Assembly: GCA_964406505.1 (NCBI GenBank)
Contig: CAYORX010000007.1
Location: forward strand, 10,841-74,840
Length of the DNA stretch: 64,000 nucleotides
Source of the DNA: an uncultured Eubacteriales bacterium
Lineage (GTDB): Bacteria; Bacillota; Sulfobacillia; Fermentithermobacillales; Fermentithermobacillaceae
Reading direction: 5' to 3'
Within the stretch, counting starts at the first letter, position 1. Each line of letters opens with the position of its first letter. Both the position numbers and the translations under genes were made by a program. Shown here one piece after another: positions 1-64,000 of this stretch. The notes below the pieces were generated by a model that was not told where the DNA came from, ran no database searches, and saw nothing but the letters and a program-made list of their open reading frames with translations.

Positions 1-462
1 TGCAGCATTTGTAGCTTTGTTGGGTCTAAAAGTAAAAAAGAAATAAGCGAGTCCCAAGACAGTTCCAAAAACCATAACTATGTTATCTATGGAATTTAAA
101 GGAATAAGCGTACCCTGAATCTGCCTTACGAAATCACTTTCTATAGCTTTTATAGATAAGGCAGCACCGATACCAGTCAAGAACGCCATAGGCCACCTTG
201 CTAACCATTGAATTTGGGGAAAAAGTTTCGTAAACAGCACAATACCCAAAGCAGTTGGAATTAATGCCAAGAAACTACCTCTTTGGGTAACTGGTACTAC
301 AACCTGTCTTTCCACAACGCTCCAGGCCATAACCAATGCATACCCCGCCGCCACACCAACATAGAGGTTCTGGAAAACCCTAAAGACTTTGTTTTCTTTC
401 CACAAAAAGCTATAAATGCCAATGGTACAAATGGCACCTGCCCATACTATTGCTGTATCCAC
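1..462 (-). CDS. polytopic membrane protein, paralog of 51983..52576 (cassette gene D, copy 1); 5' end present, 3' end runs off the window start
   Basis: Minus-strand frame read by eye from GTG at 460-462 (SD GGAGG at 470-474) gives MDTAIVWAGAICTIGIYSFLWKENKVFRVFQNLYVGVAAGYALVMAW..., which aligns with ORF 51983..52576 (..VWKENPFYRSAEHLYVGISAGHAVVMAY..). It is absent from the ORF track because no stop codon lies inside the window. Confidence 0.5.
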   Translation of the reverse strand, partial: MDTAIVWAGAICTIGIYSFLWKENKVFRVFQNLYVGVAAGYALVMAWSVVERQVVVPVTQRGSFLALIPTALGIVLFTKLFPQIQWLARWPMAFLTGIGAALSIKAIESDFVRQIQGTLIPLNSIDNIVMVFGTVLGLAYFFFTFRPNKATNAA

Positions 463-473
463 ATTGCCACCTC

Positions 474-1313
474 CTAATTAAATTCACGATTATTCTTCTG
501 CGACTTTTCTATGAAAAATGCAATGTTCCCAAGGATTACAATAAGAACAATAACCATATGCCCAAGTGATTGAGCATCCATAGCTGCAGTTGCAGCACCA
601 GCTTGATCAATAGCTATTTCATATTCGGCAGCGGATTTTAAGCCGCCTCCAAGCAATCCCACTAACTGTCCTGATTGCAAATATGCCTCGTTTTGGGGAC
701 CCATAACCGCCACTACCCCGCAAGCCACGAGCACGTCAAACCTCGTCTGAACTTGCCTAACCCACTCGGCAGGGCCTGGAATACCGGTAGAAAATTCAGC
801 TATTAAGTCAAAATCAGCCGCAGTACTAACTCCTTGCATTATTGGATAAGAATCCAGGCTCTTTCCTCGTGAATCTGTCGGAAACACTTCTTTAATGTTT
901 TGACCGAAAGCAGATATAGCGGTATCCGAACCTGCGGCAAAACCAAGATGTATTATATCTTCGCCATAAACTTTACCTTGTTCTTCCCAATACCCGACAG
1001 CTTTCGTTCCAAATTGAAATCCTGCTTCAATAAACGCAACACAGATAACTTTCACATCTTTACTCATAGCATGAGTAAGAACGGCCTGTGCTTGGGGATC
1101 CACGTCCGGGCCACCACCAATAGAATAATCAAAAACTAAAAGCATTTTGTCGCCCGCTTGTAAGTTTTCGACCGCATCCACAAAAGATTGTGTTGGTCTT
1201 GTCACCTCTATCGGAATTCCTAACGGTCTCACAAGGGGCACTACAACTACTAGGAAAATCACAATATACAGTATCCTACTATCCATATGGGTGAATTTAT
1301 TTAGTAAGTTCAT
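474..1313 (-). CDS. uncharacterised bitopic membrane protein (N- and C-terminal TM helices around a ~230-aa soluble domain); cassette gene C, copy 1
   Basis: 293-aa ORF. The likely true start is the internal ATG (MNLLNKF..) at 1313, preceded by AAGGAGGG, which removes the 28-nt overlap with the upstream gene. Paralog of 52577..53425 (shared ..AMDAQSLGH..IVLIVIL.. C-terminal TM and many other blocks). Confidence 0.6.
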   Translation of the reverse strand: MNLLNKFTHMDSRILYIVIFLVVVVPLVRPLGIPIEVTRPTQSFVDAVENLQAGDKMLLVFDYSIGGGPDVDPQAQAVLTHAMSKDVKVICVAFIEAGFQFGTKAVGYWEEQGKVYGEDIIHLGFAAGSDTAISAFGQNIKEVFPTDSRGKSLDSYPIMQGVSTAADFDLIAEFSTGIPGPAEWVRQVQTRFDVLVACGVVAVMGPQNEAYLQSGQLVGLLGGGLKSAAEYEIAIDQAGAATAAMDAQSLGHMVIVLIVILGNIAFFIEKSQKNNREFN

Positions 1314-1326
1314 TCGTGTCCCTCCT

Positions 1327-1947
1327 TCATTCACCGCCGAAATAAGCCCTATCAATACCTACCAACACCCTAAATCCTGTAACTACCATACCAAGAGCAG
1401 CACCTATCATAATCGCTCTATTACCGGCGACGTTTGGAATTTTCATCAACCATTCAGAGGATTTTCCGAAAAATGGGGAAATTAGATTGCCAATTGGTGC
1501 ATTACCGATCATGACCAGAATCCCAGCAATAAGAAGGAATGCAGCATCTATGTTCCTAGCCCTGAAAGCCCGTCTTGCGGCAGATGCTATAAAAAAAATC
1601 ATCATTGAAAACATTGCAGTCCCTAAAGGCTGAAACAATCCATCATATAAAAAAGTGTAGAAGTTCGCTAAATTTTTCGATAACCCCGCTATAGCCATTA
1701 ATATCATACCGGCAAATACAAAAAGTGACATCCACCAATCTTCTTGCTTTGTTTTAATTCGTTTGCCATGCACGACCGACAAATTTGCCGCGGCTAGCGC
1801 CATAGCTAATGCAGAAACGATCGTTCCCCAGTTTTGAACTGTTTCAGCAATGGGAACGACTGCAGGCAAGAATCCTTTTAAAAAATACTCTAAGAGAATT
1901 ATTATTCCGACGGTAAAGCCTATAGCTATTGGTACTTCTTTTCGCAA
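1327..1947 (-). CDS. uncharacterised polytopic membrane protein (~5-6 TM); cassette gene B, copy 1
   Basis: 206-aa hydrophobic ORF with a TTG start preceded by GGAGGT. Paralog of 53429..54061 (..NVAGNRAIMIGAALGMVVTGFRVLVGIDRAYFG vs ..NTAGMRAIMMGAALGVVSTAMKMFLGIDKSYLG). Confidence 0.6.
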   Translation of the reverse strand: MRKEVPIAIGFTVGIIILLEYFLKGFLPAVVPIAETVQNWGTIVSALAMALAAANLSVVHGKRIKTKQEDWWMSLFVFAGMILMAIAGLSKNLANFYTFLYDGLFQPLGTAMFSMMIFFIASAARRAFRARNIDAAFLLIAGILVMIGNAPIGNLISPFFGKSSEWLMKIPNVAGNRAIMIGAALGMVVTGFRVLVGIDRAYFGGE

Positions 1948-1960
1948 TTACGGCACCTCC

Positions 1961-2734
1961 TTACCATTTAAGCAATTCGACTAACTGCATATTTCCCATA
2001 GTTGCCAGCAAGGCCCCAAGAACAATAAAAATAAATGCAAATACTTTTCCATAATCTTGTGCGGCAAGATTTGCTACCTTTTCCGGGTCTTTGCTCAGGT
2101 AAGCGCCGCCTGCAAATATTTCTTCTCCTATAAGCGTATAGTCACAAGATGCCGCAAAAAACGGAACTTGCATAGCTCTAGCTGTGCCAGCAATTGTTAC
2201 AGCACCGACCATTGCCGCAGCCTCAGACAGCATCATCGACTCAGCCTGAAACTCACCAACCATAATGACACTCGCCGTTTTGTCTTGATTCATTATGGTA
2301 AGACAACCCGCTACAAAAGCAAACTGTTGAGATGACACAAATTGAACTGTTTCCGATTTGACAACTTCTGGTCTGCCCTCTTCAAGGTAAGATTGCCTAA
2401 CTACAGCATCAGCTACTGGATATACGTTCGCAGCGGCTATGGCAACTTTCAGTTCTGTATCGTATTTCGCTGTGAGCCTTGCCACGTGGCCAAGTATTTC
2501 GAGCCCTGCTAAATTCTGCGCAGCGCCTGCCGTGGTAATTTCCGTTCTTCCAGGAACATATAATACGGGGCGCCCAAGTTCTGTGGCCCTGCCCACAGCT
2601 TCTTCAATAGCATCTAAACCCGGAATTCTGCGAATATAATAAACCTTTCCTCCCGCAGCACGCTTCATAAAATAAACAACTATACTTAAAAAAACTATGA
2701 AGATGAAAAAAACTGTTTGCTTTCCCTCAACCAA
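1961..2734 (-). CDS. uncharacterised bitopic membrane protein (N- and C-terminal TM helices around a soluble domain); cassette gene A, copy 1
   Basis: The ORF track gives 1961..2752 (TTG). A TTG at 2734 sits 8-9 nt after GGAGGT and aligns better with the ATG start of the paralog 54092..54868 (MIVAGKQ vs ILVEGKQ). Conserved blocks include IRR.P.LDA.EEAVGRATE.GRPV and DY.LIGEEI.A..AYLS. Confidence 0.55.
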   Translation of the reverse strand: MVEGKQTVFFIFIVFLSIVVYFMKRAAGGKVYYIRRIPGLDAIEEAVGRATELGRPVLYVPGRTEITTAGAAQNLAGLEILGHVARLTAKYDTELKVAIAAANVYPVADAVVRQSYLEEGRPEVVKSETVQFVSSQQFAFVAGCLTIMNQDKTASVIMVGEFQAESMMLSEAAAMVGAVTIAGTARAMQVPFFAASCDYTLIGEEIFAGGAYLSKDPEKVANLAAQDYGKVFAFIFIVLGALLATMGNMQLVELLKW

Positions 2735-2890
2735 AATTGATGCACCTCCCAATAGTTAATTGTAAAAGCCTTCAAGATCCACCTCCAATTATTAGATTTC
2801 CTATGATTTCAGATATTCGCGGCTTTATTGTGGTTTTCCTTTAAAAATTTCATTAAATCCCAATATTCTGTATATTTTAGATATTTTTAA

Positions 2891-2930
2891 AAAATCAACA
2901 CCCCTACCACTTACGGTAGAGGTGTTTTAT
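2891..2930. terminator. rho-independent terminator, bidirectional (serves the amidase gene ending at 2949 on the minus strand)
   Basis: aaaaaa-ACACCCCTACC-acttac-GGTAGAGGTGT-tttatt: a 10/11-bp stem with an A-tract on one side and a T-tract on the other. Confidence 0.6.
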
Positions 2931-2948
2931 TAGTTAACTTGCCTGTGC

Positions 2949-4415
2949 TTATGGTATGCTTAAAGGCATCTTCCGATATTGGGTAATATTTTCGAACGAA
3001 TAAGCGATCTTAATTAGCGTACCTTCGCTCCACGGGCGGCCGAGAATTTCTAAACCTATGGGGACTCCGATAGGAGCATCGTCGGTGGGCGAAGAAAACC
3101 CTGCAGGTACCACAACCGATGGAAAGCCCGTGACCGAGCCCAATGCCCCATTTCTTTCAATTTGACTTCCGCCCACAAGACACGCCAACCGTTTTTGATG
3201 GGGAAATATGAGAGCTTCAATATTTTCTTTAGCCATTATCTCCATTACTTTGTCCTGAAGTTTAGCTTTTTTTAGAAGTCTGTCTTTGTAATCTACACTA
3301 TCAGTGCTTAAAGTTTGTGCGTGCTTAAGGTTCTCTTCAATATTTTTATGATACTTACCTGAGGCCAAAACATCGGCCATTGAATGTACTGATGCTCTAT
3401 CGCCAAGATTAACGAGATAGCTATCAAGATCACGTTCCAAATCATGCAAATGTACGCTAATTTCAGATACAATCTGATCTACATCTAGAATCTCTTCTAT
3501 ATCTATTAACGTAGCGCCGTTTTCAGCCATTACTTCGATACATCGTCTGATTGCGCTGTTTACATCCTCGTGTTCCGGGCTTAGCCCAAAAAAGCTTTTT
3601 AGTACACCGAGCCTTACACCTTCAAGGCCACTATGTTCAAGATATTTCGTATAGGATTCGGGAATGTTTTTCACTGCCCATGCCGTGGATGGATCACCTG
3701 GATCGTATCCTGAAATCACATCCAAAACTTTCACAGAATCTTCCACCGTTCTTGTGATTGGACCAGCGGCATCTTGGGTAAGAGAATATGGGATAATCCC
3801 ATTACGGCTTACCAATCCGATCGTCGGCCTAATTCCAACTAAACTACAAGCTGATGCCGGTGACCTTATAGAGTTTATCGTATCAGTACCAATACCTATC
3901 ACACCAAAGTTTGCAGCGATACCCGCCCCAGTTCCTCCGCTAGATCCGCCTGGTGTCCTTGTAAGGTCATAAGGATTAAGTGTCTGGCCCAGAATTGAAC
4001 TCACAGTTTCTCCCCAAACAGCAAACTCGTGGAGGTTAACTTTCGCCAATATTATGGCACCAGCATCCAAAAGTTTTTTAGTAATAAACGCATCTTCTTT
4101 AGGAACATAATCTTGCAGACTTAATGAACCGCCTGTGGTAGGCATATCTTTTGTATCTACATTGTCCTTAAGCAAAACCGGTATGCCGTGGAGTAGCTTT
4201 AATGAACCGTTTTGCTTAAACTCCTTATCTTTTTCGTCAGCTATATCCAAAGCCTTGGGATTCAAATATATAATGGAGTTTAGTGACGGTCCTTTTTGAT
4301 CATAGGCCTCTATCCTTTTCAAATAACCTTCTATCAACTGCCGAAAACTTAGTTCGCCACGCCTCACTGCCTCGTGAATACCGGCAATAGTCAATTCATT
4401 AAAACTTATTGCCAT
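2949..4415 (-). CDS. amidase (amidase-signature family)
   Basis: GGSSGG motif plus the Ser-cisSer-Lys context (..TPGGSSGGTGAGIAA.., ..GTDTINSIRSPAS..). About 490 aa. Start probably ATG at 4415 (MAISFNELT..); the ORF track extends to 4427. Confidence 0.85.
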   Translation of the reverse strand: MAISFNELTIAGIHEAVRRGELSFRQLIEGYLKRIEAYDQKGPSLNSIIYLNPKALDIADEKDKEFKQNGSLKLLHGIPVLLKDNVDTKDMPTTGGSLSLQDYVPKEDAFITKKLLDAGAIILAKVNLHEFAVWGETVSSILGQTLNPYDLTRTPGGSSGGTGAGIAANFGVIGIGTDTINSIRSPASACSLVGIRPTIGLVSRNGIIPYSLTQDAAGPITRTVEDSVKVLDVISGYDPGDPSTAWAVKNIPESYTKYLEHSGLEGVRLGVLKSFFGLSPEHEDVNSAIRRCIEVMAENGATLIDIEEILDVDQIVSEISVHLHDLERDLDSYLVNLGDRASVHSMADVLASGKYHKNIEENLKHAQTLSTDSVDYKDRLLKKAKLQDKVMEIMAKENIEALIFPHQKRLACLVGGSQIERNGALGSVTGFPSVVVPAGFSSPTDDAPIGVPIGLEILGRPWSEGTLIKIAYSFENITQYRKMPLSIP

Positions 4416-4503
4416 TAATATCACCAACCCTTTAAATTCTTATCCAACAATTCGCGTAGCACACAAAACTATCCAAAATTCACATTCAGAATTTGTGGTT
4501 GTT

Positions 4504-5685
4504 TTAGATTACTCCTTTATCCCGCAGCTGCTTTATCTCATCGGAACTAATGTTTAAATATTCATCAAGAATTTGTTCAGTATGCTCTCCCAAGATCGGG
4601 GCCGGCCTGATGGGAAGTTCTTTGCTTACAAATTTAATCGGGCATCCCGGTACCTTTAACTTGCCAGCCTTGCTGTGTTCAACCGTGGTAATCATTTGAC
4701 GTGCCAATACCTGCGGATGATTAACTACCTTGTCAATCGTGTTTATAGGCGAACATGGTATACCAGCTTCATCTAACACAGCAACCCATTCATCCACAGT
4801 TTTCGTTTTCAAATGCGTTTCAAGTATTGTTTTCAATTCATCGACATTATCCACCCTTGCTGGGTTAGTTTTAAATCTTTCATCATCAATCATCTCTGGG
4901 ATTTCCAAGATGTTGCAAAGAGTAGCCCAGAGACGATCGTTGCCCGCTGCAATGATCATTTCTCCATCTTTAGTTTCAAAAGTTTCAAACGGCGCAATGG
5001 ATGGATGGCGATTCCCCAAAAGACCGGGAATTTCCCCAGCCACTACATAACGAGCGATCGCATTTTCAAGTACAGCTACAATGCTATCAAGCATCGCCAC
5101 ATCAACCATGTCACCTTTGCCGGTTTTATCCCGTTTCTGCAAAGCGGCTAAAATACCAATAGCACAAAACATTCCTGTAAAGATATCTGCAATAGATGCA
5201 CCTACTCTCGTCGGCTTATCACCCGGGTGCCCTGTAATACTCATTATCCCACCCATTGCCTGGATCACTGCATCATAAGCAGGCCTCTCGGAATAAGGTC
5301 CGGAATAGCCAAAACCAGTGCTTGCAGCGTATATAAGCCTTGGATTTACTTCACGCAGTACATCATAGCCCAACCCTAGCCTATCCATGGTACCTGGGCG
5401 AAAGTTCTCCAATACAACATCAAATTTGGCAGCCAAACCTTTTAATATTTCTTTTCCTTCGGGCGCTTTAAGATTAAGGGTAATGCTTTTCTTGTTACGG
5501 TTAATGCTCATAAAATAAGCACTTTCACCACCCATAAAGGGTCCATATGCTCTCGCGTCATCGCCTGTGCCCGGCCGCTCTATTTTAACTACTTCAGCAC
5601 CTAAATCTGCTAATACCATTCCACAATAAGGACCTGCCAAAACTCTAGACATATCAAGTATTTTAATTCCTTTTAAAGGTAACAT
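4504..5685 (-). CDS. CoA-transferase family III (CaiB/BaiF-type)
   Basis: N-terminal LKGIKILDMSRVLAGPYCGMVLADLGAEVVKIE is the family III signature. 393 aa. SD GAGGAGG before the ATG. Confidence 0.85.
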   Translation of the reverse strand: MLPLKGIKILDMSRVLAGPYCGMVLADLGAEVVKIERPGTGDDARAYGPFMGGESAYFMSINRNKKSITLNLKAPEGKEILKGLAAKFDVVLENFRPGTMDRLGLGYDVLREVNPRLIYAASTGFGYSGPYSERPAYDAVIQAMGGIMSITGHPGDKPTRVGASIADIFTGMFCAIGILAALQKRDKTGKGDMVDVAMLDSIVAVLENAIARYVVAGEIPGLLGNRHPSIAPFETFETKDGEMIIAAGNDRLWATLCNILEIPEMIDDERFKTNPARVDNVDELKTILETHLKTKTVDEWVAVLDEAGIPCSPINTIDKVVNHPQVLARQMITTVEHSKAGKLKVPGCPIKFVSKELPIRPAPILGEHTEQILDEYLNISSDEIKQLRDKGVI

Positions 5686-5770
5686 GGAAAACCTCCTCTA
5701 TTATCCTGCTATCTACCTACCTGATTGCCTGTAAGATAAACTTATCACTGCTTGCAATTAATTGTATACT

Positions 5771-7135
5771 TTACACGGGTAAGAACAGCACTCCACCCAT
5801 GAAAATGATGCCGCTCAGTAACATTATGGCCGCAGAATATCCAACAATATCTCTAGCTTTTAAACCCGTTATTCCGAGAAGCGCTATCGCCCAAAATGGC
5901 TGGATCATATTGGTCCAGGTGTTTCCGTAAGCTACTGCTAACGATGTTTTCGTAAGATTTGCGTTCATCATCAAGGCTGACTGTATCGCTATTGGACCCT
6001 GTACTGCCCACTGGCCACCACCACTCGGAACAAAAATGTTCACGATAGAGGCTGTAATGAAAGACCAAAAATAAAACGTAAACGGGGTGCTGATACTAAC
6101 AATGCCTTTTGCTAATACGTCTACTAAACCTGAATATCTAACCATACCCATAATACCTGCATACAAAGGGAATTGAAATATAATACCGCTAACTCCTGAT
6201 ACTGCGTCCCTGACAGCCTCAACATAATTAGCAATGGTTCCATGCAAAAGAATACCTGCAAACAAAAATACGGTGTTTACTATATCTAAATCAAGGGCAA
6301 AACCTTTTGTCGCAAAATGATGCACGATATAAATCGTGCCTAATAATCCTAACGACAAACAGATTAGCTTGCTATTATTCAACTTGTCACCGACTGATTG
6401 GTGTTCGTCAGAACTGCTTTGGGCCGATTTTTCTGATATATCCATATCAGCATCTAAATATGCGGCGGTTTCGGGAGCAAGGGGGCGAATTTGATCGTCC
6501 CTAGGGTGAATCAAATATGCGAACAAAGGTGGAAGAATTATACACCCTAAAGTTATAACTATATTCATAGTATTAAACATGTACTCACTCATGGGTATAA
6601 CACCCATAACGTCTTCTAAAAAGTGCCCCGGGGTAGCTATAAGTAGCCCTACTGAAGCTGAAGGTCCACCATGCCATACCATTTGGGACAGGTAAGCCGC
6701 AGCAGCGATTAATCCATATTCAAAAGCCACATTTCTTTTACGCAATGACTTACCAACCTCTTTAGCAAGCAACGCGCCAACCGTAAGCCCTAATCCCCAA
6801 TGTATTACTCCCGCAATACATGAAACCAAACCTACCATGTACGTCGCTTGTCTGCTACCGTTTGGAATAGAAGCTAACCGTTGTATCCATTTTTTGATCG
6901 CTGGAGCATTTGAAACAGCTGAAGCAGTCACAACCATTAAAGCCATCTGCATGCTAAACGTAAGAAGTTCCCACAACCCTCTGTACCAATTCTGTACCAT
7001 GCCCATAGGGCTAACCTTCGTCACGAAAATTCCTGCAACAAATGCAATAAAAGTCAGCAAGACGGCAAAAATGCTTGGATCAGGTATATATTTCATTGAC
7101 CAGTTGGAAAACCATACACCTAGTTTTCTTATCAT
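5771..7135 (-). CDS. atoE: short-chain fatty acid transporter (AtoE family)
   Basis: Polytopic membrane protein. The N-terminus MIRKLGVWFSNWSMKYIPDPSIFAVLLT.. matches the AtoE pattern (..RF..WLPDPLIF..). The ATG at 7135 with GAAGGGAGA upstream is the more likely start (track: 7156). Confidence 0.7.
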   Translation of the reverse strand: MIRKLGVWFSNWSMKYIPDPSIFAVLLTFIAFVAGIFVTKVSPMGMVQNWYRGLWELLTFSMQMALMVVTASAVSNAPAIKKWIQRLASIPNGSRQATYMVGLVSCIAGVIHWGLGLTVGALLAKEVGKSLRKRNVAFEYGLIAAAAYLSQMVWHGGPSASVGLLIATPGHFLEDVMGVIPMSEYMFNTMNIVITLGCIILPPLFAYLIHPRDDQIRPLAPETAAYLDADMDISEKSAQSSSDEHQSVGDKLNNSKLICLSLGLLGTIYIVHHFATKGFALDLDIVNTVFLFAGILLHGTIANYVEAVRDAVSGVSGIIFQFPLYAGIMGMVRYSGLVDVLAKGIVSISTPFTFYFWSFITASIVNIFVPSGGGQWAVQGPIAIQSALMMNANLTKTSLAVAYGNTWTNMIQPFWAIALLGITGLKARDIVGYSAAIMLLSGIIFMGGVLFLPV

Positions 7136-7521
7136 CTTTGGCATTCTCCCTTCCATGTTAACTTCAGCAACAGTTTGATATGAAATTTATCGAAACTAAT
7201 AGAAATATCACCTACTTTCCTTTTGACTTCAAGAAAATCTTAATTTAGACATCTAGGAATATTAGGCACATACGAAATAAACAACATGTCTAGTATTTAT
7301 GAAATAAGTGTGTATTGCAGCATTTATTTATTGCTTTGTCTATTCTTCAAAAGCATTGAGGTACGGTAATTAATTTTTTATTCTAAATAATCATTCGATA
7401 ATAACACTTGTTATCCCTTTTTTTTACATTTAAATAACTTATATCTAAGAATCATCATTAACCTAACCGTCTATTGCGACAATTATTTGGTTTTCGCTCA
7501 GTATTAATCGCAATATTGTTT

Positions 7522-8313
7522 CTAACTAAATAGCTCCATGTACAATTGCGTTTGAGACAAAACTCGGCCATCTTTAAGTACCCTCATGCTATCGCCAGAT
7601 ATCTCATCTATAAGCACAGTTTTGCCATCTACTTCTCCAAACTCGTATTTTATATCGATTAGTTCTAAATCCTTTGCTTTTAAATGACCTTTTATAATCT
7701 CAGTCGCGTCCCAAACGTTTTGTTTCATGGATTGAATACTTTTTTTTGAAACTAAGCCAAGTGCTACCAAAGCATCTTCGGTAATAAGAGGATCTCCGCG
7801 CTCATCATCTTTTATGGTAAACTCCACGATACTAGGTAGTATCGCACCATGTTTTACAAATTTGCCATAACGACGGACAAAACTTCCCCACGCCTTTTCG
7901 CGACATATAACTTCAACATTAAAAGTTTTCGCTCGTTTGACCACTAACGTGTTAGCCTTATGTCCAAAATCGGAACCCAATCCTATGAAATGGGTTTCAA
8001 TACCCCATTGTCTTAATAAATTGAAAAAATAGACCGTCGTTTTAAGGGCTACGACACCTTTTCCTACTATTTCACCTATCACTTGATCGCCCCCAGGGTC
8101 TACTGCACCTTCTGTCCCCGTTACCGAATCTTTAAAATAAAGCAGTATATTGCCGTCGCCTTTTAAGAAAACATCTTTGGTTTTACCCGAGTAAAGTTTT
8201 TTCAATGTATAACCTCCAAACGCTTGCTTTGTAATTCCATCATTTACCACTAGGCTAATTAGTTTCATAAACTTGCTCAAACTTCTGTTTTGCCACGTCA
8301 TAACTTTACGCAA
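7522..8313 (-). CDS. SAICAR synthetase family protein (PurC-like), orphan
   Basis: Three PurC motifs in canonical order: LYSGKTKDVF, VICREKAWGSFVRRYG, LIDIKYEFG. There is a ~25-aa N-terminal extension, no convincing SD and an uncertain start. No other pur genes are nearby. Confidence 0.55.
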   Translation of the reverse strand: MRKVMTWQNRSLSKFMKLISLVVNDGITKQAFGGYTLKKLYSGKTKDVFLKGDGNILLYFKDSVTGTEGAVDPGGDQVIGEIVGKGVVALKTTVYFFNLLRQWGIETHFIGLGSDFGHKANTLVVKRAKTFNVEVICREKAWGSFVRRYGKFVKHGAILPSIVEFTIKDDERGDPLITEDALVALGLVSKKSIQSMKQNVWDATEIIKGHLKAKDLELIDIKYEFGEVDGKTVLIDEISGDSMRVLKDGRVLSQTQLYMELFS

Positions 8314-8438
8314 CTAGTAACCCAAATCTCTTCGTAATGATACATCAAACTGCAGGAAAAAATAGCTTATATAGCGAAATCGTCTGTGTAGCCTAAAATT
8401 GCTTAATGACAGGCAACCAGAAAGGAGATCATAACTAG

Positions 8439-9383
8439 ATGAAGCGAATAATTGTAACCGGGGCAAGCGGCCAAATTGGCGTTGAGCTTGTACCTTATTT
8501 AAGAAACATTTACGGTGATCTAAACGTGCTCGCTACTGCACCAGAACATGAAGTTGAAACTATCTCCGAGGGAGGGCCATGTGAGGTTTTAGATGTCCGA
8601 GATGGTAATACTTTCTCCCGACTGGTGAGTTCTTTTAAAGCTGACACGATCATACATCTTGCAGGCATCCTTTCAGCCTTAGCAGAAAAAAGACCACAAG
8701 AATCATGGGAAGTAAACGCCCAAGGCACTTTTACGGCCTTAGAATGCGCCCGTGAATCCGGGGCTGCCTTGTTTTTTCCAAGTTCCATTGCGGCATTCGG
8801 ACCCTCCACACCAGCTGACAATACACCTCAGGTAACTATACAACGACCTACTACTATCTACGGTGTAGCCAAAACTACTTGCGAATTGTTGTGCGATTAT
8901 TACCACTTAAAGTATGGGTTAGACACTCGAAGCCTTCGCTTCCCAGGCCTAATATCATATGAAGCTTTACCAGGTGGTGGCACTACAGATTATGCTGTGC
9001 ACATTTATTATGCCGCAGTATCTGAGGGAAAATACACTAGCTATATTGCACCAGGAACTTACATGGATATGATGTATATGCCTGATGCCCTTTCAGCTGT
9101 GGTACAACTTATGGAAGCCGACCCGTCACGCCTAATTCATCGCAACGCCTATAATATATCTGCTATGAGCTTTAAACCTGAGCAAATCGCAAAGTCTATT
9201 CAAAAGATCATGCCGGATTTCGAAATATCGTACGAAGTCGATCCCGTTAGGCAAAACATAGCTGAATCTTGGCCAAACTCACTTGACTGCTCTGCTGCAA
9301 AACAAGAATGGGATTTTGAACCTAAATACGATCTTGATCGTATGACTAAGGATATGCTAAATAGGCTCAAAACTAAAAAGTGA
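8439..9383 (+). CDS. tdh: L-threonine 3-dehydrogenase, NAD-dependent epimerase/dehydratase (extended SDR) type
   Basis: MKRIIVTGASGQIGVELVPYL.. Rossmann N-terminus and overall similarity to the UDP-galactose-4-epimerase-like TDH family. 314 aa. SD AAAGGAG. Confidence 0.7.
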   Translation: MKRIIVTGASGQIGVELVPYLRNIYGDLNVLATAPEHEVETISEGGPCEVLDVRDGNTFSRLVSSFKADTIIHLAGILSALAEKRPQESWEVNAQGTFTALECARESGAALFFPSSIAAFGPSTPADNTPQVTIQRPTTIYGVAKTTCELLCDYYHLKYGLDTRSLRFPGLISYEALPGGGTTDYAVHIYYAAVSEGKYTSYIAPGTYMDMMYMPDALSAVVQLMEADPSRLIHRNAYNISAMSFKPEQIAKSIQKIMPDFEISYEVDPVRQNIAESWPNSLDCSAAKQEWDFEPKYDLDRMTKDMLNRLKTKK

Positions 9384-9429
9384 AACCGTAAAGTGCCAGC
9401 TAATTCTCGCAGATAAGGAATGATTAGCC

Positions 9430-10266
9430 ATGATACGGAATAAGTCAAACACAGAATCTGTAACCCGCAATTCGCCAATTGGTATTTTTGATTCGGGAGC
9501 AGGTGGCTTAACAGTTGTAAAGCAAGTTCAAAGATTGCTTCCGAACGAAAATATTTTGTATTTCGGAGATACAGGCCGGGTCCCTTATGGACCCAGGCCT
9601 TTATCGCAAGTACGCAAGTTTTCACTGGAAATTTCGACTTTTTTGCACAGGCAAGGAGCCAAAGCTCTCGTTATAGCATGCAACACTGCCACCGCAGCCG
9701 CACTAACAGCAATCAAAAACTCTCTTTCCATCCCAGTAATAGGCGTGGTTGAACCAGGAGCTAAAGCAGCATTCGACGTTGCTGGTTCTAAAGGAAAAGT
9801 GGGCCTAATAGCTACCCAAGGTACCGTGGACAGCAATGTTTACGAGATAGAACTGACAAAACTCGGCTTACAATCAGCAGTTTTAAATCAAGCTTGCCCT
9901 GAATTCGTTATATTAGTAGAACAAGGAATGACTGACAAAACTGCCGTGGAAAATGCTACCCGAAAATGTACCAGAGTTTTCCGCGACCAACCCGTGGATG
10001 TTTTGATATTAGGATGTACTCACTTTCCATTGCTTTCAGCGTATATCCAAAAACAAATACCCAAAGTAAAACTTATCGATCCGGCTATACACACTGTAAA
10101 ATCTTTGCGATCACAGTTGGAAGAAAATGATCTTTCCCATGACCCCTCAACAAATTCAGAGTACAAGTTTTTTTGCACTGGAGACCCTTTAGAGTTTAAG
10201 AAAAATATTGACTCTATTCTTGGCTCCAATGCTCATAAAGTAGAACATGTAAACTTAAATTCATAA
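9430..10266 (+). CDS. murI: glutamate racemase
   Basis: IGIFDSGAGGLTV, YFGDTGRVPYG, ACNTATA and GCTHFP motifs. Confidence 0.9.
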   Translation: MIRNKSNTESVTRNSPIGIFDSGAGGLTVVKQVQRLLPNENILYFGDTGRVPYGPRPLSQVRKFSLEISTFLHRQGAKALVIACNTATAAALTAIKNSLSIPVIGVVEPGAKAAFDVAGSKGKVGLIATQGTVDSNVYEIELTKLGLQSAVLNQACPEFVILVEQGMTDKTAVENATRKCTRVFRDQPVDVLILGCTHFPLLSAYIQKQIPKVKLIDPAIHTVKSLRSQLEENDLSHDPSTNSEYKFFCTGDPLEFKKNIDSILGSNAHKVEHVNLNS

Positions 10267-10404
10267 CGATAGCAAACTCAATATCGCCGGGATGACAAAC
10301 AATACGAGGCTGCAATGGTTACCGCAGCCTTAATTTGTTCAAACACGATAAAACCTGACAGGCTCAATATTTGTGTCACTAAGTTTAAAAGGAGGTAATT
10401 ATGC

Positions 10405-11649
10405 ATGCCCCAAAACATCCTGGACCCAGTTTTTAAAGCCCGTCAAAAAAAATCACGGCTCATCATAGGCCTTATGTCTGGAACTTCTGCAGATGGAATC
10501 GATGCTTGTTTATGCAAAATACAAGGGGTTGGAGAAACAACTCGAGCGGAGATTTTGCATTTAACATCTGTTCAATATCCATCGTCCGTCGAAACCTTGC
10601 TCACTAGTGAAATATCTAACTTAAATATTGAGCAAATAGCTAGACTGAATTTCTTTATCGGCAAGATTTTTGCAGAGGCTGCAGTTAAATGTATCCTGGC
10701 AGCAGGTTATAATGCTTCTCAAATAGACGCAATCGCGTCACATGGACAAACGCTTGTTCATTTACCTACCGCAGATGCAAGCGATCCTATACTCGTACCT
10801 GCCACTTTGCAAGTAGGAGATATTTCAGTCATTGCACAGCGTACTGGGATACTTACCATAGGTGATTTTCGTCCAGCGGATATGGCCCAAGGGGGTCAAG
10901 GAGCACCTCTCGTACCTTATGCAGATTTTCTTCTCTTCCGGGATCCTAAAATAGGGAGGATAATTCAAAACATTGGGGGAATTGCAAACTTAACTTATTT
11001 ACCGCCAAACTGTACACAAAAAGATGTAATCGCCTTTGATACCGGCCCGGGCAACATGGTGATCGACGCTGTGGTCAATATGCTTACACAGGGTAAATAT
11101 TCAATGGATACTGATGGAGGCTTCGCTACATCTGGAAATGTAAATCAAAAATTGCTGTCTCATCTTCTAAATGATCCGTATTTCGCCATAAAACCACCCA
11201 AAACTACCGGTCGGGAAATGTTCGGCGTTAAATACGCCCGCCAAATCTTGAACATTTATGAAGACTATACAGATGCATTGTTGATTCCAAAAGACCGCCG
11301 CAAACACATATGTAGCTTAGTAGCAACCGTTTCTGAATTGACAGTTCGAACGATTATAGAATCTTATAAATCATGGATTCTTCCAAAGGGCCCCATTCAC
11401 GAGGTTATCTTAGGTGGAGGTGGCGCGCAGAATCCTTATTTATGCGAAAGATTGAACAGCGGTTTGCAAAAAATAGATCCAAACATACGCGTGCTCACTC
11501 ATGAAAATTTCGGCATTCCAAACAAAGCTAAGGAATGCCTAGCTTTTGCAGTGTTGGGAAACAACTTTTTGGGACATGTACCTAACAATATGCCTAGTGC
11601 AACAGGGGCTGAAAAGGCCGTGGTCATGGGCAAATTGGCGCTGCCATAA
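10405..11649 (+). CDS. anmK: anhydro-N-acetylmuramic acid kinase
   Basis: GLMSGTSADGIDA N-terminal signature of AnmK. 414 aa. SD AAAGGAGG. Confidence 0.85.
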   Translation: MPQNILDPVFKARQKKSRLIIGLMSGTSADGIDACLCKIQGVGETTRAEILHLTSVQYPSSVETLLTSEISNLNIEQIARLNFFIGKIFAEAAVKCILAAGYNASQIDAIASHGQTLVHLPTADASDPILVPATLQVGDISVIAQRTGILTIGDFRPADMAQGGQGAPLVPYADFLLFRDPKIGRIIQNIGGIANLTYLPPNCTQKDVIAFDTGPGNMVIDAVVNMLTQGKYSMDTDGGFATSGNVNQKLLSHLLNDPYFAIKPPKTTGREMFGVKYARQILNIYEDYTDALLIPKDRRKHICSLVATVSELTVRTIIESYKSWILPKGPIHEVILGGGGAQNPYLCERLNSGLQKIDPNIRVLTHENFGIPNKAKECLAFAVLGNNFLGHVPNNMPSATGAEKAVVMGKLALP

Positions 11650-11722
11650 ATTTGTATTATGCAGGAACCGCGTAGCTTTTTCACGAAGTGCTTTTAGTGA
11701 CTAAATAAAAGGAGGATTTTAC

Positions 11723-12535
11723 GTGAAAGTTTTCATTTCAAGCGATATTGAGGGCATTTCGGGTGTCGTTACATCCGGAGTTCACACTTCTCCTGGAGGA
11801 AAAGATTATGGGCGTGCCCGCACGCTTATGACGCAAGAAACTAATGCTGCAGTTGAAGGAGCAGTAAATGCTGGTGCTGATCAAATAATAGTAAATGATT
11901 CACACGGGCCAATGAATAACATCCTTATTGAAAAACTAAATCCAGCGGCTAATTTAATTACGGGATCACCAAAACCCCTTTCTATGATGCAGGGCATTGG
12001 AAAAGATTGTTCGGCTGCCATATTTGTGGGCTATCACTCACGCATGGGCACACCGGGGGTGCTGAGCCATACTATATCCGGCGGAAGTGTCGCTAATGTA
12101 TGGATAAACGATATTCTAGTAGGCGAAACGGGCATTAACGCAGGATTAGCGGGATACTTTGGCGTGCCAGTGGTTTTAGTCTGTGGAGATAACGTACTAA
12201 GCGACGAAGTCAAAGAACTTTTACCTCACACAAAAACAGCCGTTGTTAAAACTGCCGTAACCAGGCAATCTGCCCTATGTCTACCACCCGAAAAGGCTCA
12301 AGACCTAATTCGGCAAAAGACAGAAAAAGCGCTTAAGTCGTTGGATTCGGCCAAAGTATGGTTACCAAAATCTCCGATTACTTTTAAAATAGAATTTAAA
12401 GACTCTGGTCAAGCCGAAAATGCATCACACCTTCCTTATTCAGAAATGATCGATCCGAAGACCCTCGCTTTCACCGCAGATGACTACTTAACTGCATTTA
12501 TGGGACTTAGATCTATGATAGCTTTATCTCGGTAA
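11723..12535 (+). CDS. dppA: D-aminopeptidase DppA (peptidase family M55)
   Basis: MKVFISSDIEGISGV..VNDSHG..NN.., colinear with Bacillus DppA. GTG start with AAAGGAGG. Confidence 0.85.
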   Translation: MKVFISSDIEGISGVVTSGVHTSPGGKDYGRARTLMTQETNAAVEGAVNAGADQIIVNDSHGPMNNILIEKLNPAANLITGSPKPLSMMQGIGKDCSAAIFVGYHSRMGTPGVLSHTISGGSVANVWINDILVGETGINAGLAGYFGVPVVLVCGDNVLSDEVKELLPHTKTAVVKTAVTRQSALCLPPEKAQDLIRQKTEKALKSLDSAKVWLPKSPITFKIEFKDSGQAENASHLPYSEMIDPKTLAFTADDYLTAFMGLRSMIALSR

Positions 12536-12560
12536 CTTTCTTAGGATAAAGCAAAACGAT

Positions 12561-12593
12561 AAGGCACGTGAGATTCTACGTGCCTTATTTTTA
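12561..12593 (+). terminator. rho-independent terminator after dppA
   Basis: AAGGCACGT-gagattct-ACGTGCCTT followed by ATTTTTA. Confidence 0.7.
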
Positions 12594-12621
12594 ATTTAAT
12601 AGATTACGGTATGTAAGTTAA

Positions 12622-13542
12622 TTACTCCACCAATCTTGCGCTAACAATCTCCCAAAGTCGCCTGATAGCTTTACCTGCTTCACAATCATAATCTGTAGCA
12701 GGAACACCGTTTACCATAGCTTTTGGGACAGCATGATCGTACGGTATTTCGCCCGCAAGATCGCAATCCATTCGTTCGGCAATATCTTTAATGGTCTGGG
12801 TGTTTTCTAGGTCAATATCATATTTATTTATACAAATAAGCACGGGCACTTGGAAGTGATGACAAACATCGATTATACGCTCAAGATCACTTATCCCCGA
12901 CAAGGTTGGTTCAGTAACGATAAGCGCTAGATCTGCACCTGTGACACATGCAATAACCGGACATCCGGTGCCGGGAGGGCCATCAGTTATGATTATATCT
13001 TTATTCTTTTTCCGTTGGATCTCTTTGCCTTTTATTCTTACGGCAGAAACAAGCTTGCCAGAATTCCCTTCGGCTGGCTCTAACCGCGCATGAATAAAAG
13101 GACCATGATCTGTTTCTGAAATATACCAATGTCCAGACAATGCATCTTTCATAGTGATTGCATTTTCGGGGCATACATGGAAACAGAATCCACAACCCTC
13201 ACACAATAGTTCAATGGATTGAAATGTTCCGTCATCGTTTTTAACAATAGCCCCAAATCGGCAAGTTTCAAAACATTTACCGCAATTAGAACAAATGCTA
13301 GGATCTATATAGGCTTTTTTTGATGCATAAAATGGATACGTCTTTGTATTCCTGGGGTTCAAAAGAAGTGCCAAGTTAGCTGCATCTACATCGCAATCAC
13401 ACAGTACGGCTTTTTGAGCAAGATAAGAAAACCCTCCCGCAACCGAAGTCTTGCCTGTACCACCTTTTCCGCTAAGAATTACCAGTTCGCGTCCTTTACT
13501 TGCACTAGATGACTTGGTTTGTGAATCTACCTGCATTGGCAA
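12622..13542 (-). CDS. MinD/ParA-superfamily P-loop ATPase with inserted 2x[4Fe-4S] ferredoxin domain
   Basis: Walker A SGKGGTGKTS. Two Cys clusters: CSNCGKCFETCRFG and CEGCGFCFHVCPEN. Confidence 0.8.
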   Translation of the reverse strand: MPMQVDSQTKSSSASKGRELVILSGKGGTGKTSVAGGFSYLAQKAVLCDCDVDAANLALLLNPRNTKTYPFYASKKAYIDPSICSNCGKCFETCRFGAIVKNDDGTFQSIELLCEGCGFCFHVCPENAITMKDALSGHWYISETDHGPFIHARLEPAEGNSGKLVSAVRIKGKEIQRKKNKDIIITDGPPGTGCPVIACVTGADLALIVTEPTLSGISDLERIIDVCHHFQVPVLICINKYDIDLENTQTIKDIAERMDCDLAGEIPYDHAVPKAMVNGVPATDYDCEAGKAIRRLWEIVSARLVE

Positions 13543-13593
13543 CGTTCTCCTTTCACAACTTTAATATCTGCTTTTCATCTTGCGCGGCCGGAC

Positions 13594-14496
13594 TTATGAA
13601 CCAGCGCTTTTACGTTGGGACAATCTCTCTACTTTGAGTAATAATTCTTTAAACATGTTTCGATAGTATCTCGAGTGAGCAATGATAGGTTCTCCCCTTG
13701 CATAGAGTTCTGCTATCTTACGATCAAGCGGAATTTCTAAAAGTATCGGAATGTTTTGAGACCTGCAATATTCCTCGACCCTTGTATCGCCAAGATCACA
13801 TCTGTTAATAACTACTCCAGATGGGATGTCAAGTTTTTCCAAAGTTTCAACAGCTAACACTAGATCGTGAAGACCGAAAGGAGTCGGTTCTGTAACAAGA
13901 ATACAAAAATCCGTATTCATAACAGACTCGACCATAGAACACGAATTACCCGCGGGAGCGTCTAGAAACACGGTACCCTTGTCGCGTACCGTAGATCTTA
14001 CACAATCGATCACTGCGGGTGCTAACGGTTCACCCGGATCTAAAAACCCATGGGTGAATAATAGCGGTGCAGCCTGATTTTCGATGTGTTTCAAACTTGC
14101 CGTTCCTGATTCTACAGTACCGATCTGTCTAATAATTTCATTTATTGCTTTGGTAGGACATAGGTATGTGCATACCCCACAACCATGACAAAGTTCAGGT
14201 AATAACAGTATGCTATTTTTAGCAACCACTATGGCATTAAATTCGCAATTATCGCGGCATATGCCACAATATGTACATTTGGTTTCGTCTATTTCAGGAC
14301 TTTTAATTTCAACCGTTTGCTTATTTGCAATTTTAGGATTAAGAAACACATGACAATTAGGCCCTTCAACATCACAATCTAAAAGTTGGATTTCAGAACC
14401 TCGAGACTCATTTTGGGCAGCTTTGGTTAATGCGAGATTGACAGCTACCATTGTCTTGCCGGTTCCTCCTTTTCCACTGGCCACAGAAATTTGCAT
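13594..14496 (-). CDS. MinD/ParA-superfamily P-loop ATPase with inserted 2x[4Fe-4S] ferredoxin domain (paralog of the gene downstream)
   Basis: Walker A SGKGGTGKTM. Cys clusters: CTYCGICRDNCEFN and CHGCGVCTYLCPTK. Confidence 0.8.
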   Translation of the reverse strand: MQISVASGKGGTGKTMVAVNLALTKAAQNESRGSEIQLLDCDVEGPNCHVFLNPKIANKQTVEIKSPEIDETKCTYCGICRDNCEFNAIVVAKNSILLLPELCHGCGVCTYLCPTKAINEIIRQIGTVESGTASLKHIENQAAPLLFTHGFLDPGEPLAPAVIDCVRSTVRDKGTVFLDAPAGNSCSMVESVMNTDFCILVTEPTPFGLHDLVLAVETLEKLDIPSGVVINRCDLGDTRVEEYCRSQNIPILLEIPLDRKIAELYARGEPIIAHSRYYRNMFKELLLKVERLSQRKSAGS

Positions 14497-14756
14497 TGGC
14501 GAACTCTCCTATCTGCGGTTTCTCATAATAAACAACTTAGCGCCCCCGAGTGCCTAGATCTATTCAGATCCGCAAATTTGCATCGGCAAGCGCACATGAC
14601 TTTCTTTGTGGGAGAGGGAGAACAAAACTCCCCTCCCCATAACTTTATTAAATTTCTTGAAAACCACATTTGTAATTAGCACACAGAAAACCCATTTAAA
14701 CATTTAAAACTCTTTATGTTCTTCGTTGATTAGCATAATAAGTTTTTGCATTACAT

Positions 14757-14957
14757 TTATCTTCTACGTCTTGATATCCAACCAACCGGTCTTGACAACC
14801 ATCTCCATCCAAAACCTCTGCCCCTTCGACCTAATCCAAGACCAATCCCTCGGCCACGATTAAGAAATCCCGGAAGGAGGTATCTTGCACAATACCCTAA
14901 ACCTCTGCCTGTCATCGGACCGCGGCCCAAAGGACCAGTCCTATCTCCACCTGGCAT
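14757..14957 (-). CDS. small Gly/Arg-rich protein of the kind found next to NifX-like genes (DUF5320-like, from memory)
   Basis: MPGGDRTGPLGRGPMTGRGLGYCARY..RGRGIGLGLGRRGRGFG. ATG at 14957 with AAGGGGGA 7 nt upstream. The antisense plus-strand 150-aa ORF is rejected. Confidence 0.55.
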   Translation of the reverse strand: MPGGDRTGPLGRGPMTGRGLGYCARYLLPGFLNRGRGIGLGLGRRGRGFGWRWLSRPVGWISRRRR

Positions 14958-14988
14958 ATTTAATCCCCCTTTCAGAATTCGCATAACT

Positions 14989-15369
14989 TTATCTATATCT
15001 ATTTCCTCTTCCTCGCCTCGAAGAACCAGCTATTCCTTTATGCAACTCAAGTTCACCATCGCGGAATTTTTTAACTACTTCGGATACGATTTCGCTTGGA
15101 TCAGCATCGTACATTGCAATTTCGCAAGCAGTAAGAGCAGCAAAAGCGTTAGGCCCCACATGGTTCGCGCACACAGCTTCTACACCTTTATCAGATAAAA
15201 TCTGCGCTGCCTCAGGACCTGCGCCATGACCTGAAGTCGTGGCCGGGTTCGCGGTTGCCTCAATAGAATCAGTATCCAGATCGACTATAACAAAATAAGC
15301 ACATCTACCAAATCTTGAATCTACCTGTGCATCTAAATTATCTCCTTGAGAACAAACTGCAATTTTCAA
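14989..15369 (-). CDS. dinitrogenase FeMo-cofactor-binding domain protein (NifX/NifB C-terminal-like)
   Basis: MKIAVCSQGDNLDAQVDSRFGRCAYFVIVDLD.. is the typical small NifX-like fold signature. TTG start with GGGAGG SD. Confidence 0.7.
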   Translation of the reverse strand: MKIAVCSQGDNLDAQVDSRFGRCAYFVIVDLDTDSIEATANPATTSGHGAGPEAAQILSDKGVEAVCANHVGPNAFAALTACEIAMYDADPSEIVSEVVKKFRDGELELHKGIAGSSRRGRGNRYR

Positions 15370-15452
15370 TTTTAAAAGCCTCCCGCAAATTTAATCAAAA
15401 CCACGCTACCATACTAGCTTGCTCTTTATGTTACTGATATATACCCACAACC

Positions 15453-15480
15453 ATTGTAACGTGTTTTGAATATATGTCAA
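15453..15480 (-). promoter_or_regulatory. sigma-A-type promoter: TTGACA-16 nt-TACAAT driving the NifX-like/MinD-like cluster
   Basis: Minus-strand TTGACAtatattcaaaacacgtTACAAT. The -35 is at 15475-15480 and the -10 at 15453-15458, about 80 nt upstream of the TTG start. Confidence 0.55.
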
Positions 15481-15494
15481 TAATTCTATAGGAT

Positions 15495-16856
15495 TTATTC
15501 TTGGTTTTGCCTTCTATGCATCCGAGAACCATGAAGCACAGCCCACGGCTTGTCACAAACTGTGCCATCATCTCGATCATGAAAATAAAACCGAAGTACT
15601 CGCTGTTGTCCCATATCATCGTAAAACAAGGTGCGGTCATCACTTGCCTTAACCCGAGTCTTTGTTTCGGGGGTTTTCAATAAAATGGCGCTGCCATCCA
15701 TAAAGATCTCGATTCGCCCCCCTTCATCGTTTCGATAAAGTCCAACGAATCTTTGTAATTGCTCGGCCGTAGCATGACAATCTACCTCAACGCTTTTTTG
15801 CGTGTCCAAAGGTAAACCAAGAACTGTATTGACTGCGGCAAGCCAGATCGCAGCCGCAGGAACGGCTCTTACGTTTGTAAGCACGGCTACTGTTAGGTTT
15901 TTTTCTGGAACAAAACCAAAATTCGATGATACACCGGGCTGCGCACCGCTATGTTCTACAAGTGTGATACCGCTATCTGCATAATCAGATGTTACGCGTA
16001 GCGCAAAATTGTAATGGGTCTTTCTGTCTATGGGATACATAGGCGAGTTCCACATCTTTTTAAGCGCTCTGCTAGGCGCAATTCGATGCCCATCGGGCCC
16101 GAGCCCACCTTTAAGGTAAACTTGTCCATATTTCACAAGATCCAGAACACAAGATCTTACTCCACCCCCAACCTCATAAGTACCAAGAACAGGCCATTCA
16201 TGCTTTTCATGAGTTTTTGTTGAGTGATCATAAACATATGGAGTGGAAAGGTTACCCATCTTTTCAAGTTCCTCAATGTTATAAGTAGAACGATTCATAC
16301 CTAATGCATCAAGAATATGCTGTGTCATGTACCGCCGATATATCTGTCCACTTTTGTTTTCAATGAGTAGTCCATTTAATAAAAACGTGTCATTACAATA
16401 ACTGAAATACTCCCCCGGCCTTCCTAATAAATCATAATCTGCATTAGCAATATACCTTACGTGCTCGCGAAGATCGATTATATCTTGTCGACGCTTCATA
16501 GGCGGAACTCCAGTCGTATGTGACAAAAGGTGGCGAATTTTTATAGCTGACATATCTTTTGCACCCACAAGGCTGAATTCTGGAATATGTTTGATAACCG
16601 AATCGTCTGAATTAAGCATTGATTTACCTTCAAGTTGAGCTATAGCCATCGCAGTAAAAGATTTTGATACTGAAGCACACCCGAAAATTGTGTTAGGATT
16701 CACTGGTTCTTGTGATTCTAAATCTACAACGCCAAACCCCTTTGCATAAATTAATTCTTTATCGTTAGCTACTGCAACTGCCGCCCCGACTATATGGTTC
16801 AATTCCATTGTTTTATCAACATATTGCTCAAAAGCCGCCCAATCTACTTTTGTCAT
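15495..16856 (-). CDS. serine hydrolase of the beta-lactamase/D-aminopeptidase/PBP fold
   Basis: SVSKSF (SxxK) active-site motif near the N-terminus. About 450 aa. Likely start MTKVDWAAF.. at 16856 with GGAGGG SD (track: 16934). Confidence 0.7.
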   Translation of the reverse strand: MTKVDWAAFEQYVDKTMELNHIVGAAVAVANDKELIYAKGFGVVDLESQEPVNPNTIFGCASVSKSFTAMAIAQLEGKSMLNSDDSVIKHIPEFSLVGAKDMSAIKIRHLLSHTTGVPPMKRRQDIIDLREHVRYIANADYDLLGRPGEYFSYCNDTFLLNGLLIENKSGQIYRRYMTQHILDALGMNRSTYNIEELEKMGNLSTPYVYDHSTKTHEKHEWPVLGTYEVGGGVRSCVLDLVKYGQVYLKGGLGPDGHRIAPSRALKKMWNSPMYPIDRKTHYNFALRVTSDYADSGITLVEHSGAQPGVSSNFGFVPEKNLTVAVLTNVRAVPAAAIWLAAVNTVLGLPLDTQKSVEVDCHATAEQLQRFVGLYRNDEGGRIEIFMDGSAILLKTPETKTRVKASDDRTLFYDDMGQQRVLRFYFHDRDDGTVCDKPWAVLHGSRMHRRQNQE

Positions 16857-17047
16857 TATCGGCCCTCCCATCCTTTTACTTATTTTCAATAGTTCGCCGC
16901 GTTGGAAGGTTATTCCTATCTTAAACGTTTTCAATCAAATACTGACACTGGTCGTCGATAGCAAACTGCAATAATCGAAAACAGGCCTGCAATTTATAAT
17001 ACAGGCCCGCATTGGTTTGAAGGTGATTAGGTTGTGTTTTTACATCG

Positions 17048-17239
17048 TTATGTTTCTACATCAAACCCCAAATCATCAAGTGCTTCTACAACTATCTTTA
17101 CGTCATTATCATCGCCATCTACAGATATTGTTTTGTTATCAAGAGAAACTTCAAACTTAACACTAGCCGCGTTAAGCGCATTCTTTATTCGGCTTACGCA
17201 ATTTTCACAATGCATTTCAGGTACTTTAAGCGTTTTCAT
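17048..17239 (-). CDS. copZ: copper chaperone, HMA domain
   Basis: 63 aa. MHCENCVSRI metal-binding motif. Confidence 0.85.
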   Translation of the reverse strand: MKTLKVPEMHCENCVSRIKNALNAASVKFEVSLDNKTISVDGDDNDVKIVVEALDDLGFDVET

Positions 17240-17257
17240 GTAAACATCTCCAATCTC

Positions 17258-17542
17258 TCATTTCATGAGCCTTCGCACAATTCGTACAAGTTCATCGACA
17301 ACCTCTTTATCATCTGCCTTGATACCCTCGGCAACACATGTTCTAATATGGTTCCCTATAAGCTCTTTGTTAAATGCATTAAGCGCAGACTGAATTGCCG
17401 ACACTTGAGTAAGAATGTCTATGCAATAAACCTCATTTTCAACCATCCTGCGCACTCCGCGCACTTGACCTTCTATTCGACTCAATCGATTGATTAAAGA
17501 TCTATATTCAGTTTGCTCCCGATGTTTCTTTTTGTCGCTCAT
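17258..17542 (-). CDS. csoR: CsoR-family metal-sensing transcriptional repressor
   Basis: 94 aa. ..RIEGQVRG..RM...YC.D.L.Q..A....L is typical of CsoR/RcnR. Confidence 0.8.
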   Translation of the reverse strand: MSDKKKHREQTEYRSLINRLSRIEGQVRGVRRMVENEVYCIDILTQVSAIQSALNAFNKELIGNHIRTCVAEGIKADDKEVVDELVRIVRRLMK

Positions 17543-19788
17543 AGTTTTTTTCCTCTAAGCCTAAGCGCATTGGTTACCACAAATACTGAACTCAGACTCA
17601 TCGCCAAAGCCCCAAACATGGGAGACAAGAGTAAACCGAAAACGGGATATAACACACCTGCGGCAAGGGGAATTCCTAAAGTATTGTAGAAAAATGCCCA
17701 GAACAAGTTTTGCTTTATATTCTTTATGGTCAAGCGACTCAAATTAACTGCTTTAGGAACATCCATAAGATCGCTTTTCATAAGTACGATGTCCGCTGAC
17801 TCAATAGCAATATCGCTTCCACTTCCAATAGCGCACCCAACATCAGCTTGAACCAAAGCAGGAGCATCATTTATTCCATCGCCGACCATCATTACAAGAC
17901 TTCCTTCTTCTTGTAGACCCTGAATTACAGCTGCTTTATCTTCGGGCAAAACTTCTGCAATTACTTCATCTACTCCAACTATATTGCCTATATGTTCTGC
18001 TGCACCCTTGTTGTCACCGGTTAACAATACGACCTGTAAACCAAGCGCTTTTAATCGCTGAATTGCATTTTTGCTCGTTTCTTTGATCGAATCAGATACA
18101 CTAATAAGACCGGCAAAATTATCATTCGTTGCCACGAACATTACTGTTTTGCCTTGTGATGATAAACGTGCAGCTTTTTGAAGCATGACATCCTCCACAT
18201 CAATATTAGTATCTTGCATTAGTTTTTGATTACCTACAGACACTTTTCGACCATCCGATAATACCGCAGAAACACCTTTCCCGGAATAGTTCTGAAAATC
18301 GGAGATAGACAAATCGCTATCTACACCGTGCTCTGTCGCACCTTTTACTATTGCCTCAGCCAAGGGATGAGAAGAACCCGCCTCAACAGCCGCCGCCATA
18401 GATAATAATTGCTCAGGTTTGATTCCGTTAGGAACAACGTCTGTCACTGTCGGTTTACCTTCGGTCACAGTTCCTGTTTTATCAAGCACAACCACTTCAA
18501 CATTATGCGTAACTTCTAGCGCCTCACCACTTCTTATGAGAATACCGTTATTAGCACCTAGTCCGGTACCCACTACAATAGCTGTAGGAGTTGCAAGCCC
18601 CATAGCACAAGGACAAGCAATTACTAAGATAGACGTAAATATTCTGATTACGAAAGAAGGTTCTTTACCTACTAATAACCATACGATACTAGAGATAACA
18701 GCAATGGCCATCACGATAGGTACGAATACACCTGCTACTTTATCAGCCATTTTTGATATAGGTGCCTTTTTGCCTTGGGCATCCTCAACAAACTGTATTA
18801 TTTTTGCTAATACAGTATCTTCACCCACCCGTGTTATGCGCACTACAAGCACACCATTTTGATTCATGCTTCCACCTATAACTTCGCTACCTATAGTTTT
18901 TTCGACAGGTAAACTTTCACCCGTAAGCATAGACTCATCTACACCGCTTGCCCCGTCGGTTACAATGCCATCTAATGGAACCTTACTGCCAGGCTTCACA
19001 ATCACAAGATCATTCACTTTTAGCGTATCGGTAGAAACTTGCTGCTGAGTACCATCGGACCTAAGAAGGAGCGCCGTATCAGGAGCTAGTTCCATAAGTT
19101 TCCTAATGGCTCCCGTAGTTCTTCTTTTGCTACCTTCTTCCATGTGCTTACCCAAAGACACCAAAGCCACTACGATGGCAGCAGATTCAAAATAAAGACC
19201 ATGAACAAGCTCTGGTGCATCTGTTAGCATGAATAAAATACCAAGACTGTATAAAAAAGCTGCTGAACTCCCAATAGCTACTAAAGAATCCATGTTAGGG
19301 TTGCGATACCACAACGCCTTAAAACCGCTAATGTAAAATCTTCGTTCGATAAAAAGAATGACTATAGTCAAAAGCATTTGCACTATGGCATGGTTGATAG
19401 GATAACTTTCAATACTTATGAATTTAGGCAAAGGTGCGTTAAATATCATATTGCCCATAGATACATATAACAAAATCGCAGACAAAATTAAGGCAACGGC
19501 AATATTAGCTCGTTCTTTGCGAAATGCTGCTTGCTCCTCTTCTTCAACGACCTCAATTTTGGGGATAATTTGGTCAATTGATGGAAGGGCGCGAAAACCG
19601 GCCCGACTTACTTTTTCCATGATCTGATCCGGAGAAACTTGAGCCTCATCATATTCAATGGTCATTTTGCCTGTAGTCAAATTAACATCAGAACGGGTAA
19701 CCCCGGGAAGTTTGCGGGTAACTCGTTCTACTGCCGAAGAACATGCCGCACAATGCATACCTTCAACGATATACTCTTCCTGCTTCAT
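17539..19788 (-). CDS. copA: copper-translocating P1B-type ATPase
   Basis: N-terminal GMHCAACSS HMA domain, CPCAMGLATP, DKTGTVT, GDGINDAP. Start ATG at 19788 (MKQEEY..) behind AAGGAGGG (track: 19854). Confidence 0.9.
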   Translation of the reverse strand: MKQEEYIVEGMHCAACSSAVERVTRKLPGVTRSDVNLTTGKMTIEYDEAQVSPDQIMEKVSRAGFRALPSIDQIIPKIEVVEEEEQAAFRKERANIAVALILSAILLYVSMGNMIFNAPLPKFISIESYPINHAIVQMLLTIVILFIERRFYISGFKALWYRNPNMDSLVAIGSSAAFLYSLGILFMLTDAPELVHGLYFESAAIVVALVSLGKHMEEGSKRRTTGAIRKLMELAPDTALLLRSDGTQQQVSTDTLKVNDLVIVKPGSKVPLDGIVTDGASGVDESMLTGESLPVEKTIGSEVIGGSMNQNGVLVVRITRVGEDTVLAKIIQFVEDAQGKKAPISKMADKVAGVFVPIVMAIAVISSIVWLLVGKEPSFVIRIFTSILVIACPCAMGLATPTAIVVGTGLGANNGILIRSGEALEVTHNVEVVVLDKTGTVTEGKPTVTDVVPNGIKPEQLLSMAAAVEAGSSHPLAEAIVKGATEHGVDSDLSISDFQNYSGKGVSAVLSDGRKVSVGNQKLMQDTNIDVEDVMLQKAARLSSQGKTVMFVATNDNFAGLISVSDSIKETSKNAIQRLKALGLQVVLLTGDNKGAAEHIGNIVGVDEVIAEVLPEDKAAVIQGLQEEGSLVMMVGDGINDAPALVQADVGCAIGSGSDIAIESADIVLMKSDLMDVPKAVNLSRLTIKNIKQNLFWAFFYNTLGIPLAAGVLYPVFGLLLSPMFGALAMSLSSVFVVTNALRLRGKKL

Positions 19789-19830
19789 ATTAGCTCCCTC
19801 CTTTGCAATTTCAATTCCATTAATTACATT

Positions 19831-19847
19831 ATACCCCCCAGGGGTAT
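19831..19847 (-). promoter_or_regulatory. putative CsoR operator upstream of copA
   Basis: GC-rich inverted repeat ATACCCC-N3-GGGGTAT, 43-59 nt upstream of the copA start. It resembles known CsoR operators. Confidence 0.5.
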
Positions 19848-19995
19848 AAGTCAATCACAATAGAATCAATAACCGTAAAATCCCATTTGAACTTTTCAGG
19901 CATTTAAGCAAAGAACCGGTTAGACAATTAAACCTACTTCGCGTTTCATCTAGTGTAACCTAGCCAATGAGGATAATAGTAAGTGGGACAATAGA

Positions 19996-20036
19996 CTTAG
20001 TAGGGTACAACACCATCTGCACCCTACTAAGTTTTT
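19996..20036. terminator. rho-independent terminator-like hairpin between copA promoter region and the gene ending at 20050
   Basis: CTTAGTAGGGT-acaacaccatctgc-ACCCTACTAAG followed by TTTTT: 11-bp perfect stem. Confidence 0.55.
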
Positions 20037-20049
20037 CATAACTGCTGGA

Positions 20050-20754
20050 TCATTTCCTATACGTTGTATTCACATTTGGATTTTTATCGCCAAAAGCATT
20101 TATAACTTCGTCAATTATCTGTTTTTTGGCCAATCCCTGTTGCTCCTTTTGCTTGATCATTTCGTATGCCCCGAAAACAGTCGAAGGCCCTATCTCAGAA
20201 GAAAAATGACCTATACCCTGATTCCATGCAAACAACGAAAACACTTCGTCAAGTTCTCTTACAGTGACCCCGAGGTGGTAAGCTTTTATAAGTTCCCTTG
20301 TAGCTTGCCTAAATCTTGAAGCACCTACTGCGTTGCTCATAGATAAAAGTAGTTTAGTCTTTAAATCTAAAGCCGGATCTTTTGTTTCCCATATTAGATC
20401 CCAAAAACCTACAACGTTGTCAGCCAAGTTATCGTCGATCATTTTGTAGTTCAATATAGCGGTTGGCTTAAAAGGCATGTCCGCACTACCCTGAAAAGTA
20501 GGAGGTTTGATCTCATTCCTGCGAAAATAACTTCGATATTCACGTTCGGAAACTTTTTCGGTCATATACTCAAAACCCAAATCTCTCAAGGCAGAGTATA
20601 AGGGCTTCGGTTCAAAACTCTGCACCACGCATATTCCGTCATTTAGCTTTACCTGCTGCGCTTTGTGTAAAATCATAGGCAGAAAATTACCTGTTAGCTT
20701 TCTTACATCGATAACAGGAAATTTCACCTTTTCATTATCCCAGTTGATTTTCAT
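20050..20754 (-). CDS. two-domain protein: DUF2249-like N-terminal domain + Cys-less carboxymuconolactone-decarboxylase/AhpD-fold C-terminal domain
   Basis: The N-terminal VIDVRKLTGNFLPMILHKAQQVKLNDGICVVQSFEPKPLYSAL resembles DUF2249. The C-terminal LLLSMSNAVGASRFRQATREL.. resembles the CMD family but lacks the CxxH Cys residues. Confidence 0.4.
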   Translation of the reverse strand: MKINWDNEKVKFPVIDVRKLTGNFLPMILHKAQQVKLNDGICVVQSFEPKPLYSALRDLGFEYMTEKVSEREYRSYFRRNEIKPPTFQGSADMPFKPTAILNYKMIDDNLADNVVGFWDLIWETKDPALDLKTKLLLSMSNAVGASRFRQATRELIKAYHLGVTVRELDEVFSLFAWNQGIGHFSSEIGPSTVFGAYEMIKQKEQQGLAKKQIIDEVINAFGDKNPNVNTTYRK

Positions 20755-20785
20755 AACGTTGTTTACCCCTTATTTCGCTAAAGTC

Positions 20786-22825
20786 TTATTCGTTAAAAAC
20801 ACCGCGTTCAATCATCAAATCGAAATAATCAACGAGAGCTTCCAAATTATCAAATCCCGTTTCACTTTCTATAAGTTCAGCGATATCTGCGAGAGTCCTT
20901 TTACCATCGGCCCAATATTGCATTTGACTAGAAGGTATGCGAATTTTCCCATGTTTTTGTTTAAAAACTTTAAGCTTCTCCTCATAATTTTTAACAGCAT
21001 CTTCGCCTATGCCTGAAAAAGGTCCTCGATAAATTCGCTTTGGAATAATGTTTTGTGCCCTGTCGTACGCCCCATCTTGTTCCAGTTTCCATGCAGGAGG
21101 CAGATCGGCAGTATCGTTTAATTCGGCGATAGATGCTAATTCCCGTAAAATTTTTCTACCTAAAAAGACCTCTGCAACATTTATTAGCTCAATGACCTCA
21201 GATTTTACTTCTTCAAACCTAAGTGAATCCGGAATAATTTTACTTAAGGCCGCGACATCCAATTTCTTACGCCGTGCCAAAAATTTAATCCTAAGTTCAG
21301 ATGTCCTCCGCGCCTTAGACAATATGTCGTATACCTTATCTTTATCTGAAACTTTGGATAACTTTTTTTCAACTCGATCTAAAATGACGGAAAGCTGATT
21401 TCTTGCTTCACCTATGAATCGAACGGCAGCATCTTCCAAAATAAACGACGCATCTTCAACTGTTGCGTTAGATGCTGTATAAAGATAAGTTGCTGTAAGT
21501 ACACCCGTTACTTTCAACATTTTAGGATCTACTTTGTCTATAGTATCTTCGCTAGTATGATAAAACTTATCAGGCCATTGGATGAGCATGGGACATGTTA
21601 CCCCTACACTGGGATCACCCCATATGTAATGATCACTGCCACCTGAAAAAGGCCCTACAGTCCATCTAAAATCTGAGTAAAAATTACTGCCTCCAAGATT
21701 GCTAATGTTTTTTGTCATAAGTCCCAAAATAGCCGCTGCTAAATCTCCGCCAAACCCTGGCAACGCACTTACCGGCCTTTCTACCGTAAAAGTACTGCCA
21801 CAAAGTGCCTGATTTTGACCCACCATATCAAGGTTAATAGCTGCGACAATCTTATCAATTCTTTCTTCATTCTCTGCTAAAAACGCATAAGAACCTGTCA
21901 TTTCTGGGACCCATAAAAATCGAATGGTTCTTTGAGGTTTAGCGAGTTTACCCGAACTGATGAGTTTTGAAAGAGTCCGTGCAGTTTCCATCAATGTTCC
22001 ACAGCCAGACGCATTATCGTTTGCAGAAGGTTCAGGATGGCAAAGATGTGCTACAGCTACAACTTCCTCTTCTGTTTCACCTGGAATTATTGCAGTAGGA
22101 ATTTTCCAAATCCCGTCGGAAAATTCGGCATCGACTCTAGCATGCACCAAAAGTTCTTTTTGCCCTGATGCGAATTTTCGTCTAAGATTCTCGCCTATCC
22201 TAGGACTTACGACAAATCCGAACGCTTTATGTGTTTCGCCTTTGATAGGCCAAAACGCAAGGTACTGCCTGCCATCAGGAAGATCGAAACGGTCTCTAAC
22301 CGGTAACTGTTCCATCATTGTATCTACCACAACACCCACTGCGCCGAATTTATCCACTGCAATTTTTGCAATCTCGGCCGGGTTTCCCCTTGAAAAAACT
22401 AGTTTACCTGTAACATCAATTTCGCGATAAGACTCTGGCTCGTCGCCTTTCTCAACTAAAACCATCGTTGTTTTAATGCCTTCGGCGGGCGTTGCTGCGC
22501 TCCTTTGGACCAAAGATATTTTATGATCCCCAAAGGCGCACAATCTTTCTGTCTTACCATCTTCCAAAAGCACAAGTTCGGCATCGTTTACCTTCCATTC
22601 TTGAAAACTTTGTTGAGACCACCAGTGAACCCCTTCTTTCGCGGAAAAAGATATCAATTCATTTTGGATACCTTTTGCGGTGAGGTAGGATTGAATAAAA
22701 CGAGCAGCATCATTGTATCCGGGGCTCAACTGGATTCTGTGGAATGACGATATTCTTGCAACATCGTTGAAAGCTTCTTGGCCTCTAAACTCATTTTTTA
22801 CGTAGCCCAGCGTCTTTCTTATCAA
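20786..22825 (-). CDS. M28-family metallopeptidase-like protein (aminopeptidase-like/DUF4910-type) with long C-terminal extension
   Basis: Central ..HLCHP.PSANDNASGCGTLMETAR..NLDMVG.. resembles the M28 Zn-ligand blocks. A ~200-aa alpha-helical C-terminal region has unknown function. 679 aa. Confidence 0.5.
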   Translation of the reverse strand: MIRKTLGYVKNEFRGQEAFNDVARISSFHRIQLSPGYNDAARFIQSYLTAKGIQNELISFSAKEGVHWWSQQSFQEWKVNDAELVLLEDGKTERLCAFGDHKISLVQRSAATPAEGIKTTMVLVEKGDEPESYREIDVTGKLVFSRGNPAEIAKIAVDKFGAVGVVVDTMMEQLPVRDRFDLPDGRQYLAFWPIKGETHKAFGFVVSPRIGENLRRKFASGQKELLVHARVDAEFSDGIWKIPTAIIPGETEEEVVAVAHLCHPEPSANDNASGCGTLMETARTLSKLISSGKLAKPQRTIRFLWVPEMTGSYAFLAENEERIDKIVAAINLDMVGQNQALCGSTFTVERPVSALPGFGGDLAAAILGLMTKNISNLGGSNFYSDFRWTVGPFSGGSDHYIWGDPSVGVTCPMLIQWPDKFYHTSEDTIDKVDPKMLKVTGVLTATYLYTASNATVEDASFILEDAAVRFIGEARNQLSVILDRVEKKLSKVSDKDKVYDILSKARRTSELRIKFLARRKKLDVAALSKIIPDSLRFEEVKSEVIELINVAEVFLGRKILRELASIAELNDTADLPPAWKLEQDGAYDRAQNIIPKRIYRGPFSGIGEDAVKNYEEKLKVFKQKHGKIRIPSSQMQYWADGKRTLADIAELIESETGFDNLEALVDYFDLMIERGVFNE

Positions 22826-22883
22826 ACTAGTTCCCTCCTTAAATTAAAATAAGTACCACTTAAATATTCGGCAAGGCTTATGT

Positions 22884-24506
22884 TTAAAATCCTAGCGCAA
22901 CACCATCCACTCTCGTATCCGACCCTGCCAATAACGCACCTGTCTCCATATGCTTCATAATAATCTGTGCTCCACCGCCTCCCGAAAAAGGTCCTACCGT
23001 TTCTACCGAATGACCCATTTGGGCAAGACTATCAATGGTGTCCTGCGGAAACCTTGATTCCAACATAAGTTTAGGCGCACCTCCAACCCCGATCATGTCT
23101 GTCCCCGGATAAGACCTCCACCTCGGAAACTCCACAGCTTGTTGTGGACCCAGTTGGTGATCTAATATGAGGCTCAAAATCTGCATATTCCATTGAGGCT
23201 GCCCATCCCCGCCAAGTGTTCCGCCCACAATAAACGGCCTATCATCTTTGAAAACCATATAACAATTGAGGGTATGCATGGGCCGTTTACCGGGCATAAG
23301 GCAATTGGGATGCCCAGATATTAGATTAAAAGATCTACCTGCACGGTTGTTAAGCAATACTCCTGTTCCTGGAACCATGACACCTGATCCAAAGGAAAAG
23401 GCGATACTGTGAATAAACGAACAACAATTTCCCTGCTTATCCCACGCAACAAAAGATGTTGTATCACCGTTTATAGTGGTGTCTGTACCTATCGGGCTCG
23501 ATCTAAAACGAGTGATCCGATTCGCCATTTCGCGTGCATAATCTTTTGAAATTAATTTCGATACATCGAAATCTGTAAACTGAGGATCACCAGCAAAAGC
23601 GTTTCGGTCAGAAAAAGCGACTTTTTTAGCCTCAACCATAAGATGTATCGCTTCATATGACAATGGATTGATTTGAGGGAAATCAAAGTTTTCTATGATA
23701 TTCATCTGTTCCAAAACTAAAAACCCTGGAGAAACCGGGGCAGTCTCAAGGATCTCAAATCCTCTATAGTCTGTACTAATTGGCTTGTACCACGAAGTAG
23801 ATTCTTCAAAATGCCGTGAAAATTCGTCACCATGAAAAGTTCCTTTAGCTTTGCGATTGATCTCATAAAATTTTTCTGCGAAAGCACCTTTATAGAAGTA
23901 TTCAGCCCCTTGATGTCCAAATTCCCTAAGGGTATGAGCAAGTTCCGTCTGTTTTAGCACAGTTCCTGCTTTAGGTGCCTTTCCATTAGAAAGAAAGATT
24001 TTCGAGGATTCAGTATAACGCGAGAGCTTATTCTGCGCGTTTTGCACATCTCTTTCAAATCTTGGCGTAACTACAAACCCCTCTTCTGCTATCTTCGCTC
24101 CCGCCTTAAAGCATTTGCTGAGCGAAAATGTACCAAATCTTTTAGCTGCAAGTTCATAAACTAAAGGTGCCCCTGGCACTGCTACCGACATTATCCCGTC
24201 TTGTGGTAAAATTTCCACTTCACCTACAAAACGTTCTAACGTAGAACCATCACCTGATACACCACTACCGTTAATAGCGTGAACACCACCTTTTGTAGCA
24301 TCGTAATATATCAAAAATGCATCTCCGCCTAGGCCACACATATGGGGTAGAACCGCTGAGGTAACGCTTACCATAGTCAAACATGCATCCATCGCGTTTC
24401 CGCCGGAACGAAGCGCATTGTATCCAGCGATCGTAGCTAATGGATGTGCAGCCGCAACCATACCACTTTTTCCAAAAGTTGAATCTGCAAACGTTGACTT
24501 AAACAT
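22884..24506 (-). CDS. gamma-glutamyltransferase family protein (Ntn hydrolase), no signal peptide
   Basis: MVAAAHPLATIAGYNAL..GGNAMDA N-terminal block and ..NGDTTSF.. nucleophile region. 540 aa. Confidence 0.8.
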   Translation of the reverse strand: MFKSTFADSTFGKSGMVAAAHPLATIAGYNALRSGGNAMDACLTMVSVTSAVLPHMCGLGGDAFLIYYDATKGGVHAINGSGVSGDGSTLERFVGEVEILPQDGIMSVAVPGAPLVYELAAKRFGTFSLSKCFKAGAKIAEEGFVVTPRFERDVQNAQNKLSRYTESSKIFLSNGKAPKAGTVLKQTELAHTLREFGHQGAEYFYKGAFAEKFYEINRKAKGTFHGDEFSRHFEESTSWYKPISTDYRGFEILETAPVSPGFLVLEQMNIIENFDFPQINPLSYEAIHLMVEAKKVAFSDRNAFAGDPQFTDFDVSKLISKDYAREMANRITRFRSSPIGTDTTINGDTTSFVAWDKQGNCCSFIHSIAFSFGSGVMVPGTGVLLNNRAGRSFNLISGHPNCLMPGKRPMHTLNCYMVFKDDRPFIVGGTLGGDGQPQWNMQILSLILDHQLGPQQAVEFPRWRSYPGTDMIGVGGAPKLMLESRFPQDTIDSLAQMGHSVETVGPFSGGGGAQIIMKHMETGALLAGSDTRVDGVALGF

Positions 24507-24713
24507 AAAACATCGGCCTTTCTAGTTTTAAATCTATAGCGACTATTGAGGTTTTTGTTGCTTTGCTGTATTCAATGCGATCTAGTCAGTGGTGAAAATT
24601 GGATTATAGCATTTACGAGTCTATTCAGTAATTTCTACAAATTAAAAGATAATCCTTTACACTACGTTTTGACATGTGATAACAAAGCAGGGGACAGTAC
24701 GATTTGATAAATC

Positions 24714-25436
24714 TTAAGTTATATTTCGGGTTAGGTTTCGCCAAACTAAGTGGTTTTGAATTTCGTCGGGACTTCCTTGACATTGTATCTGCCCGTGATC
24801 TAAAACAATAACCCGCGAAGCTAAAGCCTGCACTTCTGCAAAATCATGAGTAACTAATACAGTGGTGGTTTGCTGCTCTTTTAAAATTTGTTTAAACTGC
24901 GCGACAAGGCCTTGCCGGGTAATTACATCGACAGAAGCAAAGGGTTCATCCAAAAATAAAACTTCCGGTTCAAGTACGAAAGCCCTAGCTAGCGCAGTTC
25001 TTTGGGCTTCTCCACCCGACAATGTATAAGCGGGTTGGTCTGCCAAATGAATAAGCCCGAAACGTTCAAGCCATCCATCAATATAGCTTGCATTTCTTTT
25101 GATTTTTCTCAAAGATAACCCTAGTTTTACGTTTTCTTTTACAGTCCCTTCAAGCAAGAGTGGTTCTTGGAATACTACCGCCATCCGGCGTCTTACATCT
25201 AATACATTGACGCGGGTAACCTTTTCTTGCTTAAAAATTACACTCCCGCGTTGAGGAGGGTCTAGGCATGCCATAACAGAAATCAAAGTGCTTTTCCCCG
25301 CACCATTAGGTCCTATAACAGCTACAACTTCTCCCGGATTCACATACATTTCAAACACATCAAGAATCTTCCGAGTCCCTTTCACTACTTCAACTTTGTG
25401 AATTCTAAGAACCGACGGTTTTTTCGCAAACCCCAT
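24714..25436 (-). CDS. tupC: tungstate ABC transporter ATP-binding protein
   Basis: Walker A GPNGAGKST, LSGGE signature, Walker B LFLDEP. In operon with tupB and tupA. Confidence 0.7.
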   Translation of the reverse strand: MGFAKKPSVLRIHKVEVVKGTRKILDVFEMYVNPGEVVAVIGPNGAGKSTLISVMACLDPPQRGSVIFKQEKVTRVNVLDVRRRMAVVFQEPLLLEGTVKENVKLGLSLRKIKRNASYIDGWLERFGLIHLADQPAYTLSGGEAQRTALARAFVLEPEVLFLDEPFASVDVITRQGLVAQFKQILKEQQTTTVLVTHDFAEVQALASRVIVLDHGQIQCQGSPDEIQNHLVWRNLTRNIT

Positions 25437-25482
25437 CGCTTAAACCACCCCATGCATTTGCTGAAAAATAATGATTACACCA

Positions 25483-26181
25483 TTAAGCTTTTTGACGTTT
25501 TTGCTGCAATCGCGTAAGTAAAGCCGTAATTCCATAACTAAAAGCCACTAGTATGAACCCCAAAGCAATCGCAACATCAAAATCACCTTTCCTGATCTCT
25601 AACACAATAGACGTCGTCAAGACCCTAGTTTCATGAAGTATATTTCCTCCGACAGCCATTGAGGCACCGACCTCAGCAATTACCCTTCCAAGTCCGGCAA
25701 TAATGGCTCCTAGCAATCCGAATCTGCATTCTTTAAGAAGTAACCACCAGAGCTGCAAAGGCGAGGCCCCTAGGGCAAGAATCTGTAACCTTAATTTGGG
25801 GTTTAACTGCTGAACAGCCGCCATTGTAAGGCCCGTAACAATAGGGGTAGCAATCAAGGCTTGAGCTATGATCATTGCAGCCGGTGTATACATTAACCTA
25901 AAAGTACCTAAAGGCCCGTTTCTCCATAAAAACAAACTAACCCAAAGACCTGCTACGGTAGGTGGAAGAGCCATCCCGGCATTTACGAACGAAATTACTA
26001 CGTTTCTACCTCTGAAACGGCCTATTGCAAGGCAAAGTCCCAATGGAAGCCCGATCATGACGCTTATCAATGTGGCAGACCCAGATACTTTTATAGTGAG
26101 AATTACAATTTCGACAATTGCGGGGTCTCCCTTCAGTATCAGCAATATAGCTTGTTTGAGTCCTCCCCAAAGAAATTTCAC
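25483..26181 (-). CDS. tupB: tungstate ABC transporter permease
   Basis: 232-aa BPD-type permease. Adjacent to tupA. Confidence 0.7.
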   Translation of the reverse strand: MKFLWGGLKQAILLILKGDPAIVEIVILTIKVSGSATLISVMIGLPLGLCLAIGRFRGRNVVISFVNAGMALPPTVAGLWVSLFLWRNGPLGTFRLMYTPAAMIIAQALIATPIVTGLTMAAVQQLNPKLRLQILALGASPLQLWWLLLKECRFGLLGAIIAGLGRVIAEVGASMAVGGNILHETRVLTTSIVLEIRKGDFDVAIALGFILVAFSYGITALLTRLQQKRQKA

Positions 26182-26298
26182 TCGGTTTTCTCCTTTTACC
26201 TATGATTTCATAGCTTAAAATTACGATTTGCCCTAGCCCTTCACTTGAGATAAGAAAAAGCGATACGCCCACAAGTTCTAAAGCTAGGGCATTGTCAG

Positions 26299-27159
26299 TT
26301 AGTTAGGTTCCGATTTACCCGCATCGGGAACAAATAACGGTTCGCCAAATTTGTCAACACCGAAATCGGCGATTATGTCTTGAACTTCTTCTGAAATCAT
26401 AAACTCCACAAATGCTTGTGCACCGTCTGCATTAACCTTTTCAAATTTTTCCGGATTTACTTGCATCACATGATAAATATTCAAAAGAATAAGATCTTTT
26501 TCAACTAATACTTCGAGGTCCAGGGTATCTTTAAGTGCAAGGTATGTACCTCTATCGGTAAATACGTACGCCTCTTTTTCAGACGCAATAGCTAAAGTGT
26601 CGCCCATCCCCGCACCTGCTTCAACATACCAGCTACCATCAGGCTCGATTTCCGCCGTTTTCCAGATTTCCAATTCTTTCTTATGGGTACCTGAATCGTC
26701 ACCCCTCGATACGAAAGTAGATTGATTTTCAGCTATCTGGGCATAAGCAACCGCTGCAGATGTTTGACCTTTTATACCCGCAGGATCGCTTTCAGGGCCG
26801 CAAATAATAAAATCGTTATGCATAACTAGCTGCCTATTTACAGCGTGACCACTTTCTACAATTTCTTCTTCAGATGCAGGCGCGTGCGTTAAAAGTACAT
26901 CAGCTTCACCTTCTTTTCCCAGAGCTAGTGCCGCACCGGTACCTACTGCTACTGTTTTTACTTTATATCCTGTTTCTTCCTCAAAAATGGGAATTAACTT
27001 GTCAAGTAAGCCGCTGTCTTGAGTGCTCGTGGTTGTAGCTAATATCACTTCAGTGACCGAAGTCTCTTGAGGCTGGCAACCTACAATGGTCGTTACGATC
27101 GTAATTGCTAAAATTACCATAGAAAATAATTTAAGACTCTTTAGTTTTGATTTCATCAT
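26299..27159 (-). CDS. tupA: tungstate ABC transporter substrate-binding lipoprotein
   Basis: Lipoprotein signal (..IVGC) followed by ILATTTSTQDSGLLD, the TTTS oxyanion-binding signature of TupA. Confidence 0.75.
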   Translation of the reverse strand: MMKSKLKSLKLFSMVILAITIVTTIVGCQPQETSVTEVILATTTSTQDSGLLDKLIPIFEEETGYKVKTVAVGTGAALALGKEGEADVLLTHAPASEEEIVESGHAVNRQLVMHNDFIICGPESDPAGIKGQTSAAVAYAQIAENQSTFVSRGDDSGTHKKELEIWKTAEIEPDGSWYVEAGAGMGDTLAIASEKEAYVFTDRGTYLALKDTLDLEVLVEKDLILLNIYHVMQVNPEKFEKVNADGAQAFVEFMISEEVQDIIADFGVDKFGEPLFVPDAGKSEPN

Positions 27160-27384
27160 TCACTACCCCCCAGGTGGTTTTCATCAACTTACCTAAACTG
27201 CGAAACTACGTTCACCTCCTGAATATTTGATTCAAGCGCCTACAAATCGATAGTTTGTACAATTTCCCACAAGATAAAATAAGCGCCTCCTCTGGCGTTT
27301 ATGATATTAATAGAGATCATGCGCATTGGCAGATCGCTTACCTTTCCAACCGTAATTACAGATGTACCGGCAAAGATCCCTATT

Positions 27385-27510
27385 TAATTACGGCTCCTTT
27401 CCAAAGGAGGGAGGCGGATCCGTTTGCAGATCAACCCTATCGGCTGTGGCCCATGAAGCAACATAGCTTGTTAGGAACCAAAGCTCGGAGCACATATTCG
27501 ATTTGGAGCT
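27385..27510 (-). promoter_or_regulatory. molybdenum/tungsten-cofactor (Moco/Tuco-type) riboswitch in the tupABC leader
   Basis: The minus strand reads ..GUGCUCCGAGCUUUGGUUCC....CGCCUCCCUCCUUUGGAAAGGAGCC. This matches my recollection of the 3' core of the E. coli moaA Moco element (..GUGCUUUGG....CGCCUCCC....UGGAAAGG..). It sits upstream of a tungstate transporter, the classical context for this riboswitch. Confidence 0.55.
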
Positions 27511-27551
27511 ATTTTAACATATAAATGTGAACTAAAAAACTTTTAGGTTTT

Positions 27552-27596
27552 AATAAACAAAACGAACCCAGTCCAATTATAATATGGACCGAGTTC
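27552..27596 (-). terminator. rho-independent terminator after the ABC ATPase gene ending at 27639
   Basis: Minus strand: GAACTCGGTCCA-tattataat-TGGACTGGGTTC followed by GTTTTGTTTATT. Confidence 0.5.
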
Positions 27597-27638
27597 ATTC
27601 TTCTGCTAATCAACCCTGTTTGCTTTTGGTCTATAGAC

Positions 27639-28454
27639 TTATTTGGCTGCAACCGTCGAACTTGTTAACAACATACGATCATTTACATATCCTTTACCAC
27701 TATGAGCCTCAAACAAACTAAGAACATCTTGTGGTGTCATTTGTCTTCTATCATCACCTTTGATGTTTTGTACGATCTGTCCTTCATGCATCATAATAGT
27801 CCTATTACCCATAGCTAAAGAATCAGCAATATTATGGGTAACCATTAAAGTCGTCAAACCTAAAGTCCTGACCAGTTTTTCTGTAAGTTCCAACACTTTT
27901 CTGCCGGTTTTAGGGTCTAACGACGCAGTGTGCTCATCTAATAGCAAAAGCCTAGGTTGATTAAACACCGCCATCAGAAGCGTTAACGCTTGCCTTTGCC
28001 CCCCCGACAACAGACCTACGGGAGCCTTAAGCCGATTTTCTAGGTCCAATCCAAAACGAGATAATTCTTTCTTCATACGAGTTTGTTGTTTTTCATCAAT
28101 GGCTTTTCTAAATCCTCTGTTGTGTCCTCTACGGGCCGCAATTGACAAATTTTCTTCTATTGTCATGGTAGCTGCAGTGCCCACCATAGGATCTTGGAAT
28201 ACGCGCCCGATAAACGCCGCTCTTTTGTAGCCAGGAACATCGGTAATATCCTTTCCATCTAAAAAAATTTTCCCATGCTCTAGAGAAAACACACCAGCTA
28301 TAGCGTTTAGCATAGTAGACTTACCCGCCCCGTTGCTTCCGATTACGGTTACAAAATCTCCTGGTTTCAATGTTAGATCTAGGTCGTGTAAAACTCTTTT
28401 TTCATTGACGCTATCTTGATTAAAAATCTTAGTTATTCTCTTCAGCCGGAGCAT
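27639..28454 (-). CDS. ABC transporter ATP-binding protein
   Basis: GSNGAGKST, LSGGQRQ, LLLDEHTASLD. 271 aa. Overlaps the upstream permease by 26 nt. Confidence 0.85.
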   Translation of the reverse strand: MLRLKRITKIFNQDSVNEKRVLHDLDLTLKPGDFVTVIGSNGAGKSTMLNAIAGVFSLEHGKIFLDGKDITDVPGYKRAAFIGRVFQDPMVGTAATMTIEENLSIAARRGHNRGFRKAIDEKQQTRMKKELSRFGLDLENRLKAPVGLLSGGQRQALTLLMAVFNQPRLLLLDEHTASLDPKTGRKVLELTEKLVRTLGLTTLMVTHNIADSLAMGNRTIMMHEGQIVQNIKGDDRRQMTPQDVLSLFEAHSGKGYVNDRMLLTSSTVAAK

Positions 28455-29343
28455 TCAACCACCTTCTGACCCCGAAAGTTTTCCTTTTAAATCTAAACCT
28501 TGGTAAAGACAATGCAAAAATTACTAATACTGCAGTAACCAATTTTAAATCGGTTGTCTGAAGCCCCATTCTAAGGGCTAAGGAAATTACAATTCTATAA
28601 GTTAGGGAACCGCATATGACCGAAACTAAAGACCTTGGGATTGAACGAGGAGATATCAAAGTTTCTCCTATGATGACTGCTGCAAGACCTGATACTATGG
28701 TACCTACACCCATACCCATATCCGCAAAACCCTGCAGTTGCGCCACTGTCGCGCCTGATAAAGCAACCAATGCGTTTCCCAAAGACAGTCCAAGCACCTT
28801 CATCCGGTCTACATTAACTCCTTGGCTTTCAACCATAATCTCATTGTCACCTGTACCTCTAAGCGCTAAACCGATCTCTGTTCTGAAAAACCAACACAAG
28901 AACAGTATAATCGTTACGATTAAGATGATACCGAAACATACCCATCGGTATTGATTAGGCACCCCTAAACCCAAAAGACCATTTGCCACCGTTTCGGCCC
29001 CTAATATAGGTAAGTTAGCTCTACCCATAATTCTTAAATTAACCGAATAAAGACCAGTCATAGTTAAAATCCCAGCTAATAATGGTTCTATCCCAAACTT
29101 AGTATGCAAAACGCCTGTAATTAAGCCCGATAAAGCGCCGACGGCCGGGGCAAAGGCAAAACCTAACCACGGACTGTAATTTTTGCTAATTAGCACCGCT
29201 ACAACCGATGCCCCTAATGTGATACTGCCATCAACTGTTAGATCCGGAAAATCCAATACTTTATAAGTGATATGTACCCCTAGGGCCATCACTCCAAAAA
29301 CTAAACCTAATTCCACCGCCCCTAATAAAACCCTAAAAGTCAA
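28429..29343 (-). CDS. ABC transporter permease (partner of ABC_sub_bind/DUF534-type binding protein)
   Basis: 304-aa polytopic membrane protein between the SBP and ATPase genes. Confidence 0.7.
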   Translation of the reverse strand: MTFRVLLGAVELGLVFGVMALGVHITYKVLDFPDLTVDGSITLGASVVAVLISKNYSPWLGFAFAPAVGALSGLITGVLHTKFGIEPLLAGILTMTGLYSVNLRIMGRANLPILGAETVANGLLGLGVPNQYRWVCFGIILIVTIILFLCWFFRTEIGLALRGTGDNEIMVESQGVNVDRMKVLGLSLGNALVALSGATVAQLQGFADMGMGVGTIVSGLAAVIIGETLISPRSIPRSLVSVICGSLTYRIVISLALRMGLQTTDLKLVTAVLVIFALSLPRFRFKRKTFGVRRWLNAPAEENN

Positions 29344-29361
29344 CCAAATTCACCTCTGGTT

Positions 29362-30378
29362 TTACTCGGTTATAATTTCCACTGCTTTGTCCAATATTTC
29401 TTGTGGCACATCTACATTGACTAACTCTGCAACCTTCAGATTCACTATCACTGACACTTCATCTTGAGTTTCTACAGGAATATTCGCGGGACTTTCTCCC
29501 TGAATAATTTTTAAAGCTTGTTTGCCGGTTTTCTCTCCAAGTTTGTAATAATCGACTCCGGCAGTTGCTAATCCACCTCTAGCTACAGAATCGCCCTCTC
29601 CTGGGAACAAAGGTATGTTCTCTTCATGACATACTTTTACAACACCCTCAAAAGCAGAAACTACCGTGTTATCTGTCGGAACATATATGGCATCAACTCT
29701 ACCTATTAAAGATTGTGCGGCTTGCAAAACCTCGCTAGAATTAGTCGGCGTCGCTTCTATTACCGTAAGTTGGTTGTCTTCGGCGTATCGTTTCACTTCA
29801 TCTACCTGTACTAAAGAGTTTTCTTCACCAGAATTATAAATAACGCCTAACGTTTCTATCTCGGGCACAATCGCTGTTGCCAACTCCAATTGAGTACTTA
29901 TAGATACATAATCAGAGGTACCTGTTACGTTAGTATTTGGTTTGTCCATGCTTTCAACTAGCTTTGCTCCTACAGGATCAGTTACAGCAGTAATCAAAAT
30001 AGGAGTTTCATCTGTTACGTTTGCCATTGCTTGAGCGGCAGGGGTAGCAATAGCTAGAATCAGATTGAATTCATCTTCTGCAAACTGTTGCGCAATAGAC
30101 CTGATAGTCGGCTGATCTCCTTCGCCATTTTTGATAACGACATCTAGTTGTTTTCCTTCTTCATACCCATTAGCCTTTAATACATCAAGAAAACCTTCCC
30201 GGGTAGCATCTAGCGATGGATGAGTTGCAAATTGAATGATTCCTATTCTTATCATTTCGGTTTCCGTAGCACTGCTTATCCCTTCCTGGGAAACGCAACC
30301 ACTAAGGTAAGCTACCGACAAACTGATTACCATTAACACCGCCAATTTGACTTTCAGTTTAAGCAAATTCTGTTTCAT
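29362..30378 (-). CDS. ABC transporter substrate-binding lipoprotein, ABC_sub_bind (DUF534) type
   Basis: Lipobox LSGC. IGIIQFATHPSLDATREGF..ILAIATPAAQA.. is typical of the DUF534 family (often annotated as putative Trp/Tyr transport). Confidence 0.7.
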   Translation of the reverse strand: MKQNLLKLKVKLAVLMVISLSVAYLSGCVSQEGISSATETEMIRIGIIQFATHPSLDATREGFLDVLKANGYEEGKQLDVVIKNGEGDQPTIRSIAQQFAEDEFNLILAIATPAAQAMANVTDETPILITAVTDPVGAKLVESMDKPNTNVTGTSDYVSISTQLELATAIVPEIETLGVIYNSGEENSLVQVDEVKRYAEDNQLTVIEATPTNSSEVLQAAQSLIGRVDAIYVPTDNTVVSAFEGVVKVCHEENIPLFPGEGDSVARGGLATAGVDYYKLGEKTGKQALKIIQGESPANIPVETQDEVSVIVNLKVAELVNVDVPQEILDKAVEIITE

Positions 30379-30444
30379 GATGTTCCCCCTTATAATTTAG
30401 GAAAAATTTGTTTGAAACTTAATCTCCGTACTACGGCAGACTTT

Positions 30445-30700
30445 CGGCCAATAAAAAAACTTCTCGTCCGTTAGGGACGAAAAGTCTGTTTTCGCGGTAC
30501 CACCCTAGTTGGCAGACTAGCTGCCCGCTTTGTGAACAGTACGGGAGATTACTCCGATACCTTTTCCTTTTAACGGCGGATTCCCGGCCAAGACTACTAT
30601 GAATTCACCTTAGCAGTTTAGAAGGGAACTTCAGCTGGTTTCGTTTTAAATGTGCTTTCAGTCACGGCACTTTCTCCCTAGAAAACTAACCCAACTTACT
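30445..30700 (-). promoter_or_regulatory. T-box riboswitch leader with intrinsic terminator, controlling the ABC transporter operon
   Basis: Minus strand contains UAGGGUGGUACCGCG (T-box consensus AGGGUGGNACCGCG) at 30494-30509. A terminator follows immediately: CUUUUCGUCC-cuaa-GGACGAGAAG + UUUUUUUAUU at 30451-30485, ~70 nt upstream of the SBP start. Confidence 0.7.
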
Positions 30701-30741
30701 TTCCTTCATCATTACTTTTGACAAAATTTTATCTTTGACCT

Positions 30742-30770
30742 ATTGTAGTCGACTAATTCTTCATTGTCAA
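30742..30770 (-). promoter_or_regulatory. sigma-A-type promoter TTGACA-17 nt-TACAAT for the T-box leader
   Basis: Minus strand TTGACAatgaagaattagtcgacTACAAT. -35 at 30765-30770, -10 at 30742-30747. Confidence 0.6.
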
Positions 30771-30811
30771 TTTGTTTTAGAAAATTTATGTTGCACCTTA
30801 CTTGTAAAACC

Positions 30812-31918
30812 TTAACTTTCGAAGCAGCAAAGTTCTTGATACAAAGCGCGATGATATCGAACTTCTGTTATAAGTCCTATGTTCTTTCTATAAGATAAAT
30901 GCTCTATCAATGAAACGGCATAATAAGCTTGGCGCAAAGATGTTCGATAATCTATCCCAACATTTTTGAAATACTGTTGTAAAGCATGATCATAAATACC
31001 AGACGCATAATTTAATAATGGTTTGGGATTACCGCCCATCTTTTCTGATGAAAACAAACGAAATAAATCGTAGAAGAACACATATTCTCCATTATGTTCC
31101 CAATCTAAGACATGCCATGTTCTCCCATCATACAATATATTTTCCGAATGCAAATCTCCGTGACCAGGCATGAGTGGAATAGGTAATTCGACGATAGGCT
31201 CGAGCTTCCAACACAAATATTTGAAAAAATGATCTGGTATGTATTCACGCAGTGAGTCATCTTTTAAGTAATCTTTGACAATTTTATACGAATATATCGT
31301 CACTTGCTCCAAAAACAACTTATATTGCTCAAACAGTTCATATATTACTTTTCCCACTTCATCGGATTCCCAAACAGCCAACACCTTACCACATAAAAGG
31401 GGTTCAATACAAATATGCTCTGCATTGAATTTGATTCTAGTTTGTCGAGGAGCACTCAACAAATTGCGCAATGTTTTATCGCCTGAAATACTACGCAAAT
31501 ATCCATCTTCATTTTTATATCTAGTCATCACCAAATTTTCTCGTAAATCAAATATCCTTATATTATCTGCACTGCTCAAAAACAAAACAGTTCCTTTACC
31601 AAACTGCGTAATTGATTTTGGAGTACCGTCAGATTCTAGCAAGATTTTACTTCGTAAAACGTTCTTAACGATAAACCTAAGTTTCCCTAAAACCCCGCCA
31701 GTAGCATCTTTTGTGTTTCCAAAATTACTTTGGATGTATCGTTTTGTTTGTAGATCGGATTTATACGCTAGATTACCTAATATGATATATGTTCCTGGCT
31801 CTAAATATTGCGACATTTCTTTGACCAGGCGTTTAACTTTATTACGTCTGGACAGATAATTTATTAAAGTTTTAAGTGCCCTAAATAGGAAATCCACATA
31901 TTCTACCCCGCTTCCCAC
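30812..31918 (-). CDS. phosphotransferase of the APH/choline-kinase (protein-kinase-like) family
   Basis: HGDLHSENILYDG...HVLDWEH matches the catalytic-loop/Mg-binding motif HGDLHxxNxL...DWE of APH-family kinases. 368 aa. Confidence 0.6.
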   Translation of the reverse strand: MGSGVEYVDFLFRALKTLINYLSRRNKVKRLVKEMSQYLEPGTYIILGNLAYKSDLQTKRYIQSNFGNTKDATGGVLGKLRFIVKNVLRSKILLESDGTPKSITQFGKGTVLFLSSADNIRIFDLRENLVMTRYKNEDGYLRSISGDKTLRNLLSAPRQTRIKFNAEHICIEPLLCGKVLAVWESDEVGKVIYELFEQYKLFLEQVTIYSYKIVKDYLKDDSLREYIPDHFFKYLCWKLEPIVELPIPLMPGHGDLHSENILYDGRTWHVLDWEHNGEYVFFYDLFRLFSSEKMGGNPKPLLNYASGIYDHALQQYFKNVGIDYRTSLRQAYYAVSLIEHLSYRKNIGLITEVRYHRALYQELCCFES

Positions 31919-31963
31919 CCGTTAGATATTAAAATTGCTACGGTAAACTACTTTGTTCTTGCG

Positions 31964-34069
31964 TTAAACTCCTGATGCATAATAACGAAACCAGTTTAAC
32001 ATTCTTTCAAACCGATCAAATCTGTGAAGCGGTTTCAAAAATCCATGAAATTCATCTGGATATCTAACAAACACAGCAGTTTTTCCGAGTTGTCTAAAGG
32101 ATAAGTAAAATTCTTCTGATTGTGAAACAGGACACCTTAAATCACCGTCACCATGAATAAACATGACAGGCGTTGTGACTTTAGGTACATAAGAAATAGG
32201 GGGCCTTTCTAAATACTTTTCGGACACTTTCCAAGGGAGTCCCCCCACATGGTGTTCAGCGAACATCGGTATATCACTTGTACCCCACATGCTGTGCCAA
32301 TTAGAAATGATAGCCCCTGCCGCTGCCGCCTTAAAACGATCTGTTTGGGTGATTATCCAACCTGTCACAAACAGTCGCGATGGGTCGGCGATACGTATTG
32401 TTACCACATAATCTATACCTGCCATTATATCAAGATAGTCAGCATCCCTCCAATCCCCTACACAAGCATAAACGAACTTTTGACCATACGATTGCGACCC
32501 ACGAGGGTTAGTATACAATACGGCGACGGCGCAATTTTCGCTTCCAAATATCTGGCATTGGAACATGAACGCAGAGCCATATACACCGTGTGGCCCACCA
32601 TGTATGAACAGCACCGTTGGAAAGATAAGGTCGACGTTTTCAGTATAATTCACTGGATACACTAGATAACCGTCTGTATCCCATCCCTTGGCACCTTTAT
32701 AGGTAAACCGTTCACATGCACCAAGAACATAATCCGTTAACCACGTATTCAAATCGGTAAGTTTAGTCAATTGCAAATCCGCCTCAGCACTTTCGTCAAA
32801 CAAATATAGGTCGTCAGGTGTTTCAGACGAACCAATTTGAAGCATCACGGTTTTTTCAAGGCCTCTTGATTGGTTAATATGCGACACAGTCTGATAGCGG
32901 CCATACCATACCGATTTGATCAATGGTTCAGAACTCGATTTATCGTTATTACAGTCGATTTGAAGTCGAAAAACTCCCGTTGCACCTTGGTCGCTTGCCA
33001 AAAACGTAATCGTATTCGGATCTTCCCAAAAATAAGGAGGGTTCGGAGAGAAGTAACGCATATCAGGAGATACGTAATTGCCTATAGGCCTATCAAATTG
33101 TTTAGTCAAATTTTTCGCGTTGTTCATCGAAAGTGGTTTCAAATCAAAAGATTCTTCTTGCGAATTTAGTTTTTCCACAAATAAAGCAACGTCAATCACC
33201 CAAAGTGCAGTAGTGGTAGAATTTTTGTATTTTACGTCGTGTCCCAAAAAAACTATTTTTTTACCGTTAGGAGACCAACGTGGAGCCCTTATCGAGCCTG
33301 TGCCATCGATCAGCCAAACGGTTCTGCCCGTAGATATTTCAAGCAACCAAAAGCCTTGTTTTTGAACATAATCGGCATCTTTCCGTCTTAATGCCGAAAT
33401 GACAAGATGTTTGCCATCAGGCGACAAATCTGAATCTAGATAATTATAATTTCTGTTAGTAAGACGCCCTACGAAACTTATGATTTCTGAAAATTCAGGT
33501 ACATTGATAGGAAAGTTAACCATATGTGAGTGGGAAGTCATATCGCCGAAATAACCCTCGCCGTCGAATCGATAAGATAACCGCGTAATGACCTTGATTT
33601 TAGATTCGACGCCTAGTGGTTTTTGCTTTATACCGTTTGAGCGATCATTATCGCCCTTTTTTAAAGTTTCGGTTTTACTATCCAAAAAATCAACGCTAGC
33701 CTGACACTCAGCCCTAAGTCTATCCCATTTAGGCGCACCCGGGTGCGGAATCCAATTATCGTCTTTAGCGAAAACTTTAGATGTAAACACAATATGTATC
33801 CCATCAGGTGCCCTTTTAGGTGCTCCGATTACACTTTGTTCTGTACATAAATGCCATGGTTCACCCCTGTCAGCCTGAGACACCACAAATAAAACCTTTG
33901 TATCATCTGGTGACACTTGTGCGTCCCCTACATTTTTAAACTTATATAAATCTTCAAGTTTCAAGGTCTGAGAATCACTAGGTTTGTTATCCCGATTTTT
34001 GTTAAATTCCCAACCGTTTCGTTTAAAATTATCATTAAAAGCGTCATCGGCGTTTTTGGACCTCATCAT
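31964..34069 (-). CDS. S9 (prolyl-oligopeptidase/acylaminoacyl-peptidase) family homolog with non-canonical nucleophile elbow
   Basis: N-terminal beta-propeller-like region plus a C-terminal alpha/beta-hydrolase core (FIHGGPHG..NPRGSQSYG.. ..IHGDGDLRCP.. ..YPDEFHGF). Where GGSYGG is expected the sequence reads TGWIITQ (codons GGT TGG ATA ATC ACC CAA, no frameshift). Confidence 0.6.
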   Translation of the reverse strand: MMRSKNADDAFNDNFKRNGWEFNKNRDNKPSDSQTLKLEDLYKFKNVGDAQVSPDDTKVLFVVSQADRGEPWHLCTEQSVIGAPKRAPDGIHIVFTSKVFAKDDNWIPHPGAPKWDRLRAECQASVDFLDSKTETLKKGDNDRSNGIKQKPLGVESKIKVITRLSYRFDGEGYFGDMTSHSHMVNFPINVPEFSEIISFVGRLTNRNYNYLDSDLSPDGKHLVISALRRKDADYVQKQGFWLLEISTGRTVWLIDGTGSIRAPRWSPNGKKIVFLGHDVKYKNSTTTALWVIDVALFVEKLNSQEESFDLKPLSMNNAKNLTKQFDRPIGNYVSPDMRYFSPNPPYFWEDPNTITFLASDQGATGVFRLQIDCNNDKSSSEPLIKSVWYGRYQTVSHINQSRGLEKTVMLQIGSSETPDDLYLFDESAEADLQLTKLTDLNTWLTDYVLGACERFTYKGAKGWDTDGYLVYPVNYTENVDLIFPTVLFIHGGPHGVYGSAFMFQCQIFGSENCAVAVLYTNPRGSQSYGQKFVYACVGDWRDADYLDIMAGIDYVVTIRIADPSRLFVTGWIITQTDRFKAAAAGAIISNWHSMWGTSDIPMFAEHHVGGLPWKVSEKYLERPPISYVPKVTTPVMFIHGDGDLRCPVSQSEEFYLSFRQLGKTAVFVRYPDEFHGFLKPLHRFDRFERMLNWFRYYASGV

Positions 34070-34142
34070 CTACACCCCCTCCCCATTCTTTAGGATGAGG
34101 TTCGCCGCATATATTCGGTTTTCCTTTGCCTCATTTCTTTAC

Positions 34143-35696
34143 CTAAGGTGCTTGAAGAAAAACCAGAGTGCCTAACATAGTCTGGCATCCAACTAAAAAC
34201 AAAAGCCAAAAACAATATGGCAAGCATTTTGTCAAGAGGTCACCTTCACGCCCTATAAGTCCAGTGGTACTAGAACCCAAAAGTACTTTTGATGGTGCTA
34301 TTGACGAAGCTAAAGATGCCCCTACGGTTTGAGAAGCAGCGATTAAAGTTTTGCTGAGCCCCAACGAACTCGCGGTTTCCATTTGAAATGCTCCAAATAA
34401 GACGTTAGCGTTTGTGTTACTACCCGTCATAAAGCATCCTAATGCACCGATGAAAGTCGAAACAATTGGGAATATTCCTGAAGCAACCTTCGATACTCCA
34501 ATAGCTAACTCTCGAGTCATACCTGTATCATTCATAACCAGCGCCATCATTACCATAGTCAAAACTCCAAGAGTTGTGGGGATGCATTGTTTTATGGTTG
34601 TCTTTGCCGCAGCTCCAACATTGTGTGATTTTATTAAGCCTTTTCGGAGAAACAATACCATCCCTAAAACTGCCGATAAACCTATAATAGGTGCAGGGTG
34701 AGAAAATATGCCTATAGCAGCGTAACTCTTCTCGGCAGCCACTTCATAGCCCAAATGAGTGGTCAAAGCAGGGTAGTCAAACCCCAATTTGTAAGGTGCA
34801 AAGAAAGTTTTCACTACAGGTATTTGAGATACAAACGTAAGTAACAAAAGTATTAGGTATGGCGCACCAGCCAATTTTGCAGGTTGGTAAGGATTCTTGA
34901 CATCTTTTCTGTTTCTATCTGCCGACTTGCTCGGTTTTCTAGCGCCTAAAAAAACGATAATTACAACTCCCAACAAAGAACCTAGCAACGAAGCAACTTG
35001 CGCTAAATTTGCTTTGACGGTCACCCATTGAACGGTACCCATAATAAGGCCAACGAGGATAATATACTTTAATCCGCGGCGAACGCCTTGCCAACTTTCG
35101 ACAATGTGAGCGACAGCAACTCCGGACAATATAGTCGGCAAAATGAAAGATAGTCCTACCCAATGGCCAAGTATATCTGGCGAAATCTTCGTTGCTAAAA
35201 GCAAAGTATAGTACGATGCACCCATCGAACCAAAGGTAATCGACCAGGCATGTCCCACCAACGTCGCAGCAGCTGAAATAAGCGGAGGAAAACCCACAGC
35301 GATCATTAAAGGTGCGCACACAGCCACTGGAACCCCGTAACCGGCCACAGCCTGAATAACTCCAGTTAAGCACCAAGCCATCAACAGCCCAAGAAGAAGG
35401 TTATCATCAGATAATGCCGTCATTAATTTCGATACCTCAGGGAGCAAGCCTGTCTCGTGCACTAATTGAAACATAAACGATGAAGTCCAAATTATCAATA
35501 CAACAAATAAAGTAAGGCTAACCCCCTTAGCTGACGCCATTGCCAATAAAAATGGGTAGCCGCCAAAAAAACTTCCTCCGACAAATAAAGCTACAATCCA
35601 AGCAACCAGCCCAGACCTGCCGGATTTCCATTTAAGACCTAAAAGCGTAAAGAGAAGAATGACAACTGGGCTAGAAGCCAGAATCCACCGAATCAT
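34143..35696 (-). CDS. lctP: L-lactate permease (LctP family)
   Basis: C-terminal ..TGSNTNANVLFGAFQ..IAASQTVGASLASSIAPSKVLLG.. aligns with E. coli LldP TGSDTSSNALFAALQ... Start ATG at 35696 (MIRWIL..) behind AGGGGGAA (track: 35732). Confidence 0.75.
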   Translation of the reverse strand: MIRWILASSPVVILLFTLLGLKWKSGRSGLVAWIVALFVGGSFFGGYPFLLAMASAKGVSLTLFVVLIIWTSSFMFQLVHETGLLPEVSKLMTALSDDNLLLGLLMAWCLTGVIQAVAGYGVPVAVCAPLMIAVGFPPLISAAATLVGHAWSITFGSMGASYYTLLLATKISPDILGHWVGLSFILPTILSGVAVAHIVESWQGVRRGLKYIILVGLIMGTVQWVTVKANLAQVASLLGSLLGVVIIVFLGARKPSKSADRNRKDVKNPYQPAKLAGAPYLILLLLTFVSQIPVVKTFFAPYKLGFDYPALTTHLGYEVAAEKSYAAIGIFSHPAPIIGLSAVLGMVLFLRKGLIKSHNVGAAAKTTIKQCIPTTLGVLTMVMMALVMNDTGMTRELAIGVSKVASGIFPIVSTFIGALGCFMTGSNTNANVLFGAFQMETASSLGLSKTLIAASQTVGASLASSIAPSKVLLGSSTTGLIGREGDLLTKCLPYCFWLLFLVGCQTMLGTLVFLQAP

Positions 35697-35924
35697 TTTT
35701 TGATTCCCCCTAGAATTTCGACACTGAATCACTGTTCAACAACCTAATTTTAATTCTTATTGTGGTATCAATACCATTCCTATGTCTAAGCTGATTGAAT
35801 TCCATAACATAATCAACCTATAAGACAAATCTGTTTTCGAAATACTCTAGCTCGCCTAAATTGGCAAAGGAAAATGGACATGCTTCAAGAAAACTACAAA
35901 TGCAAATGTGGAGGTGTTTAACCG

Positions 35925-37517
35925 TTGGCAAAATTAACCAATATTCACCGCCCCGCAATAATGAGTCGTAAAGGGATGGTTGTAGCAGGCCATCACCTAG
36001 CAGCACAAGCCGGGGCTTCTGTTTTGCATTCAGGAGGAAATGCAGTTGATGCTGCAATCACTGCGGCAGCGATATTGACAGTAGTTAAACCAGATGCATG
36101 TGGGCTGGGCGGTGATCTTTTTGCACTTATATATAATCAGCAGGAAAACACGATAAGAGCTTATCTTGGCAGCGGTGCAGTGCCAAAACAAGCCCCTGTA
36201 GAACGTTTTTTGAAGAATGGAATCCCTAACCGTGGTCCTTTAGCGTCCACAGTTCCAGGTATGGTTTCCGCCTGGGAAAAGATGATTTCTGATAGCGGGC
36301 AATGTACTCTTGGAGATGCTCTTGAACCTTCAATTGCAATCGCATCTGAAGGTTTTCCTGTGTCCTATTTTTTAAATGAAGCTATAATTCGCGCTCGCCA
36401 AACCATAAGTCAATTTTCCGAAACGGCAAATATTTTCATCCCCGACGGGCATGTGCCCAAGCCGGGTCAGCTTTTGCGCCAACCCGATCTGTCTAACTCT
36501 TTAGAAGAAATCGCCGAAAATGGAGCACTTGCGTTCTATGAAGGCCCCATTGCTCATAAAATCACAAACTACCTTGGACGGCTTGGGAGCGCGCTTAGTG
36601 CAGAAGATCTTAGTAAGCAAACTACCATGGTCACGGATCCTTTGGTAACCACTTATCGCGGCGTCAATTTATTAACGGTCCCACCCGTATCCCCGGGATT
36701 GGCAACGCTAGCGGCTTTGAATATTCTTGAAAACCTTCAATTCCATCCAGATTCTGGCGAAGGTGTGCACCTTACGATTGAAGCCATGAAATTGGCGCTG
36801 GGCGACCTAAAAGCATACGTGGCGGATCCATCAGCAATTAATATCAACATTCAACAACTATTAGACAAAACGTATGCATCAAAACGACGACGTCTTATTA
36901 ACCGTACAAAAGCGCTTGAACAGCCATCAGCAGGGTTTTTACAAAAACTTGGAGGCGACACCGCATATGTCGGAGTTGTAGACAATGATGGTAATGCCGT
37001 TTCGTTGATTCAGAGCGTGTTTTGGGATTTTGGCTCCGGAGTTACGATACCGGGCACAGGTATCGTTTTAAACAATCGTATGTCTAGTTTCGATATTGAC
37101 CCTTCAAGTCCTAATTGCGTAGCACCCGGAAAACGTGCACTTCATACCCTTCAAAGTCTGATGCTAATGAAAGACAAACAATTGTTAGGTGTGATGGGTT
37201 GTCCCGGCGGAAAGAACCAAGGACAGCTTCAGTTTAACCTACAAATATTAACTTCACTTTTAAATGGGAATATAAACCCTCAATTAGCCGTAGAAAGACC
37301 GCGCTGGCGTTTTGAAGGTGGTAAGAAAATTGTGTGCGAAAGCAACTTGCCAAAAAAAATTGTTTCTTATTTATTAGATGCGGGTCATGATATAGAATTT
37401 TTAGATCCGCTCGCCCAAGAATTGGGAAGCGCTAAAGTGATCTACGTAGATCCTATCAATTCTACATTGATGGCAGCGGCAGACCCGCGTCGCGAGGCAT
37501 ACGCAATAGGTTTTTAG
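35925..37517 (+). CDS. gamma-glutamyltransferase family protein (second paralog), no signal peptide
   Basis: MVVAGHHLAAQAGASVLHSGGNAVDA.., ..GGDTAYVGV.. 530 aa. TTG start behind GGAGGTG. Confidence 0.8.
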   Translation: MAKLTNIHRPAIMSRKGMVVAGHHLAAQAGASVLHSGGNAVDAAITAAAILTVVKPDACGLGGDLFALIYNQQENTIRAYLGSGAVPKQAPVERFLKNGIPNRGPLASTVPGMVSAWEKMISDSGQCTLGDALEPSIAIASEGFPVSYFLNEAIIRARQTISQFSETANIFIPDGHVPKPGQLLRQPDLSNSLEEIAENGALAFYEGPIAHKITNYLGRLGSALSAEDLSKQTTMVTDPLVTTYRGVNLLTVPPVSPGLATLAALNILENLQFHPDSGEGVHLTIEAMKLALGDLKAYVADPSAININIQQLLDKTYASKRRRLINRTKALEQPSAGFLQKLGGDTAYVGVVDNDGNAVSLIQSVFWDFGSGVTIPGTGIVLNNRMSSFDIDPSSPNCVAPGKRALHTLQSLMLMKDKQLLGVMGCPGGKNQGQLQFNLQILTSLLNGNINPQLAVERPRWRFEGGKKIVCESNLPKKIVSYLLDAGHDIEFLDPLAQELGSAKVIYVDPINSTLMAAADPRREAYAIGF

Positions 37518-37553
37518 ATCGCTTATAATTATCTTATGGCTGGACTCATTTTC

Positions 37554-38834
37554 TTACTGAGAATGAGTCCAGCGTAAAATAGCTTTACTTATGGTAAACG
37601 CCGCAATGACAATTTCGTCTAAACCCACGTATTCATTTGGCAAGTAAACGCGATCAAGGCTTCCGGGACCAAATATTACACCGGGTATACCCGCATTTGT
37701 AAAAAACCGCAGTTCGGATACTGCAGGCAAAACAGTAACCGGATCAGAATCAACTTCTCCATTGTGGCTGCTTTCCAACATGATTTTTACTAAAGGATGT
37801 TTTGGATCGGTCAAAGAAGGGCTTACTCTGACCGGCCCCCAAATAATATCCGGAGGATTCTCACTAAGCCACGAATCATTTAAGGTAACCTCATTTAGGG
37901 CTTCGGTAATCCATTGATGCAAATCTTGAAAAGTTTCTCCGGGAATATAACCGGCATTAACCTTGATATCGCATTCGTCAGGCACGACCCCTCCAAAACC
38001 CCCTCCATCGATGGCAGTTACTGTCATCGGATGTTTGATTTTAACTGATGACCAAAGAGGGTGAACATGCTTTTTATCTAGACGCTCCTCAAGTGATTTA
38101 AGGGCATTTACATATTTAACTGCTTTCGTAATGGCATTCACGCCTTGACTTGGTGACCCGGCATGAGCACTTTGTCCGCGAACTCGAATAGTCAAAAACC
38201 CAAATCCTCGACTGCCAGAACATACTTTCAACCCCGTCGGTTGAGCTACGATTACTGCATCTGCTATCTGTCCAGCTTCGATGCATCCAAGAGTACCATT
38301 GCCCCCTCCAATCTGATCTGCAACGCTTTGAAAGTAAATATTACCGCCGGGTACAAAACCGAGGCTTCTTAGCGTTTCTATTGCAAACAAAACTGCTGTT
38401 AGGGGGCCTTTAGCATCACATGCGCCCCGACCAAAAATCTTATCCCCAACTCGTTTCGCCATAAAAGGATCCCCGGACCAATCTTGAAGTTCACCTACGG
38501 AACCCACGTCAGCATGACAATTCACTATCAGTGATCGTCCTTTTCCTGTCCCACGCCACACTGCAGTCACATTTGGACGGCGCTCATAATCCAAATCATA
38601 ACCCATTGTTTGATACTTATTGCGAATACTGCCGACGGGAGGAATCCATACTCGAGGTACAAGTCCCATGTCTTGTAGTTTGGCAGCAATTAAGTGTTGT
38701 ACATTTGCTCCTCCCCGGCTTTCCGAATCAGGCTTACAAGGTGTTGAACAACCAATCGCTTCTACTAAAAATTCACCCATAAATTCTTTTCTAGATCGAA
38801 GCAAATTTTTAATTTGGTCATCAATCATTGACAT
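37554..38834 (-). CDS. M20-family metallopeptidase (ArgE/DapE/succinyl-diaminopimelate desuccinylase-like)
   Basis: ..NCHADVG.., ..GRGACDAKG.., dimerisation-domain blocks. 426 aa. Confidence 0.75.
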   Translation of the reverse strand: MSMIDDQIKNLLRSRKEFMGEFLVEAIGCSTPCKPDSESRGGANVQHLIAAKLQDMGLVPRVWIPPVGSIRNKYQTMGYDLDYERRPNVTAVWRGTGKGRSLIVNCHADVGSVGELQDWSGDPFMAKRVGDKIFGRGACDAKGPLTAVLFAIETLRSLGFVPGGNIYFQSVADQIGGGNGTLGCIEAGQIADAVIVAQPTGLKVCSGSRGFGFLTIRVRGQSAHAGSPSQGVNAITKAVKYVNALKSLEERLDKKHVHPLWSSVKIKHPMTVTAIDGGGFGGVVPDECDIKVNAGYIPGETFQDLHQWITEALNEVTLNDSWLSENPPDIIWGPVRVSPSLTDPKHPLVKIMLESSHNGEVDSDPVTVLPAVSELRFFTNAGIPGVIFGPGSLDRVYLPNEYVGLDEIVIAAFTISKAILRWTHSQ

Positions 38835-38875
38835 ACTCTCTCCTATATTTTTGTTTTGTCACTTATTCCAAACGA

Positions 38876-40519
38876 TTATTTAGCAAACCCTTTTCGAAGC
38901 AGACAATCAGCTAACAGTGCCAAATATACTCCAACCTTTTCATCATAATTCGGACGGCGTCCGCCCCAAATCTTCGACAACCTATATTTGATAGTACTGG
39001 GATGTAAATTGCAAATTTCCGCTGCCGCAGCTACCGAACCATCACAACGAAAGTAAGCTAAAAGCGTTTCTTTAAGATCCCATGCATCGTCATCATCTAA
39101 ACCTAACGGCCCAAGTTCAGCTGTAATCAACGAACGCATCTCTTTTTCGCCCATGCCAAACAAAAAGCGATGCGCTCCTACATCAGAAACATAGCTTAAC
39201 TTCCCTGGCCCATAAAGTTTACCTCCAAGTTCTAAAACTTGACACGCTTCTAAGAATCTGCTCGGAATATCTTCTACTTCACCAAATACATCGCTTGCAC
39301 CTATAGATACTAACACTGGAGATAGAGATACATCACACTCCCGCTTAAGTTTTAGTAAGAGTTCATCCAAATCCTTTTCACTAGAAATGCGGCTGAACAC
39401 AACTGCAACCATATTATTCACTATCCCTGCCAAAACTTTATGACTTTCCAAGGAAAACACCCTAGAAACTACTTCAAGAAGCGCCGGAAGTTCCCGTATA
39501 GCCGCACTTACTTGAATCCCTCTTGAATCAGACAATTCACAAACGATAACCAAAAATTTAGAATGTGGTTCCCATCCCGCGGTTTTTACCAAAGTTTGAA
39601 ATGATTTTTGCGCAATACGTCCGTTAACCACATCGTCTACCAATTTGCCTTGCAAACGTAATCGTTCCTGGTTTATAGATATTTCTTTGAACATCTGAAA
39701 CGCCACAAGAGATGCAACATAATCTAAAAACTGCATATCTCCATACACAAGAGCCGATTTCACCTCAAGAACTCTTACTGTGCCAACTGAACGCCCGCCA
39801 ACCAAAACCGTTTTCTGGTAAGTACGCACCCGAGATTTACCTTTATAGGTCTTCGGAGCAGTTTCATGCAAACGCCTATGGATATCTTCTTCTACTTCAT
39901 CCAAAACCAAGTTGTTTTGTACAGCGTCTTTTAAATAATTGGCAATGTTCAAAGAATCTTTAGTCGCGCCAGGCCAACCTCCGGCGATGAGGCGGCGGTG
40001 GCTATCTACGATAAGCAGTGGATTATCCATATGTTTAGACACTAATTTGGCAATTGTATTAAGTCCGGCACCGTCAAGAACCTTGTTCCTAAGTTGATAT
40101 TCAATGCGGCGCGCTTCGTTAGTTTTTTCAGCAGATGCCGTTCGTATTTCGTTTGCCACAGCAAGAATCCAATCAGATATATCCTGACCAGGATCCACTT
40201 TGATCAAAGGCAAACCTAATTGTTCTGCGGTACTAACTGCATCATCTAAATTCGAGTCTGTGCTTCGGGCAACTATTGCAACACCTGCACAACGTGAGCT
40301 ACTACAATAACGTAAAAATGAGCGTAAGTGTTCAGGCCTTCCTGCGAAAATATCTTCATCGGCACCGATCACAAACGAAACAGGCAAGTGAACCGTAAAA
40401 GGATTGCGAATTCGCAATACACCTCTCGCAAGTCTGTTTAAGCCTTGTTCACCTGCGATCACCGAACATGCTTTGAGCCTCCCAGAAGAGATTAGTTCGC
40501 CAAGAGTAACCTCGAACAC
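38876..40519 (-). CDS. PucR-family transcriptional regulator
   Basis: 547 aa. C-terminal ..ETLLAYFRCDGSVAAAAEICNLHPSTIKYRLSKI.. PucR-type HTH, with an N-terminal sensory region. Confidence 0.65.
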   Translation of the reverse strand: MFEVTLGELISSGRLKACSVIAGEQGLNRLARGVLRIRNPFTVHLPVSFVIGADEDIFAGRPEHLRSFLRYCSSSRCAGVAIVARSTDSNLDDAVSTAEQLGLPLIKVDPGQDISDWILAVANEIRTASAEKTNEARRIEYQLRNKVLDGAGLNTIAKLVSKHMDNPLLIVDSHRRLIAGGWPGATKDSLNIANYLKDAVQNNLVLDEVEEDIHRRLHETAPKTYKGKSRVRTYQKTVLVGGRSVGTVRVLEVKSALVYGDMQFLDYVASLVAFQMFKEISINQERLRLQGKLVDDVVNGRIAQKSFQTLVKTAGWEPHSKFLVIVCELSDSRGIQVSAAIRELPALLEVVSRVFSLESHKVLAGIVNNMVAVVFSRISSEKDLDELLLKLKRECDVSLSPVLVSIGASDVFGEVEDIPSRFLEACQVLELGGKLYGPGKLSYVSDVGAHRFLFGMGEKEMRSLITAELGPLGLDDDDAWDLKETLLAYFRCDGSVAAAAEICNLHPSTIKYRLSKIWGGRRPNYDEKVGVYLALLADCLLRKGFAK

Positions 40520-40790
40520 CGAAACGCCTCCTTCTAGACTTGGTAATCAGCTAGCATAAAGTTATTGTACCCAATCCCTACCCGGATTGCATACGCCACA
40601 GCATACTGATATAATTTGCCGGTTAAGATGCTAACGAGATTCATCATCCTGGCTCAATATTACACTTCTTTTTGTCAATTAAGACAAAGGCTGAAACTTA
40701 TGCAACATGTAATTAAAAAGTATCGCATAAACAATGCGTTAAATAAAAATGAGAGTGATTTGAGTTGTCGATCACAAGGGGGAAACACTA

Positions 40791-41753
40791 GTGCGAAAGT
40801 TCGGAAGTTGTATACTCGTCATAATGCTCCTTGCAAGTTTGGCCGCAAGTTGTACGACAACCGGTAATCAAGGAAACAAAAGCAGATTTATCTCCATCGC
40901 TACAAGTGGAGTAAGCGGTACCTTCTACCCCATCGGTGGAGCCATGGCAGAAGTTCTTTCCGATAAACTTCCTGGAGTAACAGCTACTGCCGAAGCAACT
41001 GGCGGAGGAGTGGAGAACCTTAGGCTTGTTGAAGACAATGAAGTTTTCGCAGGCGTAATAAGTGTTACAACGCTAGCTGCAGCGTACGAAGGACGTGAGC
41101 CCTTTGAAGAAAATGAATTCACCGAAGTACGCGCAGCATTTAACATGTTCCCCGGATATATGTACATGGTAACTACTGACCCCAATATCAAGTCGATATC
41201 CCAAATAAAAGGTAAACGCGTAACCGTAGGTGATGCAGGTTCTGCTAGCGTTACTGATGCTCAAGACTCGCTGCGGGCACTAGGAATCGAATTTGAAGAT
41301 ATAAAACCTGTATATCTTGGGAAATCAAATGCCATGAACGCTCTTAGAGATGGGCTTGCAGATATAGCCATAGAATTTGCCGGAGGTAGACCAGCGTTTA
41401 TTTCTGACTTCATGGCCACACGAAAATTATACTTTATTCCCATCACTGATGAAGAGACAGAAAAGGTTTCTAGCCAATTACCGTATTTTGGCGGTGTAAT
41501 TCCTGCTTCATGGTTCGGAACACCCGAAGACATACCTACTTTAGTCACTTACGTAGCAATGGTCGTCAATGACCAATCTTCAGAAGAAGACGTTTACGAT
41601 TTCGTCAAAACCATATTCGAAAATCTAGGGAAGATACAAAAATCTCATCCGGCTGCAGGCGATATGTGCCTTGACAACGCCCACCTAGATGCTGGGGCTC
41701 CTTTTCATCCGGGGGCTGAAAAATATTACCAAGAACAAGGAATAGTCAAATGA
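40791..41753 (+). CDS. TRAP transporter solute receptor, TAXI family (lipoprotein)
   Basis: Lipobox ..LAASC. ISIATSGVSGTFYPIGGAMAEV.. is typical of TAXI (TIGR02122-like). Confidence 0.8.
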   Translation: MRKFGSCILVIMLLASLAASCTTTGNQGNKSRFISIATSGVSGTFYPIGGAMAEVLSDKLPGVTATAEATGGGVENLRLVEDNEVFAGVISVTTLAAAYEGREPFEENEFTEVRAAFNMFPGYMYMVTTDPNIKSISQIKGKRVTVGDAGSASVTDAQDSLRALGIEFEDIKPVYLGKSNAMNALRDGLADIAIEFAGGRPAFISDFMATRKLYFIPITDEETEKVSSQLPYFGGVIPASWFGTPEDIPTLVTYVAMVVNDQSSEEDVYDFVKTIFENLGKIQKSHPAAGDMCLDNAHLDAGAPFHPGAEKYYQEQGIVK

Positions 41754-41828
41754 CAGTCGCAGACAGGCGATGGGCAGGCATAAAACCTGCCCATCCCTCC
41801 TTTATCAACAACCTAACTTAATCATAAT

Positions 41829-43739
41829 GTGGAGGGTCATCAATTGAACATGATCTCAAAACGTCTTACCGAAAAGGGCATTACAGCACAATGGGTACAC
41901 CAAAGCGTTACAGCCACAGCCTTTGCATTTCCTATTGTCACCCTGGTCACTGTTCTTTTTCAATTAATGAGCCCAGAACAAACCAGAGCAATGTTTGTAG
42001 GCATTGTGCTCGCTTTTGTTTTTTTGCTGTTTCCAACTTCAAAATCTCATAGTAAAAACCGTATGCTGTTGGCTTTAGATGTTTTATTATCTATAACAAT
42101 ATTGGCGATATGGACCTATATAAGTTTAGGATGGTTCGGAATTGCAGCACGAACTGGAGCATGGACTCACTTGGATATAATAGTCGCCTTAACCGGCTGT
42201 GTTCTCGTACTAGAAGCTACCCGCCGAACGGCCGGATGGGCATTTCTTATCATCTGCGGTGCATTTTTGCTTTACGCTAGGTTTGGTTACTATTTCCCAT
42301 CCTTATTTGTACACCGTGGATTTTCATGGCAGCGACTTGCCTGTTCATTGTGCCTTACTACACAAGGGTTTTTAGGTGTGGGTACATCGGTTATCCTCGA
42401 TTATGTTTTTCCCTTTTTAATTGTAGGAGGACTTTTTAGAGCTGTAGGGGGCATGGATGTATTAGGAGAGATAGCTAAACGTTTGGTGCAAGGGAAACCC
42501 GGTGGGGAAGCAAAGATTTCCGTAGTATCTAGCGCTGCATTTGGAATGTTTTCGGGAAGCGCTATCGCAAATGTAGCTACAACAGGCAATTTCACGATAC
42601 CCTTAATGGCAAAAACCGGCTATTCACCCGCTTTCGCCGCTGCAGTAGAAACATGCGCCTCTACTGGTGGCCAGTTTATGCCCCCGGTTCTCGGAGCAGC
42701 AGCGTTTCTTATTGTAGAATACACGGGAGTACCATACGTAACTGTAATGCTAGCTTCACTGATTCCTGCTTTTTTATATTTTATGAGTGTTTACGTACGG
42801 ATTGACCGCGAGGCACATCGATTGGGATTAGAACCTCAGACGGTTACAACTGAACCTTTTATTGATGTGCTTAAATTAGCTGCTCCCTACATCATCACTT
42901 TTGCATTGCTTGTGTTAGGTATTGTTTGGTGGACACCTTTACGTGCGGTGGTTGTCTCGACATTATTTCTTCTTATCTGTGGAATATTCCGTCCCAACAT
43001 GCGTCTCAGTTGGGATTCTTTCAAAAAAGCAATGCTTGAATCTACGTCAGGAATACTTTTAACTGGTACGGCGTGCGTAGCTGTAGGAACCTTGGTAGTT
43101 GTAATGGGTATCACCGGTTTAGGTATTAGGCTATCTAGCGCAATTTTAACCTTAACTAGCGGAAACCTCATGCTTGCTTTAGTACTGACAGCGCTTGCTG
43201 CAACCGTGCTAGGAATGGGACTTCCTCCATCAGTAGTTTATATTTTTTGCGCAAGCACCATGGCACCCGCATTGACGGAACTTAGAGTAGGGTTACTGCC
43301 CGCTCACCTGTTCATCTTTTATTTTGGAGCACTGGCAATGATCACACCTCCTGTGGGCATGGCTTCGTTTACTGCAGCAACCATCGCCGATGAACATCCT
43401 TTAAAAGTTGGATGGGAAGCAACTAAATTAAGTATTTCAGCCTTCGTGCTTCCATTTTTCTTTGTATTCCAACCCGCACTTTTACTTCAGGGAACTGGTC
43501 TAGAAATCGCCCAGGTCGTAATTACATCTGCATTAGGTGTTTTGGCCACAACTATCGGCGTCGGAGGTTATCTCATCGCTCCCATTAGCAAAATCCAACG
43601 TGTGCTGTGGTTGATTACAGGTTTACTTTTAATTGATGCAAGATTTTTAACGGATATTGTGGCACTATGCCTAGGCGGAGTCTTAGTTTTCTTGCAACTC
43701 CGTGCCCGAGATCACCTTAAATGCCAACCGTCATTTTAA
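41829..43739 (+). CDS. TRAP transporter fused permease (TAXI-associated DctQ-DctM fusion)
   Basis: 636-aa polytopic membrane protein immediately downstream of the TAXI receptor. Exact start ambiguous (GTG 41829, TTG 41844 or ATG 41850). Confidence 0.75.
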   Translation: MEGHQLNMISKRLTEKGITAQWVHQSVTATAFAFPIVTLVTVLFQLMSPEQTRAMFVGIVLAFVFLLFPTSKSHSKNRMLLALDVLLSITILAIWTYISLGWFGIAARTGAWTHLDIIVALTGCVLVLEATRRTAGWAFLIICGAFLLYARFGYYFPSLFVHRGFSWQRLACSLCLTTQGFLGVGTSVILDYVFPFLIVGGLFRAVGGMDVLGEIAKRLVQGKPGGEAKISVVSSAAFGMFSGSAIANVATTGNFTIPLMAKTGYSPAFAAAVETCASTGGQFMPPVLGAAAFLIVEYTGVPYVTVMLASLIPAFLYFMSVYVRIDREAHRLGLEPQTVTTEPFIDVLKLAAPYIITFALLVLGIVWWTPLRAVVVSTLFLLICGIFRPNMRLSWDSFKKAMLESTSGILLTGTACVAVGTLVVVMGITGLGIRLSSAILTLTSGNLMLALVLTALAATVLGMGLPPSVVYIFCASTMAPALTELRVGLLPAHLFIFYFGALAMITPPVGMASFTAATIADEHPLKVGWEATKLSISAFVLPFFFVFQPALLLQGTGLEIAQVVITSALGVLATTIGVGGYLIAPISKIQRVLWLITGLLLIDARFLTDIVALCLGGVLVFLQLRARDHLKCQPSF

Positions 43740-43765
43740 AAATAATTAATTCAAGGAGGAAAAAG

Positions 43766-44986
43766 ATGAATACTCAACTTCAATCCAAAGTGCCATACAA
43801 TTGGGCATTCCGAAAAGAATGGTTTTATGCACCATTCCCAATTGAAGAATACCGCAGCAGGGTTAAAACATTATCTGAGCGCTGTGCAGCTCAAGGATAC
43901 GATTTAGCCATTGTTCACAGCAACAAAGGTAGCAGAGGCGATCTGCGCTATTTAGCAAATTGGGACAACTTTATCGGCGGCGACAGTCTATTGATAGTAC
44001 CAACATCCAGTGCCGAACCAGCTCTAATAACTAACTCCATCTTCCACGGCGAACCCATGCATGCATGTATGTTTACATCATGGATCGAAAATGCATACGC
44101 AGAAGATCATCCTGGTACTGTAACGCATAAAGTCTCCCTGATGAACCTTCTTACTAAAGTGCTATCAGATTACGGCCTTCTTAAGGGAAATGCAGCGCTG
44201 ATAGGAAAAACAATGCCTGCCATCCTTTATGATGATATACAAGCTACATTTCCAAATCTAACCCTTACACCGGCCCATGACATTTTGGGCCACATGAAAG
44301 CTATTAAAAGCGACGCTGAAATTGAAATGCTCAGAAAAGTTGGTTCAATCGCCGGGGCCGGGCTTTTGGCAGGGTACAAAGCAGCAAAACCCGGTATTAC
44401 CGAACACGACATGGCGGGCGCTATATACGAAGCGATGATGAAAGCGGGCGCGGAAGAAATTCCTGGCCCACTTGCTATCGTATCTGGACCGCGGGCAGGT
44501 TTTAAACACGTATTTCCGTCAAACAGAGTGATTCAAGCCAACGAAATGGTGTGCTTAGACATTGCAGCGCTTTACGGTGGATATTTCGCAGATGCAGCAA
44601 GGGGCTTTTACGTAGGAGATCCAACTCCTGAGATCCGTCACATGCTGGATACGGCACTAGCCATGTCCGACGAAGTACTAAGCCAGATTAAGGCAGGCGT
44701 ACCTATTAAAAAGCTAATGGATATCGCAAAAAAAGTTGCCAACAAGAATAATTTGGGACACATGTATTATGCAAAAGGCTTTGGACATGGCATCGGAACT
44801 AACAAAGCTGAACTTCCGAAATTCGCAGTAGGTACTGACGATATCTTAGAGAAAAATATGGTGTTTGCGCTTGAGCCTATGTTAGTGGAAACTGGCTTGG
44901 GAACTGCAGTTGTTGAAGACATGGTTCGCGTTACAGAAAACGGTTACGAAATTTTATCTCAAGGCTGCCCACGAAAACTTTGGTAG
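43766..44986 (+). CDS. M24-family Xaa-Pro aminopeptidase/creatinase-like hydrolase
   Basis: Creatinase-type N-domain followed by the pita-bread fold (..HGIGTNKAE.., ..FALEPM..). ATG at 43766 behind AAGGAGGAAAAAG (track: 43721). Confidence 0.75.
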   Translation: MNTQLQSKVPYNWAFRKEWFYAPFPIEEYRSRVKTLSERCAAQGYDLAIVHSNKGSRGDLRYLANWDNFIGGDSLLIVPTSSAEPALITNSIFHGEPMHACMFTSWIENAYAEDHPGTVTHKVSLMNLLTKVLSDYGLLKGNAALIGKTMPAILYDDIQATFPNLTLTPAHDILGHMKAIKSDAEIEMLRKVGSIAGAGLLAGYKAAKPGITEHDMAGAIYEAMMKAGAEEIPGPLAIVSGPRAGFKHVFPSNRVIQANEMVCLDIAALYGGYFADAARGFYVGDPTPEIRHMLDTALAMSDEVLSQIKAGVPIKKLMDIAKKVANKNNLGHMYYAKGFGHGIGTNKAELPKFAVGTDDILEKNMVFALEPMLVETGLGTAVVEDMVRVTENGYEILSQGCPRKLW

Positions 44987-45001
44987 ATTAGGCCGGAAAT
45001 T

Positions 45002-45042
45002 AGATGCGGTATATCGTTACCGCCTTTCGGTATACCGCATCT
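45002..45042 (+). terminator. strong hairpin after the M24 gene (terminator-like, weak U-tract)
   Basis: AGATGCGGTATA-17 nt-TATACCGCATCT with a 12-bp perfect stem, followed by TAAAATGATATACTTTT. Confidence 0.4.
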
Positions 45043-45074
45043 TAAAATGATATACTTTTACAAGGGGATTTCAT

Positions 45075-46049
45075 GTGAAAAGAATAGTTTGCACCTCGCA
45101 AAACTTTGGTAAACACTCTCTAGATTTGATCAAACTTCATTTAAGTCAAGAAAAATGCGATCTCATATGGCTTAACAAAACAGAACCGATTACAAATGAA
45201 AATGAATTAATCGAATTAATTGCAGATTATGAAGCAGTAATATCTTACTCAGGATTTGACGCTTTTTCAAAATATGTTATCGAGTCTTCGCCGCAATTAA
45301 AGATAATTTCTCGGCACGGCATAGGATATGACTCTATCGATTTAGAAACTGCGACTCGCCGCGGAGTATATGTTTGTACAACCCACAAAGGTGCCAATGA
45401 AGAACGAGCTGTGGCTGATTTAACAATCGCGCTGCTTTTAGCGCTTACAAGGCGAATAATCGAACTGAGCATAGCTACCAAATCCGGTAAATGGGAACGG
45501 CCCTTAGCGTTTGATCTATGGGGAAAGAATTTGGGGATTATTGGTATGGGTAAAATCGGAAAGGCAGTGGCGGTAAGAGCGAAAACTTTCGGGTTACACA
45601 TCAAAGCCTTTGATCTTAACAAAGATACAGCCTTTGCCAAACGACACGAAGTCGAATACATACCTTTGAATGAGTTATTGTCCACATCCGATTACGTTAC
45701 AATTCATACCCCTTTAACCAAGGAAACTAAAGGAATGATTGGCCATAAAGAAATTTCACTAATGAAACAAGGATCCTTTTTGATAAATTGTGCCCGGGCT
45801 CCTATCATAGACACCCAAGCGTTATTTGAAGCTTTAAGAGATAAACATCTCGCAGGGGCCGGGCTAGATGTATACCACAGTGAACCACCACACGACGATC
45901 CTTTGTTAAGCCTTGAAAATGTAATTGCAATGCCACATGTAGCTGCATACACCGTTGATACTATTCAAGCGATGGATATGATTACGCTAAAAGCTTGCAC
46001 ATCGGTGCTTAACGGACACAGACCTGATAACATTATAAATAATTTGTGA
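45075..46049 (+). CDS. D-isomer-specific 2-hydroxyacid dehydrogenase (NAD-binding)
   Basis: GIIGMGKIGKAVA Rossmann motif, catalytic ..MPHVAAYT.. region. 324 aa. GTG start. Confidence 0.8.
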   Translation: MKRIVCTSQNFGKHSLDLIKLHLSQEKCDLIWLNKTEPITNENELIELIADYEAVISYSGFDAFSKYVIESSPQLKIISRHGIGYDSIDLETATRRGVYVCTTHKGANEERAVADLTIALLLALTRRIIELSIATKSGKWERPLAFDLWGKNLGIIGMGKIGKAVAVRAKTFGLHIKAFDLNKDTAFAKRHEVEYIPLNELLSTSDYVTIHTPLTKETKGMIGHKEISLMKQGSFLINCARAPIIDTQALFEALRDKHLAGAGLDVYHSEPPHDDPLLSLENVIAMPHVAAYTVDTIQAMDMITLKACTSVLNGHRPDNIINNL

Positions 46050-46060
46050 GCGCAATCAGT

Positions 46061-46125
46061 CAAATAAAAAGAAGCGGTTAACATCTTGCTAAGAAATGTT
46101 GAATCCGCTTCTTTAATTCTTTTAG
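46061..46125. terminator. bidirectional terminator between convergent dehydrogenase (+) and acyl-CoA synthetase (-) genes
   Basis: AAATAAAAA-GAAGCGG-27 nt loop-CCGCTTC-TTTAATTCTTTT. Confidence 0.5.
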
Positions 46126-48242
46126 TTAGTATCAGACACTTTAAGTCTAGCATCTAGCACGCCAATCCCAGTTGGATAAACGCGTACAGGGTTAAGTTCA
46201 ATATCTGTAACTTCTGGATTTAACGCTATGATCTCCGACATCTTTACGATACATTCCGCCAATGCGTCGATATCAAGGGGCTCAGAACCCCTGTATCCTT
46301 GAAAAATCTTAGATGCTTTTATAGATTTGATCATGTTTATAGCTGTTTCCTTTGAAATAGGCGCCATTTTAAATACCATGTCAGAAAAAACCTCTACAAA
46401 TACACCACCCATGCCAAACATGACCATAGGGCCCATTTGTACATCTTTTACGGCCCCCACTATAACCTCAGGCCCTGATTTAGCATGCGGCGCTAGCAAA
46501 TACCCATCAATAGTCGCCTCAGGCGCTTTTTGATTTACTGACTTTCGTATTTTATTAATAGCTTGCGCTAGTTCAAAATCATCTGCGATATTTAACACCA
46601 CACCGCCCACATCTGTTTTATGCACTATTTGCGGCGATACGATTTTTGCAACCAAAGGATACCCCAAATTTCTTGCTGCCTCTTTAGCTTCGTCTAGAGT
46701 TTGCACCAATGCATAAGGTCCAACGTCTAGCCTATAAAATCCAAGTAATTGCCGTGCTGTTACTTCAGTAGCACCTCGCTTTACAGCACGCCGCAAAATA
46801 TCTGACACAGTGTCACTGTCGACTGTTCTAGCAAGCCTTTTTTGGGAGTCATCGCCAAGTGATTTTAGTAGCCTAAATCTTTTTACCATGTTGCTCATGG
46901 CTCTAGATGCTCTGTCGGGCATATCGAACGTGGGATAGTTACGTGCCTCAAGAAAACGTCGCGCTTCCTTGACCCAATCGCCGGCCATAATACATGAAAG
47001 CACCGGTTTGTTTATTCCGCTCGCCGCTTTATGGATTTCCTGAGCAAGTTTAACGGGAGACAGAAAAGTTGGGGGAACACTTAAAAGCACAACCCCGTCG
47101 ACATTAGGATCCATCAACACGGTTTCCAAAGCTAATCCATGTTGCTCTTCGTCACCAGCCGCAGTCATGTCAATGTAGCCTTTAGGCTGATTGATGGTAG
47201 CCATAGGAGGCAGAATTTCCTTGAGTCGTTTCACAGTACCTAGCGACAAATCAGATAGCTCACATTCATTCATCTCGAGTAATGCATCCATAGCAGTAAT
47301 CCCCATGCCGCCCGCCTCAGTCAAAATACAAATACGATTGCCTTTGGGCAACGACTGCATACCTAAGGCTCTTGCTGTATCGAGCAGTTCTTCTATCGTG
47401 TCAACTCTTACTATACCGCTTTGTTCAAAAGCACCGTCGTATACGTCGTCGCTGCCTGCTAACGACCCGGTATGCGAAAAAGCTGCACTGGCTCCAAGAT
47501 TTGTTTTACCCACCTTGAGCACTACGACAGGTTTATCCTCCGCTATCGTCTTAGCTGTTTCCATAAATTCGCGGGCGTTAGCGAATCCTTCCATGTATAC
47601 ACCTATTACTTTAGTACTCGAATCTGTTCGATAATATTTTAAAATCTCGAGCATGTCCACGTCGCACATATTACCGACATGGGCAAACTTGCTAAACCCC
47701 AACGGCACAGGTTGATCACCGTCAAACATCAAAATAGATGCACCCAAAGACCCACTTTGAGTCATAATGCTCATTCCACCCGGCGTTTGCTTTACGCCTG
47801 GTGCAAAACTAGTATCCAAATTCATTCCTGTATTCATTATGCCAACACAATTCGGACCTAATATCCTAATACCGGCCTCATCCGAAATCCACTTTATACG
47901 GTTTTCAAGCTCAATCCGGTCGGGATCACCTGTCTCAGAAAAACCGGCGGAAACGACTATAGACGCTCTCACGTCGCCGCGTTTTCTGGCCTGTTCAAAC
48001 ACAGAAGGCACTAAAGGGGCAGGTATTACCACTATCATAAGTTCAACTTCTTCCGGTATGTCTAAAAGATTTGGATAGCATTTTAAATCTAATATTTGAG
48101 TTTCTTTAGGATTTATGGGATATATTTCGCCCGTAAATCCCAATCTTTTAAGATTAAGCAAAATCTGATGCCCCGCCTTACCAGGATCAACAGACGCACC
48201 AACAATCGCTACACTTTTCGGAGTAAAAAATGATCGCATCAT
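46122..48242 (-). CDS. acyl-CoA synthetase (NDP-forming), fused alpha-beta type (acetyl-CoA synthetase ADP-forming-like)
   Basis: N-terminal CoA-binding (..PKSVAIVGAS..), succinyl-CoA-synthetase-like flavodoxin domain and C-terminal ATP-grasp. ~705 aa from the ATG at 48242, which removes the overlap with the upstream gene. Confidence 0.75.
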   Translation of the reverse strand: MMRSFFTPKSVAIVGASVDPGKAGHQILLNLKRLGFTGEIYPINPKETQILDLKCYPNLLDIPEEVELMIVVIPAPLVPSVFEQARKRGDVRASIVVSAGFSETGDPDRIELENRIKWISDEAGIRILGPNCVGIMNTGMNLDTSFAPGVKQTPGGMSIMTQSGSLGASILMFDGDQPVPLGFSKFAHVGNMCDVDMLEILKYYRTDSSTKVIGVYMEGFANAREFMETAKTIAEDKPVVVLKVGKTNLGASAAFSHTGSLAGSDDVYDGAFEQSGIVRVDTIEELLDTARALGMQSLPKGNRICILTEAGGMGITAMDALLEMNECELSDLSLGTVKRLKEILPPMATINQPKGYIDMTAAGDEEQHGLALETVLMDPNVDGVVLLSVPPTFLSPVKLAQEIHKAASGINKPVLSCIMAGDWVKEARRFLEARNYPTFDMPDRASRAMSNMVKRFRLLKSLGDDSQKRLARTVDSDTVSDILRRAVKRGATEVTARQLLGFYRLDVGPYALVQTLDEAKEAARNLGYPLVAKIVSPQIVHKTDVGGVVLNIADDFELAQAINKIRKSVNQKAPEATIDGYLLAPHAKSGPEVIVGAVKDVQMGPMVMFGMGGVFVEVFSDMVFKMAPISKETAINMIKSIKASKIFQGYRGSEPLDIDALAECIVKMSEIIALNPEVTDIELNPVRVYPTGIGVLDARLKVSDTN

Positions 48243-48246
48243 ATGT

Positions 48247-49206
48247 TTACCTCTTCTCGAATTGATTTCCATTAGATGATCTTGTACGATACATATCCCA
48301 TGCATTTATGAAATCTATCTTCGCTTTAGTAATCACATCCCAAGGATTTTCCTCCGACCGCGGCTTTACCTCAAGTGACATGCTAGGGCGCCTATTGCCA
48401 TCCCAAAGCGTATGATTTAATGCGGTTTGAATAAATCGACTAAGATCCAGTACGCTTACTCTGCTGCCAGGAATTCCAAAAGGCGGATGCTGATCACCAT
48501 AAAGCGGATGCGTAGAATCATCAACCACTGCATTTGCCAAATGAATGTGACATACAAACCCGGCGCATTGCGTAAAAACACTTTCCGGCTGTTCGTTAAG
48601 CTGCTGAATATGAGATTGGTCGACGACTAAGCCAAAATTATCGTAATCGCGGCGAACTTCTTTTGCGAATACTGAAGTTTCAGAAAAAGGTCCCAATAGT
48701 TGTTTGTGCTGTACGGCTCTATCTGCCGGCTCAAGTGCAACAACTAATTCTTTGTGAGTAGATTTGGTCCGTGCATACGAACATAAACTTTTCATGGAAC
48801 TATATAAAGCTGAATACGCCTGCTCACGTTTCTGGGGGTCGGGATCAGGACCGCTAATAAAGAACACTGTTTCAGCCCCCAAAGAAAGAGCCTCGTCAAT
48901 TAGTTCCTTACCGCGACTTACTGCGCTCTTTCGCAAATCCGAATCTAATGTTGAAAGGTTATACTCATTAAAAACCATAGGGGGAATTGCTGAAAATATT
49001 ACCCGTATACCAAAATGACGCAAGATTTCGGCAACACGTTTGCGAGCGTTAAAATCTTCAATATGAGTAATATCAATAACCGTAAAATCACTATCGTTTA
49101 GGCATTGCTCGAGATTATCTACTATGGGTCCTTTCCCTTCAATAGTATCCAAATAACTCATATAGTGGACTACACCCAAATCGAGCGTATTTTTCCAACC
49201 GGCCAT
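48247..49206 (-). CDS. sugar-phosphate isomerase/epimerase (xylose-isomerase-like TIM barrel) family protein
   Basis: ~320 aa. Start ATG at 49206 (MAGWKN..) behind AAGGAGGAA. Family assignment by overall pattern only. Confidence 0.45.
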   Translation of the reverse strand: MAGWKNTLDLGVVHYMSYLDTIEGKGPIVDNLEQCLNDSDFTVIDITHIEDFNARKRVAEILRHFGIRVIFSAIPPMVFNEYNLSTLDSDLRKSAVSRGKELIDEALSLGAETVFFISGPDPDPQKREQAYSALYSSMKSLCSYARTKSTHKELVVALEPADRAVQHKQLLGPFSETSVFAKEVRRDYDNFGLVVDQSHIQQLNEQPESVFTQCAGFVCHIHLANAVVDDSTHPLYGDQHPPFGIPGSRVSVLDLSRFIQTALNHTLWDGNRRPSMSLEVKPRSEENPWDVITKAKIDFINAWDMYRTRSSNGNQFEKR

Positions 49207-49239
49207 TAGTGCTTCCTCCTTAAACATTTTCGTTACATA

Positions 49240-50478
49240 TCAGATAATGCCAAGTTGTTTTCCAACTTTTTCGAATCGCGATAACGCAAATTCCATATCC
49301 TCCATGGTATGTTCCGAAGAAACTTGCACTCTTACCCTTGCCTGACCTTTAGGGGTGACCGGATAACCAAATCCAGGAGCAAAAACTCCTTCATCAAACA
49401 GTTTACGCCCCATTTCCATAGTTTTCTCAGTATCCCGAATAAGTATCGGAATTACGCCAGTATCTTCTCCCAAAATTTCAAAACCGAATCCTTTTAGGGA
49501 CTCACGGAAAAACTGCGCATTTGACTGAAGTCGTTTGATAAATGAAGGATCGGTTTTCAAAAGATCAATAGAGGCAATATTCGCGCTTACCACGGCAGGG
49601 GGCAGCGCGTTCGTAAATATGAAAATTCTTGCGTTATTGATAAGATAATCTATAACCTCGCGACTAGCTGCAACATACCCGCCTACCGTACCGCCAAGAG
49701 CTTTCCCCAAAGTGCCTGTAATAACGTCTACCTGTCCAATCACATCGAAATATTCGGGAGTTCCACGCCCAGTTTTACCTACAACTCCTGCAGCATGTGC
49801 TTCATCACAAACGATAAAAGATGAGTGTCGACGTGCTATTTTTACCAACTCATCAAGGGGCACCATATCGCCATCAAAACTAAAAACTCCGTCCGTCACG
49901 ATCATTTTTAGCCCTTTGCAATCCGATTCTTCTTCAAGCATACGTTCTAGCGTAGCCATATCATTGTGAGGATAAACCTTTAAATCAGCCTTGCTCATAC
50001 GGCAGCCGTCGATGATACTAGCATGGTTGAGCTGATCGCTGAAAATTATATCGCCCTCTCCTGCTAGAGTGGAAATAGTTCCGATATTGGCAGAATAGCA
50101 AGAGTGATATAAAAGTGCTGCTTCAGTCCCTGACAATTCAGCCAAACGTCGTTCTAGTTGTTCGTGAAGTATATTAGTGCCACATAGTGTTCGACCTGCA
50201 GCCATTCCACAACCATATTTTTTGATGGCTTCGATGGCAGCCTGGCGAGGCTCAGGTCTCGATAAAAAATTGTGATAGTTGTTTGAAGCAAGCATTAAAA
50301 GTTGACGACCTTCTATCTCAACTTTAGGCCCCTGGGCTGATTCCAACACATCCCATCGGCTGAACAAACCAGATTCTTTACGTCGGTGATTAGATTTTTT
50401 ACATCTTTCATAAAGCCCTAGATCTAACATGGACTGTCCTTGTCCTTCGTCTAATAAATCTTTCCCATCGCCAATCAT
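49240..50478 (-). CDS. kbl: 2-amino-3-ketobutyrate CoA ligase (glycine C-acetyltransferase)
   Basis: ..FSDQLNHASIIDGCRMSKADLKVYPHNDM.. and C-terminal GFGYPVTPKGQARVRVQVSSEHT....GKQLGII are near-identical in pattern to E. coli Kbl. ATG at 50478 behind GGGAGGG. Confidence 0.85.
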   Translation of the reverse strand: MIGDGKDLLDEGQGQSMLDLGLYERCKKSNHRRKESGLFSRWDVLESAQGPKVEIEGRQLLMLASNNYHNFLSRPEPRQAAIEAIKKYGCGMAAGRTLCGTNILHEQLERRLAELSGTEAALLYHSCYSANIGTISTLAGEGDIIFSDQLNHASIIDGCRMSKADLKVYPHNDMATLERMLEEESDCKGLKMIVTDGVFSFDGDMVPLDELVKIARRHSSFIVCDEAHAAGVVGKTGRGTPEYFDVIGQVDVITGTLGKALGGTVGGYVAASREVIDYLINNARIFIFTNALPPAVVSANIASIDLLKTDPSFIKRLQSNAQFFRESLKGFGFEILGEDTGVIPILIRDTEKTMEMGRKLFDEGVFAPGFGYPVTPKGQARVRVQVSSEHTMEDMEFALSRFEKVGKQLGII

Positions 50479-50734
50479 GTAATACCCTCCCAAATTTATG
50501 CGCCCATGATTATAAGATAACTCGGATTACTGAAAACAGTTCAATATAGGTAGTTGGCTATATATTCAACTAAACCGATGCAGTAACCTATGCCTCACAA
50601 GATAAAGTGCCTTGACTTAACTAACCTAGAAGACAGAAGCAATCTAGTATTAGTTATGCATCTTTGTTGGGGAATCTATGAAAAGCGATAAAAACCAATT
50701 CTACTAACGTTGAAAGGTGAGGACCGAACTTGCT

Positions 50735-51709
50735 TTAAAAATTTACCGTTCTACGTTTTAAAGCACCTTTAAGTATTAATTCTATGAGCTCTGGATATCG
50801 AAGCCCTGCCTTTTCTGCAATTCTAGCCACCTCGCTGTAGTTTGGCATTAACCCTGGCAAGGTATTAATTTCTAAAACATATGGAAGTCCATTTTGGCAA
50901 ACTCTAATGTCGATTCTAGCGATATCCCGACATCTAATAGAGTTAAAAGCTCTTTTTGCAATATCTTTAATAGTTTGATTAAGGCTTTGCGGAATTTGGG
51001 CAGGGCAAACGACAGTAACTTCATCGCGTATTTTAGCATCATAAGTAAACATTTGACCCACATCAAACATAATTTCCTGAACAGGTAAAATCCAAGGCTC
51101 TGGGTACCCCACTACAGCCACGGTAAACTCCCGCCCAGAAATAAACTGCTCTACAAGTACCGGCGGTTCAAAAGTATTCAAAAGTTCCACTACCAATTTT
51201 CGAACATCTTCCGGATCCTCAATAACGCTTTGCGAAGATATTCCTAAACTAGAGCCTTCCGCGTCGGGTTTTACAATAACCGGAAACTCAATTTCTGATA
51301 TCATTTCAATCTTGTTCGCCTGATTGATATTGGTGAAAACCTGAAATTTTGGTGTGGGCACTTTATGCATTTTAAAATTCATTTTAGCTAAATGTTTAAA
51401 CAGACCCAATACATGGGTCGTAAAAGTTGAGCCTGTAAATGGGATACCGCTGAGTTCGAGCATGGCGACTACATTAGCTTGTTGTTTCTTAGTGTGATAA
51501 CTAGTGGCTAAGTTGAATATTGCATCAGGAGATAATTTCTTTAATTCCAATAAAAGCCTAGGGCCAACTTCAATGACTTCGACCCTGTAACCTAACTCAT
51601 ATAATGCACTCGATACGGCTTTACATGTTGATTCGGTCTGGTATTTGGCATAACGATCATATCCACTAAATCTAGAGGTATTTAAATTGGCGACAATAGC
51701 AATAAGCAA
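50735..51709 (-). CDS. D-alanine--D-alanine ligase family ATP-grasp protein
   Basis: ..PVIVKPDAEGSSLGIS.., ..ISGREFTVAVVG.., ..YDAKIRD.., ..EINTLPGL.. are colinear with Ddl motifs. The N-terminal domain is atypical. Confidence 0.7.
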   Translation of the reverse strand: MLIAIVANLNTSRFSGYDRYAKYQTESTCKAVSSALYELGYRVEVIEVGPRLLLELKKLSPDAIFNLATSYHTKKQQANVVAMLELSGIPFTGSTFTTHVLGLFKHLAKMNFKMHKVPTPKFQVFTNINQANKIEMISEIEFPVIVKPDAEGSSLGISSQSVIEDPEDVRKLVVELLNTFEPPVLVEQFISGREFTVAVVGYPEPWILPVQEIMFDVGQMFTYDAKIRDEVTVVCPAQIPQSLNQTIKDIAKRAFNSIRCRDIARIDIRVCQNGLPYVLEINTLPGLMPNYSEVARIAEKAGLRYPELIELILKGALKRRTVNF

Positions 51710-51900
51710 AGTATCATCCCCTTTTGGATTTGATTAAAGAAAAACGGCAGGAATTCGATTAGGTGTTGAGCCGTGCTTTGAAAATTCCAAATCATCGCAT
51801 ATTAAGCGGCGTTTACCCGTATCCAAATTATATAAAATTTTGGGTTTTTTCGCAATGTGAGTAACTTTCAAACTTAGATAAATTCAAATAAACACAAATA

Positions 51901-51944
51901 TTGAGGGTGCTTAAAGAAATTTTTAAACTTATCTGCACCCTCAA
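51901..51944 (-). terminator. rho-independent terminator after cassette copy 2
   Basis: TTGAGGGTGC-24 nt-GCACCCTCAA with a 10-bp perfect stem. On the minus strand it is followed by TATTTGTGTTTATTTG. Confidence 0.55.
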
Positions 51945-51982
51945 CCGAGTTTTGTTAATATGATTTTATTGGAATCGCGGTA

Positions 51983-52576
51983 CTATTTTATAATTCCCAA
52001 CCAATCGCCAAGAATAAACTGTATTCTACCGATCATAAGCGCCATTCGACCCATAACGGTAGTGCCAAAAGCGGCTCCGAATGCCACCATCAATACCATT
52101 CGACCTGAGCGAGGCAAGATACTTATAGGCCCTTTTAGCTCCTTAGAGAAAAAGAAATAACTTAGCGATGCGATTACAAACAACAAGAGCAACACTTCGT
52201 CAACGCTGCCAACTCTAATGGTAGCCCCCATTTGCTGGGTAAAATCACCATGGATTGCTCCGCGCACCGCTACACCTGTTCCAATTCCTACCATAACCGC
52301 AACAGGATATCTAGCAAGCCAGGCTTCTTTGGTATACCTAGCATATAGAAGTACGCCAAGTAGCATGGGAAGAACCCATACCATTTCTCCGGCTGCTATG
52401 GGCTGAAACGCTGAATCCCTAACATTGGTGTAAGCCATTACAACCGCATGACCTGCACTAATGCCAACGTATAAGTGTTCCGCCGAGCGATAGAAGGGGT
52501 TTTCTTTCCACACCAGGCTTAGTATCGCAATAGTAATTAAACTTGCTATCCAAGTACCAATATTTAAACTCATCAA
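51983..52576 (-). CDS. uncharacterised polytopic membrane protein; cassette gene D, copy 2
   Basis: 197 aa, ~5-6 TM. Paralog of the partial gene at 1..462. The C-terminal G.R..M...A.G...GT.VMGRMALMIG block resembles the C-terminus of cassette gene B. Confidence 0.6.
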   Translation of the reverse strand: MMSLNIGTWIASLITIAILSLVWKENPFYRSAEHLYVGISAGHAVVMAYTNVRDSAFQPIAAGEMVWVLPMLLGVLLYARYTKEAWLARYPVAVMVGIGTGVAVRGAIHGDFTQQMGATIRVGSVDEVLLLLFVIASLSYFFFSKELKGPISILPRSGRMVLMVAFGAAFGTTVMGRMALMIGRIQFILGDWLGIIK

Positions 52577-53425
52577 CTACACACCCCTTCCTGTGTGGCC
52601 GTCAGCTGATTTTTGCTGCAAAGCGTCACCGATGTTCCGAAGTATAATCAGCACTATAATCAACAAGTGAGCTAAAGACTGCGCATCCATTGCAGCTACT
52701 GCACTGCCCGGATCATCTAACAATAGCTCATACTCCGCAGCACCGGGAAGACCACCAAGCGTACCTAACACTTGTTTAGCATGTACATATGGCGCCACCT
52801 GAGTAATGGCAACGGCTGGTACACCGCAGACTAAAGGTGTTTTATAAGCACCATAAACTTGGCGCACGTAATCTTCGGGTCCCGGAGATCCCGGTGCAAT
52901 AGTGACAATCATGTCTAGATCTCCAGCGTCCTTAATGCCTTGCATAATTGGAAAAGATGAACTGGCAGCCCCAGAATAATCGGTGCTAAACGTTCCCACA
53001 ACATCTGACGCAAAAGCAGCGATTGCACCTTGCCCTCCGGCCCTGAAACCAAGATTGACATAATCTACTCCGTATTCTTTTTGCTCTGTCCATCCAGTAA
53101 GTTCAAAAGCTTTTTCAGCCATTAAAGGCCCATATTGAAAGAATGAAAGTCCAATTACCTTCACGTCCTTTTCAAGCAAATGCTTTAAAACAGCAAAAGC
53201 TTGAGGTTCCATTTCCGCCGCGCTGCCTGGTGAATAATCGAATCCAAAAACCACAGAAGAACCGGGTTCAAGGGCATCTATTACATTATATGAGTTCTGA
53301 GTATCACGACTAATCTTTATCGGTATGCCAATAGGCTTAATTAAAGGCCCGGCCAGCACGACTAACAAAATCACATACATCCACGTTTTAGGGATTGACT
53401 GTAGGCGTTCTATCATTGTATGCAC
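52577..53425 (-). CDS. uncharacterised bitopic membrane protein; cassette gene C, copy 2
   Basis: 282 aa. N-TM, soluble domain, C-TM (..AMDAQSLAHLLIIVLIIL). SD TAGGAGGTG before the ATG. Confidence 0.6.
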   Translation of the reverse strand: MHTMIERLQSIPKTWMYVILLVVLAGPLIKPIGIPIKISRDTQNSYNVIDALEPGSSVVFGFDYSPGSAAEMEPQAFAVLKHLLEKDVKVIGLSFFQYGPLMAEKAFELTGWTEQKEYGVDYVNLGFRAGGQGAIAAFASDVVGTFSTDYSGAASSSFPIMQGIKDAGDLDMIVTIAPGSPGPEDYVRQVYGAYKTPLVCGVPAVAITQVAPYVHAKQVLGTLGGLPGAAEYELLLDDPGSAVAAMDAQSLAHLLIIVLIILRNIGDALQQKSADGHTGRGV

Positions 53426-53428
53426 CTC

Positions 53429-54061
53429 CTAATCCCGTTGTCCAAGATAACTTTTGTCTATGCCTAAAAACATCTTCATAGCTGTTGATACTACTCCGAG
53501 AGCAGCTCCCATCATGATAGCCCTCATACCAGCAGTGTTTGGAACTTCTTGTATCCAATCACTGGCTACAGGAAAAAAATCTGAAATAATGCTACCGATA
53601 GGTGCCTTACCCAACATAACGATTATGGCAGTTGTTAAAAGTAGCCACCCTTCAACCCCTTTAGCTGAAAACGATCTATAAGCAGCAGTGACGATATAGA
53701 AGGCAATGGTAGAATACATGGTGGCTGAAGCGGGCGACATAATATTAGAGTATAAAAAGTCGTAGGCATCGCTTGAAGGTCCAAACGCAATACCAAAAAT
53801 TATCATAATTATCATCGAGCCAACCAAAAGTATGCTATAAAATGAGTCTTTATCTCGCTTTACAATCGTACCAGAGTGCCTACGTATAAGGTTTACCGCC
53901 CCAAGCCCCATAGCAAACGCAGAGATGATAATACCCCAAGATCTCATCACTATAGCTACCTGGCTTATCCAGGCAACTGCCGGAACGCTTGCTACAAAAA
54001 AGTCTAATATCATAATCAACGCAATTACTGTCATTATTATGACTGGCAAAGTAGTTTTCAA
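53429..54061 (-). CDS. uncharacterised polytopic membrane protein; cassette gene B, copy 2
   Basis: 210 aa, hydrophobic. Paralog of 1327..1947. Confidence 0.6.
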   Translation of the reverse strand: MKTTLPVIIMTVIALIMILDFFVASVPAVAWISQVAIVMRSWGIIISAFAMGLGAVNLIRRHSGTIVKRDKDSFYSILLVGSMIIMIIFGIAFGPSSDAYDFLYSNIMSPASATMYSTIAFYIVTAAYRSFSAKGVEGWLLLTTAIIVMLGKAPIGSIISDFFPVASDWIQEVPNTAGMRAIMMGAALGVVSTAMKMFLGIDKSYLGQRD

Positions 54062-54091
54062 ATCAACCTCACCTCCGTGCTTCTCTAAAAT

Positions 54092-54868
54092 TTACATATT
54101 CATCAAGTTGACAATTGCCTCGCTACCGAAAACTAAAAACACGGCTCCCAAAGCCATTATTCCAATTACAAGCACTTTAGCGAGATCTTGGCCCATCACA
54201 ACGGCCAACTCAACCGGATTGCCGGATAGATAAGCGCTAGCAGCATATATTTCTTCACCTATCAAACAATAGTCTGAAGCTACAACCAAAAATGGAAGCT
54301 GAGCTACTGTGGCTGAACCAGTTACCTGTATACCACCAGACTGAGCCCCGGCTTCTGTCAAAAGCAATGCCTCAGCCAGCCAAGAACCGATCATGATGTT
54401 CGCCGCTACCTTTTCGCGGTACATAATCCCCACCGCGGCAGCGGCATAAGCAAACTGTTCAGCACCGATAAATTGAACCATATCGGGTTGGTAATGGTCT
54501 GCTTTTCCTTCGGCAAGAAAACTTTGTTTCACAACATCTTCTGCTACAACATACACATCAGGCAACATTATGGTAGTGATAAGACCAGTATCGTACCTAG
54601 CGCACAACTTAGCCACATACGACAAAACCGATAGCCCTGCCAGAGTCTGCGGTGATCTTTCATGGGTAAGAGCCACAATGCCGGGGCTGAAATGGACAGG
54701 GCGACCCATTTCAGTTGCTCTCCCGACTGCTTCTTCAACAGCGTCCAGAGCAGGCAATCTTCGAATTTGGAATGATTTTCCCTTCCTAGCTGCGTTTATG
54801 CAATAACCAAATATTGAAAATAAAAGTACGAGGGAAATGAATGAGAATTGTTTACCAGCAACTATCAT
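54092..54868 (-). CDS. uncharacterised bitopic membrane protein; cassette gene A, copy 2
   Basis: 258 aa. ATG behind TTTTAGGAGGTG. Paralog of 1961..2752. Confidence 0.6.
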   Translation of the reverse strand: MIVAGKQFSFISLVLLFSIFGYCINAARKGKSFQIRRLPALDAVEEAVGRATEMGRPVHFSPGIVALTHERSPQTLAGLSVLSYVAKLCARYDTGLITTIMLPDVYVVAEDVVKQSFLAEGKADHYQPDMVQFIGAEQFAYAAAAVGIMYREKVAANIMIGSWLAEALLLTEAGAQSGGIQVTGSATVAQLPFLVVASDYCLIGEEIYAASAYLSGNPVELAVVMGQDLAKVLVIGIMALGAVFLVFGSEAIVNLMNM

Positions 54869-55118
54869 AAATACACCTCCTAAAATTTCTGTGGAACCGG
54901 TGTCTTTTTCCCCCCTTTTTTATCAAAATGACCATACACAACTCATGGTAGTACACCCTTGACATAGTCCCCACGAATAAATTCCTGGGATTCTACCATC
55001 ATTGAAGAATGCCTGCTAAACAGGTCTTATAACTTCTCTTGTAAAGGACGATGCCCAAACCCTATAAATTTTAAATCATAACCCTTCACAATACTTAATT
55101 ATTAAAACTACAAGCTGT

Positions 55119-56342
55119 TTATTCAGGTTTAGACTGTAAACGCGCATTTTCAAGATGTTTATTTGCTTTTTGCAACAAATCCGGTTCAAACATTAGATCA
55201 ACAGCGCTCAAGGCCAACACTTTAGCCGCAAGCAAAGTTGCGTCAATACCTTCCACGGTTATCGTATCATCTGCCATCTCCCTTGAATGTCCCCGAGCTT
55301 TCGTCATACCAAATCCGATTTGTATGCAAGGAATTTCCCAAGTTACAGCACCTACATCGGTTACGCCCCCACCTGACTTTCGTTTGTCAGGTATGATTTC
55401 GTGACCGAGAAATTTGAAATATTTCCGGGCTAGCTCTTTTAGGACAGGGTGCTCTAAAGTTTCTTTGAAAAGCGGTTCATAATGTTTGAATTTTACGCTC
55501 GCACCTACGGATGATGCCGCACCTTCTGCACATTGCTTAACTTTGGGCAGGACAGTCTCCTCAAGATAATGTGAGTTCCGAGATCTCACAGTGAATCTAA
55601 CAACTGCTTTATCAGGCACTACATTTGGCGCGTCACCACCATGAGTTATAATACCTGCAAGACGTACATCATCGCGCAAATGATTTCTCATCGTTCTTAT
55701 TTGAGTATATGCGGAAACGCAAGCATCTAATGCATTAATACCTGATCCGGGATTAGCTCCTGCGTGAGCTGATCTACCCAAAAAAGTGATTTGTAAGGGA
55801 TGGGATGCCCAAGAAGAACCACCTAGATGATTAGTTTGGCCTGGATGCGCAATAAAAGCCGCATCCATGTCAGAAAACACTCCCGCCTCGGCCATTACAA
55901 CTTTACCGCCGATAGTCTCCTCGGCGGGTGTTCCCAAAACTATCCACGATCCTTGTATTTCTTCGGGCGGAAATACTTTGTTTACGGCTATACCGGCTGC
56001 AACCGCACAAGAAGCGATAAGATTGTGCCCACAACCATGACCAATTACGGGCAAAGCATCGTATTCAGCAAGAAAAGCGATGCTCGGTCTTTGTGTTCCG
56101 CTTTGGGCTTTAAACGCAGTAGGCATGCCAGCTATCTCCCGCTCTACGTCAAATCCTTTTGACTCAAGAATTTCGGAAAGTTTCGAAGATGCATATACCT
56201 CCTCAAGCCCAAGTTCAGGTTTATTGTACAAAGATTCAGCGATATCCTGTACAAGGGACCTCAAAGAATCGATCTCCTCGATGATTTTCATACGTTTATG
56301 TTCTAGATCTAATTTTTTCTTCTTCGTAGAGTTATCACTCAA
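55119..56342 (-). CDS. M20D-family amidohydrolase (AbgB/hippurate-hydrolase/aminoacylase-like)
   Basis: ..HGCGHNL.., ..GTPAEE.., ..HAG..P..G.NA.. blocks. 407 aa. Confidence 0.75.
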   Translation of the reverse strand: MSDNSTKKKKLDLEHKRMKIIEEIDSLRSLVQDIAESLYNKPELGLEEVYASSKLSEILESKGFDVEREIAGMPTAFKAQSGTQRPSIAFLAEYDALPVIGHGCGHNLIASCAVAAGIAVNKVFPPEEIQGSWIVLGTPAEETIGGKVVMAEAGVFSDMDAAFIAHPGQTNHLGGSSWASHPLQITFLGRSAHAGANPGSGINALDACVSAYTQIRTMRNHLRDDVRLAGIITHGGDAPNVVPDKAVVRFTVRSRNSHYLEETVLPKVKQCAEGAASSVGASVKFKHYEPLFKETLEHPVLKELARKYFKFLGHEIIPDKRKSGGGVTDVGAVTWEIPCIQIGFGMTKARGHSREMADDTITVEGIDATLLAAKVLALSAVDLMFEPDLLQKANKHLENARLQSKPE

Positions 56343-56583
56343 TGTTATCCCCTCACATATTATGAATGCTTTTTAACCCATTAAAAGTATAGATATTTGT
56401 TCTTATATTCTAAATTAACTATGAATTTACCTTTGACATCTTAATTTATTTAACCAAAAATTGCTTAGATTTCGAATTTATTATCTATTCATAGCTATCA
56501 CGCCCATCCCAAGATGTATAGCGCCTTAAATTACCAGTTCACAAAATGCCAGGATCATAGCTCGGCATTTATAAACTTTGGAG

Positions 56584-58110
56584 CTATTTATCATGCCTTA
56601 ACACCATACCTGGACGAGTTCCATTATGGGTCCCATTTTCTACGACGAAAACACCATTTACGATAACGTTAAGGATTCCAGACGCGTATTGATGCGGAGC
56701 GGTAAATGTAGCGTTGTCAACGACTGTATCTCGATCAAATAGTACCAAGTCAGCCCTCATACCCTGCTTAATAAGCCCACGATCTTGGAGGCCCAACCTC
56801 ATTGCAGGCAACGATGTCATTTTCCTTACTGCCTCTTCTAATCGCAAAACTTTCTGCTCCCTAACGTATCGCCCTAAGATTCTTACGAAAGTTCCATAAG
56901 CCCTAGGATGGGGTTGCCCTATTGCCTCATCTGCATTAAGACCGCTGCCGTCTGAACCTATCATTACCCACGGGCGTTTCATAATCGTTTTTACATCATC
57001 TTCACTCATGGCAAAATTAACGATTCTAACCCGGCCACGATTCCTTTCCAGAAGCCCAAAAGCTGCTTCTTCAGGGTTAATATTTTTGATCTCACCAACT
57101 TCTCGTATACTTTTTCCGATAAACGACTGATCTTCATCATGAGAAAGGTTTGCAATGACTATTTTGTCCCAATACTTATATGCCTTTAATTGCTTAAGGA
57201 TCTTATTACGTTCTATCGGATCGTCTAAACGCTCCGACCCTTCACCCCCAGCCCAAACCGAACGTGGAACAGGCGAACTCATTCCGGTAGACGAAGCAAT
57301 ATATGGATATTGATCTGCTGTAATATCCAAACCTTCCTCCCGTGCCTGTTCGATCATTTTAATTGCCTCCGGTACCTTTTTCCAATTAACATCACGCATA
57401 GCTTTAAAATGCGAGATTTGTACGGGCACCTGAGCTTGTTTTCCGATTTCAATAGCTTCGACAAGCGCTTCTAAGAGCTTTGCGCTTTCATCACGTATGT
57501 GAGTAAAATAAATACCACGATTTTTCGCAACGACTTTCGCAAGTTCTATTATCTCTTGAGTTTTAGAAAATCTCCCAGGCGCATAGACAAGTCCGGTGGA
57601 AAAACCAAACGCCCCCTGTTGCAAAGCATCGTCTAACATGTTTTTCATCTGCTCGACTTCTTCAGCAGTAGCAACCCGACGTGCTTCCCCCATAACTTGT
57701 CGTCTTAAGGTGCCATGTCCTACTATCGGCGCAACATTTACGCTCACACCTTGGGTTTCCAAAACTTTCATGTAAGACGCCATATCAGTCCACGGAACAT
57801 CTTTATTATTATGCTTTTTTACGATGGGCGCAGCAGATGAACCGCATTGTCCGATAACCTCTAATGTAACTCCCTGCATTATTTTGCTATTAGCAGTTGG
57901 ATTGTTAACCAAGGGCCGATCTCCATGAGAATGGGTGTCGATAAATCCTGGAGACAAGTATTTGCCTGTTGCATCAACAGTTCGTTTCGCCGGGTCTTCA
58001 ACTTTGCCAACCTTAACTATAAATCCGTCTTCAATCGCAACATCCGCTTTAAACCATACAGAACCTGTTCCATCCAACACTTTCGCGTTTTTAATGATGA
58101 TATCAAGCAA
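56584..58110 (-). CDS. N-acyl-D-amino-acid deacylase (D-aminoacylase) family amidohydrolase
   Basis: ..IIIKNAKVLDGTG.., GFIDTHSH metal site, ..GSDGS.. C-terminal block. TTG start at 58110 behind AAGGAGGG (track: 58176). Confidence 0.8.
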   Translation of the reverse strand: MLDIIIKNAKVLDGTGSVWFKADVAIEDGFIVKVGKVEDPAKRTVDATGKYLSPGFIDTHSHGDRPLVNNPTANSKIMQGVTLEVIGQCGSSAAPIVKKHNNKDVPWTDMASYMKVLETQGVSVNVAPIVGHGTLRRQVMGEARRVATAEEVEQMKNMLDDALQQGAFGFSTGLVYAPGRFSKTQEIIELAKVVAKNRGIYFTHIRDESAKLLEALVEAIEIGKQAQVPVQISHFKAMRDVNWKKVPEAIKMIEQAREEGLDITADQYPYIASSTGMSSPVPRSVWAGGEGSERLDDPIERNKILKQLKAYKYWDKIVIANLSHDEDQSFIGKSIREVGEIKNINPEEAAFGLLERNRGRVRIVNFAMSEDDVKTIMKRPWVMIGSDGSGLNADEAIGQPHPRAYGTFVRILGRYVREQKVLRLEEAVRKMTSLPAMRLGLQDRGLIKQGMRADLVLFDRDTVVDNATFTAPHQYASGILNVIVNGVFVVENGTHNGTRPGMVLRHDK

Positions 58111-58369
58111 AGTTCTGTCCCTCCTTAAAATACTGTTTGCAAGATCTTGTACGATCGTTTCGCACTTGATTACCAATTTTCCTGTTCCGATCTTGTCATC
58201 CCACTATTTCCTGAAAATTTATTCAAGTTATTCCCAATCCCTTGCATTAACCAGCTGACACCGGAGTGATATAAAAAAAGGATACGAGGTTTGAACATTG
58301 AATTATTAAAAGTGAGTTAACGCTAAATGCAAATCGGGCATAACCAATTTAGGGGGCGAGGGATAGGTA

Positions 58370-59866
58370 ATGAGTCAATTCAAATACGATATTTTGATCA
58401 AGAATGGCACTGTAATTGACGGTACGGGAGAGCCACGATATCTTGCTGATATTGCCGTAAAAACAAACAAAATAGCTGCAATAGGACCCGGACTTTCGGA
58501 TGATTGCGCAACATCCGTAATAGATGCGGATAATATGATAGTTTGCCCAGGATTTATAGATGCTCACTGTCACACAGATTGGGCAATTTTAGATGAACCT
58601 TGGAACGACCGACAGGAACGTCAAGGAGTAACCACACAAGTCGGCGGTGTTTGCGGTACTTCACCGACAGACTTGGCAAAACACTTCAAACAAGTCTCAG
58701 AACAAGGGTTAGGTACCAATTATGCGTTGTTTGCCGGACATGGATCTATTAGGAAAGAAATAATAGGTGATGAAAATCGCAAGCCAAACGCGGACGAATT
58801 GAAACAAATGAAATTGTTGCTTAAAAGGTCTATGAAAGAAGGAGCACTCGGGCTTTCTACAGGCCTTATTTATAAGCCAGGTGTGTATTCAGATACCGAA
58901 GAATTGATTGAAATGGTCAAAGTGATTGCACCATTTCAAGGAATTTATGCAACTCACATGCGCAGCGAAAGCGAGCGCATCGAAGAGGCGCTCGAAGAAG
59001 CGTTTACGATAGCCAAAGCCACAAACGTCCATCTTCAAATTTCCCATATCAAAATTATAGGGCCGCACAATTGGGGAATTGCAAGTAAAATTATTAAGCG
59101 CATACATCAGGAACAAGCGGACGGGCTCAAAATAACTGCAGATCAATATCCTTACGCGATTACAGGAGGCGGGCTCTACACGCTAGCTAGGTTAGTTAAA
59201 GATTACGATTCAAAAACCGGTTTTGAAACATTTGAAAAACAATATGAAGATAACGCCCTTCGCAAGGAAATGGCCGAATATGCGACCGAAATAATCACAA
59301 AGTTAGGCGGTCCTGAGTATGTTTTCATTATTAAGGCTAGTCAAAACAAGCATATCGGCATTTTTTTGAATGAAGCAGCATCTACAGTTTCCCAAAACAT
59401 CGGTGAATTTATAATCGATGAAATATATAATACCCAAGGTCAATTTGCAATGGTGTATCATTCGCTATCAGAAAAAGAGATTAGGCAATTTATGAAACAA
59501 CCTTGGGTCATGGTTGGTTCAGACGGTGTGCCGAATGCATTTCATCCAAGAACCCACGGCACTTTTCCACGATATTTAGGGAGATATGTGCGCAAACAGC
59601 AGGTTCTAGGGCTTGAAGAAGCTATCAAAAAGATCACCGCTCTTCCCGCAGATACCTTTAACTTTGAAAACAGAGGGCAACTCGTTGTAGGTGCTATAGC
59701 AGATATCGTAGTATTCGATCCTAATAAGGTCATAGATAAATCAAACATGGTCGAACATACACTTCGCCCAGTAGGCATTGAACATGTAATCGTCAATGGA
59801 GTGCCCGTTATCGTTCACGAAGAACGCACGGAAGCTATGCCAGGGCAAGTCTTACGGCGTAGTTAA
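58370..59866 (+). CDS. N-acyl-D-amino-acid deacylase (D-aminoacylase) family amidohydrolase, second paralog
   Basis: DILIKNGTVIDGTGEP.., GFIDAHCH, ..VMVGSDGVP... 498 aa. Divergent from its paralog. Confidence 0.8.
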   Translation: MSQFKYDILIKNGTVIDGTGEPRYLADIAVKTNKIAAIGPGLSDDCATSVIDADNMIVCPGFIDAHCHTDWAILDEPWNDRQERQGVTTQVGGVCGTSPTDLAKHFKQVSEQGLGTNYALFAGHGSIRKEIIGDENRKPNADELKQMKLLLKRSMKEGALGLSTGLIYKPGVYSDTEELIEMVKVIAPFQGIYATHMRSESERIEEALEEAFTIAKATNVHLQISHIKIIGPHNWGIASKIIKRIHQEQADGLKITADQYPYAITGGGLYTLARLVKDYDSKTGFETFEKQYEDNALRKEMAEYATEIITKLGGPEYVFIIKASQNKHIGIFLNEAASTVSQNIGEFIIDEIYNTQGQFAMVYHSLSEKEIRQFMKQPWVMVGSDGVPNAFHPRTHGTFPRYLGRYVRKQQVLGLEEAIKKITALPADTFNFENRGQLVVGAIADIVVFDPNKVIDKSNMVEHTLRPVGIEHVIVNGVPVIVHEERTEAMPGQVLRRS

Positions 59867-59995
59867 ATAACGTTTTCAGGATGCCCAGATCAAAATTCAT
59901 TGCATAAATTGCAGATTAAGAATAAATGCTGGGCATCCTAAACTATCAAATGTCACGTTTGTCAAGTACATTTGTGCCCGAAAACGAAATATATT

Positions 59996-61501
59996 TCATC
60001 GCCCAATCAATTTTTTTGCAACAAAAGTCAAGGGAATAAGATCGTTTCTATTAACTAAATCGATATCAAATTTGCGGTTAAGCGCTGCAAAATGTCTTAA
60101 GCCGAAAGCGATTTTGTTTAGATAGGAAAAAACGCCTATCGCACCCGTCGAAAAATTATTGGCATCTGTCCCGTACAACACACGTAAATCAGGCAAGTCT
60201 GCGAAAATACTATCCACGGTATCCCCATATTGTTTAAATAATCTTGGGACTTTTCCTTTTTCTATCATAGTACCGATAGTTTTTGCGCTCATGGCTGCTG
60301 CCATGCTTGATCTACATAACCCGACGGCGGTTACAAAACCATCACCATAAGCCAAAGCCTTATAAACTTGATCTTCAGATGCCAGCCCACCGGTAATAGA
60401 TATTGCTGGTATGTATTTGCCTTCTGCTTTCAGTTGTTTTGCTATATCTACTACTACATTTTCCATACATACAGTAGGAAGACCCCACTCATTCATCATC
60501 TTACAAGGACTATATCCACTACCGCCGCCTGCCCCATCAAAAGTCACCATATCTACATTACATTCTGAAGCCATACGAAGCACTCGTTCTAAATCCGAAG
60601 GGTCGAAACCTGCCATTTTAAAATACACATTTTTAGCGCCCATGTCTCGTACTTGTTCTATCCTTGACGCCATGAAATCTTCATCCCACAGCGGCAATCT
60701 GCCATACATATAAAAATTCGGGCAAATGTTTTGCTCGTAAGCCTTTTGTACCTCGGGATCAGAAGGATCCGGATGTATGAGACCACCTAAGGCCTGTTTC
60801 TCTAGCGCTTCGTCCAAACCACTCAATCTGTTTACCGGTTGTGTTCCCTTTGCGCCTTGGCCGAACTTAAATTCAATAGCTTCTACTCCATGAGACAAAG
60901 CGTATTCGGGAAGACGGACCATATCATCTTCCACATTACACTGTAAAATGATTTGGCCAAAACCTCGATAGTATTTAGAAAATGAATTAGTTATTTCTTT
61001 AAGCCACGGGAAACTCGTAATACGACCCGATGTCATTTCTAACTCTGGATCTTTGCTTTTGGCATCTTCCCCTATTACACAGCACACACCTGCCATTGCT
61101 GCACCCGCAAAATAATCTTCCCAATTTAGTTTTATAAGTGCTGGTAGAATTATAGGCAACTCCATCTTAACCGGGTGTATACTTCCGAAAGAACGCGAAA
61201 GCGAAACGTTAAATATAGTAGCTTCAGCATAATTTTCCTTAACACCGGATGCGCCAAATACTCGACCGTTAATATTGTAATGCGAAAAATCTATCGGGTA
61301 GTCTTTTTCAGAAGCAATCTGATTAGCCCCTGTTGTTGTGGGATACACAGTTTGTGCTCCAAGCACGGCAGCTAAAGCAATTTCGCAAAGTCCGGCACAC
61401 TCTTCTGCACACAAAGAACACATTCCGGATTGCGGTGAAATATGTGATATGCGGTTCTGGGTATTGTTGAATGCAGATGATAAAGGCGGTTGATATGTCA
61501 T
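59996..61501 (-). CDS. glutamate-synthase-related FMN/Fe-S protein (GltB domain-2-like, archaeal-type standalone)
   Basis: N-terminal CSLCAEECAGLC cluster. ..DGAGGGSGYSP.. and ..ISITGGLASEDQVYKALAYGDGFV.. are typical of the GltS FMN-binding domain. SD AAGAGGAGG. Confidence 0.65.
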   Translation of the reverse strand: MTYQPPLSSAFNNTQNRISHISPQSGMCSLCAEECAGLCEIALAAVLGAQTVYPTTTGANQIASEKDYPIDFSHYNINGRVFGASGVKENYAEATIFNVSLSRSFGSIHPVKMELPIILPALIKLNWEDYFAGAAMAGVCCVIGEDAKSKDPELEMTSGRITSFPWLKEITNSFSKYYRGFGQIILQCNVEDDMVRLPEYALSHGVEAIEFKFGQGAKGTQPVNRLSGLDEALEKQALGGLIHPDPSDPEVQKAYEQNICPNFYMYGRLPLWDEDFMASRIEQVRDMGAKNVYFKMAGFDPSDLERVLRMASECNVDMVTFDGAGGGSGYSPCKMMNEWGLPTVCMENVVVDIAKQLKAEGKYIPAISITGGLASEDQVYKALAYGDGFVTAVGLCRSSMAAAMSAKTIGTMIEKGKVPRLFKQYGDTVDSIFADLPDLRVLYGTDANNFSTGAIGVFSYLNKIAFGLRHFAALNRKFDIDLVNRNDLIPLTFVAKKLIGR

Positions 61502-61748
61502 TTCACATCCTCCTCTTTTACTTTGATGGATGAGCTAGTTATGTTTCACAATGTCACAATGTCTAAAATTGCAGCAAACCTTAAATAGCGTTCCGATTTT
61601 TACAAAACAAAGTTAAGATCTGATAAGTTTGGGTTACCACAATTGATCGTAAAGCTAACAGGTGTGAACTGCAATAACCAAAACACTATTAGCTAGCCTC
61701 GCTGCCTATCTCATTAGTGGAAGACGCAATAAAACAAAAAAGTCGTCG

Positions 61749-61847
61749 CCTTCTTTTCTCAACTCAAAGGCTCCACGGTCGCATGGGGAATTCCGATGTG
61801 GTGCTTTTATATACCTTCTTTTCTCAACTCAAAAGCTCCACGGTCGC
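61749..61847. repeat. pair of 34-bp direct repeats separated by a 31-bp spacer
   Basis: CCTTCTTTTCTCAACTCAAAGGCTCCACGGTCGC (61749-61782) and the same with a single G->A change (61814-61847). Confidence 0.8.
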
Positions 61848-61903
61848 TGTATGAACGGATGATGTCACCTTGTGTTTCACCGCTTGTATAAAAAAGTACT
61901 ATA

Positions 61904-62110
61904 TGCAGCATCGCCTGTGCAACATCGCCTGTGCAGCATCGCCTGTGCAGCATCGCCTGTGCAGCATCACCTGTGCAACATCGCCTGAGCAGCATCGCCT
62001 GTGCAGCATCGCCTGTGCAGCATCACCTGTGCAGCATCACCTGTGCAGCATCACCTGTGCAGCATCGCCTGTGCAGCATCGCCTGAGCAGCATCGCCTGT
62101 GCAGCATCGC
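61904..62110. repeat. tandem array of ~15 copies of a 14-bp unit (GCAGCATCGCCTGT with G/A, G/A, T/A variants)
   Basis: Directly visible periodicity. The unit length is not a multiple of 3, and it produces the 14-aa-periodic pseudo-ORFs in the track. Confidence 0.9.
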
Positions 62111-62500
62111 AAATAAAATTGTAACAGACATCGTGTTTTGTTCGATAAATAATATCGTCTACCCATGCGCTTAGATCCTCAAGCAAGATACCTAGAAGGG
62201 TTTTTAACACCTGAACAACGCTTTTCGCGTAAAATTTGTGAATAAAAACGATCATATCACCTAGACCCGCATGGCCATTAAAGGGCCACTTTTCATGTGT
62301 TTTTAGCGTTTCAAACTCAGTTTCGTTAGTTACAATCTCGTATCATGTGTAGTAATTCTAAATCTAGCTAAATCAGGATTTTCCGGCCTGTCGTAGTATA
62401 CTTTTAGAAAATGACTCACAGAACTGAAACTAACAGGGCCTGGTTCATGTGATGAAAACAGTTCGGACAGTCGATGTATTCTTGGATTCCTTTGTCGGCA

Positions 62501-62816
62501 GGTGTTTAAGCGGAAACCATGCTTTGTCGGTACAGATGATGTACCATCCGACGACGATTCGGCCTCGTTCCAGGGTAAATGATACAGATGATGTACCAAC
62601 TAACCGATGTTCTGGCGGAAAACGAGGCTTGTCGGTACAAGTGATGTACCATCCGGCTGGTGTTTAAGCGGAAACCATGCTTTGTCGGTACAGATGATGT
62701 ACCATCCGACGACGATTCGGCCTCGTTCCAGGGTAAATGATACAGATGATGTACCAACTAGCCGATGTTCTGGCGGAAAACGAGGCTCGTCGGTACAGGT
62801 GACGTACCAACCGGCC
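62501..62816. repeat. tandem duplication of a ~158-bp unit (two copies, a few substitutions)
   Basis: GGTGTTTAAGCGGAAACCATGCTTTGTCGGTACAGATGATGTACCATCCGACGACGATTCGGCCTCGTTCCAGGGTAAATGATACAGATGATGTACCAAC... is repeated from 62501 and from 62659. Confidence 0.9.
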
Positions 62817-63027
62817 GGTATTTTAGTTGTTATGGCAATTAGTTGGTACATGTGGCGTACCATTCTAGACCAACGTTGTTTTCTTGCTACCAACAACGGT
62901 ACATATGATACACCAGTCAATAGGTATATGTATTAATCTAAAAGTACCCGGGTAATAATTGAAAACTTCCCCACCGTAGGATAGGCTTTTCCAGCGAAAC
63001 CGGGCCCGATGGTATATCTAATGTACC
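62529..63027. promoter_or_regulatory. array of nine 17-bp palindromes GGTACA-N5-TGTACC (candidate operator/iteron sites)
   Basis: Sites start at about 62529, 62581, 62634, 62687, 62738, 62792, 62845, 62898 and 63011. Examples are GGTACAGATGATGTACC, GGTACAAGTGATGTACC, GGTACATGTGGCGTACC and GGTATATCTAATGTACC. Confidence 0.6.
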
Positions 63028-63119
63028 AATCCGTGCGTGGTTTCCTTTGGAAGGGAATATTCCGACATATTGGTAACCAGGTGGGCAACAGAAATCCTCT
63101 ATAAATCTATTACAAAACG

Positions 63120-63977
63120 TCAATCCGCAGTTTTTTTATACTTTCCCCTACGCATATCGCGTGCTTTTCCCCTACGGTGGTAGGCTATATATTGCAAGCA
63201 TAACTCTTCTAGACCGCCTGCATACATACCATCCATATCAATGAGTTTGATCGGAACAGATTTGGGGATTTTTTTGAACATGTTTTTCAACGTAAGATCT
63301 TCTGATGTTATGGTAATGAGCATAACGTTGTGTTTGCGGCTTAGTTGCTCTTTAAGGCTGTCCCTAGCCTTGGTATTCGCCAACTTTTTTGGGTCTGGAA
63401 AATCCGAAGTAGTTTCGAAATGTTGCCTGCCTTGGAATTCGCCGGCAATCTTTGCATGAAAACAATATCGATCATACTCGAGAAACTCGCCACTCATGGA
63501 AGATTGGAGAAACCAGGGGCGGACATTGTCTATCCACGGCGATACGTCTATGATTTGCTCAAACCTTAGTTTCATTTTAAACTCGCCGACCCTTGGACTC
63601 ATTCTTATACATTCTCTAATATAGTCAAGTTTAGTTTTTTGGATTCGCTTTGGAAGTGTTGGAATCATTAACTGACTGTTGTCTAGGTGTTTGATGATAA
63701 TCCATTCCTTTTCAACCAAAGAGGCAACCAACCTACTTACTACCGTACGGTGCACACCGATACGACTGGCAAATTCACGAATGGAGCGCGGTTTTAGCAT
63801 TTGTAGCTGCATATAAAGGGACTTAGCCCTTTCATCAATCGAAGGGTCGCAAGCAAGCCCCCTAGGCATAGGTATAACCTGCCTTTGGGATGGAAGAGAC
63901 AAAGCCCGTTCTAAAATTTCCCTCAGTTTGATACTAACACCCCTTGGTAAATAATGACATTCGCCATATATTACCAC
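63120..63977 (-). CDS. hypothetical protein with N-terminal winged-HTH-like segment; C-terminal domain unknown
   Basis: ..KPRSIREFASRIGVHRTVVSRLVASLVEKEWII.. looks like a MarR/wHTH recognition-helix region. No family is recognised for the C-terminal ~150 aa. Start uncertain. Confidence 0.4.
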   Translation of the reverse strand: MVIYGECHYLPRGVSIKLREILERALSLPSQRQVIPMPRGLACDPSIDERAKSLYMQLQMLKPRSIREFASRIGVHRTVVSRLVASLVEKEWIIIKHLDNSQLMIPTLPKRIQKTKLDYIRECIRMSPRVGEFKMKLRFEQIIDVSPWIDNVRPWFLQSSMSGEFLEYDRYCFHAKIAGEFQGRQHFETTSDFPDPKKLANTKARDSLKEQLSRKHNVMLITITSEDLTLKNMFKKIPKSVPIKLIDMDGMYAGGLEELCLQYIAYHRRGKARDMRRGKYKKTAD

Positions 63978-64000
63978 GGAATGACAAGGTTTGGCAATAA

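Follow-up and report, generated by a model that had tools for sequence, protein, structure and literature searches.

DUF6754 (PF20539) is an uncharacterised protein family, and its Pfam entry describes it only as a domain of unknown function. Literature searches on DUF6754, on GlmL or ASKHA proteins in connection with membranes, on the Fermentithermobacillaceae and on generic descriptions found no relevant work, and no paper was found on the partnership of DUF6754 with the B, C and D proteins described here, or on its topology, multi-copy habit or GlmL-type neighbours. Among described systems, the TRAP/TAXI (DctPQM) and TTT (TctABC) transporters resemble the module analysed here in being multi-subunit, with small and large polytopic subunits, many substrate-specific paralogues and a place in catabolic clusters. 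Their binding component is extracytoplasmic, is membrane-tethered in monoderms and archaea, and can be likened to subunit C of the module. GlmL and MutL are accessory proteins of the B12-dependent glutamate and ornithine mutases, and they share PF13941 with an ATPase that is associated with the module.

Two ancient paralogues in one window

The window (the whole stretch of DNA analysed here, 64 kb) carries two anciently diverged paralogues of one conserved four-gene membrane-protein operon, A-B-C-D. The copies lie at 1..2752 and 51983..54868, both on the minus strand and with identical gene order, as a preliminary description of this DNA had stated. Their features are as follows.

1..462, minus: D1, polytopic membrane protein, first 154 of 198 codons, the rest cut by the window edge (from translation; 36% identity to D2)
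474..1313, minus: C1, TM helix, extracytoplasmic alpha/beta domain, TM helix, 279 aa (39% identity to C2, E 1e-59)
1327..1947, minus: B1, polytopic membrane protein, about 6 TM helices, predicted N-in/C-in, 206 aa (38% identity to B2; topology from alignment hydropathy and K+R counts)
1961..2734, minus: A1, DUF6754 protein, 257 aa (Pfam PF20539, E 4.6e-85; 43% identity to A2)
2897..2926, minus: intrinsic-terminator-like hairpin, 13-bp stem and T-run, between the amidase gene (2949..4427) and A1
51900..51945, minus: terminator-like hairpin, 11-bp stem, -19 kcal/mol, z -3.6, then a U-rich tract, directly after D2
51983..52576, minus: D2, polytopic membrane protein, 196-197 aa, abutting the C2 stop codon (BLASTP to D1)
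52577..53416, minus: C2, TM helix, six-stranded outward alpha/beta domain, long C-terminal TM helix, 279 aa (AF2 pLDDT 94.5)
53429..54061, minus: B2, membrane protein, about 6 TM helices, 210 aa (BLASTP to B1; hydropathy)
54092..54868, minus: A2, DUF6754 protein, 258 aa (Pfam PF20539, E 1.3e-81)

Each gene aligns with its counterpart by BLASTP over essentially its full length, D1 being partial, with E values of 4e-73 for A, 2e-51 for B, 1e-59 for C and 6e-32 for D. Judged from these alignments the similarity is far above chance in all four pairs, which excludes the possibility that the genes at the window start and those at 52-55 kb are not homologous. Protein identity is 36-43% and nucleotide identity 45-56%; an earlier estimate by eye of about 45% for the A proteins was roughly right. 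The partial gene at 1..462, previously found by hand translation, is in the frame proposed for it, and the NCBI contig JBEFFB010040945.1 completes its product to 198 aa. Hydropathy, together with structure models of A and C, agrees with the proposal that all the cassette genes encode membrane proteins.

Several starts likely lie inside the mechanically predicted ORFs. A1 likely begins at TTG 2734 rather than 2752, with the Shine-Dalgarno (SD) sequence GGGAGGTG 8 nt before it, and C1 likely begins at ATG 1313 rather than 1355; public gene calls on an identical contig also give 257 and 279 aa, respectively. The C2 ORF reaches GTG 53425, but its likely start is ATG 53416 (279 aa), and the 279-aa protein P0121 matches it with 100% identity across 99% of the query. 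For D2, ATG 52573 is a possible start. Intergenic gaps within both cassettes are 0-30 nt, and in both copies the genes are co-directional, tightly spaced and each homologous to genes elsewhere. The hairpin between the amidase gene and A1, a strong terminator, makes cassette 1 a separate transcription unit. Each window cassette is a tight, self-contained operon with its own transcription unit. SD sequences of the GGAGG type precede nearly every gene in both copies, as had been noted, but the reported likeness of the GAAAT(C/T)T..GGAGGTG sequences upstream of gene A amounts to a hexamer plus the SD only. In copy 1 this sequence sits about 50 nt upstream of the real A1 start, which has a second SD of its own. 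Orthologous loci keep only the SD and start codon upstream of A, so this likeness carries no weight.

The A protein consists of a TM helix, a cytoplasmic alpha/beta domain (DUF6754) and a second TM helix; in the AF2 model of A2 (pLDDT 83) the alpha/beta domain lies between TM helices at 6-28 and 218-246. The orientation follows from the A proteins of diderms, which have a signal peptide and an FN3 domain before TM1, so that DUF6754 is cytoplasmic. C is anchored at both ends with its alpha/beta domain outward: its N- and C-terminal tails are basic (K+R 3.1 and 3.5, respectively), whereas the domain between them is acidic. B and D contribute about 6 each to the roughly 16 TM helices of the four subunits. 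Foldseek searches of the PDB with the A and C models gave generic Rossmann-like matches only (E > 1e-3, TM score about 0.3), and the C fold had no PDB neighbour at E < 1e-3. Folds weakly similar to the A model were those of SIS and flavodoxin-like domains. At least 90% of homologues keep His59 of A, a residue that is Leu in window copy 1. Internal paralogy between A and C or between B and D, which could have indicated an inverted-topology pair, was rejected, with no BLASTP match and hhalign probabilities of 2% and 5%. Long C-family matches carry unrelated extensions or insertions rather than B or D, so no Rosetta-stone fusions were seen.

The divergence of the copies is old. The proportion of synonymous differences (pS) is 0.66-0.82, and dS reaches 1.6 in A and is saturated in the other three genes, which leaves dN/dS inestimable. 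No repeat of 40 nt or more is shared by the two copies. Synonymous saturation and the lack of a DNA-level repeat identify them as ancient paralogues. Each has its own orthologue in other MAGs of the Fermentithermobacillaceae, at 56-70% identity for copy 1 (locus L006) and 73-84% for copy 2 (L003/L004). The similarity of copy 1 to copy 2 (41%) is no greater than that to cassettes of other Bacillota (40-44%), so that a local duplication is not clear. The earlier view of an old duplication rather than a recent repeat stands as regards age and paralogy.

The interval between the copies

The preliminary description had the two copies bracketing a catabolic region of about 49 kb. If they were the direct-repeat ends of a mobile or recently duplicated catabolic island, the bracketing would be functional, and the copies do lie on the same strand, about 49 kb apart, with many peptidase and amidohydrolase genes between them. 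This reading is already contradicted, and we consider it very improbable. Beyond the low nucleotide identity, the saturated synonymous sites and the missing repeat, the GC content is uniform (0.40-0.44) and a Pfam scan of 47 intervening and flanking ORFs gave no match to a transposase or integrase family; identity, repeats, GC and mobility genes all fail to indicate a repeat-bounded mobile island or a recent segmental duplication. The interval also encodes unrelated and housekeeping functions, among them a copper P-type ATPase, SAICAR synthetase, AnmK, an epimerase, MinD-like Fe-S proteins and an ABC system with a Moco riboswitch. In related MAGs the orthologous cassettes of copy 2 and copy 1 stand in unrelated contexts: their flanks show no synteny with the window flanks, and the hydrolase neighbours of the window copies are not kept beside them. 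With each cassette a transcription unit of its own, the placement of the copies at the two ends of the interval seems coincidental, and their bracketing of it is without demonstrated meaning.

The immediate neighbours of the window cassettes have parallels at some other loci. A1 follows an amidase gene; A2 comes after genes for an M20 peptidase and a D-aminoacylase-like amidohydrolase, and is itself followed by a gene for a Ddl-like ligase. Genes for D-aminoacylase-like, amidohydrolase, M20, GGT, M55 or Ddl-like proteins recur near cassettes of other Bacillota and of archaea (L002, L010, L016, L017, L020, L021 and L095). PDB look-ups of two genes upstream of the copy-1 orthologue gave no match. 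A bona fide TAXI-TRAP system is encoded in the same window at 40791..43739.

A widespread module and its ATPase neighbours

The cassette belongs to a large, widespread family of no known function, for which duplication is itself ordinary. At least 583 GTDB species genomes encode relatives of A, with a range from Bacillota to Nitrospirota, Zixibacteria, Ignavibacteria, WOR-3, Eisenbacteria, Planctomycetota and Bathyarchaeia, and the module is present in archaea as well as in many bacterial phyla, in monoderms and diderms. Of 82 loci, 72 had A-B-C-D complete and in the conserved order, either once or as an array of several cassettes; most of the other 10 are cut by a contig end. As to whether other genomes carry one or two copies, a question raised with the preliminary description, multi-copy genomes are common, often with two or three cassettes in tandem: we found triples (L012, L014, L054), doubles (L024, L065, L079, L093) and a convergent pair (L021). 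Paralogous cassettes within a genome are usually 33-58% identical. The least conserved subunit is the outward-facing C (mean pairwise identity 35%, 7% near-invariant columns) and the most conserved the cytoplasmic A (47% and 17%); the C family comprises 5,525 cluster representatives at 50% identity.

Both A proteins are full-length members of PF20539, scoring 285 bits (A1, model positions 9-254) and 274 bits (A2, 12-254) against a gathering score of 27 bits for the 257-position model. B, C and D fall into no Pfam or NCBIfam family. A scan of 56 B and 52 D homologues gave no consistent weak Pfam matches; the one trace with regard to the TRAP, TAXI and TTT families was DUF3394 in 4 of the B homologues (best E 0.027). 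Sequence and profile searches of the PDB found no related structure for A, B, C or D; a weak match of D to ORM2 is probably noise from TM composition. None of the eight proteins matched a PADLOC model (E up to 0.01), so that none is assigned to a known anti-phage defence system. Three of the four proteins thus form large families for which we found no Pfam or NCBIfam model, solved structure or literature.

Across phyla, just three neighbours of the cassette are conserved: an ASKHA ATPase of the GlmL family, a 375-aa protein of high conservation and a small protein. They form a unit, in the order small protein, GlmL-like protein (about 610 aa) and 375-aa protein, that adjoins A-B-C-D in 27 of the 82 loci, in at least 7 phyla. 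The GlmL-like protein is an actin-fold ATPase by its match to PF13941 (E 4e-119), and the 375-aa partner has 52% column identity and many invariant glycines. In Alkalicella, Anaerobranca and a Bacillota MAG, unit and cassette are joined in an operon of seven genes. L012, L014 and L065 each have a single unit ahead of two or three tandem cassettes, and L038 has one ahead of at least two, the second being cut by the contig end. By tblastn the unit is missing from the 64-kb window, and it was not found in the 15 kb past its left end.

Possible functions and comparison with known systems

Our main reading, to which we give a probability of roughly 40%, is that the module is an undescribed multi-subunit solute uptake system whose paralogues differ in specificity. 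C would be the tethered, outward specificity or binding subunit, B and D would form the membrane path, and A would be a conserved cytoplasmic coupling or regulatory subunit. Paralogous cassettes would serve different substrates; in this genome of a peptide-degrading member of the Bacillota these could plausibly be small amides or peptides, possibly with D-amino acids, of the sort that the amidase, the M20 peptidase and the D-aminoacylase-like enzymes nearby would handle. This genome may encode the GlmL-family ATPase and its two partner proteins elsewhere, as an energising or accessory unit that the cassettes share. The multi-copy behaviour is typical of transporters diversified in specificity, and the conservation gradient from A to C and the hydrolase and ligase genes near cassettes here and in other Bacillota and archaea also argue for uptake. 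The suggestion that the window holds two substrate-specific versions of one system fits this family pattern of multiple copies, 33-58% identical paralogues and a variable C.

Several observations argue against uptake. No subunit is detectably related to any transporter family in Pfam, NCBIfam, PDB or fold searches, nor did these reveal an ATPase, a signature of ion coupling or the fold of a known binding protein in any of them. We know of no transporter that uses a GlmL-type ATPase, a 375-aa protein and a small protein as partners. The neighbours in Nitrospira and the FCB group are housekeeping rather than catabolic genes, the orthologues of both window copies have not kept the hydrolase neighbours, and terminators stand between cassettes and hydrolase genes. 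The regions upstream of the two cassettes gave neither a riboswitch nor a conserved leader that might reveal a ligand. The periplasmic FN3 domain on diderm A proteins hints at contact with a macromolecule.

Some of these points agree with a somewhat less probable reading, in which A-B-C-D supplies the membrane core of a machine that the GlmL-family ATPase, with its 375-aa and small partners, would drive by ATP and that would serve something other than nutrient uptake: export or assembly of an envelope component, an enzyme or repair complex bound to the membrane, or the remodelling of membranes. The window copies would then be extra membrane modules, with the ATPase unit encoded elsewhere. The recurrence of the unit beside the module in several phyla, the seven-gene operons, the single units that precede two or three cassettes, the FN3 domain, the housekeeping neighbours and the enzyme-like conservation of the 375-aa partner all speak for such a machine. 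Yet the unit is missing from two thirds of the loci, both window copies included; the occurrence of the module in archaea and in monoderms no less than in diderms speaks against an envelope-specific role; it would be unusual for a biogenesis machine to have many diverged paralogues in one genome; and the most variable subunit is the one that faces outward. We regard it as improbable that the cassettes are interchangeable membrane specificity modules of a so far unrecognised class of primary active transporter, or of machine spanning the membrane, that draws its power from the GlmL-family actin-fold ATPase and its 375-aa partner, with one ATPase unit serving several cassettes, including scattered ones such as the window pair. 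More doubtful still is a membrane sensor or signal-transducing complex in which the outward domain of C senses a ligand and the cytoplasmic domain of A passes the signal on to metabolic genes nearby. An architecture with one globular domain outside and one inside, linked through TM helices, would suit such a complex, and a PucR-type regulator lies with catabolic genes near the window cassettes and spore germinant-receptor genes adjoin one cassette locus; but no subunit has a kinase, HTH, GGDEF, PAS or other output domain, no regulator is conserved next to the cassette across loci, and the twelve further TM helices of B and D would be superfluous for sensing.

The uptake reading has a parallel in the TRAP/TAXI and TTT transporters, from which the module differs: it has no sequence or profile similarity to DctM, DctQ, TctA, TctB or any SBP family, its C subunit has one alpha/beta domain of six strands with an anchor at either end rather than the two lobes of a binding protein, and it has a fourth subunit with a conserved cytoplasmic domain. 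ABC importers with anchored or fused substrate-binding domains also have an inner engine subunit that is most conserved and an outer specificity subunit that is least so, and in them, as perhaps in the module with its one GlmL/375-aa pair before several cassettes, several specificity modules may share an energising unit. In contrast to these, the eight proteins have no ABC_tran, BPD_transp or P-loop ATPase match in Pfam or NCBIfam at E up to 1, nor do the B and D homologues, and the candidate ATPase, which lies outside the window, has the actin fold. The mannose-class PTS (IIA, IIB, IIC, IID) likewise has four components, with two membrane subunits and small alpha/beta flavodoxin-like cytoplasmic domains, whereas the module has no EIIC-Man or EIID-Man match in Pfam or NCBIfam, places its C domain outside the cell and, in copy 1, has another residue in place of the nearly invariant His59 of A. 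Membership in the Rnf/Nqr group is contradicted by the lack of any Rnf-Nqr match, by the mutually unrelated B and D and by the lack of conserved cysteine motifs in the cassette proteins. The associated ATPase itself falls below the NCBIfam cut-offs for GlmL and for the ornithine-pathway protein, has about 140 additional C-terminal aa and sits with membrane proteins instead of mutase subunits.

If the module is an uptake system, present annotation lacks a whole transporter family, with consequences for how metabolism is reconstructed in Nitrospira, Zixibacteria, Ignavibacteria, WOR-3, Bathyarchaeia and the proteolytic Bacillota found in anaerobic digesters. Should it act together with the GlmL-type ATPase, it could bring to light a new means by which ATP is coupled to a membrane process, and a module powered by an actin-fold protein would represent a form of energy coupling distinct from those of the ABC, P-type, ECF, TRAP and PTS systems and conserved from archaea to Nitrospira.

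The two copies of the cassette

Two copies of a four-gene cassette (A, B, C and D) are found in the window. Coordinates are from the ORF listing except for copy 1 D, which is an open frame running off the window start.

1961..2752, minus strand, copy 1 A
1327..1947, minus strand, copy 1 B
474..1355, minus strand, copy 1 C
1..462, minus strand, copy 1 D
54092..54868, minus strand, copy 2 A
53429..54061, minus strand, copy 2 B
52577..53425, minus strand, copy 2 C
51983..52576, minus strand, copy 2 D

The preliminary description had placed one and the same cassette at both ends of the window. This observation was correct, since the two copies agree in gene order, strand and tight spacing, and their genes are homologous. 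BLASTP alignments covering essentially the full length gave 43% identity for A (E 4e-73), 38% for B (E 2e-51), 39% for C (E 1e-59) and 36% for D (E 6e-32). The recovery of the complete D gene of copy 1, which had been proposed as a check, was achieved with an identical public contig (NCBI JBEFFB010040945.1, our locus L086) that supplies the missing end. In the public gene calls the A, B, C and D products of copy 1 are 257, 206, 279 and 198 amino acids long; the C product of copy 2 is the 279-residue protein P0121. The start of copy 1 A is most likely the TTG at 2734, because a Shine-Dalgarno (SD) sequence (GGGAGGTG) lies 8 nt upstream. The C genes most likely start at the ATG codons at 1313 (copy 1) and 53416 (copy 2). 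Two SD-like sequences lie 5' of copy 1 A on the minus strand, the distal one being GGAGGTG (2786..2780); after it, an out-of-frame TTG at 2775 (both within 2773-2786) opens a 26-codon ORF that overlaps the start of A.

The duplication had also been described as old rather than recent, and this is borne out. Codon-aligned nucleotide identity between the copies is 45-56%, with pS of 0.66-0.82; dS reaches 1.6 in A and is at saturation in the other three genes, so that dN/dS is not measurable. A search for DNA repeats of at least 40 nt linking the two cassettes found none. Each copy has an orthologue of its own in other Candidatus Fermentithermobacillaceae MAGs: L006 for copy 1 (56-70% identity), and L003 and L004 for copy 2 (73-84%). 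A neighbour-joining tree built on the joined A-B-C-D sequences of 67 cassettes places the two copies, with their respective orthologues, as sister pairs on a very short stem. The copies share 41% identity with each other and 40-44% with cassettes of other Bacillota, and are thus no closer mutually; they are therefore ancient paralogues. Paralogues inside one genome are usually 33-58% identical, so that the pair in the window is typical. As a duplication it is nothing unusual in this family.

Surroundings of the copies

Copy 1 comes after an amidase gene, with a strong terminator (2926..2897) in between. Copy 2 comes after genes for an M20-type peptidase and a D-aminoacylase-like amidohydrolase, lies ahead of a Ddl-like ATP-grasp gene, and is followed after D by a terminator-like hairpin (-19 kcal/mol, z -3.6). 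Peptide-related genes are numerous in the 49-kb interval, which encodes peptidases (M55, M28, S9, M20, M24), a pair of gamma-glutamyltranspeptidases, a member of the beta-lactamase family and an Asp/Glu racemase, together with a T-box-controlled ABC system, a TAXI-TRAP transporter, and permeases for lactate and for short-chain fatty acids. Other genes of the interval plainly have no such connection: those for a copper P-type ATPase, SAICAR synthetase, AnmK and an epimerase, for two Fe-S proteins resembling MinD, and for an ABC system under a Moco riboswitch. The genes flanking the orthologous cassettes (L003/L004/L083 and L006) are entirely different from those in the window, and no known riboswitch or conserved leader was found 5' of either cassette. 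The bracketing of a catabolic region, to which the preliminary description had given weight, is therefore best put down to chance, the genome being dense in genes for peptide catabolism, and co-variation of the cassettes with the intervening hydrolases, proposed as a check, is not seen among these orthologues. GC content is flat (0.40-0.44), and that the interval represents a mobile island is extremely improbable.

Two RNA elements were identified within the interval.

30470-30721, minus strand, T-box leader (Rfam RF00230, 116.8 bits)
27378-27502, minus strand, molybdenum/tungsten cofactor riboswitch (RF01055, 59.9 bits)

The T-box leader is upstream of an ABC system (ABC_sub_bind, 29362..30378; BPD_transp_2, 28429..29343; ATPase, 27639..28454); its specifier may, tentatively, be GUU (Val), as read from a GAA-GUU stretch of the alignment. 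The riboswitch precedes the genes of a PBP_like_2 ABC transporter (26299..27159, 25483..26181, 24714..25436); this operon probably serves to take up molybdate or tungstate and has no link with peptide catabolism. Two repeat regions lie between the ORFs at 59996..61501 and 63120..63977, where no ORF of at least 150 amino acids is listed: a 14-nt unit (TGCAGCATCGCCTG) repeated in tandem about 15 times, with a period that is not a multiple of 3 (61862-62141), and two tandem copies of a 158-nt unit with 96% identity (62496-62811). Past the left edge of the window, directly 3' of copy 1 (L086, 13098-16524 of JBEFFB010040945.1), are genes for ETF-beta, for an ETF-alpha that includes a ferredoxin domain, and for an FAD-linked oxidase. 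Such a set encodes an electron-bifurcating dehydrogenase for lactate or a 2-hydroxyacid; a PGA_cap gene is next.

The A-B-C-D family

The interest of the finding lies in the A-B-C-D family rather than in the duplication. A search with A retrieved no fewer than 5,995 clusters (90% identity), and a profile of the C family matched 5,525 cluster representatives at 50% identity among 1.84 billion (2,043 at E < 1e-30). At least 583 loci in GTDB species genomes encode A; groups among those listed are Bacillota, Nitrospirota, Zixibacteria, Ignavibacteria, WOR-3, Eisenbacteria, Edwardsbacteria, Planctomycetota, Desulfuromonadaceae, Bathyarchaeia and another archaeon. Carriers that can be cultured include Symbiobacterium thermophilum, Alkalicella caledoniensis, Anaerobranca gottschalkii and Nitrospira moscoviensis. 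Gene order is essentially invariant across 82 fetched loci. Whether other genomes carry one or two copies had been raised earlier: 63 of these loci hold a single cassette, and among the others are three tandem triples, several doubles and a convergent pair. Where a cassette is incomplete, a contig end has mostly truncated it. L093/L094 form an additional tandem double, and in several MAGs copies lie on separate contigs. The four genes are strictly co-inherited, and genomes have many diverged paralogues of them.

Both A proteins match DUF6754 over their full length (PF20539, E 5e-85 in copy 1 and 1e-81 in copy 2), and this is the sole family assignment that stands. No Pfam or NCBIfam model matched B, C or D, and none of the four proteins matched PADLOC. 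Sequence and profile searches of PDB gave no match except a weak one of D to ORM2, which is probably noise. Kinship between A and C, and between B and D, was rejected by hhalign (probabilities of 2% and 5%).

In the AlphaFold2 model of C (pLDDT 94.5), a six-stranded alpha/beta domain sits between a TM helix at the N-terminus and a long one at the C-terminus; that of A (pLDDT 83) has an alpha/beta domain between two TM segments. Foldseek searches of PDB with both models returned generic Rossmann-like neighbours only (E > 1e-3, TM ~0.3), among them GT-B halves and SIS or flavodoxin-like domains. In diderm phyla, TM1 of A is preceded by a signal peptide and an additional domain of about 100 residues; the profile of this domain matches FN3 domains of titin and fibronectin (E down to 3e-16 with a titin chain of two domains, and 5.5e-10 with one domain). 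The N-terminus of A is thus outside and the DUF6754 domain, which comes after a basic stretch, cytoplasmic; A has a GRATEMGRP/DYxLIGEE surface. The signal peptide and periplasmic FN3 domain were seen at seven loci from diderm phyla (L012, L014, L054, L079, L065, L077, L081); Bacillota and archaeal A proteins, both window copies included, are without the FN3 domain. The tails of C are basic (K+R 3.1 N-terminal, 3.5 C-terminal) and its domain acidic, so this domain, an ectodomain of about residues 35-245 in each copy, faces outward. B has 6 TM helices with both ends inside, and D has about 6; both carry conserved Arg, Asn, Glu and Gln residues. The module as a whole has four subunits in the membrane and some 16 TM helices; of its two alpha/beta domains, one faces outward and the other inward. 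When 67 cassettes are compared as one set, A comes out as the best conserved subunit (mean pairwise identity 47%, with 17% of columns at least 90% conserved) and C as the least (35% and 7%); the outward subunit evolves fastest and the inward one slowest.

Neighbouring genes and proposed function

Flanking ORFs from all loci were clustered, and one neighbourhood only is kept across phyla: a unit of a GlmL-type ATPase, a 375-residue protein and a small protein of about 95-100 residues. The ATPase is an actin-fold protein of the GlmL/MutL family, about 610 residues long (594-620; PF13941, E 4e-119), which scores under the NCBIfam cut-offs for known GlmL equivalogs. Its partner (371-375 residues) is very conserved, with a KOW-like C-terminus; no family or PDB relative of it was found. 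Some of these units form a seven-gene operon with the cassette, in Alkalicella, Anaerobranca and a Bacillota MAG; the proteins of the unit are encoded in Alkalicella caledoniensis within CP058559.1, 1434815-1455612.

L001, 9678-15944, small protein, A-B-C-D, ATPase, 371-375-residue protein
L090, 7723-13983, same arrangement
L092, 450-6663, same arrangement

A single unit lies ahead of 2-3 tandem cassettes at L012, L014 and L065, and ahead of at least two at L038, the second being truncated by the contig end.

Other neighbours are lineage-specific synteny, such as Memo in Nitrospira, and PtsI, a SIS-type isomerase and a nucleotidyltransferase in the FCB group. Amidohydrolase and peptidase genes recur near cassettes in Bacillota and the archaeon, whose genomes are rich in them; GGT, M20, M55, Amidohydro_1, Ddl-like, amidase and MlrC genes were also found near cassettes. 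A D-aminoacylase-like Amidohydro_3 gene adjoins cassettes at three independent Bacillota loci: between two tandem cassettes (L095, 3807-5315), upstream of the cassette (L020, ~5273-6889) and in the window (56584-58176).

Four membrane subunits, outward and inward domains, co-inheritance, paralogues and the gradient of rates are what is expected if the module takes up solutes as a system of several subunits and its paralogues have different substrates, a reading to which we give a probability of about 40%. C would then serve as the tethered subunit for binding or specificity, the path through the membrane would be made of B and D, and A would be a common coupling or regulatory part. Speculatively, local context points to small amides or peptides, perhaps with D-amino acids, as substrates. 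In the main rival, somewhat unlikely, the module would supply the membrane part to an ATP-dependent machine around the GlmL-type ATPase, and would not serve nutrient uptake. The unit adjoins A-B-C-D at 27 of the 82 loci by phmmer, and is absent from the window and from 15 kb past its left edge. That the module forms a category of its own, as a membrane system coupled to an actin-fold ATPase, is unlikely, and a sensor role more doubtful still.

No papers on DUF6754 or related topics were found in open-access text. The module failed every test of membership in the ABC, TRAP/TTT, PTS-Man, Rnf/Nqr and PADLOC families. Our leading reading is a membrane transport system of several subunits, drawn from families that are unclassified. 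As a solute uptake system, its working would most resemble that of binding-protein-dependent secondary transporters and of ABC importers with tethered binding domains.

Follow-up and report, generated by a model that had tools for sequence, protein, structure and literature searches.

A predicted four-gene ORP (orange protein) operon with a DUF5320 companion gene in an uncultured, probably Bacillota, anaerobe

Introduction

Few gene sets are specific to strict anaerobes; the ORP (orange protein) set is among them, and it has no agreed function. The ORP complex of Desulfovibrio (Orp3, Orp4, Orp5, Orp8 and Orp9) has been studied since 2011, and this work described a Mo-Cu-S cluster on ORP, MrpORP as a donor of Fe-S, and OrpR-mediated redox control (PMC6345978, PMC8359166). 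In D. vulgaris, His-Orp3 brings down Orp4 and Orp8 in purification, and Orp3 and Orp4 carry a MinD-like amphipathic helix at the C-terminus; MrpORP is polar (PMC6345978). Loss of OrpR in D. vulgaris leads to morphological defects, and a role in septum positioning was proposed, although the authors still call the role unclear (PMC8359166). The ORP of D. gigas is described in the literature as holding a non-covalent [S2MoS2CuS2MoS2] cluster.

Two other groups of proteins are close to the ones studied here. According to the literature, the Mrp/NBP35/ApbC/Cfd1 and HypB families form nucleotide-dependent dimers that deliver metal or Fe-S. MTH1175 (1EO1) and TM1290 (1RDU) are stand-alone NifX/NifB-C-terminal-like proteins, whose structures came from structural genomics without an assigned ligand or partner.

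Here, we analyzed an operon in a 64-kb stretch of DNA from an uncultured bacterium (hereafter, the window). The results do not overturn current views but refine a known and poorly understood system. The comparative data add DUF5320 in the ORP neighbourhood, ATPase fusions, and a promoter block pointing to a regulator other than OrpR.

Layout of the operon

We found four genes on the minus strand, and public gene calls give the identical set. The features, in the direction of transcription, are as follows (L numbers denote loci used for comparison).

15438..15483, minus strand: promoter block, with the -35 element TTGACA at 15480..15475 and the -10 element TACAAT at 15458..15453 (promoter scan and alignment A3)
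14989..15369, minus strand: ORP-type (Orp8-like) NifX/MTH1175-fold gene, 126 aa (PF02579, PDB matches)
14757..14957, minus strand: short DUF5320 gene, 66 aa (PF17253)
14497..14756, minus strand: intra-operon spacer, 260 nt
14607..14639, minus strand: spacer hairpin (local folding, related lineages)
14504..14525, minus strand: 22-nt element (95% identity with L088)
13594..14496, minus strand: ATPase a, 300 aa (Pfam CbiA/ParA/Fer4)
12622..13536, minus strand: ATPase b, 304-306 aa (Pfam CbiA/ParA and two Fer4)
12559..12588, minus strand: terminator hairpin (terminator scan, both strands)

All four genes, and every feature that the preliminary description had assigned to them, were found at these positions. 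The terminator hairpin (12588..12559) is of the two-way type and is common to the operon and a convergent Peptidase_M55 gene, which is retained in syntenic relatives.

The operon resembles the orp operons of D. vulgaris Hildenborough, D. gigas and D. alaskensis, which encode the ATPases Orp3 and Orp4, ORP itself (Orp8), Orp5 and MrpORP (Orp9). In both cases an ORP-type gene is followed by two genes for MinD-class ATPases with a ferredoxin insert, and the distribution is restricted to anaerobes. Judged by sequence, the four genes are a Firmicute-type ORP cluster of strict anaerobes. The gene combination had been described as having no assigned function, which has to be corrected: it is the ORP set known from Desulfovibrio, even if the literature on it still describes the physiological role as unclear. 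The ORP core cluster is already known, and the operon reported here is an additional member plus a DUF5320 companion gene.

There are clear differences from the Desulfovibrio system. The orp genes of Desulfovibrio form two divergent operons, whereas the window has a single four-gene operon, and the identity between the proteins is only 35-44%. The window operon has an extra gene, for the short DUF5320 protein, and a hairpin-containing spacer of 260 nt, but the MrpORP, Orp7-type NifX and Zn-ribbon genes of Desulfovibrio were not found in the window. Likewise, a search of the window for MrpORP/Mrp, DUF134, a Zn-ribbon protein and a second NifX-type gene gave none. Since these are common in many ORP clusters, the operon may depend on genes located elsewhere. 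The reading that we consider fairly probable is a minimal ORP operon, transcribed from a sigma-70 promoter in an uncultured anaerobe that is probably a member of the Bacillota, and combining a cluster carrier, a disordered DUF5320 protein and Orp3/Orp4-type ATPases. Such a stripped-down version with an ordinary sigma-70 promoter would be a convenient minimal set for reconstitution.

The ORP-type protein, a predicted cluster carrier

The first gene (15369..14989) begins with a TTG start codon, with a GGGAGG ribosome-binding site 9 nt upstream, and encodes a protein with an Arg/Gly-rich C-terminal tail. It has a single Nitro_FeMo-Co domain (PF02579, 78.4 bits, cut-off 26.3), as had been proposed from its NifX-like appearance. 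The best PDB match was MTH1175 (1EO1, 1e-19), and the ORP of D. gigas (2WFB) matched with 3.2e-18 across residues 2-111. The window protein is of the same length as the stand-alone MTH1175/TM1290 proteins, is aligned from residue 1, and shares the Arg/Gly-rich tail with them. The TTG start is supported by the alignment to MTH1175, which begins at residue 1. Compared with ORP operons, the protein scored 71 and 60 bits against the ORP-type genes of L005 and L006, and 41 bits against the second NifX-type gene. Its gene also adjoins two genes for ferredoxin-insert MinD-class ATPases, as expected for the ORP/Orp8 type. By analogy, we predict that it is an Orp8-type carrier, which would hold a metal-sulfur cluster non-covalently.

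The Pfam family name, together with a PDB match (1O13) annotated as 'probable NifB protein', could suggest a true NifX/NafY-type helper for the FeMo-cofactor of nitrogenase. However, we regard this as extremely improbable, because the best matches are MTH1175 and ORP rather than NifX, and in all relatives the gene goes together with those for ORP-type ATPases. No nif genes are listed in the related loci. None was found either in the Pfam scan of 40 larger ORFs of the 64-kb window, which covered all but a few of the ORFs of at least 110 aa, in agreement with the absence of nitrogenase genes noted previously.

The two ATPases

Both ATPases contain CbiA/ParA and two Fer4 motifs, which agrees with their previous description as paralogous MinD/ParA-type ATPases, each with two 4Fe-4S Cys clusters. 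ATPase a belongs to the MinD/Mrp (SIMIBI) class, and ATPase b has the same architecture. The gene for ATPase b starts at ATG 13536, the codon taken by public gene calls; the first in-frame start codon is TTG 13542. Both proteins have the deviant Walker A motif SGKGGTGKT with the signature lysine, and it does not vary among their homologues (n=41 for ATPase a, n=37 for ATPase b). An inserted ferredoxin domain (2x CX2CX2CX3C) was located at residues 74-113 of ATPase a, with Cys 74/77/80/84 and 103/106/109/113 conserved in 100% of the 41 sequences. The corresponding insert of ATPase b (Cys 82/85/88/92 and 112/115/118/122) was conserved to 100% in 37 sequences. A switch-II Cys is also invariant, namely Cys186 in DxPxGxSC of ATPase a and Cys192 in DGxPGxGCPV of ATPase b, and it may be comparable to Cys132 of NifH.

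ATPases a and b are 29% identical to each other. ATPase a scored 207 bits against the first ATPase of ORP operons and 120 against the other, whereas ATPase b scored 254-258 bits against the second and 111-123 against the other. The reference for this comparison was the ATPases beside D. gigas-type ORP genes rather than DVU2103/DVU2104, and close homologues of the D. gigas ORP (68-75% identity) are located directly upstream of two such ATPases. These scores identify ATPases a and b as one-to-one orthologues, in the same gene order, of the two Orp3/Orp4-type ATPases next to ORP. Among named relatives, those closest to ATPase a come from Bacillota and Dethiobacteria MAGs, with about 50-53% identity. 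In three unrelated lineages (L051, L053 and L068), ATPases a and b are fused into a single polypeptide, which supports a heterodimer of the two, as does the recovery of Orp4 and Orp8 with His-Orp3 in D. vulgaris; for the complex of the window proteins, both lines of support are indirect.

The AlphaFold2 model of ATPase a had a pLDDT of 91.6, and the best Foldseek match to this model was archaeal MinD; ApbC, ATPase-type HypB and Cfd1 were also near. These nearest folds are mostly ATPases for metal or Fe-S delivery. The deviant Walker A and the fold are common to the window ATPases, the Mrp/NBP35/ApbC/Cfd1 carriers and ATPase-type HypB. In contrast to Mrp/NBP35, the window ATPases have no CXXC and instead carry the 2x[4Fe-4S] ferredoxin domain after switch I and the single switch-II Cys; no conserved CXXC outside the ferredoxin insert was found in the ATPase alignments. 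The NCBIfam models gave 50-54 bits for MrpORP (cut-off 450), a weak pointer to MrpORP, and 31 bits for ApbC (cut-off 348).

An alternative is that the ATPases are MinD-like positioning proteins, so that the complex would serve redox-dependent septum placement or cell division instead of cluster handling. The ATPases resemble MinD in their fold, in a Walker A motif that includes the signature lysine, and in a C-terminal helix (predicted at residues 276-299 of ATPase a), and the amphipathic helices of Orp3/Orp4, the polar MrpORP, the morphological defects after OrpR loss and the proposed septum role point in the same direction. However, the window ATPases add the ferredoxin insert, and the scanned operon neighbours included neither MinC nor MinE nor any other division gene. 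The NCBIfam MinD models TIGR01969 and TIGR01968 gave 63-66 bits against cut-offs of 202-213 (65 vs 202 bits), far under what they require, and the Desulfovibrio authors themselves still call the role unclear. We therefore judge a positioning role unlikely. Instead, the constant linkage to a NifX-fold carrier, the Fe-S inserts, and neighbouring Fur, FeoB and radical SAM genes indicate metal chemistry.

Proposed function in metal-sulfur cluster handling

The preliminary description considered a role in metallo-cofactor or Fe-S trafficking plausible, and the literature on ORP agrees. Our results establish gene identities, orthology, co-occurrence, and promoter and hairpin conservation; complex formation and metal content in the mechanism below are taken from the Desulfovibrio literature. 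In this mechanism, the two ATPases would pair in an ATP-dependent manner, and the resulting heterodimer would bind the ORP carrier. The switch movements driven by nucleotide would be coupled to the low-potential Fe-S clusters. Through this coupling, a metal-sulfur cluster (Mo/W-Cu-S or Fe-S) may be built, reduced or handed over under strongly reducing conditions.

A different outcome of cluster binding would be the sequestration or detoxification of thiomolybdate and copper. In sulfidic cells, thiometallates formed from sulfide and molybdate/tungstate would trap Cu. The resulting Mo-Cu-S cluster would be bound by ORP, and its loading or unloading would be the task of the ATPases. The cluster held by D. 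gigas ORP fits this idea, and in the window CsoR-CopZ-CopA (17048..19854) is one gene away from the operon, while an ABC transporter controlled by a Moco riboswitch (24714..27502) lies about 9-12 kb from it. But copper genes are not adjacent in L088-L091, L096 or most of the 80 loci, and neighbours elsewhere are related to iron, with Fur and FeoB at L094 and a DtxR-like gene at L090. Moreover, the Mo-Cu cluster of ORP may be a species that depends on purification. We consider this alternative improbable and favour the building, reduction or transfer of a metal-sulfur cluster.

DUF5320 is a neighbour of ORP clusters

The second gene encodes a 66-aa protein that matched PF17253 (DUF5320) with 61.4 bits (cut-off 27). 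It begins with an invariant N-terminal motif, MPGGDRTGPLGRGPMTGRGLGYC, followed by a Gly/Arg-rich middle and a Trp/Arg tail. All 14 invariant columns (14/14) of alignment A1, summarized as MPxGDxTGPxGxGxxxGRxxGxC, are present. The protein covers only positions 1-57 of the PF17253 profile, without the C-terminal coiled coil (positions about 60-99) of most members. Orthologues in L004, L088 and L090 have the same truncated extent and the Trp/Arg tail, which defines a short DUF5320 subfamily. AlphaFold2 predicted disorder (pLDDT 51.8).

This gene had been proposed to be real in spite of an antisense ORF of 150 aa, and several observations uphold the proposal. Compared with an orthologue of 78% identity, 31 codon differences were synonymous and 13 non-synonymous, and 38 of the 59 base differences were at third positions. 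The 66-aa ORF is under purifying selection. Public assemblies contain an exact copy of the protein among their called genes, and the antisense ORF had no Pfam match.

A new finding is that DUF5320 genes systematically accompany ORP clusters; we found no literature under the name DUF5320, a family of about 8,700 clusters at 50% identity. An ORP-like gene was present at 61 of the 80 DUF5320 loci, which span many groups of bacteria. Among the 35 loci with sufficient flank, 25 had ORP and both ATPases, and four had none of them. The gene combination had been described as recurring in both anaerobic bacteria and methanogens. The bacterial part stands, but archaea were seen only among the DUF5320 homologues, and the two archaeal loci fetched (L035, L058) had no ORP or ATPase matches.

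Within the proposed mechanism, the invariant Cys motif at the N-terminus of DUF5320 could make the protein an adaptor or an additional ligand of the cluster. A broader reading, which we put forward tentatively and hold to be possible rather than probable, is that DUF5320 is an overlooked, near-universal subunit of the ORP machine in bacteria and archaea. In this reading, the N-terminal 23-residue motif, which has one conserved Cys, would dock into either the ATPase heterodimer or the ORP carrier, where it would provide a ligand for the cluster. Oligomerisation or localisation of the complex would fall to the Gly/Arg-rich disordered region, together with the coiled coil of the long form or the Trp/Arg tail of the short form. 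DUF5320 may also be the Orp5 subunit of the Desulfovibrio complex. The context evidence on whether Desulfovibrio Orp5 (DVU2105 / Dde_3197) is DUF5320 or a Cys-rich Zn_ribbon_8 protein is split. In L097, a DUF5320 gene adjoins an OrpR-type regulator with a C-x8-C-x3-C PAS motif, whereas the D. gigas-type operons L005, L006 and L099 have a Zn_ribbon_8 gene and no DUF5320. Since DUF5320 is absent from these clusters, it is not obligatory.

The intra-operon spacer

The 260-nt spacer (14756..14497) between the DUF5320 gene and ATPase a contained no detectable gene remnant and no Rfam family; Rfam searches of the region at a relaxed E-value and of the whole window gave nothing in the operon. We rejected a repeat or mobile element, as the spacer is unique in the window and its sequence is missing from the other loci except for near-identical contigs. 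Equivalent spacers are 71 nt in L004, 92 nt in L090, 200 nt in L096 and 254 nt in L088.

The gap could in principle be a decayed long DUF5320 gene or hold an internal promoter for the ATPase genes. The relatives L088/L089, L090/L091 and L096 have two DUF5320 paralogues, with the long gene placed after the short one and before ATPase a, whereas the window and L004 have the short DUF5320 only. The position of the long gene would fit a remnant, and L004, which also has no long gene, has a spacer of just 71 nt. However, the DUF5320 HMM gave less than 1 bit in each of the six reading frames of the gap, and apart from 22 nt beside the ATPase start, neither tblastn nor blastn gave a match. On this absence of HMM and BLAST signal, we rejected the idea that the spacer derives from the long DUF5320 gene. 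Because L088 has a 254-nt spacer besides its long DUF5320 gene, the spacer is a separate feature. The internal promoter suggested earlier did not appear either, as no site with at least 9/12 matches was found on the minus strand of the gap. Taken together, a decayed gene or an internal promoter is quite unlikely.

A processing site in the gap had been suggested as well. The gap matched no Rfam family, but a strong GC hairpin is present as a candidate. This hairpin (14607..14639) consists of GGGGAGGGGAG-UUUUGUU-CUCCCUCUCCC, with no U-tract after it. The best 45-nt window there folds with -19.2 kcal/mol, and the lowest of 40 shuffles reached -15.9; the fold of the whole spacer was not unusually stable against shuffles (z = -0.73). 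Analogous hairpins in the spacers of L088, L090 and L096 beat all shuffles, and RNAalifold on three lineages gave 11 pairs, with compensatory changes in 4. The hairpin is a candidate attenuator or RNA-stabilising/processing hairpin, and it would probably lower the expression of the ATPases relative to the two small proteins.

Just upstream of the start of ATPase a, we identified a 22-nt element, GAGAAACCGCAGATAGGAGAGT, which includes the ribosome-binding site. It is 95% identical at the same position in L088, while the remainder of the two spacers is unalignable.

Promoter and regulation

The promoter TTGACA-16-TACAAT, previously called near-consensus, matches 11/12 consensus positions and is the top-scoring site of the region. 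In alignment A3 of four diverged lineages (the window, L004, L088 and L090), a 46-nt block around it shows almost no variation, unlike the remainder of the 5' UTR, which is diverged. We take this block to be a sigma-70 promoter combined with a probable operator. The Desulfovibrio ORP operons, in contrast, use sigma-54 with OrpR and IHF. The near-invariance of the block points to a dedicated regulator that differs from OrpR. No further copies of the block were found in the window, and a search of public metagenome contigs gave just two contigs that were already in the comparison set. In L088, an IS transposase is located immediately upstream of the promoter block.

The operon is the core of an ORP system

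The minus-strand operon comprises a single strong promoter match, four genes, which are also called in public assemblies, and a terminator.

Features of the operon
15480..15453 (minus): sigma-70-type promoter, TTGACA-16-TACAAT, sole 11/12 consensus match in the region
15369..14989 (minus): NifX-like ORF, 126 aa, TTG start preceded by GGGAGG; PF02579, 78.4 bits
14957..14757 (minus): 66-aa ORF; PF17253 (DUF5320), 61.4 bits
Between the 66-aa ORF and ATPase a (minus): spacer, 260 nt
14496..13594 (minus): ATPase a, 300 aa; Pfam CbiA/ParA and two Fer4 motifs
13536..12622 (minus): ATPase b, 304 aa; Pfam CbiA/ParA and two Fer4 motifs (in the mechanical ORF list it starts at a TTG two codons upstream)
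12588..12559: hairpin terminator, common to the operon and the convergent Peptidase_M55 gene

The preliminary description had proposed this promoter, the NifX-like and Gly/Arg-rich small-protein (DUF5320) assignments, and two paralogous MinD/ParA-type ATPases with two 4Fe-4S clusters each, and the consensus match and Pfam searches agree with it on every point. Its remark that nitrogenase genes are absent also held, as Pfam found none among the 40 larger ORFs of the window. The 66-aa ORF, proposed despite an antisense 150-aa ORF, is a genuine gene, since it is called in public assemblies and synonymous codon changes predominate. Compared with its orthologue in the related locus L004 (78% identical), we found 31 synonymous and 13 non-synonymous codon differences, with third positions accounting for 38 of the 59 base differences. 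The antisense ORF has no Pfam match. Relatives likewise keep antisense ORFs open, which we attribute to Gly/Arg codon bias.

The NCBIfam model MrpORP gave a weak match, pointing to the literature on the orange protein (ORP). The 126-aa protein matches MTH1175 (PDB 1EO1, 1e-19) and the Desulfovibrio gigas ORP (2WFB, 3e-18) over its full length. Using the D. gigas ORP as query, we fetched contigs of homologues 68-75% identical, and found two ferredoxin-insert MinD-type ATPase genes directly after the ORP gene at each such locus. The first ORP-operon ATPase is orthologous to ATPase a of the window (207 versus 120 bits) and the second to ATPase b (254-258 versus 111-123 bits); the two window ATPases share 29% identity. 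The NifX-like protein is nearer to the ORP-type gene than to the second NifX-type gene of D. gigas-type operons. Given the ORP match, the same ATPase arrangement and the one-to-one ATPase orthology, we identify the cluster as the core of an ORP operon.

As described for Desulfovibrio, Orp3 and Orp4 are ATPases with two [4Fe-4S] motifs each, Orp8 is the ORP, a homologue of which holds a non-covalent [S2MoS2CuS2MoS2] cluster, and Orp5, which is also recovered when the complex is pulled down, is small and has a homologue that binds a [2Fe-2S] cluster; the Orp3-Orp4-Orp8 complex co-purifies, Orp9 (MrpORP) supplies it with Fe-S clusters, and rising redox potential turns ORP expression off (PMC6345978, PMC8359166, PMC3897727). 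The gene set is genuine but, contrary to the earlier statement that it has no assigned function, is part of a system that is already known and in part characterised. New here are the linkage of DUF5320 and its two paralogous forms, short and long, the fusion of the ATPases, the sigma-70 promoter block kept across lineages, and the spacer hairpin.

Conservation and fusion of the two ATPases

In alignments of ATPase a (41 sequences) and ATPase b (37 sequences), drawn from many phyla, SGKGGTGKT is invariant in both, all eight ferredoxin cysteines are kept throughout and VTEP(T) is conserved; ATPase a has DCDVE and ATPase b DCDVDA. A further invariant Cys lies eight residues past the Walker B Asp (a, Cys186 in DxPxGxSC; b, Cys192 in DGxPGxGCPV). 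The position of this switch-II cysteine presumably resembles that of NifH Cys132, which we take as a lead. AlphaFold2 modelled ATPase a with confidence (pLDDT 91.6, pTM 0.87); among solved structures, the closest folds are those of archaeal MinD, ApbC, ATPase-type HypB and Cfd1, with NifH and BchL ranking below.

Furthermore, both ATPases occur as one polypeptide of about 580-670 aa, with ATPase a first and with two Walker A motifs and four cluster motifs, in three unrelated lineages.

Fused ATPase genes
L053, 5541..7433: a-b fusion, Deltaproteobacteria MAG
L051, 1523..3541: a-b fusion, Verrucomicrobia MAG
L068, 1..1737: a-b fusion, Stahlbacteria MAG

Together with the published co-purification, these fusions support a heterodimer of ATPase a and ATPase b.

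The translation-initiation regions of ATPase a (14504..14525, minus, GGAGAGTTCGCCAATGCA) and ATPase b (13537..13560, minus, GGAGAACGTTGCCAATGCA) are alike, which may reflect a gene-duplication remnant or a common regulatory feature. In two comparison loci, L094 (1..6806) and L095 (3769..6735), a radical SAM gene follows the ATPase pair and an unannotated 70-72-aa ORF precedes it; the L094 cluster is located behind FeoB and Fur.

Proposed function

The best-supported reading is that the operon encodes an ATP- and redox-coupled machine for handling metal-sulfur clusters. The heterodimer of both Fe-S ATPases would bind the ORP-type carrier, and DUF5320 could be an adaptor or extra ligand. [quoted passage not shown] A true NifX role is very unlikely. 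Sequestration of thiomolybdate or copper, also an unlikely function in our judgement, is weakly favoured by the CsoR-CopZ-CopA genes and the Moco-riboswitch transporter near the operon in the window, but neither is kept beside the operon in relatives.

Neighbouring copper and molybdenum/tungsten features
15495..16934: beta-lactamase-family gene, alone between the copper-efflux unit and the operon
17048..19854 (minus): copper-efflux unit (CopA-type P1B ATPase, CsoR-type repressor, CopZ-like HMA protein)
27378..27502 (minus): Moco (molybdenum/tungsten cofactor) riboswitch, 59.9 bits (gathering score 36)
27159..24714 (minus): downstream PBP_like_2 binding protein, permease and ABC ATPase genes

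The arrangement of copper unit and operon is also present in loci L001-L003 and absent from more distant relatives. The transporter, about 9-12 kb from the operon, is probably a tungstate/molybdate-type uptake system.

DUF5320 is linked to ORP operons

DUF5320 is a large family (8,697 clusters at 50% identity, E <= 1e-3 in a profile search), and nearly all of the best 150 clusters are stand-alone proteins of 95-190 aa. A literature search by name yielded just two papers, both unrelated. In an alignment of 28 sequences, bacterial and archaeal members share a nearly invariant stretch of 23 N-terminal residues (MPxGDxTGPxGxGPxTGRxxGxC); a Gly/Arg-rich low-complexity region comes next and then, mostly, a C-terminal amphipathic helix. 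The window protein has the complete N-terminal motif and a Trp/Arg tail in place of the helix; its AlphaFold2 prediction is one of disorder (pLDDT 51.8).

A motif scan over one genome per GTDB species gave 566 relatives, and the best 80 loci were annotated, spanning Planctomycetota, Ignavibacteria, Zixibacteria, Atribacterota, Omnitrophota, Spirochaetota, Chloroflexota and others. An ORP/NifX-like gene was found at 61 of the 80, and at 56 it lies <=1.5 kb away. Where the flank was sufficient (35/80), 30 loci have ORP, 26 both ATPases, 25 all three and 4 none. Two archaeal loci (a Methanosaeta and an Asgard MAG) gave no ORP or ATPase matches. At locus L097, with an ORP 70% identical to that of D. 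gigas, the DUF5320 gene immediately adjoins an OrpR-type PAS/sigma-54 regulator with the conserved C-x8-C-x3-C motif. The D. gigas-type operons L005, L006 and L099 have a Cys-rich Zn_ribbon_8 gene in place of DUF5320. Desulfovibrio Orp5 may correspond to either of these two families. L006 also has a 112-aa Gly/Arg/Gln-rich low-complexity ORF (7414..7752) between a DUF134 gene and the operon, with no Pfam match and faint DUF5320 similarity (E = 0.002 in a tiny database).

The operon is syntenic in L088/L089 (ATPase a 74% identical) and L090/L091 (66%), which retain the convergent Peptidase_M55 gene; in L096 (52%) the downstream gene is a convergent DapB. In all five, the genes run NifX-like, short DUF5320, long DUF5320, ATPase a, ATPase b.

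Tandem DUF5320 pairs, short then long
L088, 1953..2718
L090, 4297..4908
L096, 3051..3800

The short paralogue has the GW.WL..P..WI..RRR tail of the window protein and was overlooked by gene callers in L088-L091, and the long one carries a coiled coil. Only the short gene is present in the window and L004. In L090 (1564..3664), a divergent operon of DUF134, Mrp-like ParA (261 aa) and NifX (113 aa) genes and a DtxR-family (Fe_dep_repress) gene adjoin the ORP-type operon; no counterparts of these four genes were found in the window. DUF134 genes lie alongside 12 of the 80 DUF5320 loci as well, which makes DUF134 a candidate regulator of ORP/DUF5320 clusters.

A conserved promoter block

We identified a 46-nt block (15483..15438, minus), TTATTGACATATATTCAAAACnCGTTACAATGgttatGGGTATATA, that has hardly changed between the window, L004, L088 and L090, whose proteins are just 66-78% identical and whose 5' UTRs have otherwise diverged. 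In L088, an IS element (HTH_Tnp_1 and rve transposase, 75..1297) lies immediately upstream and the block is intact. This conservation despite divergence and insertion supports a functional promoter, and hints that an operator for a putative regulator overlaps it. Desulfovibrio orp control, in contrast to this sigma-70-type block, involves sigma-54, OrpR and IHF.

A hairpin in the spacer

An internal promoter or a processing site had been suggested for the 260-nt spacer. A promoter scan revealed no promoter-like site, which speaks against the former; as to the latter, there is a strong hairpin, found in relatives' spacers too. The spacer has no Rfam match and no copies elsewhere in the window. 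It holds no trace of the long DUF5320 gene, of which it is therefore unlikely to be a remnant. Folded whole, it is no more stable than shuffled sequence. A GC hairpin lies at 14639..14607 (minus), and the best fold window there (-19.2 kcal/mol) beats 40 of 40 shuffles. Hairpins that stand out equally occur in the matching spacers of L088, L090 and L096, and the 71-nt L004 spacer has none. A three-lineage RNAalifold kept 11 pairs, 4 with compensatory changes. No clear U-tract follows any of these spacer hairpins. The final 22 nt ahead of ATPase a are 95% identical to L088. We infer that the hairpin may act as an intra-operon attenuator or RNA-stabilising element, tuning the small-protein:ATPase ratio.

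Other features of the window

A T-box leader (30470..30721, minus, 116.8 bits) precedes a transporter operon (ABC_sub_bind / BPD_transp_2 / ABC_tran; 30378..27639). The window is elsewhere rich in peptide and amino-acid catabolism (1961..2752, minus; 22884..24506, minus; 35925..37517, plus), with two gamma-glutamyltranspeptidases, several M20/M24/M28/S9 peptidases, amidohydrolases and a DUF6754 protein.

Follow-up and report, generated by a model that had tools for sequence, protein, structure and literature searches.

A four-protein membrane cassette of a widespread, uncharacterised family, putatively an uptake system for peptides or amino-acid derivatives

Four adjacent genes (A, B, C and D) of an uncultured Eubacteriales bacterium encode membrane proteins, and the locus raises the question of what kind of system these proteins form and how the set arose. 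The genes lie in a 64,000-nt stretch of DNA, referred to here as the window. An earlier sequence-only reading had described them as a duplicated two-gene module encoding a hetero-oligomeric membrane complex, possibly a secondary transporter or a processing complex. Our analysis indicates that the cassette is an integral-membrane complex of a large, widespread and uncharacterised family, of which only A has a name (DUF6754).

Genes and proteins of the cassette

The cassette described first (cassette 1) occupies positions 51885-55118 and consists of the following features:

54869..55118, minus strand: upstream intergenic region of 250 nt, containing a promoter-like site
54092..54868, minus strand: gene A, 258 aa, Pfam DUF6754, TM1 at ~7-25 and TM2 at ~229-247
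53429..54061, minus strand: gene B, 210 aa from a TTG start, six TM segments, without known family
52577..53416, minus strand: gene C, 279 aa from ATG, with TM1, a Rossmann-like (beta-alpha)x6 domain and TM2
51983..52573, minus strand: gene D, 196 aa from ATG, 6-7 TM segments, without known family
51885..51944, minus strand: terminator-like hairpin and U-rich tract, with a 10-11-bp GC-rich stem at 51901-51944 and a long loop

The four consecutive ORFs at 51983-54868 are tightly packed, with gaps of 30 nt (A/B), 12 nt (B/C) and 0-3 nt (C/D), and a GGAGG-type Shine-Dalgarno site is present at each, in agreement with the sequence-only reading. The coordinates it gave for A and B stand, whereas its starts for C and D (53425 and 52576) give way to likelier ATG codons. 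For gene C, the likeliest start is the ATG at 53416, which has AGGAGGTG upstream and yields the NCBI-annotated product of 279 aa (P0001); the alternative is a GTG at 53425, 3 codons upstream. For gene D it is the ATG at 52573 (196 aa, P0247), with a TTG at 52576 as the alternative. The terminator with a 10-bp stem noted at 51901-51944 was borne out: a perfect 10-bp repeat folds as an 11-bp stem with a loop of ~22-24 nt and a U-rich tail (dG -23.5 kcal/mol for the region, z = -3.3), and none of 200 shuffles folded as well. A consensus terminator scan missed this hairpin solely because of the scan's loop-length limit. Upstream of A, a promoter-like site was found at 55019-54990 (TTAGCA-18 nt-TAGAAT with a TG extension), and an Rfam scan of 54869..55118 returned no riboswitch and no other element.

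Protein A matches Pfam DUF6754 (PF20539) from end to end (positions 12-254 of 257) with 273.9 bits against a gathering cut-off of 27 bits (E = 1.3e-81), and all 120 A homologues listed match the same model. DUF6754 is itself uncharacterised and has no assigned function, and our literature search returned no mention of it. For B, C and D, Pfam and NCBIfam gave no match at E <= 0.05, and their profiles found no relative in the PDB. No subunit therefore falls in a characterised family by HMM search, and the earlier remark that none of the four could be placed in a named family holds for B, C and D but fails for A.

AF2 models (pLDDT 89.6 for A and 94.6 for C) and hydropathy confirm that A and C are bitopic, each with a soluble domain of about 200 aa between two TM helices, and that both domains are Rossmann-like (beta-alpha)x6 folds. 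From the positive-inside rule and variant architectures, we predict a cytoplasmic A domain and an external N-terminus: 5.1 K+R fall within the 15 residues after TM1, compared with 0.8 before it, and in diderms a signal-like segment and an FN3-like domain precede TM1. The C domain is predicted on the same grounds to be extracytoplasmic; the termini of C are K/R-rich (3.0 and 3.6), among its variants, one carries a double zinc ribbon at the N-terminus and a second a large beta-rich insertion within the domain. The polar residues E46, R50, T52, E53, H59, Q74, E166, E172, D199, Y200, E205, E206, D228 and K231 are invariant in A, and the turn after beta1 reads S-P-G-I. A GxGxx[GA] motif occurs in just 2 of 40 A sequences, never after beta1, and Pfam TrkA_N does not match; A was accordingly rejected as a KTN/RCK nucleotide-binding domain. 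In C, the motifs YGxDxVNLG, AAEYE and MDAQSxxH are invariant, and the modelled domain is a single alpha/beta lobe, not two lobes with a hinge as in two-lobed solute-binding proteins.

B and D (210 and 196 aa) are polytopic, as had been noted. Hydropathy gives B six TM segments, with both termini predicted inside, and conserved motifs AYRAFRAR, MLGRVPIGE and VPNxAGxR. D has 6-7 TM segments, an N-terminus that is probably outside, and the motifs YKxNPxYxxxEH, YFFFS and FGAxFGxTVMxR.

A second cassette and the proposed internal duplication

A second, paralogous cassette, A'-B'-C'-D', was found at positions 1-2752 of the window, and its proteins are 36-43% identical to those of cassette 1:

1961..2752, minus strand: A', DUF6754-type protein of 263 aa, 43% identical to A
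1327..1947, minus strand: B', 206 aa, 38% identical to B
474..1313, minus strand: C', 279 aa from the probable ATG at 1313 (longest ORF from 1355), 43% identical to C
1..462, minus strand: D', from a GTG at ~462 with AGGAGGTG before it, cut by the window edge, 36% identical to D over 139 columns

A' was recovered by the A family HMM (E = 8e-108) and also matches the DUF6754 model.

The earlier proposal of an internal duplication (AB->ABCD) was based on sequence patterns that A was seen to share with C, and B with D. The motifs quoted for these patterns are absent from cassette 1 (51983-54868), for which they had been cited, and come from the second cassette: 'G.PVLYV' from A', 'FVDAVENLQAGDKMLLVFDYS' from C', and 'G.R..M...A.G...TG.R...G' from B'. 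Direct comparison by BLASTP gave E = 3.4 for A and C, and E = 0.005 for B and D, the latter for a 16-residue out-of-register hydrophobic stretch. In pairwise profile alignment, the hhalign probability for A/C was 0.9-1.9% and that for B/D 4.9-6.1% over a 50-column out-of-register stretch, both close to the control pairs A/B, A/D, B/C and C/D (0.2-1.0%). The profiles of A, B, C and D showed no cross-match among 4,455 ORFs.

An ancient tandem duplication, making A homologous to C and B to D within a pseudo-symmetric hetero-oligomer, is thus very unlikely, since neither pair scores above the controls and the motifs belong elsewhere. Its support is structural: in the models, A and C have one architecture and fold class with the same element order (TM, alpha0, (beta-alpha)x6, TM), beta1 is followed by an S-P-G turn and alpha1 begins with P-Q in each, and both align to 1kjn_B over 129-137 of 152 residues and to the same KTN domains over about 120-125 residues; B and D are alike in size and both polytopic. 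However, both A and C are generic Rossmann-like folds, the commonest alpha/beta fold, their domains are predicted to lie on opposite faces of the membrane, and the predicted topologies of B and D differ, with 6 TM segments and an internal N-terminus in B compared with 6-7 TM segments and a probably external N-terminus in D. The true duplication to which the sequences point within the window is that of the whole cassette.

Conservation, genomic context and an accessory module

The order A-B-C-D on one strand was found in 77 cassettes from 71 of the 81 loci, with median intergenic distances of 14 (A/B), 1 (B/C) and 0 nt (C/D), whereas the flanking genes vary, no family occurring in more than 6 of 129 neighbours. 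From this fixed order, tight spacing and variable surroundings, we conclude that A-D are almost certainly the components of a single hetero-oligomeric membrane unit, as had been suggested. Cassettes occur in at least 12 bacterial phyla, including Bacillota and many FCB-group and candidate phyla, and in Bathyarchaeia, with at least 589 carrier species, at least 5,995 clusters at 90% identity in the A family, and 5,508 clusters at 50% identity in the C family. Two cultured carriers are Alkalicella caledoniensis, in which all seven genes form one operon, and Anaerobranca. Many genomes have several copies (two in this window); paralogous cassettes within one MAG are 32-47% identical, and tandem cassettes occur at loci L024, L035, L053, L064, L076 and L077. 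Conservation falls in the order A > D > B > C, with A ahead of C in 89% of cassette pairs; the rate differences among subunits are small (45% vs 39%).

The cassettes of the window have hydrolase genes directly upstream, which lie outside the complex:

55119..56342, minus strand: M20-family HmrA / Xaa-Arg-dipeptidase-like hydrolase, upstream of cassette 1
2949..4427, minus strand: peptide-amidase-like amidase-signature enzyme, upstream of cassette 2

Peptidases and transporters are abundant around the cassette, consistent with the surroundings described before. At other loci, M20, S58, C26, M42 and S8 peptidases, GcvP and LplA were found beside the cassette, with GGDEF, DUF4388 (PATAN-like) and two-component genes occasionally nearby, and in Marinimicrobia the genes read OppB-OppC-[module-ABCD]-OppD. 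These surroundings make a link to the metabolism of peptides or amino-acid derivatives plausible. Most carriers ferment peptides, which makes the background rate of peptidase neighbours high, and the embedding in Opp operons is probably a single lineage event.

A three-gene module adjoins the cassette in ~20 of the 81 loci (~25%), including L077, with a single module ahead of two cassettes. In L087 and L088 the module occurs by itself, and in the Bathyarchaeota locus L089 it is next to a divergent cassette. It encodes a small protein (S98), a GlmL-like ASKHA ATPase (M608) and an RnfC_N/KOW protein (P371). M608, which always pairs with P371 and has P371, S98 and ABCD as neighbours, matches PF13941 (GlmL/MutL, the glutamate mutase accessory protein) at E = 1e-127 and also the NCBIfam GlmL models. 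However, it stays below every NCBIfam GlmL cut-off (230 vs 475 for the equivalog, 166 vs 204), is ~125 residues longer at the C-terminus than GlmL, and has no B12 mutase next to it among the module loci examined. M608 was therefore rejected as a GlmL equivalog. P371 has ~90 invariant positions and 65% mean column identity; in addition to its KOW domain, the RnfC_N/NqrA_N barrel-sandwich hybrid domain was matched in 11 of 14 members (best E = 5e-8), a generic domain that Biotin_lipoyl also matches in 8 of the 14. B, C, D, P371 and S98 are without a family model, and their alignments and that of A contain no Cys cluster and no column with more than 55% Cys. PADLOC anti-phage models did not match A-D, M608 or P371, and a weak ZorA match of S98 (E = 0.006) was judged to be noise.

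M608 and P371 are absent from the 64-kb window. The earlier remark that no ATPase or soluble partner is encoded is correct for the cassette itself, but about a quarter of loci add the GlmL-like ATPase, the RnfC_N/KOW protein and the small protein. The suggestion of a secondary transporter also needs qualifying, with the ASKHA ATPase module in the operon at about a quarter of loci and separate elsewhere.

Proposed function, alternatives and significance

We tentatively propose that the cassette is a multi-subunit system of a new kind for the uptake of peptides or amino-acid derivatives, a putative assignment that we hold with slightly less than even confidence; 'new' means here that no link to a known system was found, not that new biochemistry was demonstrated. 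ABCD would be the membrane module, with C as a membrane-tethered external ligand-binding subunit and B and D (12-13 TM segments together) forming the translocation path. C is the fastest-evolving subunit and may therefore set specificity. The most conserved subunit, A, would be the cytoplasmic subunit for docking or regulation, coupling to the ATPase module; the latter may work with several paralogous membrane modules. Probable substrates in this genome are peptides or amino-acid amides or derivatives, which the adjacent cytoplasmic hydrolases would then cleave.

Such a system resembles ABC and TRAP/TAXI importers with tethered binding domains in its external alpha/beta domain (C) beside polytopic subunits, its several paralogous sets per genome, and its position beside catabolic hydrolases, or inside the Opp operon in Marinimicrobia. 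However, A-D have no sequence or profile relation to ABC, TRAP, TTT or other transporters, and the membrane subunits gave no significant Pfam or NCBIfam match indicating ABC, MFS, TRAP, TTT, ECF, APC or similar membership. C has one lobe, not the two of a Venus-flytrap. An ABC ATPase is missing, and loci with an associated ATPase have one of the ASKHA type. The modular logic resembles that of group II ECF transporters, in which scattered S components share an energising module: the soluble or peripheral module S98/M608/P371 occurs in cis with a single membrane module or with two, or by itself elsewhere in the genome, and the membrane modules are multi-copy. By gene arrangement alone, this suggests that one module may be shared between cassettes. 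Unlike ECF systems, the membrane module has four subunits, and homologues of EcfA, EcfT and S components are absent. KTN/RCK-gated cation transporters (Trk/Ktr/Kef) differ in that A lacks GxGxxG and a TrkA_N match and its domain lies between two TM helices. Against the uptake reading, no subunit is related in sequence (A-D) or fold (A, C) to a known transporter, C is not a two-lobed binding protein, the neighbours are heterogeneous with no riboswitch in Rfam that hints at a ligand, and the high conservation of the A domain and P371 would suit an enzyme too. A bolder version, which we consider decidedly unlikely, would make ABCD with S98, M608 and P371 a primary transporter class powered by an ASKHA (actin/Hsp70/sugar-kinase fold) ATPase rather than an ABC or P-type one, with one soluble energising module serving several four-subunit membrane modules of differing substrate specificity, widespread in uncultured peptide-fermenting bacteria and some archaea. 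We know of no ASKHA ATPase shown to power a transporter.

The many invariant polar residues of A (14 positions, E46 to K231) and the ~90 invariant positions of P371 would also fit a membrane-bound enzyme or a processing or biogenesis machine, in which the A domain or P371 is catalytic, the GlmL-like ATPase is an activase or chaperone, B and D anchor or channel substrate, and C acts on or senses an external component. An activase or chaperone role has been proposed for GlmL, EutA and DdrA, and relatives of GlmL accompany enzymes rather than transporters, as in the glutamate mutase operon. This explanation is fairly unlikely: no subunit matches a catalytic family, conserved Cys, cofactor motifs and GxGxxG are missing, and diverged multi-copy cassettes and whole-cassette tandem arrays better suit substrate-specific transport modules. 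For a biogenesis machine, the presence of carriers among monoderms, diderms and an archaeon also argues against an envelope-specific role.

An ion-translocating energy-coupling complex akin to Rnf/Nqr, in which B and D move ions and P371 is a peripheral RnfC/NqrA-like subunit, is highly improbable. The carrier taxa are anaerobes, the two ~200-aa six-TM subunits resemble RnfA/E and NqrD/E in size and TM count, and the barrel-sandwich match of P371 points the same way; but the B and D profiles aligned to E. coli RsxA and RsxE with hhalign probabilities of 0.07-0.6%, the Pfam Rnf-Nqr match is absent, and equivalents of RnfB, RnfD and RnfG were not found. No subunit has conserved cysteines or Fe-S, flavin or other cofactor motifs, the barrel-sandwich domain is of a generic kind, the window lacks P371, and a respiratory complex would not usually be encoded several times in a genome; membership was therefore rejected. 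The probability of a transmembrane sensor, with the C domain binding an external signal and the A domain relaying it to soluble partners, is smaller still. External and internal domains of ligand-binding type connected through the membrane would suit such a role, as would the signalling genes occasionally nearby, yet these are rare (4-6 of 129 neighbours), no subunit has a kinase, cyclase or DNA-binding output domain, and two extra polytopic subunits with conserved intramembrane or interface motifs would be superfluous for signalling.

In summary, the four subunits and two of the three accessory proteins have no detectable relation to any characterised protein, and the Pfam entry DUF6754 covers one of four (or seven) co-inherited proteins. 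If the cassette is a true transporter, its architecture would be new and its energising ATPase possibly of a new type; otherwise it is nonetheless a large and conserved membrane machine. Cultured Alkalicella caledoniensis and Anaerobranca make the system experimentally accessible. The carriers dominate anaerobic digesters, sediments and the subsurface, where they live on peptides and amino acids, and with an abundant membrane system there unrecognised, metabolic reconstructions have a real gap.

Two paralogous membrane-protein cassettes in the window

The four minus-strand ORFs proposed in the sequence-only reading as a cassette of membrane proteins (A, B, C and D; cassette 1) were all present, and a second, paralogous set (A', B', C' and D'; cassette 2) lies at the 5' end of the window.

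Genes of the two cassettes (identities are to the cassette 1 counterpart)
54092-54868, minus strand: A, ORF of 258 aa, ATG start
53429-54061, minus strand: B, ORF of 210 aa, TTG start
52577-53425, minus strand: C, longest ORF; the NCBI-annotated product P0001 (279 aa) begins at the ATG at 53416
51983-52576, minus strand: D, ORF; the annotated product P0247 (196 aa) begins at the ATG at 52573
1961-2752, minus strand: A', paralogue of A, 43% identity
1327-1947, minus strand: B', paralogue of B, 38% identity
474-1313, minus strand: C', paralogue of C, 43% identity
1-462, minus strand: D', paralogue of D, 36% identity; truncated by the window edge

The tight packing and strong SD sequences described for cassette 1 were confirmed, with spacers of 30, 12 and 0-3 nt and a GGAGG-type ribosome-binding site at every gene; AGGAGGTG is located immediately 5' of the ATG of C at 53416. 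The hairpin predicted at 51901-51944 is also real: a perfect 10-bp inverted repeat, forming an 11-bp stem when folded, is followed by a U-rich tract. This region folds at -23.5 kcal/mol (z = -3.3), and 0 of 200 shuffles folded equally well. The hairpin was overlooked by a consensus terminator scan because its loop is longer than the limit of the scan. A promoter-like site was detected within the 250-nt spacer 5' of cassette 1, which contains no Rfam element. Riboswitches were sought upstream of the cassette in the window and in eight related loci, and none was found.

The impression that none of the four proteins could be placed in a named family held for B, C and D, which had no match in Pfam or NCBIfam, but not for A, which belongs to Pfam DUF6754 over its full length (E = 1.3e-81). 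Orthologues in public records are labelled 'hypothetical protein' or 'DUF6754 domain-containing protein'. PDB profile searches with the A, B, C and D families did not find a relative of solved structure. The idea of a defence system was rejected, as PADLOC gave no match to any subunit.

An internal AB to ABCD duplication, in which A would be related to C and B to D, had been suggested from shared sequence strings, and we now regard it as improbable. These strings were absent from the cited region: G.PVLYV occurs in A', FVDAVENLQAGDKMLLVFDYS in C', and G.R..M...A.G...TG.R...G, quoted for B and D, belongs to B'. The string I.R.P.LDA.EEAVG is common to A and A'. BLASTP gave E = 3.4 for A and C, and E = 0.005 for B and D, the latter confined to a 16-residue out-of-register hydrophobic segment. 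With automated alignments of 81-91 sequences, hhalign returned probabilities of 0.9% for A/C and 4.9% for B/D, compared with 0.2-1.0% for the control pairs A/B, A/D, B/C and C/D; with curated alignments, A/C reached 1.9% across 25 columns and B/D reached 6.1% across 50 columns that were out of register. At the sequence level, kinship of A with C or B with D is thus unsupported: BLASTP and the two rounds of hhalign gave no signal beyond controls. In addition, the four profiles had zero cross-matches to one another's members among the ORFs of 81 loci.

A point in favor of the duplication is structural. Confident predicted structures of C (pLDDT 94.6) and A (pLDDT 89.6) both consist of a TM segment, alpha0, (beta-alpha)x6 and a second TM segment. 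The domains of both proteins span 129-137 of 152 residues in 1kjn_B and thus have a fold in common. However, it is the commonest alpha/beta fold, and homology of A and C, as judged from these models, is thus unproven; homology of B and D has no support. The actual duplication in the window is ABCD/A'B'C'D', and the two cassettes show no similarity at the DNA level.

Conservation of the cassette and a facultative ATPase module

A C-family motif scan using one genome per species confirmed at least 589 species as carriers, including Bacillota, Stahlbacteria, WOR-3, Zixibacteria, Eisenbacteria, Marinimicrobia, Latescibacteria, Cloacimonadota, Calditrichota, Ignavibacteria, Fidelibacterota and one Bathyarchaeia bin. 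Among the matches listed, those nearest to the window were from Fermentithermobacillaceae (72-77% identity). At 90% identity, the A family falls into at least 5,995 clusters; for the C family, an exhaustive profile search yielded 5,508 at the 50% level.

Iterated HMM searches over every ORF of 81 non-redundant loci identified 77 complete A-B-C-D cassettes in 71 of the loci, all with identical gene order on a single strand; the remaining loci were mostly interrupted by contig ends. Median spacings between a stop codon and the gene that follows were 14, 1 and 0 nt. The flanks are heterogeneous, the commonest family accounting for at most 6 of 129 immediate neighbors, and the fixed set of four genes amid such flanks therefore constitutes an autonomous, co-inherited unit. 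Such co-inheritance argues strongly that the four proteins form a physical complex. Mean pairwise identity decreased from A (45%) to D (42%), B (41%) and C (39%), and A was more conserved than C in 89% of cassette pairs. Whole-cassette tandems occur in six loci (L024, L035, L053, L064 with three copies, L076 and L077), and single MAGs carry two or three cassettes, the C proteins within one MAG being only 32-47% identical.

Two local features were observed near cassettes. In Ca. Fermentithermobacillus carboniphilus, a HEARO RNA (RF02033, 115 bits) is located about 2.4 kb 3' of the cassette (L018 11857-12073), marking a mobile IS200/605-type element close to this locus. Directly 3' of D in 6-7 Stahlbacteria/WOR-3 loci, a DUF4388 (PATAN-like) gene is conserved together with two unassigned genes of about 227 and 192 aa (for example, L022 6792-8947 and L037 9454-10311).

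Co-occurrence, assessed per locus, showed that an accessory module of three genes, S98, M608 and P371, is joined to the cassette on the same strand in about 20 of 81 loci, spanning Bacillota, Marinimicrobia, Eisenbacteria, Latescibacteria, Fidelibacterota and others. S98 is a protein of about 100 aa with a conserved hydrophobic segment, VPAIxFLExxKP. M608 (about 610 aa) matches PF13941 MutL/GlmL (E = 1e-127), falls below every NCBIfam GlmL cut-off, and is a predicted ASKHA-fold ATPase. P371 (about 372 aa) has a KOW domain and, in 11 of 14 members, a barrel-sandwich hybrid domain of the RnfC_N/NqrA_N type; its alignment columns average 65% identity, about 90 positions are invariant, and its family of at least 8,000 matches is on par in size with the A family. 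PDB profile searches with P371 and M608 gave nothing meaningful.

Accessory genes in related loci
Module of S98, M608 and P371: L001 8208-14474; L023 2805-9659; L026 2801-9562; L087 5581-9122; L089 3825-11251
DUF483-like genes: L087 9245-10231; L088 9267-10232; L089 1897-2871

The module stands alone in two Bacillota MAGs, with no cassette within 8 kb, and is then followed by a DUF483-like gene. In a MAG with the locus-tag prefix GX500, P371 and a C homologue have far-apart locus tags. In Bathyarchaeota BA1, the module adjoins a divergent D-C-B-A cassette, and in L077 a single module is followed by two tandem cassettes. M608, P371 and S98 are all absent from the window. The DUF483-like protein (about 325 aa; the motif CC...C..C is conserved), which accompanies the module in the two Bacillota MAGs and BA1, may be an eighth component. 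The papers searched made no mention of DUF6754 or PF13941 and gave no description of a GlmL membrane link or DUF483, and a 2015 survey of conserved archaeal membrane proteins did not describe the A-B-C-D set.

The BA1 locus (L089) also has A split into two ORFs (195 and 133 aa, 10266-11251), one of which matches DUF4258 too, and an 87-aa D-like fragment upstream of the ATPase gene (3365-3628); decay, misassembly or a recent transfer could account for these.

Membrane topology and variant architectures

Sidedness was evaluated from family-averaged K+R counts. In A, 5.1 such residues occur in the 15 positions after TM1 versus 0.8 before it, and the domain of A should therefore be on the cytoplasmic side. 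In C, the N- and C-termini are K/R-rich (3.0 and 3.6), the counts on the side of the domain being 1.2 and 1.0, so its domain should be external. A duplication would make A and C an inverted pair. B spans the membrane six times, and its positive loops (62-76 and 126-137) place both of its termini inside; in D, which has 6-7 TM segments, the positive loops are 79-89 and 144-156.

Independent support for the sidedness of A and C comes from an extended form of A and from two variants of C, P0486 and P0457. In diderm phyla, A carries an extra signal-like segment and an FN3-like domain of about 100 aa before TM1 (L037 6083-7372; L038 2611-3831; L048; L029; L076; L077), the assignment being based on sub-threshold Pfam fn3 matches in 2 of 8 sequences. 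A conserved AQWFHTGR motif lies between this domain and TM1 in A of diderm candidate phyla. Among the C variants, P0486 has an N-terminal double zinc ribbon preceding TM1, P0457 has a beta-rich repeat insertion of about 530 aa inside the domain, for which no PDB relative was found, and P0414 has two C domains in tandem. In Marinimicrobia-type loci, B has two insertions (about 85 and 50 aa) and D has one (about 40 aa), each in a loop with a predicted external position.

Stand-alone forms of C that have gained a TM segment and a C-terminal domain, P0391 and P0111 (L004 6445-7848 and L072), occur in Eisenbacteria with no A, B or D nearby. P0111 (467 aa) was considered as a C-D fusion and instead consists of a C domain, an extra TM segment and an unrelated C-terminal domain; no true fusions between subunits were found.

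Functional context and proposed role

An M20 HmrA/Xaa-Arg-dipeptidase-like gene (E = 4e-65) is directly upstream of cassette 1, and a peptide-amidase-like gene (2949-4427; E = 9e-76, full length) is directly upstream of cassette 2, each on the same strand as its cassette. The region also encodes D-aminoacylase-like amidohydrolases, a Ddl-like ligase, gamma-glutamyl transpeptidase, M20, M24 and S9 peptidases, and a TAXI-TRAP transporter. Taken at their longest, an ADP-forming acetyl-CoA-synthetase-like ORF (46122-48305) and a xylose-isomerase-like TIM-barrel ORF (48247-49227) share 59 nt, and the downstream gene probably has an internal true start. ORFs 30812-31918 and 63120-63977 had no Pfam match.

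This hydrolase and peptide context is found again in distant lineages. Marinimicrobia-type loci have the order OppB-OppC-[M608-P371-S98-A-B-C-D]-OppD-aldehyde dehydrogenase, with a single OppD/F-type ATPase gene 3' of the seven genes (L023 460-12229; L039; L032; L070; L075); this embedding is probably one lineage event. Eisenbacteria-type flanks encode GcvP, lipoate ligase and a TonB-dependent receptor, and other loci have M20, S58, C26, M42 or S8 peptidases in the vicinity. The background rate of such neighbors is high because the carriers are peptide fermenters.

An enzyme or processing machine is an unlikely reading of the four subunits. The RnfC_N domain of P371 prompted an analogy with Rnf/Nqr-like ion pumps, which we turned down, since hhalign against RsxA/RsxE gave less than 1% and cofactor motifs are absent; a pump of this type is very improbable. 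A role as a sensor is the least probable of these readings.

In summary, A, B, C and D form a real, widespread and autonomous membrane unit of four subunits, whose architecture is defined and which occurs in several copies per genome; an ATPase module is linked to it facultatively. As the most likely reading, we tentatively propose a new multi-subunit uptake system. In such a system, C, the fastest-evolving subunit, would bind the ligand externally, B and D would form the pathway, and A, the most conserved of the four, would be the cytoplasmic coupling subunit. The ASKHA module may serve more than one cassette, and the substrates here would probably be peptides or amino-acid amides and derivatives.
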